Shown here: piece by piece, positions 1-64,000 of the stretch
Layout: each line of letters begins with the position of its first letter
How positions within the stretch are numbered: the stretch's first letter is position 1
Assembly (NCBI GenBank): GCA_027490975.1
Contig: JAIXXA010000035.1
Location: 9,164 to 73,163 of the forward strand
DNA length: 64,000 nucleotides
Direction of reading: 5' to 3'
Origin: Rhodospirillaceae bacterium
GTDB taxonomy: Bacteria > Pseudomonadota > Alphaproteobacteria > CACIAM-22H2
Made by a program: the position numbers and the translations under genes
Notes under the pieces: generated by a model
What the model saw: only the letters and a program-made list of their open reading frames with translations
Told to the model about the DNA's origin: nothing
The model's database searches: none

Positions 1-1461
1 GACCGCGGTGCCGGCGCCTACCAATTCACCGGCTACACGCTCTACGACCCGCTGGTCGCCTGGGAAATGAACGTCGCCGAACGTCCGGGCAAACTGATGC
101 CGGGTTTGGCCACCGAATGGACCGTCGATCCGTCCGACAGCAAAAAATGGCTCTTCAAGCTGCGGCCGGGCGTGAAGTTCCACGACGGCTCCGCTTTCGA
201 CGCCGACGCCGTGATCTGGAATTTCGAAAAAGTGCTCAACAATCAAGCACCGCATTTCGACCAGCGCCAGTCGGCACAGGTACGCCCGCGTCTGCCGTCG
301 GTCGCAAGCTACCGCAAGGTCGATGCGATGACGGTCGAAGTGACGACCAAGGCGGTCGACTCGCTGTTCCCCTACCAGATGCTTTGGTTCCTGGTTTCGA
401 GCCCCGCCCAGTACGAAAAACTCGGCCGCAGCTGGGAACGTTTCGCGATGGAACCGTCGGGCACGGGACCGTTCAAGCTGACCCGGCTCGTGCCGCGCGA
501 AAGTGCTGAGATGGTGCGCAATGCCGACTATTGGGACAAGTCGCGCATCGCCAAGCTCGACCGGCTCATCCTCGTCTGCGTTCCCGAAGCCTTGTCGCGC
601 ACCAACGCGATCCTGTCGGGCCAGGTGGACGTGATCGAAGCGCCCGCCCCGGACGCGGTGCCGCGCCTGCGCCAAGCAAACATGCGGATCATCGAAAACG
701 TGACGCCGCATGTGTGGAACTACCATCCCTCGCTGCTGCCGGGCTCGCCTTGGACCGACAAACGCGTGCGCATGGCGGCCAACCTCGCGATCGACCGCAA
801 CGCGGTGTGCCAGCTCTTGGGCGGCCTTGCCAAGCCGGCTGTCGGCCAAGTCGATCCGACCAGCCCGTGGTTCGGCAATCCGAGCTTCAAGATCCGCTAC
901 GACGTCGACGCGGCGCGCAGGCTGATGGCCGAAGCGGGCTATTCGCGCAGCAATCCCTTGCGCACCAGGTTCTTGATCGCGAGCGGCGGTACGGGCCAGA
1001 TGCTGTCGGTGCCGATGAACGAGTTCGTGCAGCAAAGCTTCGCCGAAATCGGCATTGCGCTCGATTTCCGCGTGGTCGAGCTCGAGCCGCTCTACGTCGC
1101 CTGGCGCCAGGGGGCAGCGCACGAATCGCTTCGCGACATCACGGCCAACAACGTGGCGTACGTCACGTCCGATCCGCTCTACGCTTTCATCCGCTTCTTC
1201 CACTCGAGCCAGATTGCGCCCACGGGCGTCAATTGGAGCCACCTGCGCGACGCCGAAATCGACTCGTTGATCGACAGGGCGACGAACTCGTTCAACGCGG
1301 CCGAGCAGGACGCGCTGATGGCCAAGGTGCACGAGCGCGTGGTGGACGAAGCGCTGCTGATCTGGGTCGTGCACGACACCAACCCGCGCGTGCTGGGTCG
1401 CAATGCGCGCGGCTACATCCAGGCCCAGCACTGGTTCCAGGACCTCACGACGCTGTCGTAA
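1..1461 (+). CDS. ABC transporter substrate-binding protein, family 5 (peptide/nickel DppA/OppA-like); 5' end outside window
   Basis: Frame 1 is open from base 1 (DRGAGAYQFTGYTLYDPLVAWEMN...). The 464-aa listed ORF has the length and periplasmic SBP_bac_5-like composition. Stop at 1459-1461. Confidence 0.8.
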   Translation, partial: DRGAGAYQFTGYTLYDPLVAWEMNVAERPGKLMPGLATEWTVDPSDSKKWLFKLRPGVKFHDGSAFDADAVIWNFEKVLNNQAPHFDQRQSAQVRPRLPSVASYRKVDAMTVEVTTKAVDSLFPYQMLWFLVSSPAQYEKLGRSWERFAMEPSGTGPFKLTRLVPRESAEMVRNADYWDKSRIAKLDRLILVCVPEALSRTNAILSGQVDVIEAPAPDAVPRLRQANMRIIENVTPHVWNYHPSLLPGSPWTDKRVRMAANLAIDRNAVCQLLGGLAKPAVGQVDPTSPWFGNPSFKIRYDVDAARRLMAEAGYSRSNPLRTRFLIASGGTGQMLSVPMNEFVQQSFAEIGIALDFRVVELEPLYVAWRQGAAHESLRDITANNVAYVTSDPLYAFIRFFHSSQIAPTGVNWSHLRDAEIDSLIDRATNSFNAAEQDALMAKVHERVVDEALLIWVVHDTNPRVLGRNARGYIQAQHWFQDLTTLS

Positions 1462-1485
1462 GGAAGACGGGTTCGGGGCGGCCGC

Positions 1486-2244
1486 TCAGATGCAGCGGCC
1501 GCCGTCGACCTCGAAGGCAACGCCGGTGATGAATTCGGCCTCGTCCGAGCACAGATAAAGCGCCGCATTGGCGATGTCGGTGGGCGTCGACAGGCGTCCG
1601 AGCGGGATCGACGCTTTGAACTGCGCGCGCTTCTCGGGCGTGTCCTGGCCCATGAAGGTCGCCAAGAGCGGCGTTTCGCCCGCCACCGGGCACAGGCAAT
1701 TGACGCGGATTTTTTCGGGGGCGAGTTCCACGGCCATGCTCTTGGTCAGCGTGATCGCAGCCCCCTTCGAGCCGTTGTACCAGGTAAGGCCCGGACGCGG
1801 GCGCAGGCCCGCCGTCGATGCCGTGTTGAGAAACACCCCGCCCCCGCCCTGGCGCCGAAACACAGGCACGCAGACCTGGGCTGCCAGATAGATCGATTTG
1901 ACGTTGACCGCGAAGACGCGGTCGAACGTCGCCTCGTCGACCGACAGCATCGGCCCGTTCACGTGGCTGATGCCGGCGTTGTTGACGACGATATCGAGCC
2001 GTCCGAAGGCGGCCAGCGTCTTTTCGACCATGCGCTCGGTGTCGGCGCGCGATGCGACGTCGGCAGCAAGGGCGAGCGCTTTGCCGCCCGCGTCCGAAAT
2101 CGCGCGGGCAACGCGCGCGGCCGCTTCGGCATTGAGATCGACGACCGCCACGGCCGCCCCTTCGGCGCCGAAGCGCAGCGCGATCCCTTCTCCGAATCCC
2201 GATCCCGCACCCGTGACGATCGCGATTTTTCCTGCCAGACGCAT
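1486..2244 (-). CDS. SDR family NAD(P)-dependent oxidoreductase
   Basis: MRLAGKIAIVTGAGSGFGEG Rossmann TGxxxGxG motif, NNAG and YNGSKGA catalytic motifs. Internal ATG at residue 60 of the listed ORF gives a typical 252 aa and is preceded by GGGAGAA SD. Confidence 0.85.
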   Translation of the reverse strand: MRLAGKIAIVTGAGSGFGEGIALRFGAEGAAVAVVDLNAEAAARVARAISDAGGKALALAADVASRADTERMVEKTLAAFGRLDIVVNNAGISHVNGPMLSVDEATFDRVFAVNVKSIYLAAQVCVPVFRRQGGGGVFLNTASTAGLRPRPGLTWYNGSKGAAITLTKSMAVELAPEKIRVNCLCPVAGETPLLATFMGQDTPEKRAQFKASIPLGRLSTPTDIANAALYLCSDEAEFITGVAFEVDGGRCI

Positions 2245-2321
2245 GTCGTTTTCTCCCGATGTTCCGCGTTGTTGCGCGACTGTAGCGCTTCCGTGCGGTT
2301 CCGGGCTAGCGTCGGCGCACG

Positions 2322-3800
2322 ATGCCCGAGACGCCCGCCCATTACTGGATCTACGCCGCGACCATCGCGATCGCGACCGTGTGGTTCGCGATTGCGGGCC
2401 TGCGCTCGCCGGATCCTGCACATCGCCGCCTGTCGCTGATCGGCGTGGCCCTGCTCGCGGCGACCGGCGCCTGGCTCGGGCTGCCGCTGCTCGCCGCCCG
2501 CCTCGGCTCGCCGATCCTGCAAGGCCTGCTCGCCGATGCCGGGCGCCTGTTCGGCGTCGTGTGGTGGATCATTTTCGCGCTGTTCACGCTCGTCCTGCTC
2601 GAGCGTTTCGTCTGGCGCATTCTCGCCAGCCGCGAGGTGGGAGCGCCCAAACTGCTGAAAGACGTGGTGCGCGCCCTCGTGCTGATCGTGGCGATGTTCG
2701 GCGTCGTGTCGGCGGCGTTCGACCAGTCTTTCACGGGCGTGCTCGCGGCCTCGGGCGTGCTCGCCGTCGTCATCGGCTTTGCCATGCAATCGACCTTGGC
2801 CGATCTTTTCAGCGGCATCGCGCTCAATCTCGAGCGGCCCTACCGCGTGGGCCATTGGCTGCGCATCGACGGCGCTTTGGCGGGCCAAGTCGTCGAGATT
2901 AATTGGCGCGCCACGCGCCTGCGCTCCTCCGACGGCAACACGGTGGTGCTGCCCAATTCCAAACTCGCGGCCGCCCAGATCGTCAACTACGACATGCCGG
3001 AGGCACGCTATCGCGCGCGCCTCGACGTGCCGCTCGACGCGCGCATCCCGCCGGGCCTTGCCAAGGAAGCGCTGTCGGCCGCCGCTCTCAAAGCGATGCG
3101 CGTGTGCATGGAGCCGCCGCCGACCGTCTCGACCCAGGAAATCCGCGATTCGACGATCCTCTACGAGGTCGCCTACTGGGTCGATACGTTCGACGACGAT
3201 GCGCGCGTGCACGACGAGGTCGCGACCTCGATTTGGTACGCCCTCGACGCCGCCGGCATCGCACTCGGCCAGCCGCGCGCGGCCGAGCCGCCTATGGCGG
3301 TGCGGGTCCTCGATCACGTCGATCTGTTCCGCGAGCTCGAGCCGGCCTTGCGCGCGCGAATTGCCGAGGCCGCCGAGCCCGTGTCGTTCCACGCGGGCGA
3401 CGAGGTGATGCGCGCGGGCGATACGGACAATTCGCTGTTCGTGGTGGCGCGCGGCGTGTTCGAGGTGAGCCTCGAACGCGACGGCGAGCGCGTGCCCGTC
3501 GCTCGCCTGGGCACCGGCGATTTCTTCGGCGAAATGTCGCTGCTGACCGGCAGCCCGCGCAGTGCAAGCGTGATGGCGCTGTGCGACACGTCGGCACTCG
3601 AAATCGGCAAGGAAGCGCTCGGGCCCGTCCTGCAGAGCCATCCCGACCTCGCCAAGCGCCTGGGCGACATTGTGATCGGCCGCAAGCTTGCCAACGACGC
3701 GGCTTTGCGCGCCCTGCCGCCGCGCGAAAGGCGTGCGGCCACGCGCGGCCAGGCCGCCGAGCTGCTCGTGCGCATCCGGCATTTCTTTGCGCTCGACTGA
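2322..3800 (+). CDS. mechanosensitive ion channel (MscS family) with C-terminal cyclic-nucleotide-binding domain
   Basis: N-terminal TM helices, MscS pore-region motifs, and a C-terminal cNMP-binding fold (FGEMSLL...PRSASVMA). No clear SD at 2322. Confidence 0.8.
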   Translation: MPETPAHYWIYAATIAIATVWFAIAGLRSPDPAHRRLSLIGVALLAATGAWLGLPLLAARLGSPILQGLLADAGRLFGVVWWIIFALFTLVLLERFVWRILASREVGAPKLLKDVVRALVLIVAMFGVVSAAFDQSFTGVLAASGVLAVVIGFAMQSTLADLFSGIALNLERPYRVGHWLRIDGALAGQVVEINWRATRLRSSDGNTVVLPNSKLAAAQIVNYDMPEARYRARLDVPLDARIPPGLAKEALSAAALKAMRVCMEPPPTVSTQEIRDSTILYEVAYWVDTFDDDARVHDEVATSIWYALDAAGIALGQPRAAEPPMAVRVLDHVDLFRELEPALRARIAEAAEPVSFHAGDEVMRAGDTDNSLFVVARGVFEVSLERDGERVPVARLGTGDFFGEMSLLTGSPRSASVMALCDTSALEIGKEALGPVLQSHPDLAKRLGDIVIGRKLANDAALRALPPRERRAATRGQAAELLVRIRHFFALD

Positions 3801-3891
3801 TGAAGGCCGACGGAGCGCTTGCGCGCACGGGGGCTCTTCGCCAGTCTTGATGCGCTCCGATTCGAACCGCCGCCAGCGCGAGACGCAAAAG

Positions 3892-5136
3892 ATGGACGCT
3901 CCTTATTTCGACGAGCTTGAAACCCGCGATCCCGGCTTGCGCGAGGCCCGCCATTTCGAGGAATTGCGCCTGCAGATCGAGCACGCGAAAGCCAAAGCGC
4001 CCTATTTCGCCGAATCTCTGGCCGCCGTCGATCCAGGCCAGATCGTCGACCGCGCTTCGCTTGCGGCATTGCCCGTGGTGCGCAAAAGCGATCTCATCGA
4101 GATCCAGAAAAGGAAGCTCGCCGAGCGCGATCCGTTCGGCGGCCTCGCGGCCGAAAAACCCGGCCGACTTGCGCGCATCTACATGTCGCCGGGGCCGATC
4201 TACGATCCCGAGGCGATGCGGCCCGACTATTGGCGCCTCGCGCGCGCTTTGTGGGCCGCCGGCTTCCGGCGCGGCCAGATCGTCCACAATACCTTCAGCT
4301 ACCACCTGACCCCCGCAGGGTCGATGTTCGAAACGGGTGCGCATGCGATCGGCTGTGCGGTGGTGCCCGCAGGCGTGGGCAACACCGAACAGCAGGTGCG
4401 CGCGATCGCCGACATCAGACCCGACGGCTATGCCGGCACGCCGTCTTTCCTCAAAATCCTGCTCGAAAAGGGCAGGGAACTCGGCGTCGATCTTGGCAGC
4501 CTCAAGCTTGCCCTCGTCTCGGGCGAAGCCGTGCCCAAGGCCTTGCGCGGCGAGATGGCGGCTTGCGGCATCGATGTGCGCCAATGCTACGCCAGCGCCG
4601 ATTTGGGCCTCATCGGCTACGAAACCGCACCCGACGAAGGCCTCGTGCTCGACGAATGGATCGTCGTCGAGATCGTGCGTGCCGGCACGGGCACGCCGGT
4701 CGCCGACGGCGAGGTCGGCGAAGTGGTGGTGACCACGCTCAATCCCGACTATCCGCTGATCCGCTTTGCGACGGGCGATCTGTCGATGTTCGTGCCCGGC
4801 ACGTCGTCGTGCGGGCGGACGGCCAAGCGCTTGCGCGGCTGGATGGGACGGGCCGACCAGACCACCAAGGTCAAAGGCATGTTCGTGCATCCGGGCCAGG
4901 TGGCCGAAGCCGCCAAACGCTGCGGCATTTCGCGCTACCGGCTCGTCGTGTCGCGCGTCGGCGACAACGATGCGATGGCGCTGCATGTGGAAGCGGCCCA
5001 CGATGCGGGCCTCGAAGCACGCCTCGTCGAGGCGCTGCAGGCCGCAACCAAACTGCGCGGCACGGTCGCGTTCGCGAAGCCCGGCAGCCTTGCCAACGAC
5101 GGCAAGGTTATCGAAGACGCGCGCAAATACGATTGA
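3892..5136 (+). CDS. phenylacetate--CoA ligase family protein (PaaK/F390 synthetase-like adenylate-forming enzyme)
   Basis: MDAPYFDELETRDP N-terminus typical of the PaaK/CoF390 family; adenylation-domain motifs (YASADLGLIGYET, KVKGMFVHP). An alternative upstream ATG lies at 3850. Confidence 0.75.
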   Translation: MDAPYFDELETRDPGLREARHFEELRLQIEHAKAKAPYFAESLAAVDPGQIVDRASLAALPVVRKSDLIEIQKRKLAERDPFGGLAAEKPGRLARIYMSPGPIYDPEAMRPDYWRLARALWAAGFRRGQIVHNTFSYHLTPAGSMFETGAHAIGCAVVPAGVGNTEQQVRAIADIRPDGYAGTPSFLKILLEKGRELGVDLGSLKLALVSGEAVPKALRGEMAACGIDVRQCYASADLGLIGYETAPDEGLVLDEWIVVEIVRAGTGTPVADGEVGEVVVTTLNPDYPLIRFATGDLSMFVPGTSSCGRTAKRLRGWMGRADQTTKVKGMFVHPGQVAEAAKRCGISRYRLVVSRVGDNDAMALHVEAAHDAGLEARLVEALQAATKLRGTVAFAKPGSLANDGKVIEDARKYD

Positions 5137-5153
5137 CGAAGAAAAGCTGCGTT

Positions 5154-5489
5154 TTACGCAGCTCCGGTGCCGCTCGACAGAAACACGGAAAGCAGCGACT
5201 CGGTCGAGGGATCGGACGGCGTGCGCAGATCCCATGTGCCGGCCACGTCGCCGTCGCCGGTGCGCACGATCGTGCCGCGCCCGCGCACCTCGACCGAACC
5301 CACATCCGAGCGGATGCCGAGCACCAGGTCGAACGCCGCCCCGACCGGCGACCACGGTTTTTCGGCGCGCACGCGCCAGCCATTGCGGCTCCAATCGACG
5401 ATCGCATGGCCGTCGCCGTCGACCAGCAAGGTGCCGCGCAGCACGCCGGCCCGAGCCTGTTTGCGTTTTTCGTCTGGTGTCGCGGTCAT
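5154..5489 (-). CDS. PilZ domain-containing protein (putative c-di-GMP binding)
   Basis: Internal start MTATPDEKRKQAR carries the RxxxR motif, followed by DWSRNG (DxSxxG PilZ signature). 111 aa in a 450-bp gap between flanking genes. Weak SD. Confidence 0.45.
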   Translation of the reverse strand: MTATPDEKRKQARAGVLRGTLLVDGDGHAIVDWSRNGWRVRAEKPWSPVGAAFDLVLGIRSDVGSVEVRGRGTIVRTGDGDVAGTWDLRTPSDPSTESLLSVFLSSGTGAA

Positions 5490-5585
5490 TGCCTGTTTTC
5501 CGTCGCGTCTCGTGGGTCCCCTGCCGAATGCAGGCTTGTCGCAAAGTAAGGGCAATTGCCCGCCGCTGCCAAGCGGCAAAACCGG

Positions 5586-6563
5586 CTAGGACCGGCGAAA
5601 CGCGTAGGTCGCATCGAGCCGTTCGCGCAAATACGCAGCCCCGGTCGTGGGCGGATAAAGCGGCGGCCGATCGGGCCCGGTGCAGCTCGGCAGGCACGCG
5701 ACGGGGGCGTCGCCGTTGGGGTCGAGGAAAAACGGCACCGACCAGCGCTGGCGGCCCGAACGATTGACCACGCGATGCGGCGTGGAGACGTACGTGTCGT
5801 TCGACCAGCGCATCAGGCAGTCGCCGATATTGCAAACGAAAGTGCCGGGCAACGGCGTGGCCGCAATCCAGTCGCCGTTGCGCGCCTGCACTTCGAGCCC
5901 GCCGACCATGTCCTGCCACAGCACCGTGACGTTGCCGTAGTCGGTATGCGGAGCGGCCCCGTACTGGTCCGGCACGAAAGCGCCGGGATGCGGCGGATAA
6001 TGCAGCAGCCGCAGCGTGGCGAGCGGCTTGTCGATCCACTTTTCAAAGAAGCTCTCCGGCATGCCGAGATCGAGCGCAAAAGCGCGATGCAGATCCTGGC
6101 ACAAGGCCAGCATCGCATCGAAATACGCGCACAGGGCCGCTTGGAACGCCGGCATCGCGGACGGCCATTGGTTGGGGCCGCAGAACGGACGCCCGGCGAC
6201 AAGGTCGGGGTCGTCCGCCGCCAGCTCGCGGCCCATATTGAAGCCCTCTTTGAGATCGCCCTTGCGCGTGGGATCGAGCTTTTCGGCCTCGAACGGCACA
6301 TAGCCGCGATTGTGGCGCGAATGCTCGATCGACACGTGTTTTTTCGCGGCCTCGGGCAGCGCGAAAAACGCCTCGGCCTGCGCGCGCAAATCGCCGAGCA
6401 AAACGTCCGGCACGCCGTGGTCGGAGATGTAGAAAAAACCCGTCTGACGGCATGCCGCCCCGATCGCGGCGGCAACGGCCGCATTTGCCGAGCGGTCGCG
6501 CAACGCGCCGATCGCAATGACGGGAATTTCGCCGGGCAACGGAGATCGTGCTGGGGCCGACAT
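5586..6563 (-). CDS. 2OG-Fe(II) oxygenase (isopenicillin N synthase-like family)
   Basis: HxD...H iron-binding facial triad (HTDYG...H) and RxS 2-oxoglutarate motif context. Strong SD GAAGGAGCAG upstream of ATG at 6563. Confidence 0.85.
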   Translation of the reverse strand: MSAPARSPLPGEIPVIAIGALRDRSANAAVAAAIGAACRQTGFFYISDHGVPDVLLGDLRAQAEAFFALPEAAKKHVSIEHSRHNRGYVPFEAEKLDPTRKGDLKEGFNMGRELAADDPDLVAGRPFCGPNQWPSAMPAFQAALCAYFDAMLALCQDLHRAFALDLGMPESFFEKWIDKPLATLRLLHYPPHPGAFVPDQYGAAPHTDYGNVTVLWQDMVGGLEVQARNGDWIAATPLPGTFVCNIGDCLMRWSNDTYVSTPHRVVNRSGRQRWSVPFFLDPNGDAPVACLPSCTGPDRPPLYPPTTGAAYLRERLDATYAFRRS

Positions 6564-6578
6564 GGCGTCGCTGCTCCT

Positions 6579-7460
6579 TCAGCGCGTGCGGAAGCCGCCG
6601 GTAATGGCGTGGATCAGGATGGCGGCCGTAGCGGCGACGTTCAAGGATTGTATGGGGCCGGCCGGCGGCAACGTGGCGACATGCGCGCACACGGCCAAGG
6701 TCGCCGCACTCAACCCCTCTTCCTCGTTGCCGAGCACCAAGCACACGGGCTTGGGACCGGTCGCAAGTTTCTGCATCGGCATCGGTGCCCCCGTGCCGAG
6801 GGCCGTGCCGACGACGGTATAGAAGGCGCTCAAACGGCGCAGCACGTCGGGCAGGCGATGCAGGCGATACACGTCGAGCCACACGAGCCCGCCCTCCGAC
6901 ACGCGATAGGCGGCCTCCGACGGGGCGGCCTGCGCTGGATGGTCGCTGATCGCCAGATGCGGCAGGCCGAAAAAGGCCGCCGTGCGTGCGATCGCCCCCA
7001 GATTGTGCGGGTTGCCGATGCCGTCGAGGATCACGAGCGGCTGCCAGCGCTTGGCCCATTCCTGCGCCTGACCCAAATCGAACTGGCGCACGGGCCGCGG
7101 GGCCGTCTCGGCGACAATGCCGCCATTGAGCGGCGTGCCCGCGATTTTCGCCAAGGCTTCGTCCGGCACGATGCGGTGCGCGATGTTGCGCGCGGTTGCC
7201 TCGCGCAAGAGATCGCTCGCCGCCTGCGCCATGCCGGGCGTTACGAGCAGGCGCTGCACCGCTTCGGGTGCGCGCGCAAACAGCGCCGCCACGCTCGGCA
7301 GGCCGGCTATGCGCAAGATTTCGCGCCGATGCTGGCGCTCCGGCTCTTGGCCGTGGGCGCCGTGCTTTTGGGCGCCCGGCTTGTGGGCGCCAGGCCTGCG
7401 GTCGCCGGGCTTGCGGGGACTGCCGGTTCGGTTCGGATTGCGGGGCGGAAAGCGTTTCAT
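6579..7460 (-). CDS. TrmH/SpoU family RNA 2'-O-methyltransferase (RlmB-like, basic N-terminal extension)
   Basis: SpoU methylase motifs (LVILDGIGNPHNLGAIARTA, LVLGNEEEGLS, IPM...SLNVA). Start MKRFPP at residue 22 of the listed ORF. Stop lies 15 nt before the start of the downstream oxygenase. Confidence 0.8.
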   Translation of the reverse strand: MKRFPPRNPNRTGSPRKPGDRRPGAHKPGAQKHGAHGQEPERQHRREILRIAGLPSVAALFARAPEAVQRLLVTPGMAQAASDLLREATARNIAHRIVPDEALAKIAGTPLNGGIVAETAPRPVRQFDLGQAQEWAKRWQPLVILDGIGNPHNLGAIARTAAFFGLPHLAISDHPAQAAPSEAAYRVSEGGLVWLDVYRLHRLPDVLRRLSAFYTVVGTALGTGAPMPMQKLATGPKPVCLVLGNEEEGLSAATLAVCAHVATLPPAGPIQSLNVAATAAILIHAITGGFRTR

Positions 7461-7577
7461 ATGCCAGACCCTTAGCGCGAATGGCGGCCCGGCGCCATCG
7501 GCAAGGGCGCTATCAATTGCCACGGCGGGGCGAACCCCTTATCTTCGCGCTCCCTTTTTGTTTTTGGAAACCGACAC

Positions 7578-9479
7578 ATGGACGCCTCTTCCGCCCCAAA
7601 TATCGGCCCCGATCTCGACCGCATGCGGCATTCCTGCTCGCACGTGCTGGCGGCGGCCGTGCTCAAACTCTTTCCGGACGCCAAGCTCGGCGTGGGGCCG
7701 GCGACCGATTCGGGCTTCTACTACGACATCGAAACGCCGGCTCCGCTCACGACCGAAGACCTGCCCAAGATCGAAGCCGAGATGCGCAAGATCCGCGAGC
7801 GCAAAGTGCCGTTCGTGCGCCGCGAAGTGCCGATCGGCGAAGCGGTCGCGTTCATGGAATCGACGAAGCAGAGCTACAAGGTCGAGTTGCTCGAGATGCT
7901 GCGCACGCGCGGCTCCACGGCGGCCAAAGGCCTCGAAGATCCCAACCTCGTCGAAGCCGGGGCTGCCGGCGTTTCGTCCGTGTCGCTCTACCAGCTCGGC
8001 GAATTCACCGACCTTTGCCGCGGCCCCCATGTCGAGCATTCGGGCCAGGTCGGCGCGTTCCGGCTGATGAAACTCGCCGGCGCCTATTGGCGCGGCGATT
8101 CGCGCAATCCGCAGCTCACGCGCGTCTACGGCACGTGCTGGGCCAACGAGAACGATCTCAAAGCCTATCTGCACCGCCTCGAAGAAGCCGAGAAGCGCGA
8201 CCATCGCAAGCTCGGAGCCGCCATGCAGCTCTTCCATCTGCAGGAAGAAGCGCCCGGTGCGATCTTCTGGCACCCGAAAGGCTGGACGCTGTTCCGCACG
8301 ATCGAGCGCTACATGCGCACGCGCCTCGACGCCGACGGCTACGTCGAAGTCAAAACGCCGCAGCTCGTCGATCGCGTTTTCTGGGAGAAATCCGGCCACT
8401 GGGAGAATTACCGCGACGCGATGTTCGTGGCGACCCCCGGCAAAGAGGGCGAAGAGGTCGACCGGCTCTACGCCATCAAGCCGATGAACTGCCCGGGTGC
8501 GGTGCAGATCTTCCGCCAGGGCCAACGCAGCTACCGCGAATTGCCGCTGCGCTTGGCGGAGTTCGGCGCGTGCCATCGCTACGAGCCGTCGGGGGCTTTG
8601 CACGGCATCATGCGCGTTCGCGCCTTCACCCAGGACGATGCCCATATCTTCTGCACCGAAGACCAGATCCCGGACGAGTCGAAGCGCTTCTGCGACCTTC
8701 TGCGCTCGATCTACGCCGATTTCGGCTTCAAGGATCTGCTCGTCAAATTCTCCGACCGGCCGGAAAAGCGCGCCGGCGCCGACGACATCTGGGACAAAGC
8801 CGAATCCGCCCTTGAAAAAGGGTCGGCCGCGGCCGGCCTCACGACGACGCGCAATCCGGGCGAAGGCGCTTTCTACGGGCCGAAGCTCGAATTCGTGCTG
8901 CGCGACGCGATCGGCCGCGACTGGCAGTGCGGCACGCTGCAGGTCGATTTCGTGCTGCCCGAGCGGCTCGACGCGAGCTATATCGGCGAAGACGGCGCCA
9001 AGCATCGCCCGGTGATGCTGCACCGCGCGATCCTGGGTTCGTTCGAGCGCTTCATCGGCATTCTGATCGAGAACTACGCGGGCCGCCTGCCCACATGGCT
9101 GTCGCCGATCCAGGCGCGCATGGTGCCGATCGCCGACCGCCACGTGGATTTCGCGCGCGACTTTGCCCGCCGCTTGATGGCGGCCGAACTGCCGCAGACG
9201 GACGGCGGCATTCGCATCGACGTCGACGATTCGACCGAGCGCATGCAAAAGAAAATCCGCAACGCGCAGCTCGAGCAGATTCCCTACATGCTCGTGGCCG
9301 GCGACAAAGAAGCGGCCGAAGGCAAGGTCGCAGTGCGCTTGCGCTCGGGCCAGGATCTGGGGGCGATGACTGTCGACGAAGTGATTGCGCGCATTCGCGG
9401 CGAGGTTGCCACGCGCGCCGATCTGCCGCCGCCGCAAACGCCGTCTCAGCAGACGCCGACCCAGGCAAAGGCACCGTAG
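7578..9479 (+). CDS. thrS: threonine--tRNA ligase lacking the N-terminal TGS domain
   Basis: Protein begins directly at the N2/editing-domain HxxxH motif (HSCSHVL). Class II catalytic motifs follow (RDHRKLG, FRLxExG, GPKLEF), then an anticodon-binding domain and a Pro/Gln/Thr-rich C-terminal tail. No in-frame upstream start; the upstream space is occupied by the divergent rlmB-like gene. Confidence 0.85.
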   Translation: MDASSAPNIGPDLDRMRHSCSHVLAAAVLKLFPDAKLGVGPATDSGFYYDIETPAPLTTEDLPKIEAEMRKIRERKVPFVRREVPIGEAVAFMESTKQSYKVELLEMLRTRGSTAAKGLEDPNLVEAGAAGVSSVSLYQLGEFTDLCRGPHVEHSGQVGAFRLMKLAGAYWRGDSRNPQLTRVYGTCWANENDLKAYLHRLEEAEKRDHRKLGAAMQLFHLQEEAPGAIFWHPKGWTLFRTIERYMRTRLDADGYVEVKTPQLVDRVFWEKSGHWENYRDAMFVATPGKEGEEVDRLYAIKPMNCPGAVQIFRQGQRSYRELPLRLAEFGACHRYEPSGALHGIMRVRAFTQDDAHIFCTEDQIPDESKRFCDLLRSIYADFGFKDLLVKFSDRPEKRAGADDIWDKAESALEKGSAAAGLTTTRNPGEGAFYGPKLEFVLRDAIGRDWQCGTLQVDFVLPERLDASYIGEDGAKHRPVMLHRAILGSFERFIGILIENYAGRLPTWLSPIQARMVPIADRHVDFARDFARRLMAAELPQTDGGIRIDVDDSTERMQKKIRNAQLEQIPYMLVAGDKEAAEGKVAVRLRSGQDLGAMTVDEVIARIRGEVATRADLPPPQTPSQQTPTQAKAP

Positions 9480-9639
9480 CAAGCATCGAAAAGACCGTTC
9501 AGCACGGCGAAGACCGCAAGATCGAGCACGATCAGGGCGGCGAGGATCGGCACGGCAAAACGCCACAGCAGCAGCGGCACGAGCGCCCAGGTGCGGCGCG
9601 GGGCCGCAATACTGAAGCCGTAAACGGTATTTCTGTTTT

Positions 9640-10536
9640 TCACAGATACGTCCCCGCCAATGTGATCGGCTCGCCGCCCGCGCCAAGCTTGAAGCGCGCG
9701 AGGCCCGGGCTCTTGTCGGTATCGATCGTGCCGAGATCGACCTTGCGGACCCCTTGTTCTTTGAGCGCCATGAGCCCGCGCCACAGCACGAGATTGGCGG
9801 CGTTGGCCGCACGCCCTTGCGCGTCCGACGCCGCGACGTAGTAGCTGGCGTCGGGACCGTGGCGCAGAAACAGCGCGCCCGCCACGGGCTCGCGCCCATC
9901 GAGGGCGATCGCCGCCAGGGTCTGGCGCGGGTTCTTGAGGCGCACAAGCTGGGCGACGAAATCGGCCGAGGGACCGGCAAAACCTTTGGCTACGCGCACG
10001 CGGTCGTATTGCGCCACGATCCAATCGAGCCATTTGCCGCGGTCCGCAAGCTCGATGCGGAGTCCGCGCGCCTGCGCGGCGTTGAGCCGATTTCGCCATT
10101 TCTGACGCAAAACGTGGCGCCCATACTGCGGCAGATCGACGATGGCGCAGCTATGCCCGGTATAGACGCGGCGGCGGCCGAGCCATGACATTTTCGTGAC
10201 TGTGTTTTCCTGGATTTCTGGCGCCAGCAAGACCGCGCGCAGCAACCCACGCGGCAAGGCTGCCAACAATTCCGCCGGTACCGTTTCCGTCCCCTTGAGT
10301 GCGACGGGTCCGCGCAAACCCAGCCACAATTCGGCAAGGCCGAACCAGCGCCGACCGACCAATTGCAAGGCCGCGACCGGCGCGCCCGCATCGTCGCGCG
10401 CAAGCAAGCGCAACACCGGTTGGGCCTGCCAGCGGACTGCAAGACCGTAGTCCCAATCTTGCTGCAACGGCCAGAAATCCGATCGCTGGGCGGCCTCTTC
10501 CCACAGGCGGCGATCGGGTTCGACGACGACTTCCAT
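9640..10536 (-). CDS. GNAT-fold acyltransferase, FemAB/CelD-like (Acetyltransf_6-type)
   Basis: Internal start MEVVVEPDRRLW at residue 156 of the 453-aa listed ORF; the upstream part of that ORF is antisense to the pentapeptide gene. AGGA SD 5-8 nt upstream. Composition and length typical of FemAB-like GNATs. Confidence 0.6.
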   Translation of the reverse strand: MEVVVEPDRRLWEEAAQRSDFWPLQQDWDYGLAVRWQAQPVLRLLARDDAGAPVAALQLVGRRWFGLAELWLGLRGPVALKGTETVPAELLAALPRGLLRAVLLAPEIQENTVTKMSWLGRRRVYTGHSCAIVDLPQYGRHVLRQKWRNRLNAAQARGLRIELADRGKWLDWIVAQYDRVRVAKGFAGPSADFVAQLVRLKNPRQTLAAIALDGREPVAGALFLRHGPDASYYVAASDAQGRAANAANLVLWRGLMALKEQGVRKVDLGTIDTDKSPGLARFKLGAGGEPITLAGTYL

Positions 10537-10618
10537 CGGTCCTGAAACAATACGCGTGGTGCGAAATTTGCCTTTGTAATGTAAACCTTTGAAGGTCCAA
10601 AGACGAGAGGCGCGCAAG

Positions 10619-11950
10619 ATGGGCAACGTCAAGCAGGTCGAGCGCAAGAAGCTCAGCAAACTCGACCTACTCAAGCGCATGGAAGCGCACGAGCGCTTCG
10701 TCAAACGCGCGTCCGGCGGGGCGCGCATGCAGATCCATTTCGCGCAAATCCCGCGCAACGATTTCACCGGCCGCGTGCTCGCCGAGGCCGAGTTCGTCGG
10801 CGCGGACTTGACCGAGTGCGACTTCACGCGCGCCAATCTCGACCGTGCCAATTTCTTCGGCGCCAATCTGAGCTTCGCGGTGTTCACCGACGCCAACATG
10901 TCGCGCGCCGATCTGCGCGGCTCGATCCTCAAAGGCGCGACACTCGAGGGCGCCAATCTCAGCAAGGCCGACATTCGCGACGGCTTCATCGTGACCGCCA
11001 ACGAAACCGGCGACCTCGACTATTCGGTCATGACCACGCACAAAGCCAACATGGACGACGCGAAATTCGCGGGCGCCAATTTGGGGGAAGCGCGCCTGTC
11101 GCGCACGACCGCACAGCGTACAGACATGACAAACTGCAATCTGCGCGGCGCCAACCTCGCCGGTGCGGATCTTTCCAATGCCAACCTCTCGGGCGTGGTG
11201 CTGGCGGGCGCCGACCTCACCGACACGAACATGTCGGGCTGCAAGCTCAACGGTGCGGTGCTGGTCGGCGCGCAGATGTCGGGCACCAATCTCGACGGGG
11301 CCGATCTGTGCGCAAGCTACTTCATCATGGCCGAGATGGAAAAATGCGACATGAGCAGAGCCATTCTGCCGAAGTCGCTTGCCGATCTCGGCATCTCGTT
11401 CGGCGACATCGTGGTTGCGCACAATGACTGGCTGCGCACGGGCGGGGCTGCGGGCACGCAAGCCACATTCGACGGCGTGGATCTGGGGCCCATCGAATGG
11501 CCCGGCATCACGCTGTCGGCCGCCAAGATGCAGCGCGTGACGCTGGTCCGCGCCAAGATGCCGTCGGGCCGGTTCGACATGGCGACGTTCGAAGGGGCGA
11601 TGCTGGCGGAAGTCGATTTCTCGTCGGCCAGTTTGCGCGGCGCCAATCTCGACAAATGCACGCTCGACGGCGCCAATTTCCGCGACGCGGTGTTCTCGCC
11701 CCTGCCGCTTGCGGGCATGCAAGGCACCAAATGGCCCGCGCGCATGCGCGGCTGCCGCGCGCAGAAGGCCGATTTCCGCGGCGCCGACATGACCGGCGTC
11801 GATCTGACCGAGGCGAGCTTGCGCGACGTCGATTTTCGCGGCGCCAATCTGACCGGCGCCAAGCTCGTCGATTGCGATCTCGCCGGTGCCGATCTGCGCG
11901 AAACGGTGATGACCGGCGCCGATCTGCGCGGTGCAATGGGCGTCCGCTGA
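10619..11950 (+). CDS. pentapeptide repeat-containing protein (443 aa)
   Basis: Dozens of A(D/N)LxG-type pentapeptides (ANLSGADLSNANLSGVVLAGADL...). ATG at 10619 preceded by GAGAGG SD 8 nt upstream; the listed ORF starts at an upstream TTG. Confidence 0.8.
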   Translation: MGNVKQVERKKLSKLDLLKRMEAHERFVKRASGGARMQIHFAQIPRNDFTGRVLAEAEFVGADLTECDFTRANLDRANFFGANLSFAVFTDANMSRADLRGSILKGATLEGANLSKADIRDGFIVTANETGDLDYSVMTTHKANMDDAKFAGANLGEARLSRTTAQRTDMTNCNLRGANLAGADLSNANLSGVVLAGADLTDTNMSGCKLNGAVLVGAQMSGTNLDGADLCASYFIMAEMEKCDMSRAILPKSLADLGISFGDIVVAHNDWLRTGGAAGTQATFDGVDLGPIEWPGITLSAAKMQRVTLVRAKMPSGRFDMATFEGAMLAEVDFSSASLRGANLDKCTLDGANFRDAVFSPLPLAGMQGTKWPARMRGCRAQKADFRGADMTGVDLTEASLRDVDFRGANLTGAKLVDCDLAGADLRETVMTGADLRGAMGVR

Positions 11951-11992
11951 GGGGGCGTGCGCTGAGGGGGCGTGCGCTCGAAAATTCGCCCG

Positions 11993-12520
11993 CTAGGGTC
12001 GGCGGATCGTCGGGCCCAGGCGGCGCTTTTCGACCGTAAAGCTGCGCGTGGCGGAGGTGGGCCTGCTCACGATCGGCTGGGTCAGCCCCAATCGGTCGGC
12101 ATCGGGCCGCAGATGGGCCGGCACCGGGCCGGCATTGGGCCCGGCATAGTCCCCCCCCGCAGGCCGACGCGGTGCGCGCGGTGCGCGCGGCGGCTTTTTG
12201 GGCTTTTCCTTCACGTCGGCGAAGCGCACTTCGATCTTGCGGTCCTTGACCTTCGTACCGTCGAGGGCCGCGATCGCCTGTTTGCAATGCTGCTCGGTCG
12301 CCATCGTCACGAACGCATAGCCAATGGCTTTGCCGGTTTTTGGGTCGGCCGGAATCTGGCTTTGTATGACAATCCCGTGCGCATCGAACAGATCGGCCAG
12401 CCCCTCGACGTCCAGATCGAACGGCACATTCCCCACGAACAGGCGCGTATTGTAGATTTTCGCGGGCGTTTTGCCTGCCGGCTTGGCGGACGGTTTGGCG
12501 GGCGGGGCGGCTTTCGGCAT
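11993..12520 (-). CDS. RNA-binding protein with RRM domain and Arg/Pro-rich tail
   Basis: RNP-2 LFVGNV and RNP-1 KAIGYAFVTM motifs. Start MPKAAPP at residue 102 of the listed ORF. Lys/Ala/Pro-rich N-terminus. Confidence 0.65.
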   Translation of the reverse strand: MPKAAPPAKPSAKPAGKTPAKIYNTRLFVGNVPFDLDVEGLADLFDAHGIVIQSQIPADPKTGKAIGYAFVTMATEQHCKQAIAALDGTKVKDRKIEVRFADVKEKPKKPPRAPRAPRRPAGGDYAGPNAGPVPAHLRPDADRLGLTQPIVSRPTSATRSFTVEKRRLGPTIRRP

Positions 12521-12663
12521 GGTTTCCGGCTTTCCGGTTGCGACGGACGAACCTGCATTATGACGCTTTTTGCCGCCAACCGCCCGCACGAAACACATTG
12601 TTGCATTGGATCGCTTGCCGAACGCGGCGGGAGGGTTGTAAAAAAGTCGCAAGGAGCTGGATT

Positions 12664-13077
12664 TTGTTCGGAAAACTCCGTGTTTTGGCCGTGGAAGACG
12701 ACAATGCGACGCGCCTGATGCTGCGCCGCATGCTCGAAACGCTCGAGTTTGCGGCGGTGGATACGGCTGCCAGCGTCGACGGCGCGAAACTCGCCTTCCA
12801 GACCCCGCCAGAGCTTTGGCCAAATGTCGTGCTGTGCGATGTCGATATGAGACCTGCCAATGGCCTCGATTTTGTGGCCTGGCTGCGCGCGCAGCCGATG
12901 GGCCAGATGCGCAAGACGCCGGTCGTGATGGTCACAGCCCATGCGCACGCCGCCCTCGTGCGCCGCGCGATGGAACTGGGCGTATCTGGCTACCTCGTCA
13001 AGCCGGTCGGCGAGGCGGCCTTGCGCACGCGGCTTGAGCGCGCGGTCGAACCGCTGGCTTTCGGGCCGCTCAGCTAG
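12664..13077 (+). CDS. single-domain response regulator (CheY-like receiver)
   Basis: LRVLAVEDD...DVDM...T...K receiver residues. TTG start at 12664 with perfect AAGGAG 7 nt upstream. The listed longer ORF has an unlikely N-terminus. Confidence 0.7.
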   Translation: MFGKLRVLAVEDDNATRLMLRRMLETLEFAAVDTAASVDGAKLAFQTPPELWPNVVLCDVDMRPANGLDFVAWLRAQPMGQMRKTPVVMVTAHAHAALVRRAMELGVSGYLVKPVGEAALRTRLERAVEPLAFGPLS

Positions 13078-14531
13078 GCAAACAGCCGCACGAGCCACAG
13101 GGCGAGCCCTGGGAAGGCCAGCACCAGGCACAGGCGCAGAATGTCGGCCGCAAGGAACGGCAGCACGCGGCGATAGGTTTGCGTCATGGGCACGTCGCGC
13201 GCGATCGACGAGATCACGAATACGTTAAGCCCGATCGGCGGCGCCGTCAGGCCGATGCCGACCACGATCAAAACGAGAATGCCGAACCAGATCGCGACCT
13301 CGTCGGGCGTGAGGCCGAAATCCAGCGCCACCACGACCGGAAAGAACACCGGCAAGGTGAGCAGGATCATTGCAAGCTCGTCCATCACGGCCCCCAGCAG
13401 CACGTAGGTCGCCATCATGGCCGCCACCACAACAAGCGGCGCAAAGCCCGCATTGCCGATCCACTCGGCGGCGATCGTGGGCAGGCGCGTGAGCGCCAGG
13501 AACGCACCGAAAACTTCGGCCCCCAGCAGAATCATGAAAATCATACCCGAGGTTTCGGCCGTCTGGCGCAAGGCCTCGACGATTTCGCGAAACCCCAGAC
13601 GGCGCTGCAAAACGCCCATGACGAGCATCGCAAGTGCGCCGACGGCAGCCCCTTCGGTCGGCGTGAACACGCCGCCGTAAATGCCGCCAACGACGATTGC
13701 GGCCACCGCAATCGCCGGCATGATCGCGACATCGACGAAACCCACGAGCAGCGCCAAGCCTGCCGCGAGGCCCGCATCTTCGGGATCGATGGCGCCGCGC
13801 AGAAGCTGCACGCCGATCGCGGCGGCCGCGAGGGCTGCCAGCAACTTCGGCCATTTGGGCTGCTTGCGCGCGGCCTCGACCGGCAGTTCCGAAAAGGGGG
13901 CGAGGCCGGGGTTGCGCCAAACCATCAAGGCGATCGTGGCACAGTAGAACACGGCCGCCATGAGGCCCGGGATGAGGGCTGCCTGGAACAGCTTGGCGAT
14001 GTTCTGCTCGGTCGTGATGGCGTAGACGACGAGGATGACCGACGGCGGAATGAGAATGCCGAGCGTGCCGCCGACGGCGATCGTGGCGGCGGAGAACCCG
14101 CCGTCGTAGCCGTATTTGCGCAGTTCCGGCATCGCGGCGCGCCCGAACGTCGCTGTCGTGGCGACCGACGAGCCGCAGATCGCGCCGAACGCCGTGCACG
14201 CGCCGATTACCGCCATCGCAAGGCCGCCGCGCCGATTGCGCAAACCGCGCTCGGCCGCCAAGAACAGCGATTGCGCGATGCCGGCCCGCTCGGCAAGCGC
14301 ACCCATCAGAATGAACAGCGGAATGACCGACAGCGTATAGTTGGCGAATTGGTGGTAGGTGTTCGTTTTCATGTAGCCGAAAAAAGCCGGCCAGCTTGTG
14401 AATTGGATGTAGCCAACCGCCCCTACGAGCAGCATCGACAAGCCGATAGGCAGGCGCAACGCGATCAGCAGAAGCATCGCGCCGAAGCCCAGCAAAGCGA
14501 TCGCGGCACCGCTCACTTTGCTTTGCCCCAT
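13074..14531 (-). CDS. dctM: TRAP transporter large permease subunit
   Basis: Internal start MGQSKVSGAAIALLGF. 12-TM DctM-like composition. Overlaps the dctQ stop by 19 nt. Confidence 0.85.
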   Translation of the reverse strand: MGQSKVSGAAIALLGFGAMLLLIALRLPIGLSMLLVGAVGYIQFTSWPAFFGYMKTNTYHQFANYTLSVIPLFILMGALAERAGIAQSLFLAAERGLRNRRGGLAMAVIGACTAFGAICGSSVATTATFGRAAMPELRKYGYDGGFSAATIAVGGTLGILIPPSVILVVYAITTEQNIAKLFQAALIPGLMAAVFYCATIALMVWRNPGLAPFSELPVEAARKQPKWPKLLAALAAAAIGVQLLRGAIDPEDAGLAAGLALLVGFVDVAIMPAIAVAAIVVGGIYGGVFTPTEGAAVGALAMLVMGVLQRRLGFREIVEALRQTAETSGMIFMILLGAEVFGAFLALTRLPTIAAEWIGNAGFAPLVVVAAMMATYVLLGAVMDELAMILLTLPVFFPVVVALDFGLTPDEVAIWFGILVLIVVGIGLTAPPIGLNVFVISSIARDVPMTQTYRRVLPFLAADILRLCLVLAFPGLALWLVRLFA

Positions 14532-15016
14532 GCCAGACGCAGCGCCGTCAAAAACGCGGTCAGGCTCAAGATCGCGCACAAGGCGGCGCACAGCAGGATG
14601 ACGGGCCAGATCTGCAGCTGCAGTTGCATGGTCGTCTCGTAGTTTTCGCGCGCCTCGCGCGAGCCCACATAGAGGCCCCAGGCGAGAAACCCCATGGCAG
14701 CGGCAAAACAGAGGTCCCAGAACGCGTCGACGGCTGCGAGCGCGCGCTGCGGCAGCCAACTCGTGAAGGTATCGACCATGATGTGGCCGCGACGCGCTTG
14801 CGTGTAGGGGATGAACGCGAACACGGCGACGGCCGTCGCCATGCGCACGAATTCGAAATCGCCTTCGATGGGCTTCAAGAACAGCCAGCGACCGAGCACG
14901 CTCGTGCACACGAGCACGGCAATGCCGATCGCAACGATGCCGCCCAGCATCGCCAAAGCGGCGGTGGCGCGTTCGAGCAAGGCCGGGCGGTCCTGTTGGG
15001 TGGGCGTTGCGTCCAT
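14513..15016 (-). CDS. dctQ: TRAP transporter small permease subunit
   Basis: 167 aa with 4 TM segments, positioned between dctP and dctM. Confidence 0.8.
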   Translation of the reverse strand: MDATPTQQDRPALLERATAALAMLGGIVAIGIAVLVCTSVLGRWLFLKPIEGDFEFVRMATAVAVFAFIPYTQARRGHIMVDTFTSWLPQRALAAVDAFWDLCFAAAMGFLAWGLYVGSREARENYETTMQLQLQIWPVILLCAALCAILSLTAFLTALRLAWGKAK

Positions 15017-15107
15017 CGCGGGCGATACCTGACTTTGCAGACAAACGGGGGCGCAAAGAAAACGGCGGCGCCGCTGCCGGCGCCGCCGCAGCCGTTCCGT
15101 TATTTAC

Positions 15108-16172
15108 TTACGCACGTTCGTATTTGGCAATCAAAGCTTTGGCCGACGCGATCAGGGCATTGCCGTCGATATTGCGCTCGCGCATTTGGGCAACCCAAGC
15201 CGGGGCGACGGTTTCTGTCGCCTTTTCCCAGCGGGTCTTTTCGGCCGCACTCAAGACCGAGATCGTGTTGCCGCGCGCGCGCACCATGTCCGACACGGTT
15301 TTGGCTTCGGCATCCCACATTTGGCCGGCCACGCTCGAAAAGGCCATGCCCGATTGGCGATCGATCACGGCGCGCAATTCGGCCGGCAGACCGTCGAATT
15401 TCGCTTGGTTCATGGCGAGGAAGAAGCTTGCCGTGTAGAGGGTGGGCGAGCCCGGGATCTCGGTGTGGAAGCGCACGAGCTCGTGCACGCGCACCGAAGG
15501 CACCACTTCCCACGGAATGACAGCACCGTCGATGACGCGCTGGGCAAGCGACTCGGGCACCTGCGGCACCGGCATGCCGACCGAGACGGCCCCCAGCGCC
15601 TTCAAAGCTTCGCCTGCCAGACGCGTCGGGTTGCGCAGCTTGAGCCCGCGCATGTCGTCGAGCGTCTGGATCTGCTTGTTGGCGTGGATGACCCCCGCAT
15701 CGTGCGTCCAGTAGGCGAGCAGCTTCACGTCGCGCGTTTCTTCGGCCAGATGCGTGTCGGCGAATTCCTGGGCCGCGCGCGCATTGACCGAACCGCGCTG
15801 CGAAGCCAGGAACGGCAGCTCGAACACTTCCGTGCGCGGGAAGCGCCCTGGCGTGTTGCCCGGCAGCGTCCACACGATGTCGGCCACGCCGTCGCGCGCC
15901 TGGTTGTAGAGCTGCGGCGGCGTGCCGCCGAGCTGCATCGACGGGAACAGCTCGATCTTCAGCGCATTGTTGCTGGCCGCCGCAATGCGGTCGGCCCACG
16001 GCTGCAGCACCTTTGCGTGCACGTTCGAGACCGCTGGCAAGAAATGGTGCAGCCGCAAGGTCACGGCCTGGGCGTGTGCGGGGCGCACGATCGCCGGGGC
16101 GGCAAGGGCCGCCAAGCCGGATGCAAGCACGGTGCGGCGATTCAGAATGTGGGTCGGAGTCGGGGATTTCAT
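15108..16172 (-). CDS. dctP: TRAP transporter substrate-binding protein
   Basis: Start MKSPTPTHILNRRTVLASGLAALAAPAIVRPAHA (Tat/Sec signal). DctP-family length of 354 aa. GAGAGGAA SD upstream. Confidence 0.85.
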   Translation of the reverse strand: MKSPTPTHILNRRTVLASGLAALAAPAIVRPAHAQAVTLRLHHFLPAVSNVHAKVLQPWADRIAAASNNALKIELFPSMQLGGTPPQLYNQARDGVADIVWTLPGNTPGRFPRTEVFELPFLASQRGSVNARAAQEFADTHLAEETRDVKLLAYWTHDAGVIHANKQIQTLDDMRGLKLRNPTRLAGEALKALGAVSVGMPVPQVPESLAQRVIDGAVIPWEVVPSVRVHELVRFHTEIPGSPTLYTASFFLAMNQAKFDGLPAELRAVIDRQSGMAFSSVAGQMWDAEAKTVSDMVRARGNTISVLSAAEKTRWEKATETVAPAWVAQMRERNIDGNALIASAKALIAKYERA

Positions 16173-16329
16173 CGGCAGGGGTTCCTCTCGGTTTTGCGGC
16201 CTGCCGTTTGAACGTTGGCGACCGTCGTTTGCAATTGGGCGTTTGCAATTGAGCGCAAACCTAGCACAGGGCCACGCGCGTGCAATAGACTGGCGGCTGC
16301 CGTTTGCCCCCACATCCGAAGAGACCCAG

Positions 16330-17052
16330 ATGACCGATCTTGCCGCCGCCCGCACCGACCTTGCCGCTGCCTTTCGCTGGGCCGCGCGCCTGGGGCTCAA
16401 CGAAGGGACCTGCAACCATTTCAGCCTGCAGCTGTCGCCCGACCGTTTTCTGATCAATCCCTGGGGTCCGCATTGGGCCGAGATGCGCGCGAGCGATCTG
16501 CTGCTCGTCGATGCCGCAGGCCGCATCCTCGAAGGCAAATGGCCGATCGAAGAAACGGCGTTGTACATCCATTCGCAGATCCATCTGCGCCATCCGACGG
16601 CAACCGCCGTGCTGCACACGCATATGCCCTACGCGACCGCCTTGTGCGCGGTCGAAGGCGGACGCATCGAGCCGTGCGTGCAGACTTCTCTGCGCTTCTA
16701 CGGCCGGGTCGCCTACGACGACGACTATAACGGCCTTGCCGACGGCCCCGAAGAGGGGGCCCGCATGGCCGCCAAGATGGACGGCAAGCCCGTGCTGTTC
16801 CTGGCCAACCACGGCGTGATCGTGACAGGTCCCACGGTCGGCGAGGCGTTCGACGAGCTCTACTATCTCGAACGCGCCGCCCAAGCCCAGGTGTTGGCGA
16901 TGTCGACGGGGCGGCCGCTCAAGCTCGTACCGGGCCAACTTGCCGCACGCACCTCGCGCCAGATGGAAGACGGGCGGGCCGCCTATGCGCGCGTCCATTT
17001 CGACGCACTCAAGCGCATGCTGGCGCGCGACGAGCCGGAATTCGCGGACTGA
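16330..17052 (+). CDS. class II aldolase/adducin family protein
   Basis: MTDLAAARTDLAAAFRWAARLGLNEGTCNHFS...HTH motif. 240 aa. Confidence 0.8.
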   Translation: MTDLAAARTDLAAAFRWAARLGLNEGTCNHFSLQLSPDRFLINPWGPHWAEMRASDLLLVDAAGRILEGKWPIEETALYIHSQIHLRHPTATAVLHTHMPYATALCAVEGGRIEPCVQTSLRFYGRVAYDDDYNGLADGPEEGARMAAKMDGKPVLFLANHGVIVTGPTVGEAFDELYYLERAAQAQVLAMSTGRPLKLVPGQLAARTSRQMEDGRAAYARVHFDALKRMLARDEPEFAD

Positions 17053-17065
17053 AAACGACGCCACG

Positions 17066-17566
17066 TCAGAATTCGACGCCGTCGCTTCGGTAGTGGACAG
17101 ACATGGCCATCAATTGCCGAACCGGGCAATCCGCCGCGGCGAAGGGGACGATCAGATTCTCGATTTCGATATAGTCCATCTTGGCCCAGAACCGCGCCGG
17201 ACCGCGTCGCCACGTGCTGACGCCGGTGCGCGCGCCGAGCCAATAGCGATCGAGCAGCCGCGGATTTTCCTTCAAGCGCGCCGCCAGGACCTCGTGCAAG
17301 AATTGCCCGGTCGGCTCGAACCCCATGCCGGCCACGATCTTGGTGCCGGCAAGGCGGTAGCGAAGGCTGGCTTTGTCGAAATCCGCTTCGACGATCCAGA
17401 TATTCGGCAGCAGATCGGGAATGTCCATCGGATCGAAATGCGCGCGCGAGGGCAGGCCGCCGTCGCGACGGCACGCTTGCGTGTAGCGCCAGAAACGCCG
17501 GATCCGCGGATTGGCAGCGCCGAGATCGGCGTCGGCATGGATCTCGGCGAAATCCGGCTGCGGCAT
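17066..17566 (-). CDS. PAS domain-containing protein (alphaproteobacterial small PAS family)
   Basis: Start MPQPDFAEI at residue 90 of the listed ORF. W/Y-rich PAS-like core. Start assignment uncertain. Confidence 0.55.
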   Translation of the reverse strand: MPQPDFAEIHADADLGAANPRIRRFWRYTQACRRDGGLPSRAHFDPMDIPDLLPNIWIVEADFDKASLRYRLAGTKIVAGMGFEPTGQFLHEVLAARLKENPRLLDRYWLGARTGVSTWRRGPARFWAKMDYIEIENLIVPFAAADCPVRQLMAMSVHYRSDGVEF

Positions 17567-18036
17567 CTGTTTCGACGATCCAAAGGTGCGGATGGCGGGG
17601 CAGGACGCGATCGCAATGTCGACGCAACGATACGTGCGATTTGGTTTCGAAGTAAACCAAATGGGCTTATCGCAAGTGCTTGCGCCGCACGAGACAGCGC
17701 TGCAACCGCAAAAACTCGGGCGATGGAAAAAGAAAGGGCCGCGCCCGAAGGCACGGCCCAAGTTTAGGGAGGAAACGCCCACGAAACGGCGCAAAGGCCA
17801 TTTCGAGCTGCGACAATCAATGTCGCAATGCACAATTTAATTGTTGCGCCGCAAAAATCAAGGCCTAATCCGACCAAGATTGTTAAAAATCAGAGACTAA
17901 GGCACGCCCAAGCAGTATCTGCCTGAGTTTACTGGAGATTTATTTCAGAAAAACCGTGCCAGAATACCGCAGCGCACCATAACACCGCCTTCTGGCGGCC
18001 CGCGTTGCGCCGAGCCCTTGCCCTCGCCGCACTCCA

Positions 18037-19236
18037 ATGACCAGAATGGCGCGGGATACAAAAGAGGCCGCCGCCGCAATGGCAAACACGACGCAGCCGC
18101 CAAACGCACCCGCGGTTTGGGCCAAGACCCAGTTCGACGGGTCGGCGATGCGCGTGGCATTGGGCGGGCGCTGGACGCTGGCGGATGCCGCCATTCTCGA
18201 AACCGCCGTGCAGACGCTCGACACAAAAGGGGCAGCGCTGCTGCATATCGATCTGTCGGCGGTGGACGCGATCGACACGTGCGGCGCGTGGATCTTGCAC
18301 CGGCAGCTGCGGCGCTGGCAGGACCGCGGCGCGCAGATCGAGCTTGTCGGCACCAGCGATGCGCAAGCAGCCCTGCTCGAGCGCATGGGCGTGGCCGACG
18401 AAGAGCGCGTGCCGCTCTTGCGCAAGAGCGGCAGCGCATTCGCCGAACTCGCGATCCGTGCCGGGATCGCCGCAACGGAAGTGGCGGGCGAAGCCAAGGC
18501 GCTGATCGCCTTCGTCGGCGCCGCCACCGTATGCGCGCTGCGCGCGATCCGCCGGCCGGGGCGCGTGCGCCTGGTGAGCACGGTCCACCATATCGAAAGC
18601 ATCGGCATCGACGCGGTGCCGATCCTGGGGTTGCTCGCGTTTCTGATCGGCGTGGTGCTGGCCTTCCAGGGCGCGGACCAGCTGCGCGCATACGGTGCGG
18701 AAGTCTTCACGATCAATCTTCTGGGCGTGTCGATCCTGCGCGAAATCGGCGTGCTGATCACGGCGATCATGGTCGCCGGGCGCACCGGCAGCGCCTTTGC
18801 GGCCGAGATCGGCACGATGAAAGTGAACCAGGAAGTGGACGCGATGCGCACGATCGGGCTCGACCCGATGGAAACGCTGGTGCTGCCGCGCCTGCTCGCA
18901 CTGGCGATCACGCTGCCGCTCCTCGTGTTCTTCGCCAACACGATGGCGCTGGTGGGCGGCGCCGTGATGGTGATTCTCGGGCTCGATCTGTCGTTAGAGC
19001 AGTTCCTCGAGCAGCTCTCGAATGCGGTCCAGCTCAACACGCTGGCGGTCGGCCTCATCAAAGCGCCGGTCTTTGCGGTGCTCATCGGCGTCGTGTCGTG
19101 CTACGAGGGCCTCAAAGTCTCGGGTTCGGCCGAAAGCGTGGGCCGGCACACGACGCAGTCGGTCGTCAAATCGATCTTCCTCGTGATCGTGTTCGACGCC
19201 GCCTTTTCGATCTTCTTTTCGCGGATCGGGCTATGA
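18037..19236 (+). CDS. mlaE: MlaE-family ABC transporter permease with N-terminal STAS (MlaB-like) domain
   Basis: N-terminal about 120 aa STAS-like (HIDLSAVDAIDTCGAWIL), then a MlaE permease core. Alternative ATGs at 18046 and 18079, the latter with AAGAGG upstream. Confidence 0.8.
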   Translation: MTRMARDTKEAAAAMANTTQPPNAPAVWAKTQFDGSAMRVALGGRWTLADAAILETAVQTLDTKGAALLHIDLSAVDAIDTCGAWILHRQLRRWQDRGAQIELVGTSDAQAALLERMGVADEERVPLLRKSGSAFAELAIRAGIAATEVAGEAKALIAFVGAATVCALRAIRRPGRVRLVSTVHHIESIGIDAVPILGLLAFLIGVVLAFQGADQLRAYGAEVFTINLLGVSILREIGVLITAIMVAGRTGSAFAAEIGTMKVNQEVDAMRTIGLDPMETLVLPRLLALAITLPLLVFFANTMALVGGAVMVILGLDLSLEQFLEQLSNAVQLNTLAVGLIKAPVFAVLIGVVSCYEGLKVSGSAESVGRHTTQSVVKSIFLVIVFDAAFSIFFSRIGL

Positions 19237-20054
19237 GCGGCCAGGCGAACGACAGCGTCATCCGCGTGCGCGGCCTCGTCACGCGCTTCGGCGCCCAGAC
19301 CGTGCATGACGGGCTCGATCTCGACGTGCGGCGCGGCGAAATTCTCGCCATCGTCGGCGGCTCGGGCACGGGAAAGTCGGTGCTGCTGCGCACGATCCTG
19401 GGCTTGAAATCGCCGGACGGCGGCACGGTCGAGCTGCTGGGGGCCAACCTCGAAGCGCTCGACGAAGAGGCGCGCCGCCCGGTTCTGAAGCGCATCGGCG
19501 TCTTGTTCCAGGACGGCGCGCTGTTCAGCGCGCGCACGGTCGCGCAAAACGCGCGCCTGCCCTTCCTCGAACACACGAAGGTCGACCATCGTCTCGTCAC
19601 GCAGCTGATCCGCGTGAAGCTGTCGATGGTCGGGTTGCCGCAATCGGCCGGGGCCAAGCTGCCGTCCGAACTGTCGGGCGGCATGCGCAAACGCGCGGGC
19701 CTGGCGCGCGCGATCGCCCTTGATCCCGACATTCTGTTTCTCGACGAGCCCACGGCCGGGCTCGACCCGATCGGCGCCGCGAATTTCGACAGCCTCATCC
19801 GCGACCTGCAGCAAGCGCTTGCTCTCACGGTCGTGATGGTCACGCACGACGTGGACACGCTGTGCGCGATCGCCGACCGCGTGGCCGTGCTGATCGACAG
19901 CAAAATCATCGTCGGAACGCTGGACGAAATCCGCGCGCACCCGCATCCTTGGATCCAGGCCTATTTCGACGGGCCGCGCGGGCGGGCCGCACGCACCGGC
20001 CTTGCCGTCTCGGCCGAGCCCCGCGTTTCGACCCGCGTTTCGAAAGGAACTTAG
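19233..20054 (+). CDS. mlaF: ABC transporter ATP-binding protein (MlaF-like)
   Basis: Walker A GGSGTGKS, signature LSGGMRKR, Walker B ILFLDEP. ATGA overlap with the mlaE stop. Confidence 0.85.
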   Translation: MSGQANDSVIRVRGLVTRFGAQTVHDGLDLDVRRGEILAIVGGSGTGKSVLLRTILGLKSPDGGTVELLGANLEALDEEARRPVLKRIGVLFQDGALFSARTVAQNARLPFLEHTKVDHRLVTQLIRVKLSMVGLPQSAGAKLPSELSGGMRKRAGLARAIALDPDILFLDEPTAGLDPIGAANFDSLIRDLQQALALTVVMVTHDVDTLCAIADRVAVLIDSKIIVGTLDEIRAHPHPWIQAYFDGPRGRAARTGLAVSAEPRVSTRVSKGT

Positions 20055-20057
20055 ATC

Positions 20058-21041
20058 GTGGAAACGCGCGCCAACTATTTCCTCGTCGGCTGTTTCGTGC
20101 TGGCTCTGATGGCGGGCATATTCTTTGCCGGCATCTGGTTCGCGCGCGCCAATCTCGGCGAAGAAAGCACCTTCTACTACACCTACTTCAAAGGCTCGGT
20201 GACCGGCCTGTCGGAAGGCTCGGTCGTGCGCTATCGCGGCGTGCCGGTGGGCACCGTCTCGGACATCGCGCTCGACGCGGCCAATGTCGAGCTTGTGCAG
20301 GTCACGCTCGCTTTGCGGCCCGGCACGCCGATCAAGACCGATACGGTCGCAGGGCTGCAGCCGCAGGGCATAACCGGCCTTGCTTTCGTGCAGCTGAGCG
20401 GCGGCACCCAGAACGCGCCGCTGCTGTTGCCGCAGGAGGGCAAACGCCGCGCGGTGATCCAGTCGCGGCCCTCCGCGCTCGAGCAGATCATGTCCGATGC
20501 GCCGCTGGCGGTCGCGCGCATCGCCGAGCTTGCCGAGCGCGTCGCGACCTTGCTCGACGCCGACAATATCCAGAATTTCGACCGCCTGATCGACAGTTCG
20601 GCCAACGCCGCCGCCAGCCTCGCCAACGCCATGCTCGGCGTCGAAACGCTGGTCTACGACGCCAACGCCACGCTCAAGCGCGTCGACCGGGTGCTGGCGT
20701 CGGTCGATGCCGCCACCGGCGACGCGCGCGGTCTCATCGCCGACAGTCGCCGAACCTTGCGCGACGTGGGCGACGTCGCCCCGCAGGCGGCGGGGGCACT
20801 CGACGAGCTCAAACGCACGGCCGGCAATTTCGGGCGCGTGGCCGACGCACTCGAACAGACCGTGCAGGCAGCCCGTCCCGGCGTGCAGGATTTCGGCCAG
20901 CACGGCATTTACGAGCTGCAGCAATTCATGACCGAGGGGCGCGCACTGATGGCCACACTCAACCGCGTGATCGCGACGTTCGAACGCGATCCCGCCCGCT
21001 TCCTGTTCGGCGACCAGCAAAAAGGGGTCGAAGCGCGATGA
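20058..21041 (+). CDS. mlaD: MlaD/MCE family protein
   Basis: N-terminal TM followed by MCE domain (VRYRGVPVGTVSDI). GTG start with AAAGGAAC SD. Confidence 0.8.
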   Translation: METRANYFLVGCFVLALMAGIFFAGIWFARANLGEESTFYYTYFKGSVTGLSEGSVVRYRGVPVGTVSDIALDAANVELVQVTLALRPGTPIKTDTVAGLQPQGITGLAFVQLSGGTQNAPLLLPQEGKRRAVIQSRPSALEQIMSDAPLAVARIAELAERVATLLDADNIQNFDRLIDSSANAAASLANAMLGVETLVYDANATLKRVDRVLASVDAATGDARGLIADSRRTLRDVGDVAPQAAGALDELKRTAGNFGRVADALEQTVQAARPGVQDFGQHGIYELQQFMTEGRALMATLNRVIATFERDPARFLFGDQQKGVEAR

Positions 21042-21679
21042 GCCTTCCGCCGCACAACACCGCGCGCCGCAGTTTTCTCGGGCTCGCTTGCCTTGCCGCC
21101 GCCGGCACGGTCGCAGGCTGCCAGTTGCCGGGCTCGGGCGATCCGCCGCAGCTTTTCACCCTCACGCCCAAATCCACCTTCGCCGCCGACCTGCCGCGCG
21201 CGGACTGGCAGCTTGCCGTCGAAATGCCGGTCGCCTCGGGCGGGATCGACACCTCGCGCATAGCGCTCGCCCGCTCGGCCGTGACGCTCGACTATTTCGC
21301 GCGCGCCAACTGGACCGACACGGCCCCGCGCATGGTGCAGACGCTGCTCGTCGAAAGCTTCGAAAACACCGGCCGCATCGTCGCGGTGGGGCGCGAATCC
21401 TCGAGCCTGAGGCCCGACTATCTGCTGAAAGTGGATCTGCGCGAGTTCCAGGCCGAGCTGCGCACGGGCTCGGCGCCCGTGGCACGCGTGCGGCTTGCCG
21501 TGCGCCTCGTGCGCCTACCCGAACGCGTCGTCGTCGCAAGCTTCGCGCACGAAGCCCAGCAACCGGCGGTGAACAGCGACATCCACAATATCGTGCTGGC
21601 CTTCGACGAGGCGTTGGGAACGGCGATGCGCCGCGTCGTCGAATGGACCTTGCGCACGGCCGAGCCGCGCCGCAGCTGA
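21038..21679 (+). CDS. ABC-type transport auxiliary lipoprotein (PqiC/DUF330-like)
   Basis: Signal peptide with lipobox TVAGC. ATGA overlap with the mlaD stop. 213 aa. Confidence 0.7.
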   Translation: MSLPPHNTARRSFLGLACLAAAGTVAGCQLPGSGDPPQLFTLTPKSTFAADLPRADWQLAVEMPVASGGIDTSRIALARSAVTLDYFARANWTDTAPRMVQTLLVESFENTGRIVAVGRESSSLRPDYLLKVDLREFQAELRTGSAPVARVRLAVRLVRLPERVVVASFAHEAQQPAVNSDIHNIVLAFDEALGTAMRRVVEWTLRTAEPRRS

Positions 21680-21683
21680 AGCT

Positions 21684-22058
21684 TCAGCGCACGACCAAAG
21701 ATTCGATCGCTTCGCTGTCTTTGGCCCATTTGAGCCAGTCGGCCGCATTGAGGCCGTATTTGTTGGCGTGCGCGCAGTTCGCTCCCGCCGCCGCCAAACG
21801 GGTCGCACACGCCGCCTGGCCGCGCGCGCAGGCGTACATGAAGGCCGTGTTGCCGAAATCGTCGGTCGCGTTGGGGTTGGCGCCGCGCGCGAGCAGCAAT
21901 TCGAGTGCTGGCAGGCTGCCGCGCGCGGCCGCGCGCATCAGTGCGGTCAAACCGCCCGAACCGCGAATCTCAGGGTCGGGCGTACGGTCGAGAAGACGTG
22001 CAAGTTCGGCCGTATCGCCGCGCTCGGCGGCCGCGACCAGGGCGGGGGTTCGTTCCAT
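21684..22058 (-). CDS. ankyrin repeat protein (124 aa)
   Basis: Two to three ANK repeats (GLTALMRAAARGSLPALELLLARGANPNATDDFGNTAFMYACARG). Internal start MERTPAL; the upstream part of the 570-aa listed ORF is Arg-rich noise. Confidence 0.65.
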   Translation of the reverse strand: MERTPALVAAAERGDTAELARLLDRTPDPEIRGSGGLTALMRAAARGSLPALELLLARGANPNATDDFGNTAFMYACARGQAACATRLAAAGANCAHANKYGLNAADWLKWAKDSEAIESLVVR

Positions 22059-22157
22059 GCCGCGATAGGTGCCTCTTGGCCGCACTTGCGTCAAGACCGG
22101 CGTTGGCGCGAAAGTGCGGCCTCGCCTCGTCCCTTTTCGCGCCGCAGGAACCGTTCC

Positions 22158-22436
22158 ATGGAAACTCGCCCCGTCGCCCAAGCCATGCGCCGCAAACTCG
22201 AAGCTGCACTGGCACCCGTCCTGCTCGAGATCGACGACGATTCGGCCAAACATGCGGGCCACGCGGGCGCACGGGCGGGCGGGGAATCGCATTTCAGCGT
22301 ACGCGTCGTGAGCGCGGCCTTTGTCGGCAAATCGCGCGTCGAGCGCCAGCGCCTCGTGCACGGCATCCTGGCCGAGGAGCTGGCCGGGCCCGTGCATGCG
22401 CTTGCCCTTGCGCTGAAAGCCCCCGCCGAGGCCTGA
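22158..22436 (+). CDS. BolA family protein
   Basis: 92 aa, BolA signature SHFSVRVVSAAFVGKSRVERQRLVH. AGGAA SD 7 nt upstream. Confidence 0.75.
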   Translation: METRPVAQAMRRKLEAALAPVLLEIDDDSAKHAGHAGARAGGESHFSVRVVSAAFVGKSRVERQRLVHGILAEELAGPVHALALALKAPAEA

Positions 22437-22532
22437 AGCCGCTGGCGCTGGCGCTGGCGCTGTCCATGCCCAACGCCGCGCAGGGCCGTCAAGGCGCTTT
22501 GCCGGAGTATCAATTATTGGTATATTTAATTT

Positions 22533-22808
22533 ATGGAATTCTCTTCGAGAATGAAAGTGGCGACGGTGCTGCCGCCGCGCCCGCGCAATATACGCATCCA
22601 TGGGCGCCGCACGAGCATGCGGCTCGAATTGCCGTTCTGGTCGGCACTTGAGGAAATCGCGCGCGCACTCGAGATGCCCGTCGAAACGCTGTGCGAGCGC
22701 ATCGCCGACACGTCCCATCGCGGCAATCTTTCGTCGGCGATCCGGGTGTTCGTGCTCGCCTGGTCGCGCAAACAGGCCCGCAAGACCGTGCGCAGCCGCA
22801 TGAACTAG
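22533..22808 (+). CDS. ribbon-helix-helix domain protein (putative small transcriptional regulator)
   Basis: RRTSMRLELPFWSALEEIARALEMPVETLCERIAD resembles the RHH_3-type family. Preceded by an unusually AT-rich stretch at 22505-22535. Alternative start at 22551. Confidence 0.55.
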   Translation: MEFSSRMKVATVLPPRPRNIRIHGRRTSMRLELPFWSALEEIARALEMPVETLCERIADTSHRGNLSSAIRVFVLAWSRKQARKTVRSRMN

Positions 22809-23356
22809 CGCTTGCCCGTATAATGTTCCGGCCAGTGTGCGGCAACGACGGGGCTGTCGGCGGCGAGCGCATGGCAGGTGTCGAGGAAGCCCGCACGCCC
22901 GTCTTCGGCCGGTTTTTCCTTGGCGCGCAGCGGCACGATCGTCTGGATCGCGGCCGTCGCCATGGCGCCCAATGCCAGTTCCAGCAGATGCGTGCAGCCC
23001 TTGATCCCGCCCAAGCGCTCCTGCACTTGGCGGCGCCAGCCTTTGCCGATGCGCAAACCCACGAGTGCTTGGAAGTTCGGCACGATGGCCGGGCACATCT
23101 CGAACGGGCTCGCGTCGGTCGCGGCGGCGACCGCATGCACGAGATAGCTGTCGTCGATCGTGAGGCGCAGCCGCATCTCGTGCAGCGGCGTGCCGGGAGC
23201 GAGATGCCCGCGCCATTGGTTGTCGAAGCCGTAGGCTTTTGTGTCGACCAGATGGCCTTCGATGTCCCACAGCCCGTCGCTGCGTCGGTAGCCGCTGCAT
23301 TCGATGCGGCGGGTATGGATGGGTTCGCGGGCAATTTCGGGGGCGGGCAAGGGCAT
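22805..23356 (-). CDS. DUF2889 family protein
   Basis: 183 aa; conserved CTHLLEL-type motif. Convergent 4-nt overlap with the RHH gene. Confidence 0.55.
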   Translation of the reverse strand: MPLPAPEIAREPIHTRRIECSGYRRSDGLWDIEGHLVDTKAYGFDNQWRGHLAPGTPLHEMRLRLTIDDSYLVHAVAAATDASPFEMCPAIVPNFQALVGLRIGKGWRRQVQERLGGIKGCTHLLELALGAMATAAIQTIVPLRAKEKPAEDGRAGFLDTCHALAADSPVVAAHWPEHYTGKR

Positions 23357-23434
23357 CCCCGATGTTCCCAGAAATCGCCCGCCCGCACAAAAACAAATAC
23401 GCGCCGGCGCCGAAGGCCGCGGCCGCCTTGGGCC

Positions 23435-23890
23435 TTACGTGAGCCCGTAGCCGGCCGAACCCGAAATGAACGCGTCGCGCTCCTGCAAACCTTGCTCGAG
23501 TTCGCCCATTGCCGTCGCGTAGAGATCGCGCACCGACACCATGCCGATCAGGCGCGCGCCGTCCACGACCGGCAAATGCCGGTAATTGTGCTTGCGCATC
23601 ATTTCGAGCGCGTCGGATGCGACATCGTCGGGGCCGATCGTATCGGGGTTGACCGTCATGACCTCGGCCAGCAGCGTCGTATCCGGATCGCGGCGCGCGG
23701 CCACGACCTTCGTCATCACGTCGCGCTCGGTGAAGATGCCCGCCATGCGGCCGGCTGCGTCCAGCACCACAAGGGCGCCGATGCGCCGATTTGCCATTGC
23801 GGCGGCGGCTTCACGCACGCTCATGCCCGTGCTGGCCGTGGCAAGATTCTGGACGCCCGAAATCACGTCGGGAACGATTTTGCGGTTCAT
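23435..23890 (-). CDS. CBS domain-containing protein
   Basis: Tandem CBS pair. Start MNRKIVPDV preceded by a strong GGGAGGG SD. Confidence 0.75.
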   Translation of the reverse strand: MNRKIVPDVISGVQNLATASTGMSVREAAAAMANRRIGALVVLDAAGRMAGIFTERDVMTKVVAARRDPDTTLLAEVMTVNPDTIGPDDVASDALEMMRKHNYRHLPVVDGARLIGMVSVRDLYATAMGELEQGLQERDAFISGSAGYGLT

Positions 23891-23984
23891 CGATACCCTC
23901 CCTTTTTGCGGCGCTTTATTGTCTGCGTAGACCGCGACCTGCAAATGATAGCGCCGCTTGGGCCGTGCTTGGCAAGGCCGATCG

Positions 23985-25334
23985 TCAGGCGGCAACGCCG
24001 TCGGGTACGGTCTTTTGCGCTGCCGCATCGCCGATCGCGAGGATTCGCAAGGTTGCGATCTGGTTGCGTTTGCGGCGCAATATCTCGAAACGCAGGCCGT
24101 GGAAGGTCAGAATCTGGCCGACATCCGGGATGCGGCGCGCCTCGTAGAGCACAAGACCCGCGATCGTCGCCGCGTCTTCGTCGGGCAGGCGCCAGTCGAA
24201 TTGGCGGTTCAAATCGCGGATCGTGACCGACCCGTCGACGACGAAGCTGCCGTCGGCCTGCGGGCGCACGCCGGGCACTTTGAACTCGTGCTTTTCGGCG
24301 ATGTCGCCGACGATCTCTTCGAGAATGTCTTCGAGCGTCACGACCCCCATGAGGCCGCCATATTCGTCGACGACGAGCGCGAAATGCTCGCGCCGGCGCC
24401 GGAACGCTTCGAGCTGATCGAGCAGACTCGTGGAATCGGGGATGAACCAGGCGCGGCCGGCGATCTGGGCGATGTCGATGGTCGTGGGATCGCCGCCATT
24501 GGCGCGCAAGGCCGCGAGCAGCGCTTTGGCATGGAGCACGCCGATCACGTTGTCTTGCGTGCCGCGCCACAAGGGGATGCGCGTGTGCGGGCTCGACAGC
24601 GCCTGCTCGAGGATGGCGGCCGGCGGCTGGTCGGCATCGATCGCCACGACCTGGCGGCGATGGATCATGATGTCCGACACGGCGACGTCGGCCAAATCGA
24701 GGATCGAGCGCAGCATCTGGCGCTCTTTGCGCACGGTCGCAGCCCCGCTCGCTTCGCCCGAGCCATGCAGCTCGATCGCCCCGCGCAGCTCCTCGGCAGC
24801 GGCCTCGGCCGTGGGTTCGTTGTAGCGCACGCCGAGCAAACTCAGCATGGTTTTGGCCGCGACGCGAGTCGCCGTCGCCAGCGGCGACAAGAACGCCATC
24901 ATCGCGCGCGCAAACGGGGCCAGCATCAGCGCCACGCGATCGGCATTGGCAAGCGCCCACATTTTCGGCATCACCTCGCCGAACACCACGACCAACACTG
25001 TCATGATCACGGTCGCATAGAGCACGCCCGCATCGCCGAACAGCGCGATCAAGGCGCTCGTGGTCAAAGCCGAGCCCAGAATATTGACGAGGTTGTTGCC
25101 GAGCAGCACGGCGCTGATGAACTGGTCGCGCTGGTCGCGCAGGCGGTTGACGAGGCCTGCACGGCGCGAGCCCTGGCGCTCCATCTCGGCCAGACGCGGG
25201 CGCGACGCCGCCGTGATGGAAGTCTCCACTGCCGACAGCAGGGCCGCCACGACGAGCAGCACGACAACGGCCACGACCACGAACCATTCGGGCAGGTCCG
25301 GCATGTCCGGCAGTTCGAAACCGTCGAAATTCAT
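23985..25334 (-). CDS. HlyC/CorC family transporter (CNNM/DUF21 TM domain + CBS pair + CorC_HlyC)
   Basis: Start MNFDGFELPDMPDLPEW. 4-TM DUF21, then CBS, then a transporter-associated C-terminal domain. GGAGG SD. Start overlaps the aroB stop. Confidence 0.85.
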   Translation of the reverse strand: MNFDGFELPDMPDLPEWFVVVAVVVLLVVAALLSAVETSITAASRPRLAEMERQGSRRAGLVNRLRDQRDQFISAVLLGNNLVNILGSALTTSALIALFGDAGVLYATVIMTVLVVVFGEVMPKMWALANADRVALMLAPFARAMMAFLSPLATATRVAAKTMLSLLGVRYNEPTAEAAAEELRGAIELHGSGEASGAATVRKERQMLRSILDLADVAVSDIMIHRRQVVAIDADQPPAAILEQALSSPHTRIPLWRGTQDNVIGVLHAKALLAALRANGGDPTTIDIAQIAGRAWFIPDSTSLLDQLEAFRRRREHFALVVDEYGGLMGVVTLEDILEEIVGDIAEKHEFKVPGVRPQADGSFVVDGSVTIRDLNRQFDWRLPDEDAATIAGLVLYEARRIPDVGQILTFHGLRFEILRRKRNQIATLRILAIGDAAAQKTVPDGVAA

Positions 25335-26443
25335 CGGCCGGCCTCCGCGGTCATGAAACCGCGCAAAGCGGCCGCGTCGACGTCGGACGCCACGAAGGCT
25401 TTGCCGATGCCGCGCGCCAGAATGAAGGTGAGTTTGCCGTCGCGCACTTTTTTGTCGTGTCCCATATGGTCGATCAGAGTGGATGCGGCGAAGCCGCGCT
25501 GCGTATCGAGGCGCGTGGGCAGGCCCGTGGCATCGAGATGCGCGGCCACGCGCGCCGCCTCGGGGGCCGCGCACAGCCCGAGCTTGGCCGAAAAATCGAA
25601 CGCTTGGCGCATGCCGATCGCCACGGCCTCGCCATGCAGCAGATCGGGGCCGAAACCGGTTTCGGCCTCGAGCGCATGGCCGAATGTGTGGCCGAGATTG
25701 AGCAGCGCGCGCAACCCTGCTTCGCGCTCGTCGGCAGCAACGATGCGCGCCTTGGCGGCAACGGCCGCACGCACGGCCGTGCGGCGCGCAGCGCCGGCGC
25801 CCGAAAGCACGGCAGCCGCATTCGCCTCGCACCACGCGAAAAAAGCCGGATCGTCGATAAGGCCGTATTTGACCGTCTCGGCATAGCCTGCGCGCAGTTC
25901 GCGCGGCGGGAGCGTGTCGAGCGTGCCGAGATCGCACAGCACGAGGCGCGGCTGGTGGAACGCACCGACGAGATTTTTGCCGTAGCGCGTGTTGACCGCC
26001 GTTTTGCCGCCGACAGAACTGTCGACTTGGGCGAGCAGCGTCGTCGGGCATTGCACGAAATCGACGCCGCGCAGCAGCAAAGCGGCCGCCACGCCGGTCA
26101 TATCGCCGATCACGCCGCCGCCCAAGGCCAACAGAATGTCGCCGCGCTCGGGCCGATGCGCGAGAATCGCGTCGAGCAGCGTGCCCAGATGCGCCCAATC
26201 CTTGCTGGTTTCGCCGGGCGGCTGCACGAAGGTCTTGTGGGCAAGCCCGGCGGCATCGAGACCGGCCTCGAGCCGCGCCAGATGCAACGCCGCAACCGCG
26301 CTGTCGGTCACGACGAACACGCGCTTGGCCGGCCGCACCGAAAGGATCTCGGCGCCGGACGTCTCGAGCAGGCCAGCGCCGATTTTCACGTCGTAGCTGC
26401 GCTGGTCGAGGGCGACGCGCACCGTATCCACGGCACCGCTCAT
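25331..26443 (-). CDS. aroB: 3-dehydroquinate synthase
   Basis: GGGVIGDMTG NAD-binding and DHQS metal-binding motifs (HGEAVAIGM). 370 aa. Overlaps the aroK stop. Confidence 0.9.
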   Translation of the reverse strand: MSGAVDTVRVALDQRSYDVKIGAGLLETSGAEILSVRPAKRVFVVTDSAVAALHLARLEAGLDAAGLAHKTFVQPPGETSKDWAHLGTLLDAILAHRPERGDILLALGGGVIGDMTGVAAALLLRGVDFVQCPTTLLAQVDSSVGGKTAVNTRYGKNLVGAFHQPRLVLCDLGTLDTLPPRELRAGYAETVKYGLIDDPAFFAWCEANAAAVLSGAGAARRTAVRAAVAAKARIVAADEREAGLRALLNLGHTFGHALEAETGFGPDLLHGEAVAIGMRQAFDFSAKLGLCAAPEAARVAAHLDATGLPTRLDTQRGFAASTLIDHMGHDKKVRDGKLTFILARGIGKAFVASDVDAAALRGFMTAEAGR

Positions 26444-27042
26444 GGCGATCCCGCTGCGACGCCCGGCTCGGCGCAATAGGCCGCAATGGCAGCGACCACA
26501 CGCTGCGTGGTTTCGTCGGGCGACGCCTCGCTCGACTGCACATGCAGGTCGGCCAGTGCATAGACCGGTTCGCGCGCGGCCAGCAGCCGCGCCAGGATTT
26601 CGCGCGGATCGCCGCTGTTGAGCAGCGGGCGGTGCGTGCGCTTGGCCGTGCGCCGCACCAGCGTGTCGAGATCGGCCTGCAGCCACACCGACAGGCCGCG
26701 CTGCTTGATCGACGCGCGCGTCTGCGGATCCATGAAAGCGCCGCCGCCGGTCGCCATCACGCCGCGCGCACCCTCGAGCAGGCGCAAGATCACGCGCCGT
26801 TCGACGTCGCGGAACGCCGTCTCGCCGTATAGCTCGAAAATCTCGGCAATCGAGCAGCCGGCCGCCGTCTCGACCTCGCGGTCGGTGTCGACGAACGGCA
26901 AACCGATGCGCGCGGCCAGGCGCTTGCCGATCGCGCTTTTGCCCGCCCCCATCAATCCGACCATCACGATCGAACGCTGAGCCGGCGCAAGCGCCGCGCT
27001 GGCCGCTTCAGGCGGCATCGGGGAAGAAAACGACAAGGTCAT
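26440..27042 (-). CDS. aroK: shikimate kinase
   Basis: Walker A GLMGAGKSAIGKRLA, shikimate-binding ATGGG. Start MTLSF at residue 45 of the listed ORF; start uncertain. Confidence 0.8.
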   Translation of the reverse strand: MTLSFSSPMPPEAASAALAPAQRSIVMVGLMGAGKSAIGKRLAARIGLPFVDTDREVETAAGCSIAEIFELYGETAFRDVERRVILRLLEGARGVMATGGGAFMDPQTRASIKQRGLSVWLQADLDTLVRRTAKRTHRPLLNSGDPREILARLLAAREPVYALADLHVQSSEASPDETTQRVVAAIAAYCAEPGVAAGSP

Positions 27043-27347
27043 CGTTGTCAGGACTTGGGAACGCGAAAATGCCGCACCGCACCCGACGCATCGGTGCACG
27101 CGCGAACCTCGCCTTTCCTCTTGCGCAACTGCCTCATGGCAAGCGAGTGTAGCAAACCACGGTGCCGCCTGCACGAGGCTCGCGCGGGCTGTTTATACAC
27201 AAATGTTTTCAAGGGTTTGACAGAATATGCGACGCCCCTTCCTGTTCGTTCTTGTGGTTGTTGCGGCAGCCCTTGCCGCCGGGGTGTTGTTCCTGGCGCG
27301 CTGGGACATCCCAGCCCCGACCGCCCGAATCGAGAAGACGATCCCCA

Positions 27348-29183
27348 ATGACCGCCTGCCGCGCTGACCGCACCTTGCGTGCGTCGCTGATCGCTTTGCT
27401 GCTGGCCGCCGCTGCGGCGGCACCCGCTGTCGCCCAAAATCCGGGCTCGAACTTGCTGCGCCCGCCGCCGGTGCGCGCCGAACCGCCGCCGGCCGCAGCA
27501 CCGGCACCGGCGGACGAAACGTCCCCGCGCGCGGCACCGCAGCTGCAGGCACCGGCCGGGATCGAGGTCGAAGTCGCGCGCCCGCTCGACCCCGAGGCGA
27601 TCGGCCTTATCGATGCGGCGCGCGGCGGCTTTCCGCCCGATGCGTGGGCGGCGAGCGGGCGGGCCTTTGCCGAGCGCCTCGTGCGCGACCTGCCGGCCCC
27701 GCTGGCCTCGCAGCCCTTGCGCGAGTTGGCATGGCGCACGCTGGCCTCGACCGCCGCAGGCCCGCTTGTCGCAACGTCGCTTGCAGCACCGGGCACTGCC
27801 GCCCAACCTAATTTCGCGGGCTTGCGCGCGGCACGGCTGCGCGCCCTCGGCGACATCGAATCGGCGGCCGAGCTCGCCCGGCGCATTCCCGACCGCATGG
27901 CCGATCCCGCCCTTGCGCGCCTGCTGATCGACGCGTCGTTTCTGGCCCAAGCCGACGAGCGGGCTTGTGCGCTGGTGCGCGAAGCGCTTGGCCGCATGCG
28001 CGACGTGGCCCTGCAAAAGGCGCTGATGTTCTGCCAGGCCCTGGCCGGCGACGGCGACCGCGCACAGCTGGGTTTGGCGATGCTGCGCGACCAGGGTGCG
28101 CCCGAAGACCCCGCTTTCGTCACGCTGCTGCTTGCAGTCGGCGGCGACGGGCGCGGCGTGCGCATCGACACGCTGCGCAATGCCGATCCGCTGGCGCTTG
28201 CCATGCTGCGCGCCGCCAAGGTCGCCCCGCCCGCCGACAGCGTGCAGAGCAGCGACCCTGCCGTCCTCGCCGCTCTTGCGCGCGGCGATTGGGGCACGCC
28301 GGAGTTTCGCTTGGCCGCCGCCGAGCGCGCCGAAGCGTTCGGCGCCATGCCGGCGGGCGAACTTGCCGATTTCTACCGTGCCATTGAACTGACGGCCGCC
28401 CAGTCGGCCGATCCGGCGGCTTTTGCGCGCGGCGACGGCGGCCCGCGCGGGCGCGCGGCCTTGTTCAAAGCCGCCGACGCGGCCCCGGTCGGCCCGGCCC
28501 GCCTCACCGCGTTGCAGGCCTTGTGGAGCCATGGCCGCGAACGCGGCGGTTACGCCACCTTGGCGCGCGCGAGCGTTTCCCTGCTGGCGCAGACCCCGCC
28601 TTCGCCGGACTATCGCTTCGCCGCCGCAGATGCCGCACGCGCCCTGTTGATGGCGGGCGAGCGCGAGACGGCCGCCGGCTGGATCCGGCTTGTGCGCGCC
28701 GCCCAGATCGGCGGCGACGGGGCGGCCGCCAACGAGGCCGCGCGCATCTGGCTGCTCGCAACCTTGGCCGGCATCGAAACCGGCGAAGCGCGCAGTGCCG
28801 CACGCCTTGCCGCATGGCGCCAAGCGCTCGACGCCGGCGACGCGCGCGCGGCCCCCGTTCGCGCGGCGCTCGGCGTGGCCCTGCTGAGCGGCCTTGGGCA
28901 TTTGCCGGGCGGCGGCGCTGCCGTCGCTTTTCCGCAAGCCGCGCTCGAGCGCCAGACCGCAAGCTTGCCGCATCCGGCGCTGGTCACGGCACTCCACGAG
29001 GCCGGAATCGGCGGCAGGCCGGCCGAAAGCGCCTTGCTTGTCGTGCACATGCTCGGCGGCGACGGGGCTGCAGGCGCGCCCGTCTATGTGCTGCTGTCGG
29101 TGCTCGACGGCCTGCGCGCGGTCGGCCTCGAGGAGAATGCGCGCCTGCTGGCGCTCGAATCCGCGATCGCGTCGGGGCTTTAG
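27348..29183 (+). CDS. hypothetical secreted Ala-rich protein (611 aa)
   Basis: Internal start MTACRADRTLRASLIALLLAAAAAAPAVAQ gives a signal peptide. Ala/Leu-rich, helical-repeat-like. Conserved position between aroK and xerD. Confidence 0.5.
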   Translation: MTACRADRTLRASLIALLLAAAAAAPAVAQNPGSNLLRPPPVRAEPPPAAAPAPADETSPRAAPQLQAPAGIEVEVARPLDPEAIGLIDAARGGFPPDAWAASGRAFAERLVRDLPAPLASQPLRELAWRTLASTAAGPLVATSLAAPGTAAQPNFAGLRAARLRALGDIESAAELARRIPDRMADPALARLLIDASFLAQADERACALVREALGRMRDVALQKALMFCQALAGDGDRAQLGLAMLRDQGAPEDPAFVTLLLAVGGDGRGVRIDTLRNADPLALAMLRAAKVAPPADSVQSSDPAVLAALARGDWGTPEFRLAAAERAEAFGAMPAGELADFYRAIELTAAQSADPAAFARGDGGPRGRAALFKAADAAPVGPARLTALQALWSHGRERGGYATLARASVSLLAQTPPSPDYRFAAADAARALLMAGERETAAGWIRLVRAAQIGGDGAAANEAARIWLLATLAGIETGEARSAARLAAWRQALDAGDARAAPVRAALGVALLSGLGHLPGGGAAVAFPQAALERQTASLPHPALVTALHEAGIGGRPAESALLVVHMLGGDGAAGAPVYVLLSVLDGLRAVGLEENARLLALESAIASGL

Positions 29184-29194
29184 GCGCTCGGGCG

Positions 29195-30133
29195 ATGGCG
29201 CGCGGCAGGCCGCCCGCACCCAAGCCCGATTTGTCGCGCCACGCGACGCTGTTTCTCGAGATGATGCGCGCCGAGCGCAACGCCTCGGCGCATACCGAGC
29301 GCGCCTATTCGGGCGATCTTGCCGACTACGAAGCCTTTCTCGCCGCGCGCGGCAGCAGCGTGCTCGCATGCGACGCGGCCCTGGCGCGCGCCTACATGGC
29401 CAAGCTTGCCGCCCGCGCATTGAGCCCGCGCAGTGCCGCACGCAGGCTTTCCGCGATGCGCCAGTTGCATCGTTTTCTGCTGGCCGAAAACCATCGCGCC
29501 GACGATCCGCTGACGAGCCTCGAGGCCCCGCGCATCGGCCGACCGCTGCCGAAGATCCTGGCCGAAGACGAAGTCGCCCGTCTCATCGAAGCCGCGCGGC
29601 GCCATGCCGCCAAAGACGGCGGGCGGCTCGTGTGTTTCCTCGAAGTGCTCTATTCGAGCGGCCTGCGCGTGTCGGAATTGGCCGGGCTCAAATTGTCGGC
29701 GCTCGCGCGCGACGGCTCGTTCCTGATCGTGCGCGGCAAGGGCGACAAAGAGCGCCTGATCCCGCTTGCCGCCCCCGCCCTTGCCGCGATCGCGGCGTGG
29801 CGGCAGGGGCGCGACCGGCACAGCCCCAAAGCCGCCCGATCGCCGTATCTTTTCCCGAGCGGGGCCGCAGCCGGGCACCTCACGCCCGCGCGCATTGCCC
29901 AGTTGCTGAAGGCGCTGGCGCCGAAAGCCGGCATCGCCCCGCAGCGCCTGTCGCCGCACGTGCTGCGGCATGCGTTTGCCAGCCACCTCGTCGATCGCGG
30001 GGCCGATCTGCGCGCGGTCCAGCAGATGCTCGGCCATGCCGACATCGCCACAACGCAGATCTACACGCATGTCGGCGGCGAGCGCCTGAAACAGGTCGTG
30101 GCCAAGCACCATCCGCTGGCGCGCCGACGCTAA
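29195..30133 (+). CDS. xerD: site-specific tyrosine recombinase XerD
   Basis: C-terminal catalytic motifs (HVLRHAFASHL, ...LGHADIATTQIYTHV). Adjacent to aroKB as in many alphaproteobacteria. Confidence 0.85.
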   Translation: MARGRPPAPKPDLSRHATLFLEMMRAERNASAHTERAYSGDLADYEAFLAARGSSVLACDAALARAYMAKLAARALSPRSAARRLSAMRQLHRFLLAENHRADDPLTSLEAPRIGRPLPKILAEDEVARLIEAARRHAAKDGGRLVCFLEVLYSSGLRVSELAGLKLSALARDGSFLIVRGKGDKERLIPLAAPALAAIAAWRQGRDRHSPKAARSPYLFPSGAAAGHLTPARIAQLLKALAPKAGIAPQRLSPHVLRHAFASHLVDRGADLRAVQQMLGHADIATTQIYTHVGGERLKQVVAKHHPLARRR

Positions 30134-30253
30134 AAGAGGGTGCGCTTCGCACCCAGAACGGGCGTCTTGCGCTTGTAACGCGCAAATTCAAAGGTTACAC
30201 CAGCAAGACGAACATTTTGCCGGAGTCGCCCGGCGCTGTAAGGAATCCTGCCG

Positions 30254-32371
30254 ATGGCTGCCAAAAAGAAGCCCGCCAAGAAATCCCCCGCGCCTAAACC
30301 CGTTGGGAAAAAGCCGGTCGCCAAGCCGGCAAACGGCAAAAAAGCGACGCAAAAGAAGCCACTTGCGGCCAAAAAGCCGACGCCGGCCAAGAAGCCCGTG
30401 GCGGCCAAGAAGCCCGCACCGCCCGCCAAAAAGGCGCCGGCCGCCAAAAAACTGGCGCCCGCCCCCAAAAAACCGGCGCTTGCGGCCAAGAAACCGGCCC
30501 CGGTGGCCAAAAAGCCGGCCGCCGCGCTGAAATCGCCGCCGAAAACGCCGGCAAAGCCGGCCGCAAAGCCGACCGCAAAGCCGGGGGCGAAGTCGGCAGT
30601 TGCCGTCCCAACGCCGGCCCCCGCAAAATCACCCCCGGCCAAACCGGCCGCGGCAGCCCCGGCGGCCAAATCGGCGCCGGCCAAGGCCCCGCCGGCCAAG
30701 CCCGTCGCCGTTGCCCCGCCGCCGCCGCCCAAACTGCCGGTGAAGGGCCCCGGCGGCACCGTGCTGCCCGACGACGGCGTGAAGCTCGACGCCAAGGTGC
30801 TGCCGGCCCAGCTCGCGGTTCTGACGCCAGAAGCGATCGCCTTCGTGGTCGAACTCGAGCGCAAATTCGGCGCGCGCCGCCGCGAACTTTTGGCCGCGCG
30901 CACGGCCCGCCAGGCGCGCCTCGATGCCGGCGAAAAACCCGATTTTTCGCCGATGACGCGCAGCGTGCGCGAAGGCGACTGGACGGTTGCCCCGCTGCCC
31001 AAAGACATCTTGGACCGCCGCGTCGAAATCACCGGCCCCGTCGACCGCAAGATGGTGATCAACGCGCTGAACAGCGGCGCCAACGTGTTCATGGCCGATT
31101 TCGAGGATGCCTCGGCGCCGTCCTGGAACAATCTCGTCGACGGCCAGATCAATCTGCGCGACGCGATCGCCGGCACCATCGCCTACAGCGATGCGGCATC
31201 GGGCAAAAGCTACAAGCTCAACCCCAAACACGCGGTGCTGTTCGTGCGCCCGCGCGGGCTTGCCCTGCCCGAGAAGCATCTGCTGGTCGACGGCCAGCCG
31301 ATGGCGGGCGCCTTCTTCGATTTCGGTTTCTATTTCTTCCACAACGCCAAAGCGCTGCTCAAAAACGGCTCGGGCCCGTATTTCTACCTGCCCAAGCTCG
31401 AAAGCCATCTCGAGGCGCGGCTGTGGAACGACATTTTTGTGCATTCGCAGACAGCACTCGGCATCAAGACCGGCTCGATCAAGGCGACGGTGCTGATCGA
31501 AACGATCCTCGCCGCCTTCGAGATGGACGAAATCCTCTACGAACTGCGCGAGCATTCGGCCGGGCTCAATTGCGGGCGCTGGGACTACATCTTCAGCTTC
31601 ATCAAGAAATTCGCAACGCGCCCCGCCTGCCTGATGCCCGATCGCGGCCAAGTCACGATGGTGTCGCATTTCATGCGCGCCTACAGCCAGCTCGCGATCA
31701 AGACCTGCCACAAGCGCAACGTGCACGCGATGGGCGGCATGGCCGCACAGATCCCGATCAAAGACGACGCGGCCGCCAACGCGGCCGCCATGGACAAGGT
31801 GCGCGCCGACAAGGAGCGCGAAGCCGCCGACGGCCACGACGGCACGTGGGTGGCGCATCCGGGCCTCGTGGCGATCGCCAAGGCCGCCTTCGACGACAAG
31901 ATGAAAGACGCCAACCAGATCGCGCGCAAACGCCAGGACGTGCACGTGGCGGCGGCCGACCTGCTGCAGGTTCCGGCGGGAACGGCGACCGAAGCGGGCC
32001 TGCGCCAGAACTGTGCGGTCGGCATCGGCTACCTCGAAGCCTGGCTGCGCGGCCAGGGCTGCGTGCCGCTGTACAACCTGATGGAAGACGCCGCCACCGC
32101 CGAAATCAGCCGCGCGCAGGTGTGGCAGCAGCTGCACCACGAAGCGCATCTCGACGACGGGCGTGCGGTCGAAAAACCCTTCGTGCGCAAGATCGTCGAC
32201 GAGGAGCTCGAGAAGCTCAAGAAGAGCGTGGGCGCCGAGCGCTACGCCAAGGGCCGCTACAAAGAGGCGGCCAAGATGTTCCTCGAACTCGTGGAAGCCG
32301 AAACCTTCCCCGAATTCCTGACGCTCCCCGCCTACGACTGGCTCGTCGCCAACGAAGCCAAGCTCGGCTAA
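30254..32371 (+). CDS. aceB: malate synthase A with about 170-aa N-terminal Lys/Ala/Pro-rich histone-H1/AlgP-like repeat extension
   Basis: Residues from about 170 align end-to-end with E. coli AceB (EITGPVDRKMVINALNSGANVFMADFEDA, GLNCGRWDYIFS, CVPLYNLMEDAATAEISR). The N-terminus is (A/P)AKKP repeats with no stop or Met before the catalytic core. AAGGAA SD 9 nt upstream of the 30254 ATG. Confidence 0.85.
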   Translation: MAAKKKPAKKSPAPKPVGKKPVAKPANGKKATQKKPLAAKKPTPAKKPVAAKKPAPPAKKAPAAKKLAPAPKKPALAAKKPAPVAKKPAAALKSPPKTPAKPAAKPTAKPGAKSAVAVPTPAPAKSPPAKPAAAAPAAKSAPAKAPPAKPVAVAPPPPPKLPVKGPGGTVLPDDGVKLDAKVLPAQLAVLTPEAIAFVVELERKFGARRRELLAARTARQARLDAGEKPDFSPMTRSVREGDWTVAPLPKDILDRRVEITGPVDRKMVINALNSGANVFMADFEDASAPSWNNLVDGQINLRDAIAGTIAYSDAASGKSYKLNPKHAVLFVRPRGLALPEKHLLVDGQPMAGAFFDFGFYFFHNAKALLKNGSGPYFYLPKLESHLEARLWNDIFVHSQTALGIKTGSIKATVLIETILAAFEMDEILYELREHSAGLNCGRWDYIFSFIKKFATRPACLMPDRGQVTMVSHFMRAYSQLAIKTCHKRNVHAMGGMAAQIPIKDDAAANAAAMDKVRADKEREAADGHDGTWVAHPGLVAIAKAAFDDKMKDANQIARKRQDVHVAAADLLQVPAGTATEAGLRQNCAVGIGYLEAWLRGQGCVPLYNLMEDAATAEISRAQVWQQLHHEAHLDDGRAVEKPFVRKIVDEELEKLKKSVGAERYAKGRYKEAAKMFLELVEAETFPEFLTLPAYDWLVANEAKLG
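30263..30760 (+). repeat. imperfect tandem repeat of gccaagaagccggc(c)-type units encoding the KAP-rich tract
   Basis: Direct reading of 30263-30760 shows repeated gccaagaagcccg/gccaaaaagccggc units. Confidence 0.7.
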
Positions 32372-32382
32372 GGGCGCAAGCC

Positions 32383-33327
32383 ATGCCCAATTCGATTCCG
32401 CTGCGCCTCAACCGCACCGAGCTTGCAGTACCTGCAAGCCGCCCCGAACTTTTCGCCAAGGCGGCACGCTCGGGTGCCGACGTCGTGTTTCTCGATCTCG
32501 AAGACGCGGTCGCCCCGTCCGACAAGGTCAAGGCCCGCAAGAACGCGATCGAAGCGCTCAACGACATCGACTGGGCGGCCGTCGGCAAAACGATTTCGGT
32601 GCGCGTCAACGGGGCCGATACCGAATGGATGTATCGCGACCTCGTCGATCTCGTCGAAAAGGCCGGCAATCGCCTCGATCTCCTGATGCTGCCCAAAGTG
32701 AACCGCGTCGAAGACGTGCTCGCGGTCGACATGTGGCTCACGCAGATCGAGCGCGCCAGAAAGATCGAGCGGCGTATCGGGCTCGAACTTCTGATCGAAA
32801 CCGCCCAAGGCCTTGCGAACGTCGAGGCGATCGCAAGTGCCGCCCCGCGCGTCGAATCGCTGATTTTCGGCGTGGGCGACTTTGCCGCCTCGACCGGCAT
32901 GCGCACGACCAATATCGGCGGGCTGTCGGCGCAATATGCCGTGGACGGCAAACAGGCCGACATCTGGCACTACGCGCTCGCGCGCATCGTGGTGGCCGCG
33001 CGTGCCGCGGGCAAACGGCCGGTCGACGGGCCATATGCGGATTTCAACGATCCGCTCGGCATGAAGGAATCGGCGCTTCGGGCGGCGGCATTGGGCTGCG
33101 AGGGGAAGATGATGATCCATCCTTCGCAGATCGCCACGGTCAACGACGTGTTCACGCCCGACCCGATGGAGGTCGAGCGCGCGCGCGCGATTCTGCTCGC
33201 CATGGACGCCGCCGCCGACGAGGGCCAGGGTGCAGCCACCTTCGAGGGCCGCTTGATCGACATCGCCTCGATCCGCCAAGCGCGCGCGATCGTGGCCAAA
33301 CACGGGCAGATTCGCGGCCACGACTGA
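32383..33327 (+). CDS. mcl: HpcH/CitE-family CoA-ester lyase, most similar to L-malyl-CoA/beta-methylmalyl-CoA lyase
   Basis: Near-colinear similarity to Rhodobacter Mcl1 (DVVFLDLEDAVAP, PKV..., GKMMIHPSQIA...VFTP). 314 aa. Confidence 0.75.
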   Translation: MPNSIPLRLNRTELAVPASRPELFAKAARSGADVVFLDLEDAVAPSDKVKARKNAIEALNDIDWAAVGKTISVRVNGADTEWMYRDLVDLVEKAGNRLDLLMLPKVNRVEDVLAVDMWLTQIERARKIERRIGLELLIETAQGLANVEAIASAAPRVESLIFGVGDFAASTGMRTTNIGGLSAQYAVDGKQADIWHYALARIVVAARAAGKRPVDGPYADFNDPLGMKESALRAAALGCEGKMMIHPSQIATVNDVFTPDPMEVERARAILLAMDAAADEGQGAATFEGRLIDIASIRQARAIVAKHGQIRGHD

Positions 33328-33394
33328 GCCGCCAGACCGGCGTCCAAAAGGGGTCTGGACGCATGCTTTTTCCATGCTATAGACCCAGCCCAAC

Positions 33395-34348
33395 ATGGCC
33401 CATTATCTGGAATTCGAAAAGCCGATCGCCGAACTTGAAGGCAAGATCGAGGAGCTGAAGCGCCTGACCGGCGACGGCACCCTCAATATTGCCGACGAGG
33501 TCGCCAAGCTGCAGGCGAAGGTCGATCGGCAGATCCGCACGGTCTATGCCAAGCTCACGGCTTGGCAAAAAGTGCAGGTTGCCCGCCATCCCGAGCGCCC
33601 GCACTGCAAGGAGTTCGTGGCCGGCCTCATCGACGGATTCACCCCGCTCGCCGGCGACCGGCTGTTTGCCGACGACGCGGCCATCATCGGCGGCATTGGG
33701 CGTTTCCGCGGCCAATCGGTCGTGGTGATCGGGCAGGAGAAGGGCTCGGACACCGAAAGCCGCATCAAGCACAATTTCGGCATGGCCAAGCCCGAGGGCT
33801 ACCGCAAGGCCCAGCGCTTGATGGCGCTGGCCGACCGCTTCGCGCTGCCGGTCATCTCGCTGATCGACACGGCGGGCGCTTATCCGGGTATCGACGCCGA
33901 AGCGCGCGGCCAGGCCGAAGCCATCGCCAAGACGATCGAAGCGGGCTTGCGCATCAAAGTGCCGTTCGTGGCGGCCGTGCTCGGCGAGGGCGGATCGGGC
34001 GGCGCCATCGCGATCGCGTCTGCCAACAAGGTGCTGATGCTCGAACACGCGGTCTATTCCGTGATCTCGCCCGAGGGCTGCGCCTCGATCCTGTGGCGCG
34101 CGGCCGACCAGGCGCAGGTCGCGGCCGAAGCGCTGAAGCTCACGGCCCAGGATCTGCTGAAGCTCGGCGTGATCGACGGCATTGTGGCCGAACCGCTGGG
34201 CGGCGCCCATCGCGGCAAACAAGAAACGATCGCCGCCTTGGGCGACGCGATCGCGGCGTCGCTCGCCGAGATGAAGGGCATCGACGGCGGCGTGCTGCGC
34301 GCGCGCCGGCGCGACAAATTCCTCGATATGGGTCGCCGGGGCCTTTGA
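33395..34348 (+). CDS. accA: acetyl-CoA carboxylase carboxyltransferase subunit alpha
   Basis: [11 protein letters not shown] start and AccA core motifs. 317 aa. Confidence 0.9.
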
Positions 34349-35349
34349 GCGAGGGGGCCGACCCCGCCGCGTTGCTGGCAGCCATCCGCAGCGGCGAACG
34401 GCGCGCCCTCGCCCGTGCGATCACCCTCGTCGAATCGACGGCCGCACACGACCGCGCCCGCGCCGACGAATTGCTGGCCCTGCTGCGCCCGCAAACCACG
34501 TCGCCCATCGTGCGCATCGGCATTTCGGGCCCGCCGGGGGCCGGCAAATCGACCTTCATCGAAGCTTTCGGGCTCTATCTCCTCGCGCAAGGGCGCAAGC
34601 CCGCCGTCCTCGCGGTCGATCCGTCCTCGCCGGTGTCCGGTGGCTCGATCCTCGGCGACAAAACACGCATGGAATTGCTCGCACGCGACGCGCGCGCTTT
34701 CATCCGCCCGTCGCCCTCGGGCGGCAATCTGGGCGGGGTTGCGCGCCGCACGCGCGAGGCGTCGCTGCTGTGCGAGGCGGCCGGGTTCGACACGATCCTC
34801 ATCGAGACCGTCGGCGTGGGCCAGTCCGAAACGGCCGTGGCGCAGATGGTCGATCTTTTCATGCTGCTGCTGCCGCCGGCCGGCGGCGACGAATTGCAGG
34901 GCATCAAAAAAGGCATTGTCGAGCTCGCCGACCTCGTCGCCATCAACAAGTCCGACGGCGATCTCGAGGCGGCGGCGGGCCGCACGGCCGCGGACTATGC
35001 GGCTGCTTTGCACATGCTGCGCCCATCCAACGCCGCTTGGCATCCGCCGGTCCAGCGCGTGTCGTCGCTGCACGGCGCCGGCATCGCCGAGATTTGGGCG
35101 GCGATCCTCGCCCATCGCGCGGCCCTGGGGGCAGACGGGCTCGCCGCCAAGCGCACCGCCCAGGCCAAGACCACCCTATGGCGCGAAATCGAAGAGGGAC
35201 TCGTCGAAATCCTAACCAGCGACCCGCCCCTCAGAAATCTCGTCGAATCGGAAGAAAGCAAGGTATTTCAAGGCATTAAAAGCCCCTACAAGGCTGCCGC
35301 GGCGATTTTGGCGGCCCTGCGCGGAGGGGCTGCCAAAGGCAGCGGTTGA
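34345..35349 (+). CDS. meaB: methylmalonyl-CoA mutase-associated GTPase MeaB (ArgK family)
   Basis: [16 protein letters not shown]-loop [22 protein letters not shown]. Putative TTG start overlapping the accA TGA; start uncertain. Confidence 0.75.
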
Positions 35350-35431
35350 CGGCACGCGCGCCAGACCCTAAAACCGCCCCCTCTTTGCTGTGCCCCGGGC
35401 TGTCAGGGGCGTTTTGGATGAGGGTTCGATT

Positions 35432-35725
35432 ATGTCGCGTCGCTGCATGGTAAGCGGAAAAGGTCCGCTGGTCGGCAACAATGTGTCGCACGCCAACAAC
35501 AAGACGAAGCGCCGCTTCCTGCCCAATCTGCAGGACACGACGCTGCTGTCCGACGTGCTTGGCCGCTCGGTGCGCGTGCGCCTGTCGACCAACGGGCTCA
35601 AGACCGTCGAACATTCGGGCGGTCTCGATGCGTGGCTCGTGAAGACGCCCGCCGCCAAACTCGACAAGCAGATGCGCCGCTTGAAGGACCAGGTCAAGGA
35701 AGCGCTCGAGAAGCGCGCCGCCTGA
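35432..35725 (+). CDS. rpmB: 50S ribosomal protein L28
   Basis: [33 protein letters not shown] matches the L28 family. GAGGG SD. Confidence 0.9.
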
Positions 35726-35795
35726 TCGCCTTCGACCGGTACGCAAAAGGATAATCAAAAACACGATCATCCTTGTTTCCGATACAAGACCTCGA

Positions 35796-35829
35796 AAGCC
35801 CGCCCATGCACCGGCGGGCTTTTTTTTGC
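35796..35829 (+). terminator. rho-independent terminator after rpmB
   Basis: GC stem gcccgcc / ggcgggc with a 7-nt loop, followed by a run of 8 T. Confidence 0.8.
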
Positions 35830-35840
35830 CTCGGCTGCGC

Positions 35841-36836
35841 CTATGCGCGGGGAAGCGCAAACACCGCCAGCAGCGTGCGCTGGAGCGACATGTAGTTGTC
35901 GTCGGCGATGAGCCAGAGCAGCGTTTCGCCGTTGGGGTCGCGCGTGGCGGCGATGCCCTCGTAATTGTCGACGAGCAGCGGCGGGCGCAGGCGGGCGAGT
36001 TCCACGCCTTCCACGACCGCATCGGCGATCCACGCCCCCGCCGCAACGCGCACGAGCCGGGTGGCGAAGCCGCCGAAGAGCAGCGAAAAACTGCGCTCGA
36101 GCACGATGCTTGAGCCGTCGTCGAGCACGCACATCCCGACGGGTGCGAAATCGGCGGCCGCGCGGTAATTGAGCTTGGCCCAGCCGCTCGGCGTCTGGAC
36201 GAAGCCGCGATGCAATCCCGCTTCGAGCCCTTCTTCGAGCAAGGTCACCAATGCACCGCTCGGCAGGCAGGCGAGCGCTTCCATGCCGCCATTGCGCGGC
36301 GTGTCCGCCAAAGGCGGACTGGGGATCGCGCGCGGCGGTCGCGAGAAGGGCGACTCGGCCGGCGGATAGGCGAGGATGCGGTGGCGCTGCTCGAAGCTCA
36401 CGGCAAAGCCGCCGTCGGGCAAGCGCGCGAGCCCTTCGGCGTCGCTGTCGGCGCGCAAAATCGGCTTTCCGTCGGGTCCTGCGAGACGGCCCAAACGCGC
36501 ATTGCCCAGGCCCTGCAAATGTCCGTCGAAGAGGATGGCCGCATCGAGCGTCCAGCCGCGATCCGAGATCGCGACAAGGCGCTTGTTGGCGGCATCGATC
36601 CACAGATCGGACCAGCCGCCGAAACGCCTGTCGGGCGATTGGAGCCACAGCCCGCCGCGCCACGCAAGCGCACCGACCCGCGTCGGTGCCGGTGCAAGCT
36701 CGGATGCGCGCTCTTCGAGCGGCATTTTGTGGGCGCCGAGTTCGATGGGCTCGGCAGCGCGCGCAAAACCCGGAAACGACAACGCGGCGAGCGCACCGCC
36801 GCCAAGGGCAAGTGCGCTGCGCCGCGTTGGGTGCAT
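35841..36836 (-). CDS. esterase-like activity of phytase family protein (secreted)
   Basis: Tat-type signal MHPTRRSALALGGGALAALSFPGFARA. Beta-propeller phytase-like-esterase family composition. Confidence 0.65.
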   Translation of the reverse strand: MHPTRRSALALGGGALAALSFPGFARAAEPIELGAHKMPLEERASELAPAPTRVGALAWRGGLWLQSPDRRFGGWSDLWIDAANKRLVAISDRGWTLDAAILFDGHLQGLGNARLGRLAGPDGKPILRADSDAEGLARLPDGGFAVSFEQRHRILAYPPAESPFSRPPRAIPSPPLADTPRNGGMEALACLPSGALVTLLEEGLEAGLHRGFVQTPSGWAKLNYRAAADFAPVGMCVLDDGSSIVLERSFSLLFGGFATRLVRVAAGAWIADAVVEGVELARLRPPLLVDNYEGIAATRDPNGETLLWLIADDNYMSLQRTLLAVFALPRA

Positions 36837-36851
36837 CGGCGGTGCGCGCGC

Positions 36852-37757
36852 TTAGGCGAGCGTGCGCGCGAACCAGGCTTCCAGACGGCGCCAACCGTCG
36901 CGCGCCTGCTCGGGCCGGTAGCTCGGCCGGTAATCGGCATGGAACGCGTGCGGCGTGTCGGGATAGGTCACGATTTCCGACGCCGTGTTGCCCGCGGCGC
37001 GCAGGGCCGCGCGCATGCGGTCCACGCCTTCGTTCGGGATGCCGGCATCGGCGCCGCCGTAAAGGCCCAGGATCGGCGCCTTGATGCGCGCGACCTGCTG
37101 GATTGGGTGCTGCGTGCGCATGGCGTTGGTTTCGCCCTCGACCACGCCGTACCAAGCCACGCCCGATTTGACGCCCGGATTGTGCGCGGAATAGAGCCAC
37201 ACGACGCGCCCGCCCCAGCAGAAGCCGGTGATGCCGAGCTTGCTCGTGTCGCCCTTGCCGACGTCGCGGCCGGCCCAACGCACGGTCGCGTCGATGTCGG
37301 TCATGACTTCGGCGTCGGGAACCTTCGCCACGATGTCGCGCAGCACGGTCTGCACGTCGGGCGCCGTCGCGGGATTTCCGTGGCGGAAATAGAGCTCGGG
37401 TGCGACGGCAAGGTAGCCGGCCTTGGCCAGGCGGCGGCACACGTCTTTGATGTATTCGTGCACGCCGAAGATTTCCTGCACCACGATCACGGTGGCAAAA
37501 TGGTCGCCTTGCGCGGGGCGCGCATAGTAGGCGGGCATGCCGCCGGTTGCCGTCGGCACCGTCACCATGCCGGCAGCAAGGCCGACCGTGTCGGTCGTGA
37601 TCATGGTCTGGGCCTGCACGGGACCCGCCGCAATGGCAAAGCCGGTGGCAATGCCTGCACCCGCCATGAAGCCGCGGCGGCCGACCGGCAAGGCCGGCGG
37701 CTGCAGCGAAGTTTTCTGCGAGTCGAGGAGATCGGTGGGGCGAATATCGTCGGGCAT
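36852..37757 (-). CDS. dienelactone hydrolase family protein (Tat signal)
   Basis: Start MPDDIRPTDLL...RRGFMAGAG (twin-arginine). DLH motifs GFCWGG (nucleophile elbow) and ...H. The listed 800-aa ORF is a composite. Confidence 0.8.
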   Translation of the reverse strand: MPDDIRPTDLLDSQKTSLQPPALPVGRRGFMAGAGIATGFAIAAGPVQAQTMITTDTVGLAAGMVTVPTATGGMPAYYARPAQGDHFATVIVVQEIFGVHEYIKDVCRRLAKAGYLAVAPELYFRHGNPATAPDVQTVLRDIVAKVPDAEVMTDIDATVRWAGRDVGKGDTSKLGITGFCWGGRVVWLYSAHNPGVKSGVAWYGVVEGETNAMRTQHPIQQVARIKAPILGLYGGADAGIPNEGVDRMRAALRAAGNTASEIVTYPDTPHAFHADYRPSYRPEQARDGWRRLEAWFARTLA

Positions 37758-37792
37758 GTTCGATCCTTCCAAATTGAGGGGGGGTGGAATTT

Positions 37793-39397
37793 TCAGCGTG
37801 TCACAATGCGTCCGTCGGTCGGGACCCGCACCGGCGAGTTGGCGCGGACATATGAGGCCAGGGCATCGTCGAGGCCCGGGCCAAAATCGTAGGGATCGAT
37901 GGCACTGTCGCGCAGCACGGTGTAGCCGTCGCCGCCGCGGCGCATGAAGTCGTTCGTCGCGATCGAATAGATCGCGTTCGGATCGAACGGACCGAAACTG
38001 CCGTCGGCGCGGCGCAGCTCGACCGAAACGACGCGGCTGCCCACGGGGCGCGAGACGTCCCACGTGTAGCGCACGCCCGCGACCTGCGGGAAACGCCCGC
38101 CGCCTTGCGCCACCTGCGACAGGCCGTTTTCGAGCGCCGCCACGAAATCGCTGCCCTTGAGCTTCAGCGTCGCGACCGAGTTCTGGAACGGCAGCGTGGT
38201 GAGAACCGCACCCAGGCGGATTTCGCCGGCCGCAATGCCGGCGCGCAGGCCGCCGCCGTTCTGCAGCGCGATCTGCGTGCCCTGGCCGCGCGTGGCGGCG
38301 AGCATCGCTTCGGCGACGAGATTGCCGAGGGCGCATTCGCGGGCCCGGCAGCCGTCGAGCGTGTAGTCGATGGCACCCTGGCCCACGCGCGTTTCGCGCA
38401 CCTGGGCGAGCGGTCCGTCGAGCCGGTCGATCGTCGCCTGGATGGCCGCATGCGGCACCACCGATTGCGGGATCAGGATCGTGTTGCCCGACGCCGCCAC
38501 GACGTTGCCGGCCGCGTCGAAATCGATGTCCAAGCGTCCGACATGGCGCGAGAAGGCGCCTGCCTGCACGATCGGCACGTCGCGGCCCGACGGGTTCTTG
38601 ACGAGGGTGGGATACGGCCCTTGCGCGCCGTCGATGCCGTTGCCGAGCAGCGTGTGCGAATGGCCGCCGACGATCGCGTCGATGCCGTCCACGGCGGCCG
38701 CCACCTCGCGGTCGCGCGGCAAGCCCAGATGCGAGAGCAGCACGATGTGCGTAACGCCCTCGCTGCGCAGCCTGGCCACGAGCGGGCGCAGCACGTCTTC
38801 GGCCTTCGCGAAGCGCAAGCGCGGGCCCGGCGACGCGATTTCGGGCGTGTCTTCGGTCGTGGCCCCCACGACCGCGATCTTCACGCCCGCGCGCACGAGC
38901 ACGACATGGCTTTTGAACAGGTCGCGCAGCACGGGCTCGGTGCCGGCGTCGATATTGGCCGACAGCACGGGGAAACGGGCTGCGCGCAGGAAGCGCGCGA
39001 AGTTTTCCGGGCCGTCGTCGAATTCGTGGTTGCCGATCGCCATCGCATCGTAGCCGACCTGGCTCATCACTTCGAGTTCGGCCGAGCCCTTGTAGTGGCT
39101 GTAGAAAAGCGAACCTTGGAACTGGTCGCCGGCATCGAGCGTGAGCACTTGGCGGCCGGCCGCTTCGGCTGCGGCCTTCTGGGTCTGCAGCGTGGTGGCC
39201 ACGCGCGCCATGCCGCCGAAGCAGCGATTCTGCGCGGCATCCTGGGCCGAACACGTGCTGCTCTGCGCATTGACCGGCTGCAGGCGCGAATGGATGTCGT
39301 TGTTGTGCAGGATGGTGAGCTTGAGCGGCGCGGGCGGCTCGCCCGCGCAGGCGCCGAGGCCCAACGCCAGCAACGAAGCGAACAGGATCTTGCGCAT
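37793..39397 (-). CDS. bifunctional metallophosphatase/5'-nucleotidase (UshA-like lipoprotein)
   Basis: Start MRKILFASLLALGLGACAG (lipobox). Calcineurin-like motifs (DAGDQFQG, GNHEFD, GGHSH) plus a 5'-nucleotidase C-terminal domain. GGAGAA SD. Confidence 0.85.
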   Translation of the reverse strand: MRKILFASLLALGLGACAGEPPAPLKLTILHNNDIHSRLQPVNAQSSTCSAQDAAQNRCFGGMARVATTLQTQKAAAEAAGRQVLTLDAGDQFQGSLFYSHYKGSAELEVMSQVGYDAMAIGNHEFDDGPENFARFLRAARFPVLSANIDAGTEPVLRDLFKSHVVLVRAGVKIAVVGATTEDTPEIASPGPRLRFAKAEDVLRPLVARLRSEGVTHIVLLSHLGLPRDREVAAAVDGIDAIVGGHSHTLLGNGIDGAQGPYPTLVKNPSGRDVPIVQAGAFSRHVGRLDIDFDAAGNVVAASGNTILIPQSVVPHAAIQATIDRLDGPLAQVRETRVGQGAIDYTLDGCRARECALGNLVAEAMLAATRGQGTQIALQNGGGLRAGIAAGEIRLGAVLTTLPFQNSVATLKLKGSDFVAALENGLSQVAQGGGRFPQVAGVRYTWDVSRPVGSRVVSVELRRADGSFGPFDPNAIYSIATNDFMRRGGDGYTVLRDSAIDPYDFGPGLDDALASYVRANSPVRVPTDGRIVTR

Positions 39398-39414
39398 GGG
39401 TTTTCTCCGGACGG

Positions 39415-41280
39415 TTAAGCGCGGCGGCGGTGGCCTTGCGGGGCGGCGTCTTCTTCGAAAAGTTCGGCGAGTTTTTCCATGACCGTGCCGCCGAGCTGCT
39501 CGGCGTCGACGATCGTGACCGCGCGCTTGTAGTAGCGCGTCACGTCGTGGCCGATGCCGATGGCCAGAAGTTCGACCGGCGAGCGGTTTTCGACGTATTC
39601 GATGGCTTCGCGCAGATGGCGCTCGAGATAGTTGCCGGGATTGACCGACAACGTCGAATCGTCGACCGGCGCGCCGTCGGAAATCACCATCAGGATCTTG
39701 CGCTGCTCGGGACGAGCGATGAGGCGGCTGTGCGCCCACAGCAGCGCTTCGCCGTCGATATTCTCCTTGAGCAGGCCCTCGCGCAGCATGAGGCCGAGCG
39801 ACTTGCGCGCGCGCCGCCAGGGCGCATCGGCGCCTTTGTAGACGATGTGGCGCAGATCGTTGAGGCGGCCCGGATTGGCCGATTTGCCGCCCTGCAGCCA
39901 GCGTTCGCGGCTCTGCCCGCCCTTCCAGGCGCGCGTGGTGAAGCCGAGGATCTCGACCTTGACCGCACAGCGCTCGAGCGTGCGCGCCAGAATGTCGGCC
40001 GACATCGCCGCAACCGTGATCGGCCGGCCGCGCATCGAGCCCGAATTGTCGATCAGCAGCGACACGACCGTGTCGCGGAATTTGGTGTCGAGCTCGCGCT
40101 TGTAGGACAGCGAGTAGGCCGGATTGGCGACGACGCGCGCCAGCCGTGCGGCATCGAGCATGCCCTCTTCGAGATCGAACTCCCATGCGCGGTTCTGGCG
40201 CGCGAGCAGGCGGCGCTGCAGGCGATTGGCGAGCCTTGCGATGACGCCCTGCAGATGGCTCAGTTGCTGGTCGAGATGGGCGCGCAGGCGCGTGAGCTCG
40301 TCGGCGTCGCACAAAGCGTCGGCCTCGACGATCTCGTCGAACTCGGTCGTGTAGGCGCGGTACATCGGCTGGTCGGTCGAATTGCGGCCGTCCTGCGGCG
40401 GGCGGGCGCGCTTGCCGGGCCGCTCGGGCCCGTCCTCGCCCATGCCGTCGCTGTCGTCGCCTTCCTGCTCTTCGCCCTCGCCCTCGCCGCCGTCTTCGCC
40501 GGCCGCTTCGCGGGTTTCGGAGCCTTGCATGGCTTCGGCCTGCGAGGTGTCGCCGCTGTCTTCGGCTTCGCCCGATTTCTGGCCGTCGTCGTCCTTCTCG
40601 CCTTCTTGGCTCTGGTCGTCGTCGGCCTCGGTCGACTGGCCTTCTTCTTCGCCAAGCTCGAGATCGGCGATGAGCTTGCGCGCGGTTTCGGCAAAGGCCG
40701 CCTGGTCGTCGAGACTGCGCGCAAGATCGACGAGATCGGCACCCGTCTTGGCCTCGATCCAGGGGCGCCACAGATCGACCATGCGCCGTGCGGCTTCCGG
40801 CGGTTGGCGGCCGGTGAAAGCCTCGCGCGCCAGCAGCGACAGCGCATCGACAAGCGGGGCCGATTCGCGGTCGGCAATACGCGCATAGCCCGCCTGGCGG
40901 CAGCGCTCGTCCAACGCCGCCCCCAGATTGTCGGCGACGCCCGCCATGTGGCGCGCGCCCAGGGCCTCGCAGCGCGCCTGTTCGACCGCGTCGTAGATCG
41001 CACGGCCCATCGCCCCTTGCGGCTGGCGCTTGGCGTGCACGGCGGCATTGTGGTGGCGCTGCTTGAGGGCGATCGCGTCGGCCTCGCCGCGCACGATCGC
41101 GACTTCGCCCGGCGGCAGATCGCGCGCGGGCTGCGGCAGCAGCGCTTCCGTGCCCCGCAGATTGGCAGGCTCGGCCGAGAAGGCGACGGTCAGTTCCGGC
41201 ACGCCCGCGATCGCGCGCACGGCCGCCGCCGTCGCTTGGCGAAAGCGCTCGACCGGACCTTCGTTGTTGCGTTGGGCCAT
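39415..41280 (-). CDS. cobT: cobaltochelatase subunit CobT
   Basis: Long acidic Asp/Glu-rich linker and a C-terminal vWA-like domain ([11 protein letters not shown]). Start [15 protein letters not shown]. Confidence 0.85.
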
Positions 41281-41299
41281 CAGGCGTTCGACCGCACGC

Positions 41300-42316
41300 C
41301 TAGCCGGCCTTGCGCACGGCAAGCCCCGCACCGCCCGGCAATTCGACGCCGAAGCAGCGCTGGTAGTATTCGGCCACGGTCTGGCGCTCGACCTCGTCGC
41401 ACTTGTTGAGGAACGTGACCCGGAAGGCGAACGCCACGTCGCCGAAGATGCGCGCATTCTCGGCCCAGGTGATGACCGTGCGCGGGCTCATCACTGTCGA
41501 AATGTCGCCGGCCATGAAGCCTGCGCGCGTGAGTTCGGCGAGCGCGACCATGGCGGCCACGATGTCGCGGCCTTCCTTGCTGTCGTAGCCCTGCGACTTC
41601 GCGAGCACGATGCGCGTCTCTTCGTCGTGCGGCAGATAGTTGAGCGTCGTCACGATGTTCCAGCGGTCCATCTGGCCCTGGTTGATCTGCTGCGTGCCGT
41701 GGTAGAGGCCGGTCGTGTCGCCGAGACCGACGGTGTTGGCGGTCGCAAACAGCCGGAACGCCGGATGCGGGCGCAGCACGCGGTTCTGGTCGAGCAGCGT
41801 GAGTTTGCCGTCGAGTTCGAGCACGCGCTGGATCACGAACATCACGTCCGCCCGGCCCGCGTCGTATTCGTCGAACACGAGGGCCACCGGGTGCTGCAGC
41901 GCCCAGGGCAGCAGCCCTTCGCGGAATTCGGTGATCTGCTTGCCGTCGCGCACCACGATCGCGTCGCGCCCGACGAGGTCGATGCGGCTGATGTGGCTGT
42001 CGAGATTGATGCGGATGCACGGCCAGTTGAGGCGGGCGGCGACCTGCTCGATATGCGTCGATTTGCCGGTCCCGTGATAGCCCTGCACCATCACGCGGCG
42101 GTTGAAAGCGAAACCCGCCAGGATCGCCAGCGTGGTTTCCTTGTCGAAACGGTAATTGTCGTCGCGGTCCGGCACATGGTCGGTCGGGGCGGTCGAAAAC
42201 GCCGGCACTTCGAGGTCGGAATCGATGCCGAAGACCTCCCGGACCTTGACCTTGATGTCGGGCACGCGGGTGTGGAGGTCGGCATGCAGCGGGGCAGACG
42301 CGATCGCAGGGGGCAT
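41300..42316 (-). CDS. cobS: cobaltochelatase subunit CobS
   Basis: Near-identical motifs to P. denitrificans CobS ([30 protein letters not shown]). 338 aa. 19 nt upstream of cobT. Confidence 0.9.
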
Positions 42317-42399
42317 GTGGTTGGCAACTCCGGACAGGACGAATTCGGGCAGTACGAATGCGGGCGGCGCGCGTAGCAAGCTAGCGCGGACCGCTTGGG

Positions 42400-43011
42400 T
42401 TACGAGCGGGCCGTCTGTTTTGCGATTTGCGCCTTCAGGACGGTGTAGGCCTGGTTGATGGACTTTAGACGTTCTTCCGCCGCCTTGTCGCCCCCGTTTG
42501 CGTCCGGGTGATGGCGTTTGACGAGCGACTTGTATCGAGACTTTATCTGGTCGAACGTGGCGTCCCAGTCGAGTTCGAGCAGAGAAAGCGCCTCCTCGAC
42601 GGGCCCAACCGGGCGCTGTTTGCGCGGCTCGGGCTTGGCGCTGGCCTCGAATCCCGGGATCTCGCCGTCGGCAAACCAGCGCCGCATCGCCTCTTCGAGG
42701 GCCTCGGTCCGCCCGAGCGGTGCCCGGGCACGCTTGCCGACGCCCATCGGCCAGGTCGGGCGGCGGCCGATCACATCGGCCCGGCGCTCGCGCTCCAGCG
42801 TGTCGGCATCGACCCCTTTGTAGAAGTCCCAAGACGCGTTGTATTCGCGCACATGGGCCAGGCAGAACCAATAGAAATCGTTGAGTTTTTTGCGATCTTT
42901 GGGGGCCCGGTAAGCGCCCTGTTCGGCGCATCCCGGATGGTCGCAGACGCGCGGCGCCGATCGAGGATCGGTCTGGGGCCGGTCGTAGGGGCGGGTGCGC
43001 GCGCGTGCCAT
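42400..43011 (-). CDS. J domain-containing protein (DnaJ-like)
   Basis: C-terminal J domain with HPD ([16 protein letters not shown]). Confidence 0.7.
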
Positions 43012-43195
43012 AACCAGTGAGTATGGCCGACGATTCGCGGTTCAACAAGAACAGGGCGGCAAAATTCGGCCCAGTTCGGAATCCCAAGCAAGTTCGACAA
43101 TATTTCAATAAAACGTCGGCATCTCTAGCCAATTTGGCCTATTGGCCGTACAATCATATCTCGTAAAAGTCGAACTTCCTGAGGCTGCAGCGAAA

Positions 43196-43582
43196 ATGGC
43201 AAGCGAGTATCGCTTGATTTTCTTCGATCAGAACGAACTGTGCCGCGCCTTGATCGAATACAACAGGCAGCGGCGCACGCCGTTTCCGCCGGGCAATTTG
43301 CGCAAGGTGGTGATCGGGCGCAGTGCGCTGACCGTCACGATCCAGGTCGATCCCGACAAGGGCGGGACGACCGAACAGGTCACATTCGACACGCCCTCGA
43401 TCGCTGCGGCCCTGATCATCTTCTGCAAAGAGCGCAAGATCCCGCTGCCGGCCAAATCCTCGAAGGAAATGCGCGTGGTGGCAGACCGGCTGTGCATGCT
43501 GATCCGCACCAAGGGCACGCCGGCCGAAGCCGCCATTGCGGTCGAATACACCGGCAAGATCGTCGCAACGGCGGCGGCTTAA
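43196..43582 (+). CDS. hypothetical protein (128 aa, lower GC than surroundings)
   Basis: Ordinary amino-acid composition (I/K/F-rich) in a high-GC genome. GAGG upstream of ATG 43196; the listed ORF starts at a TTG 54 nt upstream. Confidence 0.45.
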   Translation: MASEYRLIFFDQNELCRALIEYNRQRRTPFPPGNLRKVVIGRSALTVTIQVDPDKGGTTEQVTFDTPSIAAALIIFCKERKIPLPAKSSKEMRVVADRLCMLIRTKGTPAEAAIAVEYTGKIVATAAA

Positions 43583-44379
43583 GCCGCGAAATCCACCTGC
43601 GCTTGCTGGATCAGGCGCCCGTCGGCGGCGCGCACCCAGAAATTTCCGTCGGCCTTGCCACATAGGGCGAATTCTTCGCCGTCGAACAGCGGGGCGGCGC
43701 CGCGAAAGGCGAAGCGCTTGAGCTTGGCGCCGCCGACGCGTTCGGCAAAGCCCTGCAGCAACGTCGCCAAAAGCGGCCCGTGCACGATGAGGCCCGGATA
43801 GGCTTCGACCTGCGTTGCGTAGGCGCGGTCGTAATGGATGCGATGGCCGTTGAACGTGACGGCCGAATAGCGGAACAGCAGCACGGCGTCGGCGCGCATC
43901 ACCTGCGACCAATCTTCGTCGGTCGGGGCCGCGACGGCGGCGGCGGTCGGCCCGACATCGCGATAGACGATGTCGTGCGTCTCTTCGAGGCAAAGCCGAC
44001 CGTCCACGTCGATCGCGTGGTCGACCGCAACGAACACGAGATCGCCGGTGCGCCCGCGTTTGCGCACGACATTGCGGATCGTCGAACGGCGCGTGGCTGC
44101 CGCACCGATCGGGATCGGCGCATGGAAGCGCAGATCCCCGCCCGCCCACATGCGCCGCTGCAACGCCACCGGCGGCAGAAAACCGCCGCGCGCCGGATGC
44201 CCGTCGGGCCCCAACGCAGACGCCTTGGCGGCCGGATTGAAAAACGCCCAATGCCAGCCCGGCGGCAGGAAGTCGGCGGGCGCATCGCGATCGAGACAGG
44301 CCGCAAGCTCGGCCACGCGCGTTGCGTCGACATGTGCTTCGCGCGTCTCGGTCCGGCCGATCCACTCCGTCTCGTTCAT
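43579..44379 (-). CDS. MaoC-like (hotdog fold) acyl-CoA hydratase/dehydratase
   Basis: Internal start MNETEWIGRT, 266 aa double-hotdog. GGAG SD. ATGA overlap with the upstream CoA-transferase stop. Confidence 0.75.
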   Translation of the reverse strand: MNETEWIGRTETREAHVDATRVAELAACLDRDAPADFLPPGWHWAFFNPAAKASALGPDGHPARGGFLPPVALQRRMWAGGDLRFHAPIPIGAAATRRSTIRNVVRKRGRTGDLVFVAVDHAIDVDGRLCLEETHDIVYRDVGPTAAAVAAPTDEDWSQVMRADAVLLFRYSAVTFNGHRIHYDRAYATQVEAYPGLIVHGPLLATLLQGFAERVGGAKLKRFAFRGAAPLFDGEEFALCGKADGNFWVRAADGRLIQQAQVDFAA

Positions 44380-45506
44380 GCGAACTCCGCGCGCAAGGCG
44401 GCGCCGTGCTGGCCCAAGGCGGGTACGGCGCGCAACGGACGGTCGCGCACGCCGTCCACGATCGGCGGCGGTGCTGGGATCGCCACCGGCCCTGCCGGCG
44501 TTTCGACTGCCACGCGCCGCAACTGCGGATGGGCCGAAAAACGCGCGACGTCGTTGACCTCGCCGAACGCGATCTTGGCGCGGTCGAGCAAAGCCACAAG
44601 CTCGGCGCGCGCATGCTTGGCGAAGAACGCGGCGATATGCGCGTCGAGCGCTTCGCGATTCGTCACGCGCAGGATGTTCGTCGCGAATTGCGGCAGCGAA
44701 GTTTCGCCGAGCACGCCGCCGCAGAAGTCGCGCCATTCGCGGTCGTTCTGGATCGAGATCAGAATCGCGGCCCCGTCGGCGCTTGCGAATGCGCTGTAGG
44801 GCGCGACGGACGGGTGTTTGAGGCCCACGCGCGCGGGCGCTTTGCCGGCATAGTCGAAATGCAGCAAGGGTACGGCCATCCAATCGGCCATGCCGTCGAA
44901 CAGCGAGACTTCGATGGTCGCACCTTCGCCCGTGCGCCCGCGCCGGATCAAAGCCTCGAGCACGGCTTGGTGCGCGTACATGCCGGCCGCAATGTCGCAC
45001 ACCGACACGCCGACGCGCGCGGGTGCGTCCGCACTGCCGGTGATCGAGGCCAAACCCGTTTCGGCCTGCACGAGCATGTCGTAGCTCTTGCGCTGCGCAT
45101 ACGGCCCGTCGGCCCCGTAGCCCGAAACATCGACGCAGATGAGCTTGGGATAAAGCTTGCGCAATTCCGCACTGCCGAAACCGGCGCGCGCGGCGGCCCC
45201 CGGCATCAGGTTCTGCACGAACACGTCGGCCCGATCCAGCATGCGATGCAGGAGCGCCGCGTCGTCGGCGTTTTTGATGTCGGCGACCAGCGACTCCTTG
45301 CCGCGATTGAGCCACACGAAATAGCTCGCCTGGCCTTTGACGGCCGCATCGTAGCCGCGCGCGAAATCGCCCTCGGGCCGCTCGATCTTGACCACGCGCG
45401 CGCCGGCATCTGCCAAACGCGACGTGCAATAAGGGGCCGCCACCGCCTGCTCGAGGGCGAGCACAAAAATGCCGTCGAGTGCACCGTCTGTTTTCGGCGC
45501 GGGCAT
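44376..45506 (-). CDS. family III CoA-transferase (CaiB/BaiF family)
   Basis: Start MPAPKTDGALDGIFVLALEQAVAAPYCTSRLADAGARVVKIE. Catalytic Asp context VSVCDIAAG. Start overlaps the ACAD stop by 1 nt. Confidence 0.85.
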   Translation of the reverse strand: MPAPKTDGALDGIFVLALEQAVAAPYCTSRLADAGARVVKIERPEGDFARGYDAAVKGQASYFVWLNRGKESLVADIKNADDAALLHRMLDRADVFVQNLMPGAAARAGFGSAELRKLYPKLICVDVSGYGADGPYAQRKSYDMLVQAETGLASITGSADAPARVGVSVCDIAAGMYAHQAVLEALIRRGRTGEGATIEVSLFDGMADWMAVPLLHFDYAGKAPARVGLKHPSVAPYSAFASADGAAILISIQNDREWRDFCGGVLGETSLPQFATNILRVTNREALDAHIAAFFAKHARAELVALLDRAKIAFGEVNDVARFSAHPQLRRVAVETPAGPVAIPAPPPIVDGVRDRPLRAVPALGQHGAALRAEFA

Positions 45507-46651
45507 CAAAACGACCTCGGCAGGCCCAGCACATGCTCGGCGATGTAGGACAGCACGAGATTGGTCGAGACGGGCGCCACCTGGTAGAGCCGCGTCTCGC
45601 GGAATTTGCGCTCGACGTCGTATTCCTCGGCAAAGCCGAAGCCGCCATGCGTCTGCAGGCACGCTTCGCCGGCCTGCCACGACGCGTCGGCCGCCAGCAT
45701 CTTGGCCATGTTGGCTTCCGCCCCGCAGGCCTCCCCCGCCTCGTAGCGCCGGATCGCTTCGTGCACCATGAGCTCGGCGCTGCGCATCGCGGCATAGGCT
45801 TTGGCGATCGGGAACTGCACGCCCTGGTTCTGGCCGATCGGGCGGCCGAATACGCGGCGCGATTTGGCGTAGGCCGACGCCGTCTCGACGAACCAGCGCG
45901 CATCGCCGATGCACTCGGCGGCGATCAGGATGCGCTCGGCATTCATGCCGTCGAGAATGTAGCGAAAGCCGCGCCCTTCCTCGCCGATGCGGTTTTCCGC
46001 CGGAATTTCGACATTGTCGAAAAACACTTCCGTCGTCGCGTGGTTCAGCATCGCGCGCAGCGGCTTAATGGCGAGGCCCTTGGCGCCGCGCATGTCGAGC
46101 ACGAAGACCGAAAGCCCGTCGGTTTTTTTGGCAGTCGCGTCTTTCGGCGCGGTGCGCGCGAGCAGCAGCATCAGGTCCGAATGTTCGGCCCGGCTTGTCC
46201 ACACTTTCTGGCCGTTGACGACATAGACGTCGCCGCGCCGCTCGGCCGTGGTGCGAATGGCCGAAGTGTCGCTGCCCGCGTCGGGTTCGGTCACGCCGAA
46301 CGCCTGCAGGCGCAACGCGCCCGACGCAATGCCCGGCAGGTAAAGCTGCTTTTGCGCGGGCGAGCCGTGCCGCAGGATGGTGCCCATCGTGTACATCTGC
46401 GCGTGGCATGCGGCACCGTTGGCGCCGCTGGCGTGGATCTCTTCGAGGATCGCAGCGGCGGCCGAGAGCGGCAGGCCCGCCCCGCCGTATTCTTCCGGAA
46501 TGAGGGCCGCCAGCATGCCGCTGTCGGTCAGCGCTTTGACAAACGCGGTCGGATATTCGCGCGCGCGGTCGCGGTCGCGCCAATAGCGGCCGGGAAAATC
46601 GCGACACAGCGCTTGCACGCTCGCGCGGATCTCCGCGTGCCGCGCAATCAT
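45506..46651 (-). CDS. acyl-CoA dehydrogenase
   Basis: Start MIARHAEIRASVQ, 381 aa. ACAD N/M/C domains (FGVTEPDAGSD, catalytic-base region GGFGFAEEYDVERKFRE). ATGA overlap with the upstream Ldh_2 gene. Confidence 0.85.
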   Translation of the reverse strand: MIARHAEIRASVQALCRDFPGRYWRDRDRAREYPTAFVKALTDSGMLAALIPEEYGGAGLPLSAAAAILEEIHASGANGAACHAQMYTMGTILRHGSPAQKQLYLPGIASGALRLQAFGVTEPDAGSDTSAIRTTAERRGDVYVVNGQKVWTSRAEHSDLMLLLARTAPKDATAKKTDGLSVFVLDMRGAKGLAIKPLRAMLNHATTEVFFDNVEIPAENRIGEEGRGFRYILDGMNAERILIAAECIGDARWFVETASAYAKSRRVFGRPIGQNQGVQFPIAKAYAAMRSAELMVHEAIRRYEAGEACGAEANMAKMLAADASWQAGEACLQTHGGFGFAEEYDVERKFRETRLYQVAPVSTNLVLSYIAEHVLGLPRSF

Positions 46652-47652
46652 CCCGCCGCCCGTTTGCGCAGATCGGCCAAGAGATCGGCGGGCACCTTGA
46701 TGCCGTCCTTGGCCGCCTTTTCGCGCAAGGCAAGGCGCCTTGCGCCCGGCAGACGCGTGCCCGATTGGCCGAGCACCGCCCCCAGCAACGCTTCGACGCG
46801 CGCGGCAAACGCTTCGCCCGCAAGCCGTGCGGGATCGATCAGCAGCAGCAACTGGCCCACGCGCGGCGGCGGGCCTTTGGCGTCGAAAAACGAGCTCGCC
46901 TCGAAACCGAAATGCGAGGCGGTCAAGGCCGCCGACAGCAATTCGACCATCAGCACGAGGGCCGCCCCCTTGGCGTCGCCCAGCGGCAGCATCGTGCCCG
47001 CGAGCGCCTGTTTGGCGTCGGTCGTGGGCGCGCCTGCCGGATCGAGCGCCCAGCCCTCCGGAATCGCTTCGCCCTTCTGCGCGGCGACCATGATCTTGCC
47101 GCGCGCGACTTTGGACAATGACAAGTCGATCACCAAGGGCGGCTGGCCGCGCCGCGGGCAGCCAAACGCGATCGGGTTGGTGCCGAACAGCGGCTTTGAC
47201 CCGCCCCACGGCGCGATCGCCGCCGGCGAATTGCCGAACAGCAACGCCACAAGCCCGTGCTTGGCCGCGGCTTCGACATGCAGCCCCGCCGCCCCGAAAT
47301 GGTGCGAGTTGGCAATGCCGACCGCAACCGTGCCGGCAGACTTCGCCATGTCGGCGGCGCGCAGAATCGCAGCCTGAATGGCCGGATAGGCAAAGCCGTC
47401 TTTTGCATCGACCAGCAACGTGCCGGGTGCCGTAACCGTCAACACAGGGACCGCATGGCCATCCACTTTTCCGACCTTGGCTTGATCGGCATATGCCGCG
47501 ACGCGCGACAGGCCGTGGCTGGCAAGCCCGTCGGCTTCGGCTGCAATCAACGCGTCGGCGACGGACGCCGCATTGGCGGGCGACGTGTTCGCGGCAACGA
47601 GGGCCGCCACGGCCAGCCGATGCGCTTCGGCCAAGGCGATGGTTTCGCTCAT
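46648..47652 (-). CDS. Ldh_2 family (malate/L-lactate dehydrogenase 2 / (R)-sulfolactate dehydrogenase ComC-like) oxidoreductase
   Basis: Start MSETIALAEAH, 334 aa. Ldh_2 signatures (GIANSHHFGAAG, GTNPIAFG). Overlap with the upstream gene. Confidence 0.8.
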   Translation of the reverse strand: MSETIALAEAHRLAVAALVAANTSPANAASVADALIAAEADGLASHGLSRVAAYADQAKVGKVDGHAVPVLTVTAPGTLLVDAKDGFAYPAIQAAILRAADMAKSAGTVAVGIANSHHFGAAGLHVEAAAKHGLVALLFGNSPAAIAPWGGSKPLFGTNPIAFGCPRRGQPPLVIDLSLSKVARGKIMVAAQKGEAIPEGWALDPAGAPTTDAKQALAGTMLPLGDAKGAALVLMVELLSAALTASHFGFEASSFFDAKGPPPRVGQLLLLIDPARLAGEAFAARVEALLGAVLGQSGTRLPGARRLALREKAAKDGIKVPADLLADLRKRAAG

Positions 47653-48599
47653 TTGCGGCCCTTGATACCAAGCTTCTGCAGGGCCCCGCGCACATTGGCG
47701 ACGGTCACCGTCGAGACGCGCACATTGCCCTCGGCGGTCACGCCCGCAATATGCGGCGTAAGCCACAGGCGCGGCACGCCTTCGAGAACGGAGCCTTTTT
47801 TGAGCGGCTCCTGGTCGAACACGTCGAGCAGGGCGCCGCCCAATGCGCCGGCCTTGAGGGCGGCGGCCAACGCCGCCTCGTCGATGATGCCGCCGCGCGC
47901 CGTGTTGATCACGAGGGAAGTCGACTTCATCGCGGCGAGGCGCTTGGCATCGAGCAGGTTGCGCGTCTGCGGCGTCAATGGCACGTGCAGCGACACGACG
48001 TCGCTCGACGCGCACAGCGTGTCGATGTCGGCCACGCGCGCCACGCCGTATTGCGCCCAGGCCGGATCGTCGGGCTTCAGCATCGGATCGTACGCGACGA
48101 TCTCCATCTCGAGCGCTTTGGCGCGGCTCGCCACCGCGCGCGCAATGCCGCCGAAGCCGACAAGGCCCAAGCGCTTGCCCATGGCTTCGCCGAGCATCAG
48201 GTCGTTGCGCGGCCATTTGCCGGCAAGCACGGCATCGTTGGCCTTCCACACGTCACGCAAACCCACGAGGATCGCCGCAATCACGTATTCGGCGACCGAT
48301 ACGGTGTTGGCCCCGGTCGCGGGGAAAACCTGGATGCCGCGCCGCGCGCACTCGTCCATGTCGATATTGTCGAGGCCGACGCCCAGGCGGCCGATCGCTT
48401 TGAGATTTTTCATCGCCGCCAGCACGGGCCCGCGCACTTGCGTGCGGTTGCGCACGATGATGGCGGGGCTGTCGGCCGCCAGCCGCGCGAGTTCGTCAAG
48501 ATTGTCGACGAGTTTGGGATCGTAATGGACGGAATAGTCCCGGGCGAGATCGTCCACCGCCCATTGGTCCACGAATTCGGCTACGACGATGTCGTACAT
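47649..48599 (-). CDS. D-isomer-specific 2-hydroxyacid dehydrogenase (PGDH-like)
   Basis: Start MYDIVVAEFV. NAD motif GLVGFGGIARAV, catalytic R...E...H (TARGGIIDE, PHIAG). Confidence 0.85.
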   Translation of the reverse strand: MYDIVVAEFVDQWAVDDLARDYSVHYDPKLVDNLDELARLAADSPAIIVRNRTQVRGPVLAAMKNLKAIGRLGVGLDNIDMDECARRGIQVFPATGANTVSVAEYVIAAILVGLRDVWKANDAVLAGKWPRNDLMLGEAMGKRLGLVGFGGIARAVASRAKALEMEIVAYDPMLKPDDPAWAQYGVARVADIDTLCASSDVVSLHVPLTPQTRNLLDAKRLAAMKSTSLVINTARGGIIDEAALAAALKAGALGGALLDVFDQEPLKKGSVLEGVPRLWLTPHIAGVTAEGNVRVSTVTVANVRGALQKLGIKGRK

Positions 48600-48600
48600 T

Positions 48601-50205
48601 TCACATCTGCTCCATATACTCGGCCGGGTCGACGAGCGCGTCGATGACCGTGAATTTGCGCACGGCAAGCGCTTGCGCGAAAGCCGTTTCGAACGCCGCA
48701 AGGCTTTCGACGCGCACGCCGACAGCCCCGCACGCTTGCGCCACGAGGTCGAAACGCGGGCCCGCGAAATCGACGGCGCGCTGCGCCATCTGCATCTTGG
48801 CCTGTTTGAGTTTGATCAGCGACAAGGCGCCGTCGTTGAGCACGACGACGACGATCGGCAGATCGAGCTCGGCCGCAAGCGGCAACTCGCCCAAAGTCAT
48901 CAGCATGCAGCCGTCGCCGACCAAGGCCACGACCGGCGCGGCAGGGTCCGCCAGCTGCGCGCCGATGGCCGCGGGCACGGCATATCCCATGCAGCAGAGC
49001 CCGTTCGACTGCATGAGCTGGCCCGGCGCTTGGGCGGCGATCGCGTGGCTTGCCAGGATGCGATGGGCGCCCACATCGACCGTCATGCGCCATTTCGGCG
49101 TGACGCGATCCGACACGGCCTTGAACAACGCCGCCGGCGAAATGCCCGCAGCGGGATTGCGCGGGCGCACGATATGCGCGACCTCCGCGCGGCACGCGGC
49201 CAGCATTTCAGATGCCCAGGCGGGCGTGCTCGCAGCCGTCAGCTGCGCCAGCATCGTCGGCAGATCGCCGTAGCATTCCCGGCCCAGCGGGAAGATGCGG
49301 TGGTTGAGCGGCCCCCAATCGAGCGCGATCACGTCGACCGCCGCGCCCCACGCATCGACCCAGGCGTCGCGCAGTTCGATCGGATCGAAGCCGACGCACA
49401 CGATGAGATCGGCCGCCGCCAGCAGTTTGAGATTGGCCGCATCGACGATCGGCGACAGGCCGACCGCACCCAGGCACAGCGCATGTGTGTCGCTGACCAC
49501 ACCCTTGGCTTTGTAGGTCGCGAAAAACGGCATGCGGCGTGCCTCGAGGAACGCCTGCAGCGCTTGCGGCACGCGCTCGGCCAAAGCGCCGCGCCCCACG
49601 AGGGCCAGCGGCCGCTTGGCCGCGGCGAGCTTCGCGCACAAATCGGCGGCGGCATCTTCGGCAAGGCCGGTGCGCAAGATCTGGGCTGGGCTCGGCTCGG
49701 CCGTCTCTTTGCTGTCCTGGCGGCCGAGGTCGGCCGGCACGTTCAGCATCACGGGGCCGGCGGGATAGCTCGTCGCAATGTCGAGGGCGCGCGCCAGATG
49801 CTGGGCGGGGCGCGCGGCGTTGAGATGGGCCGCGTATTTGACGACCGGCGTCGCCAGCGCCACATGGTCGAACGCCTGGTGGTTGTAGATCTGTGCGTTC
49901 GCCGTCGCCATTTCGCCGGTCAGAACGGCGATGGGCGAACGCTCCATCAAGGCGCCCGCAAGCCCCGCCGTGGCGTTGGCGATGCCGGGGCCGAGTGCGG
50001 GGATCAGCACTTGCGGTTTGCCGGTGATCTGCGCCGCGGCATCGGCCATGAAGGCCGCCGCCGGCTCGGACTTCGCGAGCACGAAGCGAATGCCCGCCTC
50101 TTCGCAGGCGCGCACGGTTTCGAGCACGTCGTTGCCCGGAATGCCGAAGGCAAAAGAAGCGCCCCATGCCTTCAGCGTGCGCGCGAGACGGTCGGCGACC
50201 TTCAT
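48601..50205 (-). CDS. thiamine-pyrophosphate enzyme, acetolactate synthase large-subunit / sulfoacetaldehyde acetyltransferase-like family
   Basis: N-terminal TPP-PYR (GIPGNDVLE), central, and C-terminal TPP-binding GDGCMLM motifs. 534 aa. Confidence 0.85.
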   Translation of the reverse strand: MKVADRLARTLKAWGASFAFGIPGNDVLETVRACEEAGIRFVLAKSEPAAAFMADAAAQITGKPQVLIPALGPGIANATAGLAGALMERSPIAVLTGEMATANAQIYNHQAFDHVALATPVVKYAAHLNAARPAQHLARALDIATSYPAGPVMLNVPADLGRQDSKETAEPSPAQILRTGLAEDAAADLCAKLAAAKRPLALVGRGALAERVPQALQAFLEARRMPFFATYKAKGVVSDTHALCLGAVGLSPIVDAANLKLLAAADLIVCVGFDPIELRDAWVDAWGAAVDVIALDWGPLNHRIFPLGRECYGDLPTMLAQLTAASTPAWASEMLAACRAEVAHIVRPRNPAAGISPAALFKAVSDRVTPKWRMTVDVGAHRILASHAIAAQAPGQLMQSNGLCCMGYAVPAAIGAQLADPAAPVVALVGDGCMLMTLGELPLAAELDLPIVVVVLNDGALSLIKLKQAKMQMAQRAVDFAGPRFDLVAQACGAVGVRVESLAAFETAFAQALAVRKFTVIDALVDPAEYMEQM

Positions 50206-50256
50206 CGGGTCGCCGCCGTTCCGGTCGGCGTGCGAGGCGCGGCCGCGCGCTCCGTC

Positions 50257-51465
50257 TTACGCACTTTGGTAGAGTTTGGTCATCACGAATTCGCGATGGC
50301 CCAAGGCCTCGGCGCAGGTATAGCGGCCGTTGCACACGCGGATCATCACGTCGATCAAGCGATCGCCCGCCTCGTCGAGATCCATTTCGCGGCGCAGGAT
50401 GCCCGACACGTCGAGATCGATATGCTCGGGCATCAGGCGCGCGGTCTTGGGATTGGCCGTGAGCTTGATCACGGGCTCGATCGGATTGCCGATCACGTTG
50501 CCCTGGCCCGTGGGGAACAGATGCACGACGAACCCCGCCGCCGCCTGCAGCGTCACGCATTCGGCGGCGGCCGACGACGTGTCCATGAAATAGAGGCCCT
50601 TGCCCTTGGCCGGCATTTCGGCCGGGCCCAGCACGTCCACGTATTTCGTCTTGTGGCCAATCTTCTGGAAATTGCCGAAGGCTTTTTCCTCGATCGTCGT
50701 GAGGCCGCCCGCGATGTTGCCCTTTGTCGGCTGCGAGTCCGACAGGTCGTCGGTTTTGTAGCGCTCGATCATGCCTTGGTACGCGTTGAACACGCCCATG
50801 AACTTGTCGGCGACGTTTTTGTTGAGCGCGCGCTTGACCATTTCGGTCTCGGCACCCGTGAGCTCGGACGTTTCGCCGAAGCACGTGGTCGCCCCCAAGG
50901 GGTCGATCTTGTCGATGAGATTGCCGACCGTCGGGCACGAGGCGAGGCCCGACGTGGTGTCGGATTCGCCGCATTTGGTCGAGACCCAAAGCTCGTCGAT
51001 CGTGCAGGCCTCGCGCTGCTTTTCGGTCGCCCACATCACGAATTGCTGGGCGACGCGGCTGGCCGCTTCGATGGTTTTGAGATCGCCGTTGCCTTCGATC
51101 GCGAAGCCCTGCACGGGCTTGCCGGTCTTGGCGATGCCGTCCACGACGCGCGCGGTCCAGCCGGGCTCGATGCCGATCACGACCACGGCCGCCACGTTGG
51201 CGTTGCAGCCCGTGCCGATCAGCGTGCGGAAATGGAGGGCCAGATCTTCGCCGAACTGCAGGCGCCCGTAGGCGTGCGGCAGCGCCATCGTTCCCTTGAT
51301 GTTGTTGGCGACGGCTTCGGCCGCCGAATTCGACAGATCGTCGAGCGGCAACACGATGACGTGGTTGCGGATGCCGACGCGGCCATTCTCGCGGCGATAG
51401 CCCATGAAGGGCAGTTTGCCGACCGAACGCGCGCGCTTTTTGATGAGTGCTGGGGCTTTGGCCAT
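50257..51465 (-). CDS. UxaA-family dehydratase large subunit (altronate dehydratase C-terminal homolog; SuyB-like)
   Basis: Start [10 protein letters not shown]...[17 protein letters not shown] corresponds to the start of the UxaA large domain. Perfect AAGGAG SD 7 nt upstream. Confidence 0.75.
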
Positions 51466-51506
51466 GGGCCGCTCCTTTTTGTTCGCCGATTCCCTTAAGG
51501 GCACGC

Positions 51507-51791
51507 TTACCAGCGCTTGGTCTTCATGTTGTGGACGTGGACATGGTCGCCTTTTTTGGCGTCCGCCACGATGCGGCCGATATCGTGCCCGTATTTGAGG
51601 ACCGTATCGCCCTTCTTGAGATCGACGAGGGCGATCTTGTGGCCGAGCGGAATGGCTTTGAGCGCCTTGAGCTTGACCGTGCCGTCGCCTTCCATGAGCC
51701 AGCCTTCGAGCATGGCGCCGGGTTTGACGTCTTCGACGACGATCACGCCGACCGTGTCCTTTTTGTCGTGGACGATGAATTGGGTCGCCAT
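51507..51791 (-). CDS. UxaA-family small subunit with SAF domain (SuyA-like)
   Basis: 94 aa, [24 protein letters not shown]-domain pattern. GGGGAGGG SD. Confidence 0.7.
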
Positions 51792-51875
51792 GTCCCTCCC
51801 CTTGGTGTCGTTGCTTTTGCTTCGCGAACTTCGTGAGCCGACGCTAGGGCGCTCCGCGTTCTTGCGTCAATTGCA

Positions 51876-51894
51876 TCTTCTATCTTATAGAAGA
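51876..51894. promoter_or_regulatory. perfect 19-bp palindrome TCTTCTAT-ctt-ATAGAAGA, putative GntR/HutC operator
   Basis: 8-bp arms in perfect reverse complement. Ends 2 nt before the gntR ATG, in the divergent intergenic region between the regulator and the suyA-like operon. Confidence 0.6.
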
Positions 51895-51896
51895 CT

Positions 51897-52625
51897 ATGC
51901 GCTCCAAACTCGCCCGGCCTCTGCCGCTTTACGCGCGCGCCAAACAAGCTTTGATGCAGAAGCTCGGCAGCGGCGTGTGGCGGGCTGGCGAAAAACTGCC
52001 GCCCGAACCCGCCCTTGCCGCGAGCCTCGGCGTGAGCCAAGGCACCGTGCGCCGGGCGCTGGACGACATCGCCAAAGCCAACCTGATCGTGCGCCGGCAG
52101 GGCCGCGGCACGTTCGTGGCCGAGCACACGCAAGCGCGCGCTCTGTTCCATTTTTTCCATCTCGTCGGCGACGACGGCAGGCGCGCTTTGCCGGGCAGCC
52201 GCATGCTGTCGCTCAAGGCGGGCCCTGCGACGCGCGACGAATCCCAGCGCCTGGGCCTCGCACCGTCGGCGCGCGTCGTGCGGCTGCAGCGTTTGCGCCT
52301 GCTCGAAGGGGCGGCCGCGATCGTCGAACGCATCGTCGTGCCCGCCGCCCTCTTCCAAGGGCTCGACGTGCGCGACCGGGCCGATCTGCCCAACGAGCTC
52401 TACAAGCTCTACCAGGACCGTTTCGGCGTGTCGGTCGCGCGGGCCGCCGAACGGCTCAAAGCCGTGGCCGCGAGCCCCGAAGACGCGGCCTATCTCGGTT
52501 TGCGCAGCGGTGCCCCCTTGCTCGAGATCGACCGCATCGCGTTCGCGCTCGACGGACGCGCCTGCGAATGGCGCGTGTCGCGCTGTTCGACGCACCGCCA
52601 CCACTATGTTTCCGAAGTGGTTTAG
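51897..52625 (+). CDS. GntR family transcriptional regulator, HutC subfamily (UTRA effector domain)
   Basis: N-terminal wHTH (LPPEPALAASLGVSQGTVRRALDDI) plus a C-terminal UTRA-like domain. 242 aa. Confidence 0.85.
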   Translation: MRSKLARPLPLYARAKQALMQKLGSGVWRAGEKLPPEPALAASLGVSQGTVRRALDDIAKANLIVRRQGRGTFVAEHTQARALFHFFHLVGDDGRRALPGSRMLSLKAGPATRDESQRLGLAPSARVVRLQRLRLLEGAAAIVERIVVPAALFQGLDVRDRADLPNELYKLYQDRFGVSVARAAERLKAVAASPEDAAYLGLRSGAPLLEIDRIAFALDGRACEWRVSRCSTHRHHYVSEVV

Positions 52626-52640
52626 CCGTAGGATCGCGCC

Positions 52641-53771
52641 ATGGCGACACCGGACGAAATCCGCGACGGCTTGCGCGAACTCGATTTTGCTTTGCAGGCG
52701 GCCTGGAAGCTCGGCCAGCACATGATTGCGGGCTGGACGGTGGCGGGCAATGTCGTGTCGATCTGCGCGGCGCCTGTGTGGCGCGTGCTGGCCGAGGCGC
52801 CCAAAGTGCCGCGCGTGCTGTCGGGCAGCCGCCAGATGGGGGCCCAGACCTTCGGCGAGGTCGCCAAGACGCTGCAGGCGCGCCCGATCCGCGTCGAGCT
52901 GCCCTTCGCGGTCGGCGACGGCAAAGGCGACGTCGATCCGCAGGTCGTGGACCAAGTCGTGCGGCGCTACGGCGTGTCGCGCACCGAGCATCGCGCGGTG
53001 ATGCTGTTCGACATCGTCGGTTTCTCGAAGGTCGATCCGCTCGCGCAGATGGCGCAGCTCGCGAGCCTCGAATTTTCGATCAACAACGCGGCCAAAAAGA
53101 TGGCCGAGATCGGGCTCGACATCGAGCTCGCACGCTCGACCGTCGGCGACGGGTTCTATGTGTGGAACCGCGCGCGCGGCTTCGAGGCAGATCTGCGCAC
53201 CTATGCGGCCCTGGTGCTGATCCTCGCCGACAATGCCGTGGCGCGCCTGCGCGGCCAGGCCGATTTTGTGCCCACCTTGCGCACGTGTTTTTCGGTGGGG
53301 GCGCACTACGCCTACCACCAGATCGAAGGCACGCGCCCGCGCGGCTTCGAATATCTGGTGGGCGAAGTGACGATCCAACTGGCGCGCCTGATCGGCAAGG
53401 CGCAGGCGAACCAAGTGTGCGTGGGCAGTTTCGTGCGCCCGACCGAGCCGCCGGTCGTGCGCCAGCTCGACACGATTTTGTTTCTCGCACGCGCCGAAAA
53501 GCTCGTCGACAAGCTGCAGGGCCTCACCGTGGGCGGCCACGCGATCGCGCGCATCCGCAGCCAGATCACCGGCGGCAAGGTCGGCGACACGGCGTTGCCG
53601 CTCGTCGTGCACCGCATCGTCGACAAACACGGCTACAACCACGATCTGTTCAACACGCGCCTGCTCGTGCAGCGCGAAGAAGCCGACCCGATCGTGGTGG
53701 GCCTGCAGCCGCAAGACCTCGCGGGCTTCGAAGCCGAAGCGCTGCCCTACAAGATCCCCGAAATCACGTGA
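52641..53771 (+). CDS. class III nucleotidyl-cyclase-fold protein (divergent, possibly non-catalytic)
   Basis: VMLFDIVGFS (metal Asp of the F[A]DIVGFT motif), STVGDGFYVW (second Asp, GD), and a YLVGEVTIQLARL region matching GxxVNxAARL but with Asn replaced by Ile. About 100-aa N-terminal and C-terminal extensions. Starts 16 nt after gntR. Confidence 0.6.
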   Translation: MATPDEIRDGLRELDFALQAAWKLGQHMIAGWTVAGNVVSICAAPVWRVLAEAPKVPRVLSGSRQMGAQTFGEVAKTLQARPIRVELPFAVGDGKGDVDPQVVDQVVRRYGVSRTEHRAVMLFDIVGFSKVDPLAQMAQLASLEFSINNAAKKMAEIGLDIELARSTVGDGFYVWNRARGFEADLRTYAALVLILADNAVARLRGQADFVPTLRTCFSVGAHYAYHQIEGTRPRGFEYLVGEVTIQLARLIGKAQANQVCVGSFVRPTEPPVVRQLDTILFLARAEKLVDKLQGLTVGGHAIARIRSQITGGKVGDTALPLVVHRIVDKHGYNHDLFNTRLLVQREEADPIVVGLQPQDLAGFEAEALPYKIPEIT

Positions 53772-54207
53772 CGCTCGTTGCCGCCAGCGGCTGCGGCTGG
53801 CCGGCATCGTCGAGGGCGACATAGGTGAAATTCGCGTCCGTCACCATCACGCGTTCGCCGTGGCCCTGGCGCAGCACCCACACTTCGACGTCGAAACAGA
53901 TCGAAGTGCGGCCGATTTTGACGAGCTGCGTGTAGCAGCACACGGTGTCGCCGACATTGACCGGCCGGTGGAACACGATATTCGAGACCGCAACCGTCGC
54001 CACGCGGCCGTGCGCATAGCGGGTCGCGCTCATTTTGCCGGCAACATCCATCAGCGACATGATCCAGCCGCCGAACACGTCGCCGCGTGGATTGGTGTCG
54101 GCCGGCATCGCCAAGGTGCGCGACGCCAATTCGCCGCGCGGCGCGCGCGTCGGCGGTGCGGCAGGGTTCGTTGTGGAAATGTGCTGCGTTCGGTCGAGAT
54201 AGCTCAT
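53764..54207 (-). CDS. acyl-CoA thioesterase (hotdog fold, YciA-like)
   Basis: GDVFGGWIMSLMDVAG hotdog motif. AGGAGGG SD. Confidence 0.75.
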   Translation of the reverse strand: MSYLDRTQHISTTNPAAPPTRAPRGELASRTLAMPADTNPRGDVFGGWIMSLMDVAGKMSATRYAHGRVATVAVSNIVFHRPVNVGDTVCCYTQLVKIGRTSICFDVEVWVLRQGHGERVMVTDANFTYVALDDAGQPQPLAATSVT

Positions 54208-54346
54208 CCAATGTCCCTCCTACGGAGAATCGGACGCCACCTCCCAGGCAAAAAGAATCTCACAATTCATGCTGCAGCGCAATACGCTGTGCAAATAATT
54301 CATATATCGCTGTAATAAAACATTATTGCGTTGCAGCAGCCGAAAT

Positions 54347-55618
54347 CTATTCCGCTGCGAGCCTTGCTTTGGCGCGCGCATCGAGAAGGGCCGTGTCGAG
54401 CGGCAGGCCCTTGAGCTGGTCGTCGTCGGCGATCGCGTCGCGCAGATCGATGCGGTCGAGACTCGCGCCGGCGAGTTTGGCGCCGCGCAGATCGACCGCA
54501 CGCAACGCGGCCTGGTCGAGCTTGGCGGCAAAACGGCGGTCGGCCGCGATCACGAGCGGCGAAAAATCGCAGTCGCGCAGATCGGCGCGCGTGAGTTTGG
54601 CCCCCGTGAGATTGACGCCGCGCAGATCCGCCCCGGCAAGTTTGCAGTCGCGCAAGTCGGCGCCCATCAGGCGCGCACCCTGCAATTGGCAACCGCGCAG
54701 ATCGAGCCCGACCAGAATCGCCTTCTCCGCGCGCAAGCCCACCAGCACCAGCCCCGCCAAAGGCGGCAGGCTGCGGCAATCGTAGCCGGAAAGATCGGCG
54801 GCCTTGCCTTGCGCCCCGCCCGTCTGCGCCCAGAGGGCGTGCAGGCGCAGCAGTTCGGCGGGTGCAACACCCTGCTCGGCGAGCGCTTTGCCGGCGAGAT
54901 TGTCGTTGACGACGTCGACCAGCGAAGCGCCGTCCATCACGGCGTCGGCAAGCTTCGTCCCCGTCATCACGGCGCCGTCGAGCGACGCTCCCGTGCAATT
55001 GGCGCCGCGCAGATCGGCCCCTGCGAGATTGGCGCCGACGAACTGCGCCTTCTGCAGATTGGCGCGCGCCAGTTTGCAGTCGCGCATGATCGCGTCGGTG
55101 AAATCGGCCTGGCCCGCCGACATGCCCTCCATCGACGCTTCGGAGAGGTTGGCGGCGGCAAGCGTGGCCCCCTGCAATTCGGCCGGGCCCACTTTGCCCA
55201 GGCGCACGGCATGCAGATTGCCGGCTTTGTCTTTCTGCGTGATCGAGCCTTCGCGCAGATCGGCCTGGATCAGATTGGCGCGCGTGAGATTGGCGCCGCG
55301 CAAACACGCCCCGCGCAGATCGGCGCGCACGAGGCTCGCCCCCTCGAGATCGGCCTCGCGAAAATCGCAGGCGAACAAGGACGCGCGGTCGAACACGCAA
55401 TCCGACAGCATGGCGCCGCGGAACGAGGCTCCCGTGCAATCGGCCTCGGCGAGATTGGCGCCCGCCATCGCCATGCCCGAGAGATCGGCGAACGCAAGCT
55501 GCGCGCGCACGCCGCCGGGTTTGCCGGTGCGAAACCGCTCGTGCAGCGCGATCGCATTCGCAAGTTCCGAATGCGAGTATTTTTTGCGCTGAATGTTCGA
55601 GGACTGGGTCGAGAGCAT
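54347..55618 (-). CDS. pentapeptide repeat-containing protein (423 aa)
   Basis: Continuous A(D/N)LxG pentapeptides. ATG at MLSTQ preceded by AAGG; the listed ORF starts at an upstream TTG. Confidence 0.8.
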   Translation of the reverse strand: MLSTQSSNIQRKKYSHSELANAIALHERFRTGKPGGVRAQLAFADLSGMAMAGANLAEADCTGASFRGAMLSDCVFDRASLFACDFREADLEGASLVRADLRGACLRGANLTRANLIQADLREGSITQKDKAGNLHAVRLGKVGPAELQGATLAAANLSEASMEGMSAGQADFTDAIMRDCKLARANLQKAQFVGANLAGADLRGANCTGASLDGAVMTGTKLADAVMDGASLVDVVNDNLAGKALAEQGVAPAELLRLHALWAQTGGAQGKAADLSGYDCRSLPPLAGLVLVGLRAEKAILVGLDLRGCQLQGARLMGADLRDCKLAGADLRGVNLTGAKLTRADLRDCDFSPLVIAADRRFAAKLDQAALRAVDLRGAKLAGASLDRIDLRDAIADDDQLKGLPLDTALLDARAKARLAAE

Positions 55619-55750
55619 CGCGCCGCCTTTTGACAAAGGCCAAAGTGCCCGATCAGAAACGCTAATTCAAGCCCTTAGCACCTGCGCGATGCGTAGAACC
55701 GCGCAATTTGCTAGGCTCGCGCGTTCGTTTCGAACATCGGAGGCCTGTCG

Positions 55751-56506
55751 ATGCGGCGTCGCATGTTTTTGCTGGGTGCAAGCGGCTCGGCTCTCGCAGC
55801 GGCACCGCTTGCCGCCCAAAGCCTGCTCGACCAAGGGCGCAGTCTTTTGAACCAAGGCGGCGTTGCCGTGCCCGGCGGCAATGGCGGCAGCGCGCGCGGG
55901 CGCGGCCTGTCGGCGGGCGAGATTGCGCAAGGCCTCAAAGACGCGCTCGAAAAAGGCAGTGCGTCGGCGGTTGCCAAGCTCGGCCGCACGGATGGATTTC
56001 TGGGCGACCCGGCCGTGCGCATTCCGCTGCCCGACCAGCTGGCGCGCGTGCAATCCGCCTTGCGCAGCATCGGCCAGTCGGGCCTCGCCGACGATCTCGA
56101 AACGCGCATGAACCGAGCGGCCGAGCAGGCCATGAATGCCGCCAAAGACATTTTCGTGCGCGCGATCCGCGGCATGACCGTGGCGGACGCAACCGGCATC
56201 CTGAACGGCCCGGCAGATGCCGCGACCCAGTATCTGCGCCGCACGACGGGCGGCGAACTCGGGGCCAAGCTGCGCCCGCCGATCGAACAGGCGCTCAGAA
56301 GCGCGGGCGCCGTTGCGGCCTACGACCGTATGATGGGCAGCTACCGCAATCTGCCCGGCGTGCCGAACGCGACGGCCGACCTTGCCGACTGGACGCGCGA
56401 CAAAGGCCTCGACGGCATTTTCCACTATGTGGCGCGCGAAGAGGCCGACATCCGCGCCAATCCCGCCGCGCGCACGACCGAGCTGTTGCGCAAAGTCTTC
56501 GGCTAG
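55751..56506 (+). CDS. DUF4197 family protein (Tat signal)
   Basis: MRRRMFLLGASGSALAAAPLAAQS signal. GGAGG SD 8 nt upstream. Confidence 0.65.
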   Translation: MRRRMFLLGASGSALAAAPLAAQSLLDQGRSLLNQGGVAVPGGNGGSARGRGLSAGEIAQGLKDALEKGSASAVAKLGRTDGFLGDPAVRIPLPDQLARVQSALRSIGQSGLADDLETRMNRAAEQAMNAAKDIFVRAIRGMTVADATGILNGPADAATQYLRRTTGGELGAKLRPPIEQALRSAGAVAAYDRMMGSYRNLPGVPNATADLADWTRDKGLDGIFHYVAREEADIRANPAARTTELLRKVFG

Positions 56507-56588
56507 GGCGCAGCCCCGGCCGATCTATCCAGCGCGCGCCCGAGGCGCTATGGTCGCAGAAATTCGCCGTTATCCGGAGTCCGCGCAC

Positions 56589-58463
56589 ATGCCGCCTGCC
56601 GCCCAATCGACCTTCACCACGCGTCCCGAAATCGTCGGCACGTTCGGCGTCGTTTCTTCGACCCACTGGATCGCAAGCCAGGTCGGCATGTCGATTCTCG
56701 AGAAAGGCGGCAACGCGTTCGACGCGGCCGTGGCGGCGGGTTTCGCGCTTCAGGTCGTCGAACCGCACATGAACGGCCTCGGCGGCGACGCCGTGCTGAT
56801 CGCCTGCACCGCCGACGGCACGCCCAAAGTGATCTGCGGCCAGGGCACGTCGCCCGCCGGCGCTTCGATCGCGCACTACAGAAGCGAAGGGCTCGATCTC
56901 GTGCCGGGCACGGGCTTGCTTGCCGCAACAGTGCCGGGCGCCTTCGATGCCTGGATGCTGATGCTGCGCGACTACGGCACGATCACGCTTGCCGAAGCGC
57001 TGTCGCCCGCCATCGGCTACGCCAAAAACGGCTTTCCGCTGCTGCCCGGCGTCGCCGGTGCGGTCTCGTCGGTCGCCGAGATTTTCAAAAACCATTGGAC
57101 GAGCTCGGCCGCCAACTGGATGCCGGGCGGTGCTGTGCCGACCGCCGGCACGCTGTTTACGACGCCCAAACTGGCGGCAACGCTTGAGCGCATCTTGGCC
57201 GAGGGTGCTTCGGCAGGCCCCGACCGCGAAGCGCAGATCGAGAAGGCGCGTGCGGCCTACTACAAAGGTTTTGTCGCCGAAGCGATCGACCGTTTCAGCC
57301 GCACGACCGACGTCATGGACGTCTCGGGCCGGCCGCACAAGGGCGTGCTGACGGGAGCCGACATGGCCGCGTGGCAGGCCACGTTCGAAGCGCCCGCGAC
57401 CTACGATTATCGCGGCGTGACCGTTTGCAAAGCCGGGCCCTGGAGCCAGGGCCCCGTGCTGCTGCAGGTGCTGGCGTTGCTGCAAGGCTACGACGTGCCC
57501 GCGATGGACACGAACGGCCCCGACTTCATCCATCTGCTCGTCGAAGCGACCAAGCTTGCCTATGCCGACCGCGAAGCCTGGTATGCCGATCCCAATTTCG
57601 CCGACGTGCCGCTCGAGGCGTTGCTGTCGGATGCCTACAACGCCGAGCGCCGCAAGCTCATCGGCGACAAAGCCTCGCTCGAATTGCGCCCCGGCGCGCC
57701 TTTGGGCCGCGCGGCCGTGCTGCCGAAATTCAACGTCGTCGGCACCAAGCGCACGATCCCGGGCATGGGCGGTTTCGGCGAACCCGCACGCGTCGAAAGC
57801 GACCAACAGAAGCAGGACGCCTATCGCGACGGCGGGGCCTCGGCCTTCGCGCGTGCGGGCAAGGCCGCGCGCGGGCCTGCCGAGGGCGATACGTGCCATC
57901 TCGACGTGGTCGATCGCTGGGGCAATGTCGTGGCCTGCACGCCGTCGGGCGGCTGGCTGCAATCTTCGCCGACCGTGCCCGAGCTTGGCTTCTGCCTGGG
58001 CACGCGCGCGCAGATGTTCTGGCTGCAGGAGGGCCTGCCCTCGAGCCTCAAGCCCAACATGCGCCCGCGCACGACGTTGACCCCGTCGATGGCGATCAAA
58101 GACGGCAAGCCGTGGCTCGCTTTCGGTTCGCCCGGCGGCGACAACCAGGACCAATGGATCGCGCAGTTTTTCATCCGCCATGTCGACCACGGCCTCAACA
58201 TGCAGGCCGCGATGGACCAGCCGATGCTGCAGACCGACCATTGGCCGAACTCGTTTTTCCCGCGCGAAGCACGGCCCGGCAAGGTGCAGCTCGAAGCGCG
58301 CTTCCCCAAAGAGACGATCGACGCGCTCAAGGAAAAAGGCCACGACATCGAGATCGGCGGCGACTGGTCGCTGGGCCGCAACGCCGCCGCCAAGCGCGAA
58401 GGCAAATTGCTGAAGGCCGCAGCCACGCCGCGCCAGCAGCAAGCCTACGCGGTCGGCCGCTAG
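56589..58463 (+). CDS. gamma-glutamyltransferase family protein
   Basis: FTTRPEIVGTFGVVSSTHWIASQVG N-terminus; autoprocessing-site context (...GDT/CHLDVVD). 624 aa. Alternative start at 56550. Confidence 0.8.
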   Translation: MPPAAQSTFTTRPEIVGTFGVVSSTHWIASQVGMSILEKGGNAFDAAVAAGFALQVVEPHMNGLGGDAVLIACTADGTPKVICGQGTSPAGASIAHYRSEGLDLVPGTGLLAATVPGAFDAWMLMLRDYGTITLAEALSPAIGYAKNGFPLLPGVAGAVSSVAEIFKNHWTSSAANWMPGGAVPTAGTLFTTPKLAATLERILAEGASAGPDREAQIEKARAAYYKGFVAEAIDRFSRTTDVMDVSGRPHKGVLTGADMAAWQATFEAPATYDYRGVTVCKAGPWSQGPVLLQVLALLQGYDVPAMDTNGPDFIHLLVEATKLAYADREAWYADPNFADVPLEALLSDAYNAERRKLIGDKASLELRPGAPLGRAAVLPKFNVVGTKRTIPGMGGFGEPARVESDQQKQDAYRDGGASAFARAGKAARGPAEGDTCHLDVVDRWGNVVACTPSGGWLQSSPTVPELGFCLGTRAQMFWLQEGLPSSLKPNMRPRTTLTPSMAIKDGKPWLAFGSPGGDNQDQWIAQFFIRHVDHGLNMQAAMDQPMLQTDHWPNSFFPREARPGKVQLEARFPKETIDALKEKGHDIEIGGDWSLGRNAAAKREGKLLKAAATPRQQQAYAVGR

Positions 58464-58484
58464 GCCCAAGCACGCGCCGCCGCC

Positions 58485-59102
58485 ATGCTCGAAGACGGCG
58501 GCAGCCACGCGGTTCTGGCCCTTGCTTCGGCCGTGGCCTGGGCGAGCGGGCTCAATCTTTACGGCGCCGTTCTCGCACTTGGCGCCATGCAGTGGTTCGG
58601 CATCGTCGATCTGCCGGGCGAGCTCGGGCTGGTCGCGCGGCCCGAAGTGATGCTCGTGGCAGGGCTGCTCTACGCCGCCCAATTCGTCGCCGACAAGATC
58701 CCGGGCGTGGATACGCTGTGGGACACGGTCCACACATTCGTCCGCATTCCGGCGGGCGCGTTGCTCGCCGCCGCTGCCGTGGGCCAAGCCGATCCAGCAC
58801 TGCATCTCGCGGCCCTGCTCGGCGGCGGCGCGTTGGCGCTCGGCACGCACGCGACCAAGGCAAGCGGGCGGCTGTTCGTGAACGCGCATGCGCCCGTGGT
58901 GGGCACGGCGGGTGCGTCGCTGGCCGAGGATGCAACCTTGTTCGGCGGCCTCTATCTTGCGGCCGCGAACCCGACGCTGTTTTTGATCGCCCTTGCCGTG
59001 CTTGTCGCCGCGATGGTCGTGGCGCTTTGGTATCTGGCGAGGTTCGTCGGCTTCCTGCTGCGCAAGCTCGCCGGGCTGTTCGGCACGCGGGCGCGCACCT
59101 AA
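58485..59102 (+). CDS. DUF4126 family membrane protein
   Basis: Four to five hydrophobic helices. 205 aa. Confidence 0.6.
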   Translation: MLEDGGSHAVLALASAVAWASGLNLYGAVLALGAMQWFGIVDLPGELGLVARPEVMLVAGLLYAAQFVADKIPGVDTLWDTVHTFVRIPAGALLAAAAVGQADPALHLAALLGGGALALGTHATKASGRLFVNAHAPVVGTAGASLAEDATLFGGLYLAAANPTLFLIALAVLVAAMVVALWYLARFVGFLLRKLAGLFGTRART

Positions 59103-59845
59103 GCCTTCACGAACAGCAGATAGAGCCCGTAGCCGAGATACCAAAGGCTCACGGCATTGACGATGCCGTCGGCCCAGCGGCGGAACGCGACGTCTTTCAT
59201 GCGCTCGAGCACGAGGCCGCCGAGGCTCGTGCCCAGCACCGCCATCGCGATCGCGACGGCGAGCACGTGCGGTTCTTCGAACACGACATCGTCGATCAAC
59301 GCGCCGAAATAGACGAGCTTGGCGAAATGGCCGAAACTCTGCACGGCCGACTTGGTCGCCACGATCTCGCGCCGGTCGAATTTGCCGCGCAGGAAAAACG
59401 CGTCGAGCATCGGGCCTGCCACGCCCGTCATCAGAATGGCGGTCATGCAGATGGCGCCGTAGAGCACGGCGTCGAGCCGGTTTTCGGGCCGCCCCTGCCA
59501 CGCATCGGGCACGAGGCGCACCGCAAACGGGATGAGGCCCAGCAGCACAAACGCGTGCGCGCGCTCGGGCACGTACAAAAACAGCGACCACAGCAACACG
59601 GCACCGAGTGCGCCCGCCACATAGAACGAAGCCGTCGCGATGCGGATATGGCGCCGCCACATGAAGGCGCGCGACAGGTTGGCCGCGATCTGCGTGGCGC
59701 CGTGCAAAGCCATGGCGGCGGGGACCGGCATGAAGCTCAGCAGCACGCCGATCAGAATGACCCCGCCCGCCATGCCGAAGATCCCGGACAGGATCGACGT
59801 GCCTACGACCAAGGCCGCAAAGCCCGCAAGCACAAGCGGCGTCAT
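59099..59845 (-). CDS. sulfite exporter TauE/SafE family protein
   Basis: 248 aa, 7-8 TM, duplicated 4-TM halves with GxGGG-like motifs (GMAGGVILIGVLL, GTSLGGLVL). Confidence 0.8.
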   Translation of the reverse strand: MTPLVLAGFAALVVGTSILSGIFGMAGGVILIGVLLSFMPVPAAMALHGATQIAANLSRAFMWRRHIRIATASFYVAGALGAVLLWSLFLYVPERAHAFVLLGLIPFAVRLVPDAWQGRPENRLDAVLYGAICMTAILMTGVAGPMLDAFFLRGKFDRREIVATKSAVQSFGHFAKLVYFGALIDDVVFEEPHVLAVAIAMAVLGTSLGGLVLERMKDVAFRRWADGIVNAVSLWYLGYGLYLLFVKA

Positions 59846-59854
59846 CGCGCAGCT

Positions 59855-60109
59855 TCAGGCAATTGCGAGACGGGCGTCGAGAAAACGGTGGCCGGTTTGC
59901 GTGACGCTGACGACTTCCAAACCGTCGGTGCCCGCGCTGCGGGCCACGAAGCCGCGCTCGAAGGCCTCCTCCCACACTTGCAGGCGCGGACAGCTCGTGC
60001 GCCAGACTTCGATGGATTCGCGGTAGCTGTGGGGCTCGCGCGCGAGCCATTGCAGCATGTCGCTCAACAGCGACTCGACATTCTGATCTGCCGCATTTTG
60101 GTTTGGCAT
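59855..60109 (-). CDS. hypothetical small protein (84 aa) immediately upstream of the TauE gene
   Basis: Start MPNQNAADQN preceded by AAGGGG SD. Stop is 9 nt before the tauE ATG. Non-repetitive sequence, unlike the surrounding antisense noise. Confidence 0.35.
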   Translation of the reverse strand: MPNQNAADQNVESLLSDMLQWLAREPHSYRESIEVWRTSCPRLQVWEEAFERGFVARSAGTDGLEVVSVTQTGHRFLDARLAIA

Positions 60110-60178
60110 GGTCCCCTTCTGGCCGTTGCGATCAGGAGATAGCTTTGGCATGGTGCGCCATCTCGAAAGGAAACGCAA

Positions 60179-61699
60179 ATGGCCGCCATCGCACCGGACC
60201 GCACGATCGGCATTGTCGGCGCCGGCGCCATGGGGTCGGGCATCGCGCAAGTCGCGGCAATGGCAGGGCACCGCGTGCGGCTGTTCGACCGGCGCGACGG
60301 GGCCGTGGACAGCGCCATTGCCGCGATGGCCAAAACCTTCGACGGGCTCGTCGCCAAAGGCAAACTCGCGGCCGACAAGGCCGAGGCCACGCTCGGCCGC
60401 ATCGAGCCCGCCGAGACGCTCGCCGATTTCGACGTGTGCGCGCTCGCGATCGAAGCCATCGTCGAAGACGTCGGCGCCAAGCGCGCGTTGTTCGCCGAAC
60501 TCGAAGCGATCGTGGCCCCGGACTGCATCCTGGCGAGCAACACCTCGTCCTTGTCGATCTCGGCCCTCGCGCGCGATCTTGCGCATCCGGGCCGCGTGGC
60601 GGGTTTCCACTTCTTCAACCCCGCCCCGCTCATGAAACTCGTCGAGATCGTCTCGGGCCTCGGCACCGACGACGCGACGGCCGCAACCTTGTGCGACACG
60701 GCGCGCAGCTGGGGCAAAACGCCGGTGCGCGCGATCTCCACGCCGGGCTTCGTCGTCAATCGCTGTGCGCGGCCTTTCTACGGCGAAGCGCTGCGCCTGC
60801 TGGGCGAACGCGCGGTCGATGCCGCCACGCTCGACGCCGTGATGTGCGAAGCGGGCGGCTTCAAGATGGGGCCGTGCGCGCTCATGGATCTGATCGGCCA
60901 CGACATCAACTTTGCCGTCACGAACGCGGTCTATGCCGCCACCTTCAACGATCCGCGCTATCTGCCCGCCCATGTGCAGAGCGAGATGGTCGCGGCCGGC
61001 CATCTCGGGCGCAAAAGCGGGCGCGGGTTTTTCGCCTACGGCCCGGGTGCGGAAAAACCGACGATCTCGAGCGAACCGCCCGCACCCAAGCCCGCGCAAG
61101 TCACGCGCGAGGGCGACGACGAACGGCTCGAACCTTTGCTGGCGCGCGCCAAAGAGGCAGGCCTGTTCGTGCATCGCCGCCCGGCAACCGAAGCAGGCCC
61201 GCGCCTTCTCGTGGACGGCACGGTCTTGCATCTCTCCGACGGGCGCAGCGCCACCCAGCGCGCACGCGACACGGGCGAAAACGAGCTGGCCCTGTTCGAC
61301 TTGGCGCTCGACTACGCAACCGCGACCCGCATTGCGATTGCGGTCGCCGACCAAGCGACGGGCCAGGCGGCCGTCTCGGCCGCCGGCTTCTTCCAGGCGA
61401 TGGGGGTTCCGGTGTCGCTGGTCGACGATGCGCCGGGGCTTGTGGTGCTGCGCACGGTGGCCATGCTCGTCAACGAAGCGCTCGACATGGCGCAGCACGG
61501 CGTGGCCAGCCCCGAAGACATCGATCTTGCGATGACGCTCGGCGTGAACTACCCGCGCGGGCCGTTCGCCTGGGGCAACGAGATCGGCCTCGACCTCGTC
61601 AAGACCGTGCTCGACAATCTCAAACGCCATTACGGCGAAGACCGCTACCGCGCCAGCCCGCGCCTCAACCGCCTTGTCGCCAGGGAATCCGCATCATGA
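60179..61699 (+). CDS. paaH: 3-hydroxyacyl-CoA dehydrogenase with duplicated C-terminal domain (PaaH/3-hydroxyadipyl-CoA DH-like)
   Basis: IGIVGAGAMGSGIAQV Rossmann motif, C-terminal domain present twice, 506 aa. AAAGGAAA SD. Confidence 0.8.
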   Translation: MAAIAPDRTIGIVGAGAMGSGIAQVAAMAGHRVRLFDRRDGAVDSAIAAMAKTFDGLVAKGKLAADKAEATLGRIEPAETLADFDVCALAIEAIVEDVGAKRALFAELEAIVAPDCILASNTSSLSISALARDLAHPGRVAGFHFFNPAPLMKLVEIVSGLGTDDATAATLCDTARSWGKTPVRAISTPGFVVNRCARPFYGEALRLLGERAVDAATLDAVMCEAGGFKMGPCALMDLIGHDINFAVTNAVYAATFNDPRYLPAHVQSEMVAAGHLGRKSGRGFFAYGPGAEKPTISSEPPAPKPAQVTREGDDERLEPLLARAKEAGLFVHRRPATEAGPRLLVDGTVLHLSDGRSATQRARDTGENELALFDLALDYATATRIAIAVADQATGQAAVSAAGFFQAMGVPVSLVDDAPGLVVLRTVAMLVNEALDMAQHGVASPEDIDLAMTLGVNYPRGPFAWGNEIGLDLVKTVLDNLKRHYGEDRYRASPRLNRLVARESAS

Positions 61700-62895
61700 G
61701 CGAAGCCTATATCGTCGACGGAGTCCGCACGCCGATCGGCCGCTACGGCGGCGCCCTCTCGGGCGTGCGCACCGACGATCTGGCGGCCGCACCGCTGCGC
61801 GAACTCGTGCGGCGCAATGCGGGCGTGGATTGGACGATGGTCGACGACGTCGTCTATGGCTGCGCCAACCAGGCGGGCGAAGACAACCGCAACGTCGCGC
61901 GCATGGCGCTGCTGCTGGCGGGTCTGCCGGTCGAGATTTCGGGCACCACCATCAACCGGCTGTGCGGCTCGGGCCTCGATGCGCTCGCGTATGCCGCGCG
62001 CGCGATCCGTTCCCGCGAATGCGAGCTCGTCGTTGCGGGCGGCGCGGAAAGCATGAGCCGCGCGCCCTTCGTCATGCCCAAATCGGAAACCGCGTTCGGG
62101 CGCGAGCCGGCGATCTTCGACACCACGATCGGCTGGCGCTTCGTCAATCCGCTGATGAAACAGATGCACGGCATCGATTCGATGCCCGAGACGGCCGAGA
62201 ACGTCGCCGCCGATTTCGCCGTGAGCCGTGCGGACCAAGACGCATTCGCGCTGCGCAGCCAGCAGCGCGCGTTGGCCGCCCAAGCGAGCGGGCGTCTGGC
62301 GCAGGAGATCGTCGGCATCGACACGCGCAAGGGCAAAGACATTGTGCGCGTCGAAACGGACGAACATCCGCGCGCCACCTCGCTCGAAGCGCTCGCCAAG
62401 CTCAAAGCGCCGTTCCGCGCGGGCGGCAGCGTCACCGCCGGCAACGCCTCGGGCGTGAACGACGGCGCGGCGGCTTTGCTCGTGGCGAGCGAAGCGATGG
62501 TCAAGCGCTTCGGCCTCAACCCGCTTGCGCGCATCGTGGGTGCTGCCGCGGCCGGCGTGCCGCCGCGCATCATGGGCATGGGGCCCGCCCCCGCCGCGCA
62601 GAAATTGCTGGCGCGTTTGGGCTGGAAGATCGCCGATCTCGACGTGATCGAACTCAACGAAGCCTTTGCCGCCCAGGCGCTCGCGGTGCTGCGCGAACTG
62701 GGCATTGCCGACGACGCCGCGCACGTGAACCCGAATGGCGGTGCGATCGCGCTCGGCCATCCGCTCGGCATGTCGGGGGCGCGACTTGCGCTGACGGCCG
62801 CACGCGAGCTCGCCAACACCGGCAAAAAACGCGCGCTTGCCACAATGTGCATCGGCGTGGGCCAGGGGATCGCCCTCGCCCTCGAACGAGCGTAG
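61696..62895 (+). CDS. paaJ: 3-oxoadipyl-CoA thiolase (PaaJ/PcaF type)
   Basis: Near-colinear identity to E. coli PaaJ (NRLCGSGLDAL, NPNGGAIALGHPLGMSGARL, CIGVGQGIA). ATGA overlap with the paaH stop. Confidence 0.9.
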   Translation: MSEAYIVDGVRTPIGRYGGALSGVRTDDLAAAPLRELVRRNAGVDWTMVDDVVYGCANQAGEDNRNVARMALLLAGLPVEISGTTINRLCGSGLDALAYAARAIRSRECELVVAGGAESMSRAPFVMPKSETAFGREPAIFDTTIGWRFVNPLMKQMHGIDSMPETAENVAADFAVSRADQDAFALRSQQRALAAQASGRLAQEIVGIDTRKGKDIVRVETDEHPRATSLEALAKLKAPFRAGGSVTAGNASGVNDGAAALLVASEAMVKRFGLNPLARIVGAAAAGVPPRIMGMGPAPAAQKLLARLGWKIADLDVIELNEAFAAQALAVLRELGIADDAAHVNPNGGAIALGHPLGMSGARLALTAARELANTGKKRALATMCIGVGQGIALALERA

Positions 62896-62909
62896 CGGCG
62901 CCGGACGCG

Positions 62910-64000
62910 ATGGGCTTCGTCTATCCGCAGTACGAGTTTCGGCAAAGCCCGGACAGCGCGGCCGCAAAACCCGTGCGCCATCCGGTTGTGGTGATCGGGG
63001 CGGGCCCTGTGGGGCTCGCAGCCGCGATCGATTTGGCGCAACGCGGCCAAAAAGTGGTGCTGCTCGACGACGACACAAGCGTGTCGCACGGCTCGCGCGG
63101 CCTGTGCTACGCCAAGCGCACGCTCGAAATCTTCGACCGCCTCGGCTGCGCCGCGCCCATCGTCGAGAAGGGCGTCACCTGGCAGGTCGGCAAAGTGTTC
63201 CACGGGCCGCGGCAGATCTACGCGTTCGATCTGCTGCCCGAGGGCGGGCATCGTTTCCCCGCATTCGTGAATCTGCAGCAATACTGGCTCGAGAAGTTCC
63301 TCGTCGACCGCGCCTTGGCGCTCGCCAATCTCGATCTGCGATTCGCAAGCAAGGTTGCCGCCCTCGAACCGCACGCCGACCATGTGGCACTCGCGATCGA
63401 AACGCCTGCGGGGGCCTATCGCATCGAAGCCGACTGGGTCGTGGCGTGCGACGGGGCGCGCAGCCCGACCCGAAAAATGCTCGGGCTCGATTTCAAAGGC
63501 CGCGTGTTCGAAGACCGGTTCCTGATCGCCGACGTGCGCATGCAGGCCGAGTTTCCGACCGAGCGTTGGTTCTGGTTCGATCCGCCGTTCCACGCGGGCG
63601 GATCGACCCTTCTGCACAAACAGCCCGACGATCTGTGGCGCATCGATTTCCAACTCGGGGCCAACGCCGATCCGACGGCCGAAAAAGACCCCGCACGCGT
63701 GATCCCGCGCGTGGCCGCGATGCTGGGGCCGCAGGTTCCGTTCGAGCTCGAATGGGTCAGCGTCTATACGTTCCAGTGCCGGCGGCTCGAGCGGCTGCGC
63801 CACGGGCGCGTGCTGTTTGCGGGCGACGCGGCCCACCAGGTGAGCCCGTTCGGCGCACGCGGGGCGAATTCCGGCGTGCAGGATGCCGACAATCTCGTCT
63901 GGAAACTCTGCGCCGTGCTCGAAGCCCGCGCGCCCGAAACACTGCTCGACAGCTACGATGCCGAGCGCGGGGCGGCTGCCGACGAGAATATCGGGCATTC
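62910..64000 (+). CDS. FAD-dependent aromatic-ring monooxygenase (3' end outside window; absent from ORF track because no stop in window)
   Basis: Translating from ATG 62910 gives VVVIGAGPVGLAAAIDLAQRGQKVVLLD (GxGxxG), DG..S and GDAAHQVSPFGARGANSGVQDADNL motifs. Confidence 0.8.
   Translation, partial: MGFVYPQYEFRQSPDSAAAKPVRHPVVVIGAGPVGLAAAIDLAQRGQKVVLLDDDTSVSHGSRGLCYAKRTLEIFDRLGCAAPIVEKGVTWQVGKVFHGPRQIYAFDLLPEGGHRFPAFVNLQQYWLEKFLVDRALALANLDLRFASKVAALEPHADHVALAIETPAGAYRIEADWVVACDGARSPTRKMLGLDFKGRVFEDRFLIADVRMQAEFPTERWFWFDPPFHAGGSTLLHKQPDDLWRIDFQLGANADPTAEKDPARVIPRVAAMLGPQVPFELEWVSVYTFQCRRLERLRHGRVLFAGDAAHQVSPFGARGANSGVQDADNLVWKLCAVLEARAPETLLDSYDAERGAAADENIGH

Follow-up and report, generated by a model that had tools for sequence, protein, structure and literature searches.

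A divergent class III nucleotidyl-cyclase-fold protein from a Rhodospirillaceae bacterium and its conserved pentapeptide-repeat neighbour

Does a protein that resembles class III nucleotidyl cyclases but carries an isoleucine in place of the catalytic asparagine belong to this fold, and which of its neighbouring genes, if any, is its partner? cAMP and cGMP are produced chiefly by class III cyclases, whose catalytic code, consisting of two aspartates, an Asn-Arg motif, and a specificity pair, is considered well understood. The question was raised by a gene in a 64,000-nucleotide stretch of DNA (hereafter the window) from a Rhodospirillaceae bacterium. An initial annotation, made from the sequence by itself, had described its product as a class III nucleotidyl-cyclase-fold protein. 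The gene, the motifs of its product, and the surrounding genes are listed in Table 1.

Table 1. Features of the CHD-like gene and its neighbours in the window
Feature	Coordinates	Strand	Remarks
GntR/UTRA (HutC-type) regulator	51897..52625	+	Pfam GntR, UTRA; 15 nt upstream of the CHD-like gene
Divergent class III cyclase-homology (CHD-like) gene	52641..53771	+	376 aa; ATG start
N-terminal domain, residues 1-110	52641..52970	+	Family-specific; conserved W22, G25, W32, R109, Y110
Cyclase-homology core, residues ~111-345	52971..53675	+	β1 RAVMLFDIVGFS; β2/3 ARSTVGDGFYVWNR; α4 GEVTIQLAR; C-terminal DKHG strand pair
D124 codon	53010..53012	+	Aligned with the first metal-binding Asp (hhalign); D in 85/92, E in 6/92
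S166-T-V-G-D170	53136..53150	+	S166 at the substrate-specifying Lys/Glu position; D170 aligned with the second metal-binding Asp (hhalign)
Y238 codon	53352..53354	+	Second substrate-specifying position (hhalign); Y in 57/92, F in 18/92
T244-I245-Q-L-A-R249	53370..53387	+	I245 in place of the catalytic Asn; R249 aligned with the transition-state Arg (hhalign)
D328-K329-H330 motif	53622..53630	+	Kept in about 80/92 members
YciA-type acyl-CoA thioesterase	53764..54207	-	Between the CHD-like and repeat genes; Pfam 4HBT; NCBIfam YciA at 149 bits, slightly short of the 162-bit cut-off
Tandem pentapeptide-repeat protein	54347..55618	-	~423 aa; Pfam Pentapeptide (PF00805) E 1.2e-59, 10 stretches

Fold and residue register of the CHD-like protein

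A spurious reading frame is ruled out by the 409 homologues found in one protein search, together with the start methionine shared among homologues; profile matches in another library numbered 407. The start is preceded, 8 nt upstream, by the Shine-Dalgarno-like sequence TAGGAT. Because hundreds of homologues keep the key residues nearly invariant, the cyclase-like motifs, FDIVGFS (residues 123-129), VGDGF (168-172), and VTIQLAR, which includes T244-I245 and R249, lie far beyond chance. In agreement with the initial annotation, no transmembrane segment was detected in the protein (maximum Kyte-Doolittle(19) of 1.53), and no recognisable sensor domain was found.

Direct assignment of the family by sequence returned nothing. 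The initial annotation had proposed Pfam Guanylate_cyc (PF00211) as a check, but neither the window protein nor any of 88 diverse relatives matched this profile, even at E≤1. NCBIfam and PADLOC produced 0 matches, and searches of the PDB with phmmer and with a profile produced 0 at E≤10. Among 88 members, there was no match to GGDEF (PF00990), the GG[DE]EF motif was absent, and DUF2652 (PF10851) was not matched at E≤1. A regular-expression search of the window and the loci for a canonical cyclase as an internal reference also found none.

The fold comparisons gave a consistent answer. The Foldseek search with the CHD-like protein reached an E-value of 5e-8 with top matches that are all cyclases, and class III cyclases ranked first in both fold searches. 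By hhalign, the family aligned with canonical cyclase domains including bacterial CHDs over 139 co-linear columns (E 3e-5, probability 73%). The first canonical alignment, composed of mammalian C1/C2 domains and a consensus, gave the same register at a probability of only 9.5%, which rose to 73% upon addition of the bacterial CHDs. The gene product is a divergent class III nucleotidyl-cyclase-fold protein missed by standard annotation; the fold searches and the hhalign alignment thus bear out the initially proposed fold, and the motif register proposed with it is reproduced by hhalign and consistent with the fold searches.

Conservation of the active-site positions

We counted residue conservation over 92 diverse members taken from 50%-identity clusters. 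The initial annotation had stated that both metal-binding aspartates and the transition-state arginine are kept, and this applies to the family: in addition to D124, members retain D170 (84/92) and R249 (83/92). It had also stated that the canonical asparagine is replaced (VN to TI), and the replacement turned out to be family-wide, with isoleucine at position 245 in 71 of the 92 members, valine in 10, and asparagine in 0. The second substrate-specifying position is an aspartate or threonine in adenylate cyclases and a cysteine or serine in guanylate cyclases. Neither canonical pair (Lys/Asp(Thr) for ATP, Glu/Cys(Ser) for GTP) is found here; instead, the family has S/T166 (85/92) and Y/F238 (75/92). 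Two inspected outliers without key residues (P0231 and P0267) have lost several key positions together, and the overall conservation pattern looks typical of an enzyme family with a few dead paralogues. Judging from the strand order only, K329 may correspond to the lysine that binds the triphosphate in the canonical 'KG' strand; hhalign of C-terminal sub-alignments covering the DKHG region against this strand aligned nothing beyond 'GQILV'.

Compared with the canonical class III cyclases (PF00211; Rv1625c, 4p2f; CyaC, 1wc1; Cya2, 2w01; CyaB, 3r5g), whose HMM it does not match, the CHD-like protein has Ile/Val for Asn, and Ser/Thr with Tyr/Phe rather than Lys/Asp(Thr) or Glu/Cys. It also possesses an extra N-terminal domain and an enlarged β7/β8 region with the DKHG motif, and its gene has a conserved pentapeptide-repeat neighbour. 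A close likeness is to DUF2652 (PF10851), a Pfam-separate class III offshoot, predicted to be cyclase-like and present in Mycobacteria, Bacteroidetes, and Proteobacteria, which likewise retains the two aspartates and the arginine, has undergone the same Asn-to-Ile change, and is cytosolic and mostly single-module (PMC4886424). The DUF2652 proteins differ in their size of ~250 aa, in their neighbours (cNMP-binding proteins and alpha/beta hydrolases), and in having no reported pentapeptide-repeat partner. Rv1900c carries a histidine at the position of the catalytic asparagine, and this Asn-less class III cyclase has been reported to be active (PMC4886424). The precedents of Rv1900c and DUF2652 imply that loss of the asparagine does not exclude activity. 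Mutagenesis of the asparagine in mammalian adenylate cyclase and Rv1625c reduces kcat by one to two orders of magnitude. Since the asparagine and both specificity residues are non-canonical in the CHD-like protein, and kcat of such mutants is low, its activity may be weak or absent.

A conserved pentapeptide-repeat neighbour

The conserved genetic partner of the CHD-like gene is the pentapeptide-repeat gene two genes downstream, not the adjacent GntR regulator. The label "orphan" in the initial annotation therefore does not hold: the gene is regularly accompanied by one for a tandem pentapeptide-repeat protein of ~420 aa, which is located, in the window, just past the thioesterase gene. The TTG start at 55636 chosen by the ORF caller is probably too far upstream, since homologues open at the methionine encoded at 55618. 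The PDB sequence neighbours of the repeat protein are other proteins built of five-residue repeats, Np275/276, Qnr, and MfpA (2bm4, 6zt4).

A repeat gene of this size adjoins the CHD-like gene in 47 loci, convergently in 31 and directly upstream on the same strand in 16, with 11-28 nt between the annotated genes in loci with gene calls. Among the 60 species genomes scanned, the adjacency was observed in 41 of the 58 informative loci (~70%), and it persists despite the change of orientation. The pairwise distances of the CHD-like and repeat proteins are correlated (r = 0.95), and the pairing reaches a CHD-like member of only 37% identity. Four genomes contain two paralogous pairs, and in three of the four the nearest relative of the repeat protein corresponds to that of the CHD gene in the same pair. 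In about 30% of the informative loci, including many from Ferrovibrio and two from Tagaea, the repeat-protein gene is absent within 6 kb. When neighbourhoods were scanned starting from the repeat protein, a CHD gene adjoined only the closest relatives of that protein and was missing next to two-domain repeat proteins of 35-47% identity, indicating that the repeat-protein type is broader than the CHD pairing. We found no fusion of the CHD-like and repeat proteins. One apparent CHD match beside a repeat protein (L102) was discarded, as it arose from the REC domain included in the HMM and the protein is REC-GAF. Partners arranged convergently cannot share a transcript. Our literature search returned nothing relevant on a pentapeptide-repeat/cyclase pairing or on class III pseudo-cyclases.

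The gene following the CHD-like gene encodes, as initially described, a convergent thioesterase, which we identify as YciA-like and which overlaps the end of the CHD-like ORF by 8 nt. Only in the window and in two further loci (L011 and L012) does it separate the pair, whereas sister Tagaea loci have the pair tail to tail, 11-30 nt apart. The thioesterase gene is lineage-specific and does not belong to the CHD/repeat module.

The MfpA-MfpB 'conservon' of mycobacteria encodes a pentapeptide-repeat protein together with a small GTPase that controls it. The pair described here is similar in the genetic coupling of a pentapeptide-repeat protein to a nucleotide-binding signalling protein. MfpB is, however, a Ras-like GTPase and not a cyclase-fold protein, and MfpA is a single repeat domain of ~185 aa targeting gyrase, compared with the ~420-aa tandem repeat protein here.

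Proposed function and alternative readings

In several relatives, the whole ~360-aa module is fused to other domains, as REC-EAL-module (P0130, P0131), REC-module (P0165), or module-REC (P0152, P0153, P0162, P0164), and the key residues are all intact in the REC and REC-EAL fusions. The proteins carrying these receiver or REC-EAL fusions are distant relatives of the CHD-like protein. A 439-aa gene beside a REC-EAL fusion was considered as a repeat protein and rejected, since it turned out to be unrelated, with a WXXGXW repeat.

The CHD-like protein most likely works with the repeat protein, either as an output enzyme of nucleotide signalling or as a pseudo-cyclase that binds NTP. Our preferred explanation, to which we assign about an even chance, is a signalling output enzyme with presumed cyclase-type chemistry, partnered by the repeat protein. 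Such a cytosolic protein would bind metal-NTP through D124, D170, and R249 and perform cyclase-type phosphoryl chemistry. Ribose and base would be read unconventionally by Ile/Val at the asparagine position and by Ser/Thr166 and Tyr/Phe238 at the specificity positions, so that the product is not predictable from the canonical code. The free-standing forms might work with the repeat protein encoded next to them, which would be either their regulator or their target. In other lineages, the module may be wired to phosphorylation control in the REC fusions or to c-di-GMP turnover in the REC-EAL fusions. While the fold, the register, the conservation, the pairing with its co-divergence, the fusions, and the chromosomal distribution are observed, we infer catalysis, a head-to-tail dimer, the kind of product made, and any physical or regulatory connection with the repeat protein. 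Points that weigh against the preferred explanation are the failure of every cyclase HMM to recognise any of 88 members, the non-canonical asparagine and specificity positions, the lack of a conserved cNMP-binding receptor gene nearby in the annotated loci, the informative loci and the repeat proteins that occur without the pairing, the lack of a fusion between the two proteins, and the separate transcription of convergent pairs. More tentatively, the pair might constitute a previously unrecognised two-protein module of Rhodospirillales-type Alphaproteobacteria, in which an Asn-less enzyme makes a non-canonical product or uses an unusual NTP and the repeat protein serves as its direct regulator or receptor.

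A possible, if less probable, alternative is a pseudo-cyclase, which would bind NTP or a cyclic nucleotide with metal without turnover and serve as an allosteric sensor or scaffold for the repeat protein or for the fused EAL or REC domains. The family-wide absence of the catalytic asparagine, the non-canonical substrate-specifying pair, and the lack of a cyclase HMM match are in line with it, as is the resemblance of the REC-EAL-module proteins to EAL proteins with a degenerate regulatory palm domain. Degenerate palm sensors, such as GGDEF-EAL proteins with inactive GGDEF domains and the cyclase-like ATP-binding domain of PDB 6yii, share with the CHD-like protein the superfold, the company of EAL, a missing catalytic residue, and a plausible regulatory nucleotide-binding role. 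They differ in the domain order, GGDEF followed by EAL rather than EAL followed by the module, and in that the metal ligands and the arginine are strongly conserved in the CHD-like family. Degenerate domains usually lose metal ligands and the arginine first, but over 90% of members at 23-45% identity keep the metal-binding aspartate pair and the arginine. In addition, module-REC and REC-module are architectures typical of enzymatic output domains, and the activity reported for Asn-less Rv1900c (PMC4886424) also argues against a pseudo-cyclase.

The initial annotation had linked the protein, through possible co-transcription with gntR, to second-messenger or regulatory signalling in the catabolic pathway whose operon GntR regulates. 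It had placed the start of the CHD-like gene 16 nt after gntR; the close same-strand placement is correct, and the spacer measures 15 nt (52626-52640). As this gap is short and no terminator-like site was found within it, co-transcription of the two genes in the source organism is plausible. The arrangement is also kept across the Tagaea-like clade (loci with at least 73% identity; L011-L020 and L023) with spacers of 9-15 nt. In the window, gntR itself is divergent from an operon for a sugar-acid dehydratase, a TPP enzyme, and a 2-hydroxyacid dehydrogenase. However, the gntR-CHD arrangement occurs only in this clade. Outside it, the upstream genes are unrelated, namely TauE at 69-72% identity and DUF4169, PGI, or repeat protein elsewhere, and the sugar-acid dehydratase operon was not seen beside the CHD gene in the examined loci. 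The only widely conserved neighbour of the family is the repeat protein. A shared function of gntR and the CHD-like gene finds no support in the conservation of the neighbourhood, and we regard the proposed connection as improbable; according to our preferred explanation, the GntR gene would be a clade-specific neighbour, perhaps on the same transcript here, outside the system.

Some pentapeptide-repeat proteins, such as Qnr, MfpA, and AlbG, are DNA mimics. As these are sequence neighbours of the repeat protein, the CHD-like protein could be imagined as a palm-domain enzyme acting on nucleic acid (polymerase-, Cas10-, or GTP-cyclohydrolase-III-like) that is regulated by a DNA-mimicking partner. 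We consider this very unlikely: both fold searches put class III cyclases at the top, and the register matches them specifically; fusions to REC and EAL indicate nucleotide signalling rather than nucleic-acid metabolism; and the annotated loci show no conserved DNA-metabolism gene in the vicinity.

The CHD-like gene resides in syntenic chromosomal neighbourhoods within clades, with a divergence that tracks the taxonomic grouping of the hosts, and a search of 72,556 plasmids and 50,697 phage records gave no homologue; its distribution is chromosomal and non-mobile. Culturable hosts are Ferrovibrio xuzhouensis KCTC 42182 and alphaproteobacterium BAL199. No cNMP-binding receptor gene is conserved near the CHD-like gene in the annotated loci. 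The Pycsar cyclases (PycC; 7r65, 8jsz, 8jsf) resemble the CHD-like protein in their class III-type fold and in recognising substrates that are non-purine or non-canonical; the CHD-like gene differs in the lack of a PADLOC match, of a TM/TIR effector, and of a mobile-element location. That the protein is the cyclase of a Pycsar- or CBASS-like anti-phage system, and the repeat protein a novel effector in it, is the least credible reading, given this chromosomal distribution, the lack of a PADLOC match, and a repeat protein in which no TM, nuclease, or NADase domain was found, and the initial view that the locus is not a two-gene CBASS or Pycsar cassette stands. The argument originally given for that view was based on the thioesterase, a lineage-specific gene between the two partners.

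The CHD-like family represents a compact and strongly conserved branch in which the metal/Arg half of the catalytic code has been kept while the half reading ribose and base has been replaced throughout its history. If active, this branch would widen the rules of substrate recognition in the class III fold; if inactive, it would be a clean example of a conserved pseudo-cyclase retaining its metal site. To our knowledge, the functions of pentapeptide-repeat proteins outside the gyrase-protecting Qnr/MfpA group are largely unknown. The pairing, together with the receiver and EAL fusions, offers an experimentally accessible handle on these proteins, and if the two-protein module is true, a pentapeptide-repeat protein would gain a role in nucleotide second-messenger signalling.

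The gene and its fold

The gene for the CHD-like protein, a divergent class III cyclase-fold protein, is real, with TAGGAT 8 nt ahead of the ATG and the same Met serving as the start in homologues. The protein lacks any stretch of TM-level hydrophobicity (maximum Kyte-Doolittle(19) value of 1.53). A search of 5.8 billion proteins retrieved 409 homologues, some of which JGI names "class 3 adenylate cyclase". The best 120 of them span 372-411 residues, originate almost entirely from alphaproteobacterial MAGs, and carry no precomputed Pfam domain. The family is small, since profile searching of 1.84 billion cluster representatives gave only 407 matches. The nearest relative (97% identity) comes from a MAG that bears the name Telmatospirillum sp., those that follow (82-84%) mostly from Tagaea, and farther ones from Ferrovibrio, Thalassobaculum, and BAL199; Tagaea, Ferrovibrio, and Thalassobaculum are named genera of the Rhodospirillales.

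The CHD-like protein matched nothing in Pfam, NCBIfam, or PADLOC at E<=1, nor in the PDB at E<=10 by sequence and profile searches. The cyclase fold proposed in the initial annotation found no counterpart in the Pfam Guanylate_cyc model, and neither this model nor those of GGDEF and DUF2652 matched any of 88 diverse family members. However, the AlphaFold2 model, built with 49 homologues (pLDDT 91.1, pTM 0.88), retrieved exclusively cyclases as top Foldseek matches (E 5e-8), and the predicted structure thus gives a clear answer in favor of the cyclase fold. Consensus queries also recovered real PDB sequences of canonical cyclases, which we aligned. Profile-profile comparison with the family yielded 139 co-linear columns (E 3e-5, probability 73%), in the same register as a weaker first attempt. 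The cyclase core starts at about residue 111.

In this register, D124 and D170 correspond to the first and second metal-binding Asp, S166 to the substrate-specifying Lys/Glu, Y238 to the second position that sets specificity (Asp/Thr in ACs), I245 to the catalytic Asn, and R249 to the transition-state Arg. The motifs FDIVGFS (residues 123-129), VGDGF (168-172), and GEVTIQLAR, containing T244-I245 and R249, agree with these positions, confirming the residue mapping initially proposed, including the replacement of Asn by Ile. Among 92 members drawn from 50%-identity clusters, 85 have Asp and six Glu at position 124, 84 retain D170, and 83 retain R249. At position 245, 71 members have Ile, ten have Val, and none has Asn. 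The replacement is ancestral and family-wide rather than a local mutation. Ser/Thr occupies position 166 in 85 members and Tyr/Phe position 238 in 75. W175 and G241 are invariant (92/92), N176, T244, Q258, and N338 nearly so, and a D328-K329-H330 motif occurs in about 80 members. Two inspected outliers without the Asp/Arg set (P0231 and P0267) have lost several key positions together.

Pairing with a pentapeptide-repeat protein

Features of the window and of fetched loci (positions are those of the sequence named)
Sequence	Feature	Position	Strand	Remarks
Window	suhB/mmgR small RNA (RF00519)	17722-17805	-	Sole Rfam match; 53.5 bits, gathering score 41
Window	Composition excursion	28001-32000		GC 0.727 at 28-30 kb (window maximum); AT skew +0.25 at 30-32 kb
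Window	Gene run divergent from gntR	46648-51791	-	GD_AH (D-galactarate/altronate dehydratase type), TPP-dependent enzyme, D-2-hydroxyacid dehydrogenase, 94-aa ORF (no Pfam match at E<=1e-5); one more overlapping ORF beyond
Window	GntR/UTRA regulator	51897-52625	+	15 nt upstream of CHD-like ORF
Window	CHD-like ORF	52641-53771	+	ATG start, 376 aa
Window	YciA-type thioesterase	53764-54207	convergent	8-nt overlap with CHD-like ORF end
Window	Pentapeptide-repeat protein	54347-55636	-	As called; start probably Met at 55618
Window	DUF4197	55751-56506	+	Follows repeat-protein gene
Window	Gamma-glutamyltranspeptidase	56382-58463	+	Follows repeat-protein gene; listed with DUF4197
L005	471- and 369-aa genes	9140-11661	-	No Pfam match
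L018	489-aa ORF	7107-8576	convergent	In place of repeat gene
L102	REC-GAF response regulator, 671-aa pentapeptide-repeat protein	2219-5701	+	Regulator directly upstream; metagenome contig; also L105

Genomic context was sampled in 60 loci from species-representative genomes and several metagenome contigs. The recurrent neighbor is a gene for a tandem pentapeptide-repeat protein of ~410-430 residues, adjoining the CHD-like gene in 47 fetched loci, of which 31 are convergent and 16 have it directly upstream on the same strand, with gaps of 11-28 nt where the genes are annotated. Adjacency holds in 41 of the 58 informative loci among the 60 species genomes, and even in a member sharing no more than 37% identity with the window protein, the repeat-protein gene lies 28 nt upstream. 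The pairwise distances of one protein correlate with those of the other at Pearson r = 0.95. Four genomes each carry two paralogous CHD genes, every one with its own repeat-protein gene, and in three of them the nearest relative of the repeat protein follows that of the accompanying CHD gene. Sister loci from Tagaea have the two genes tail to tail, 11-30 nt apart; the window, L011, and L012 are the only loci with the YciA gene in between. The thioesterase is therefore a lineage-specific gene inside a two-gene cassette, contrary to its initial use as an argument against one.

About 30% of loci, many from Ferrovibrio, have no repeat gene within 6 kb. Two co-oriented Ferrovibrio genes of 471 and 369 residues (L005, with equivalents in L031-L037, L043-L045, L047, L048, L050, L060, L061, L065, and L067) lie beyond the repeat-protein gene or, where it is missing, directly adjoin the CHD-like gene; they may reflect simple synteny or stand in as partner. 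Two Tagaea MAG loci (L018 and L023) keep gntR upstream, but the 6 kb downstream of 7122 contain no pentapeptide-repeat gene. In a reciprocal scan starting from the repeat protein, the closest relatives of that protein (L076 and L078) were alone in having a CHD gene alongside; similar two-domain repeat proteins of 35-47% identity had none. None of the 88 diverse members is fused to a repeat protein. L102 is a further example of a repeat protein encoded beside a signalling protein; its "CHD" match was rejected as false, caused by the REC domain in the HMM, the protein being REC-GAF. Within the Tagaea-like clade, DUF4197 recurs near the two genes, as it does in L001, L021, L022, and L024 but not beyond, which looks like local synteny. 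No tRNA gene was found across the 64 kb.

Proposed function and its alternatives

We consider it about an even chance that the CHD-like protein is a cytosolic signalling output enzyme of the class III cyclase superfamily working with the pentapeptide-repeat protein. It would retain metal-NTP binding and perform cyclase-type chemistry with non-canonical ribose and base recognition, and the repeat protein would control it or be its target, REC or EAL domains taking this place in other lineages. Catalysis, dimerisation, the product, and a physical interaction between the two proteins are what we infer. The Asn loss is compatible with activity because of precedents: in the cyclase-like DUF2652 family, Ile likewise replaces the Asn and the Arg is retained, and Rv1900c has His at this position (PMC4886424).

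The main rival, a pseudo-cyclase binding nucleotide as a sensor, has precedents in the "cyclase-like ATP-binding protein" 6yii and in degenerate GGDEF domains beside EAL domains. It seems less likely than the enzyme. That metal ligands and Arg are so strongly retained in deeply diverged members favors chemistry over a purely scaffolding role. A link to the GntR-regulated pathway is a good deal less probable. The minus-strand run is presumably a catabolic operon under GntR/UTRA control, and the initially noted co-orientation stands in the window. However, GntR lies upstream only in the Tagaea-like clade (L011-L020 and L023, at least 73% identity), giving way to TauE at 69-72% identity and farther out to DUF4169, PGI, or others. 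We regard it as improbable that the protein is a palm enzyme acting on nucleic acid, with a partner that mimics DNA. A defence system is more improbable still, and a Pycsar/CBASS-type reading very unlikely: there is no PADLOC match, plasmid and phage collections contain no homologue, and synteny looks vertical.

The signalling reading concerns a known kind of fold and general chemistry. Another Asn-less cyclase-like family, DUF2652, has already been described (PMC4886424), whose model none of the 88 CHD-like members matches. What appears new is the family itself, outside every Pfam or NCBIfam model, with its S/T-Y/F-I residue set, fold-orphan N-terminal domain, and DKHG motif, as well as the conservation of a tandem pentapeptide-repeat gene at its side; a literature search for cyclase/pentapeptide-repeat pairing found no paper.

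Eight of the best 150 of the 407 profile matches are longer proteins, comprising REC-EAL-module (P0130 and P0131, ~800 residues), module-REC (P0152, P0153, P0162, and P0164), and REC-module (P0165) arrangements and one beginning within an EAL domain (P0127). All retain D124, D170, T244, I245, R249, DKH, and N338. Enzymatic output domains or nucleotide-sensing palm domains normally occupy such a fusion position. Fused with its key residues intact, the three-part module of ~360 residues thus behaves as one building block connected to two-component and c-di-GMP signalling.
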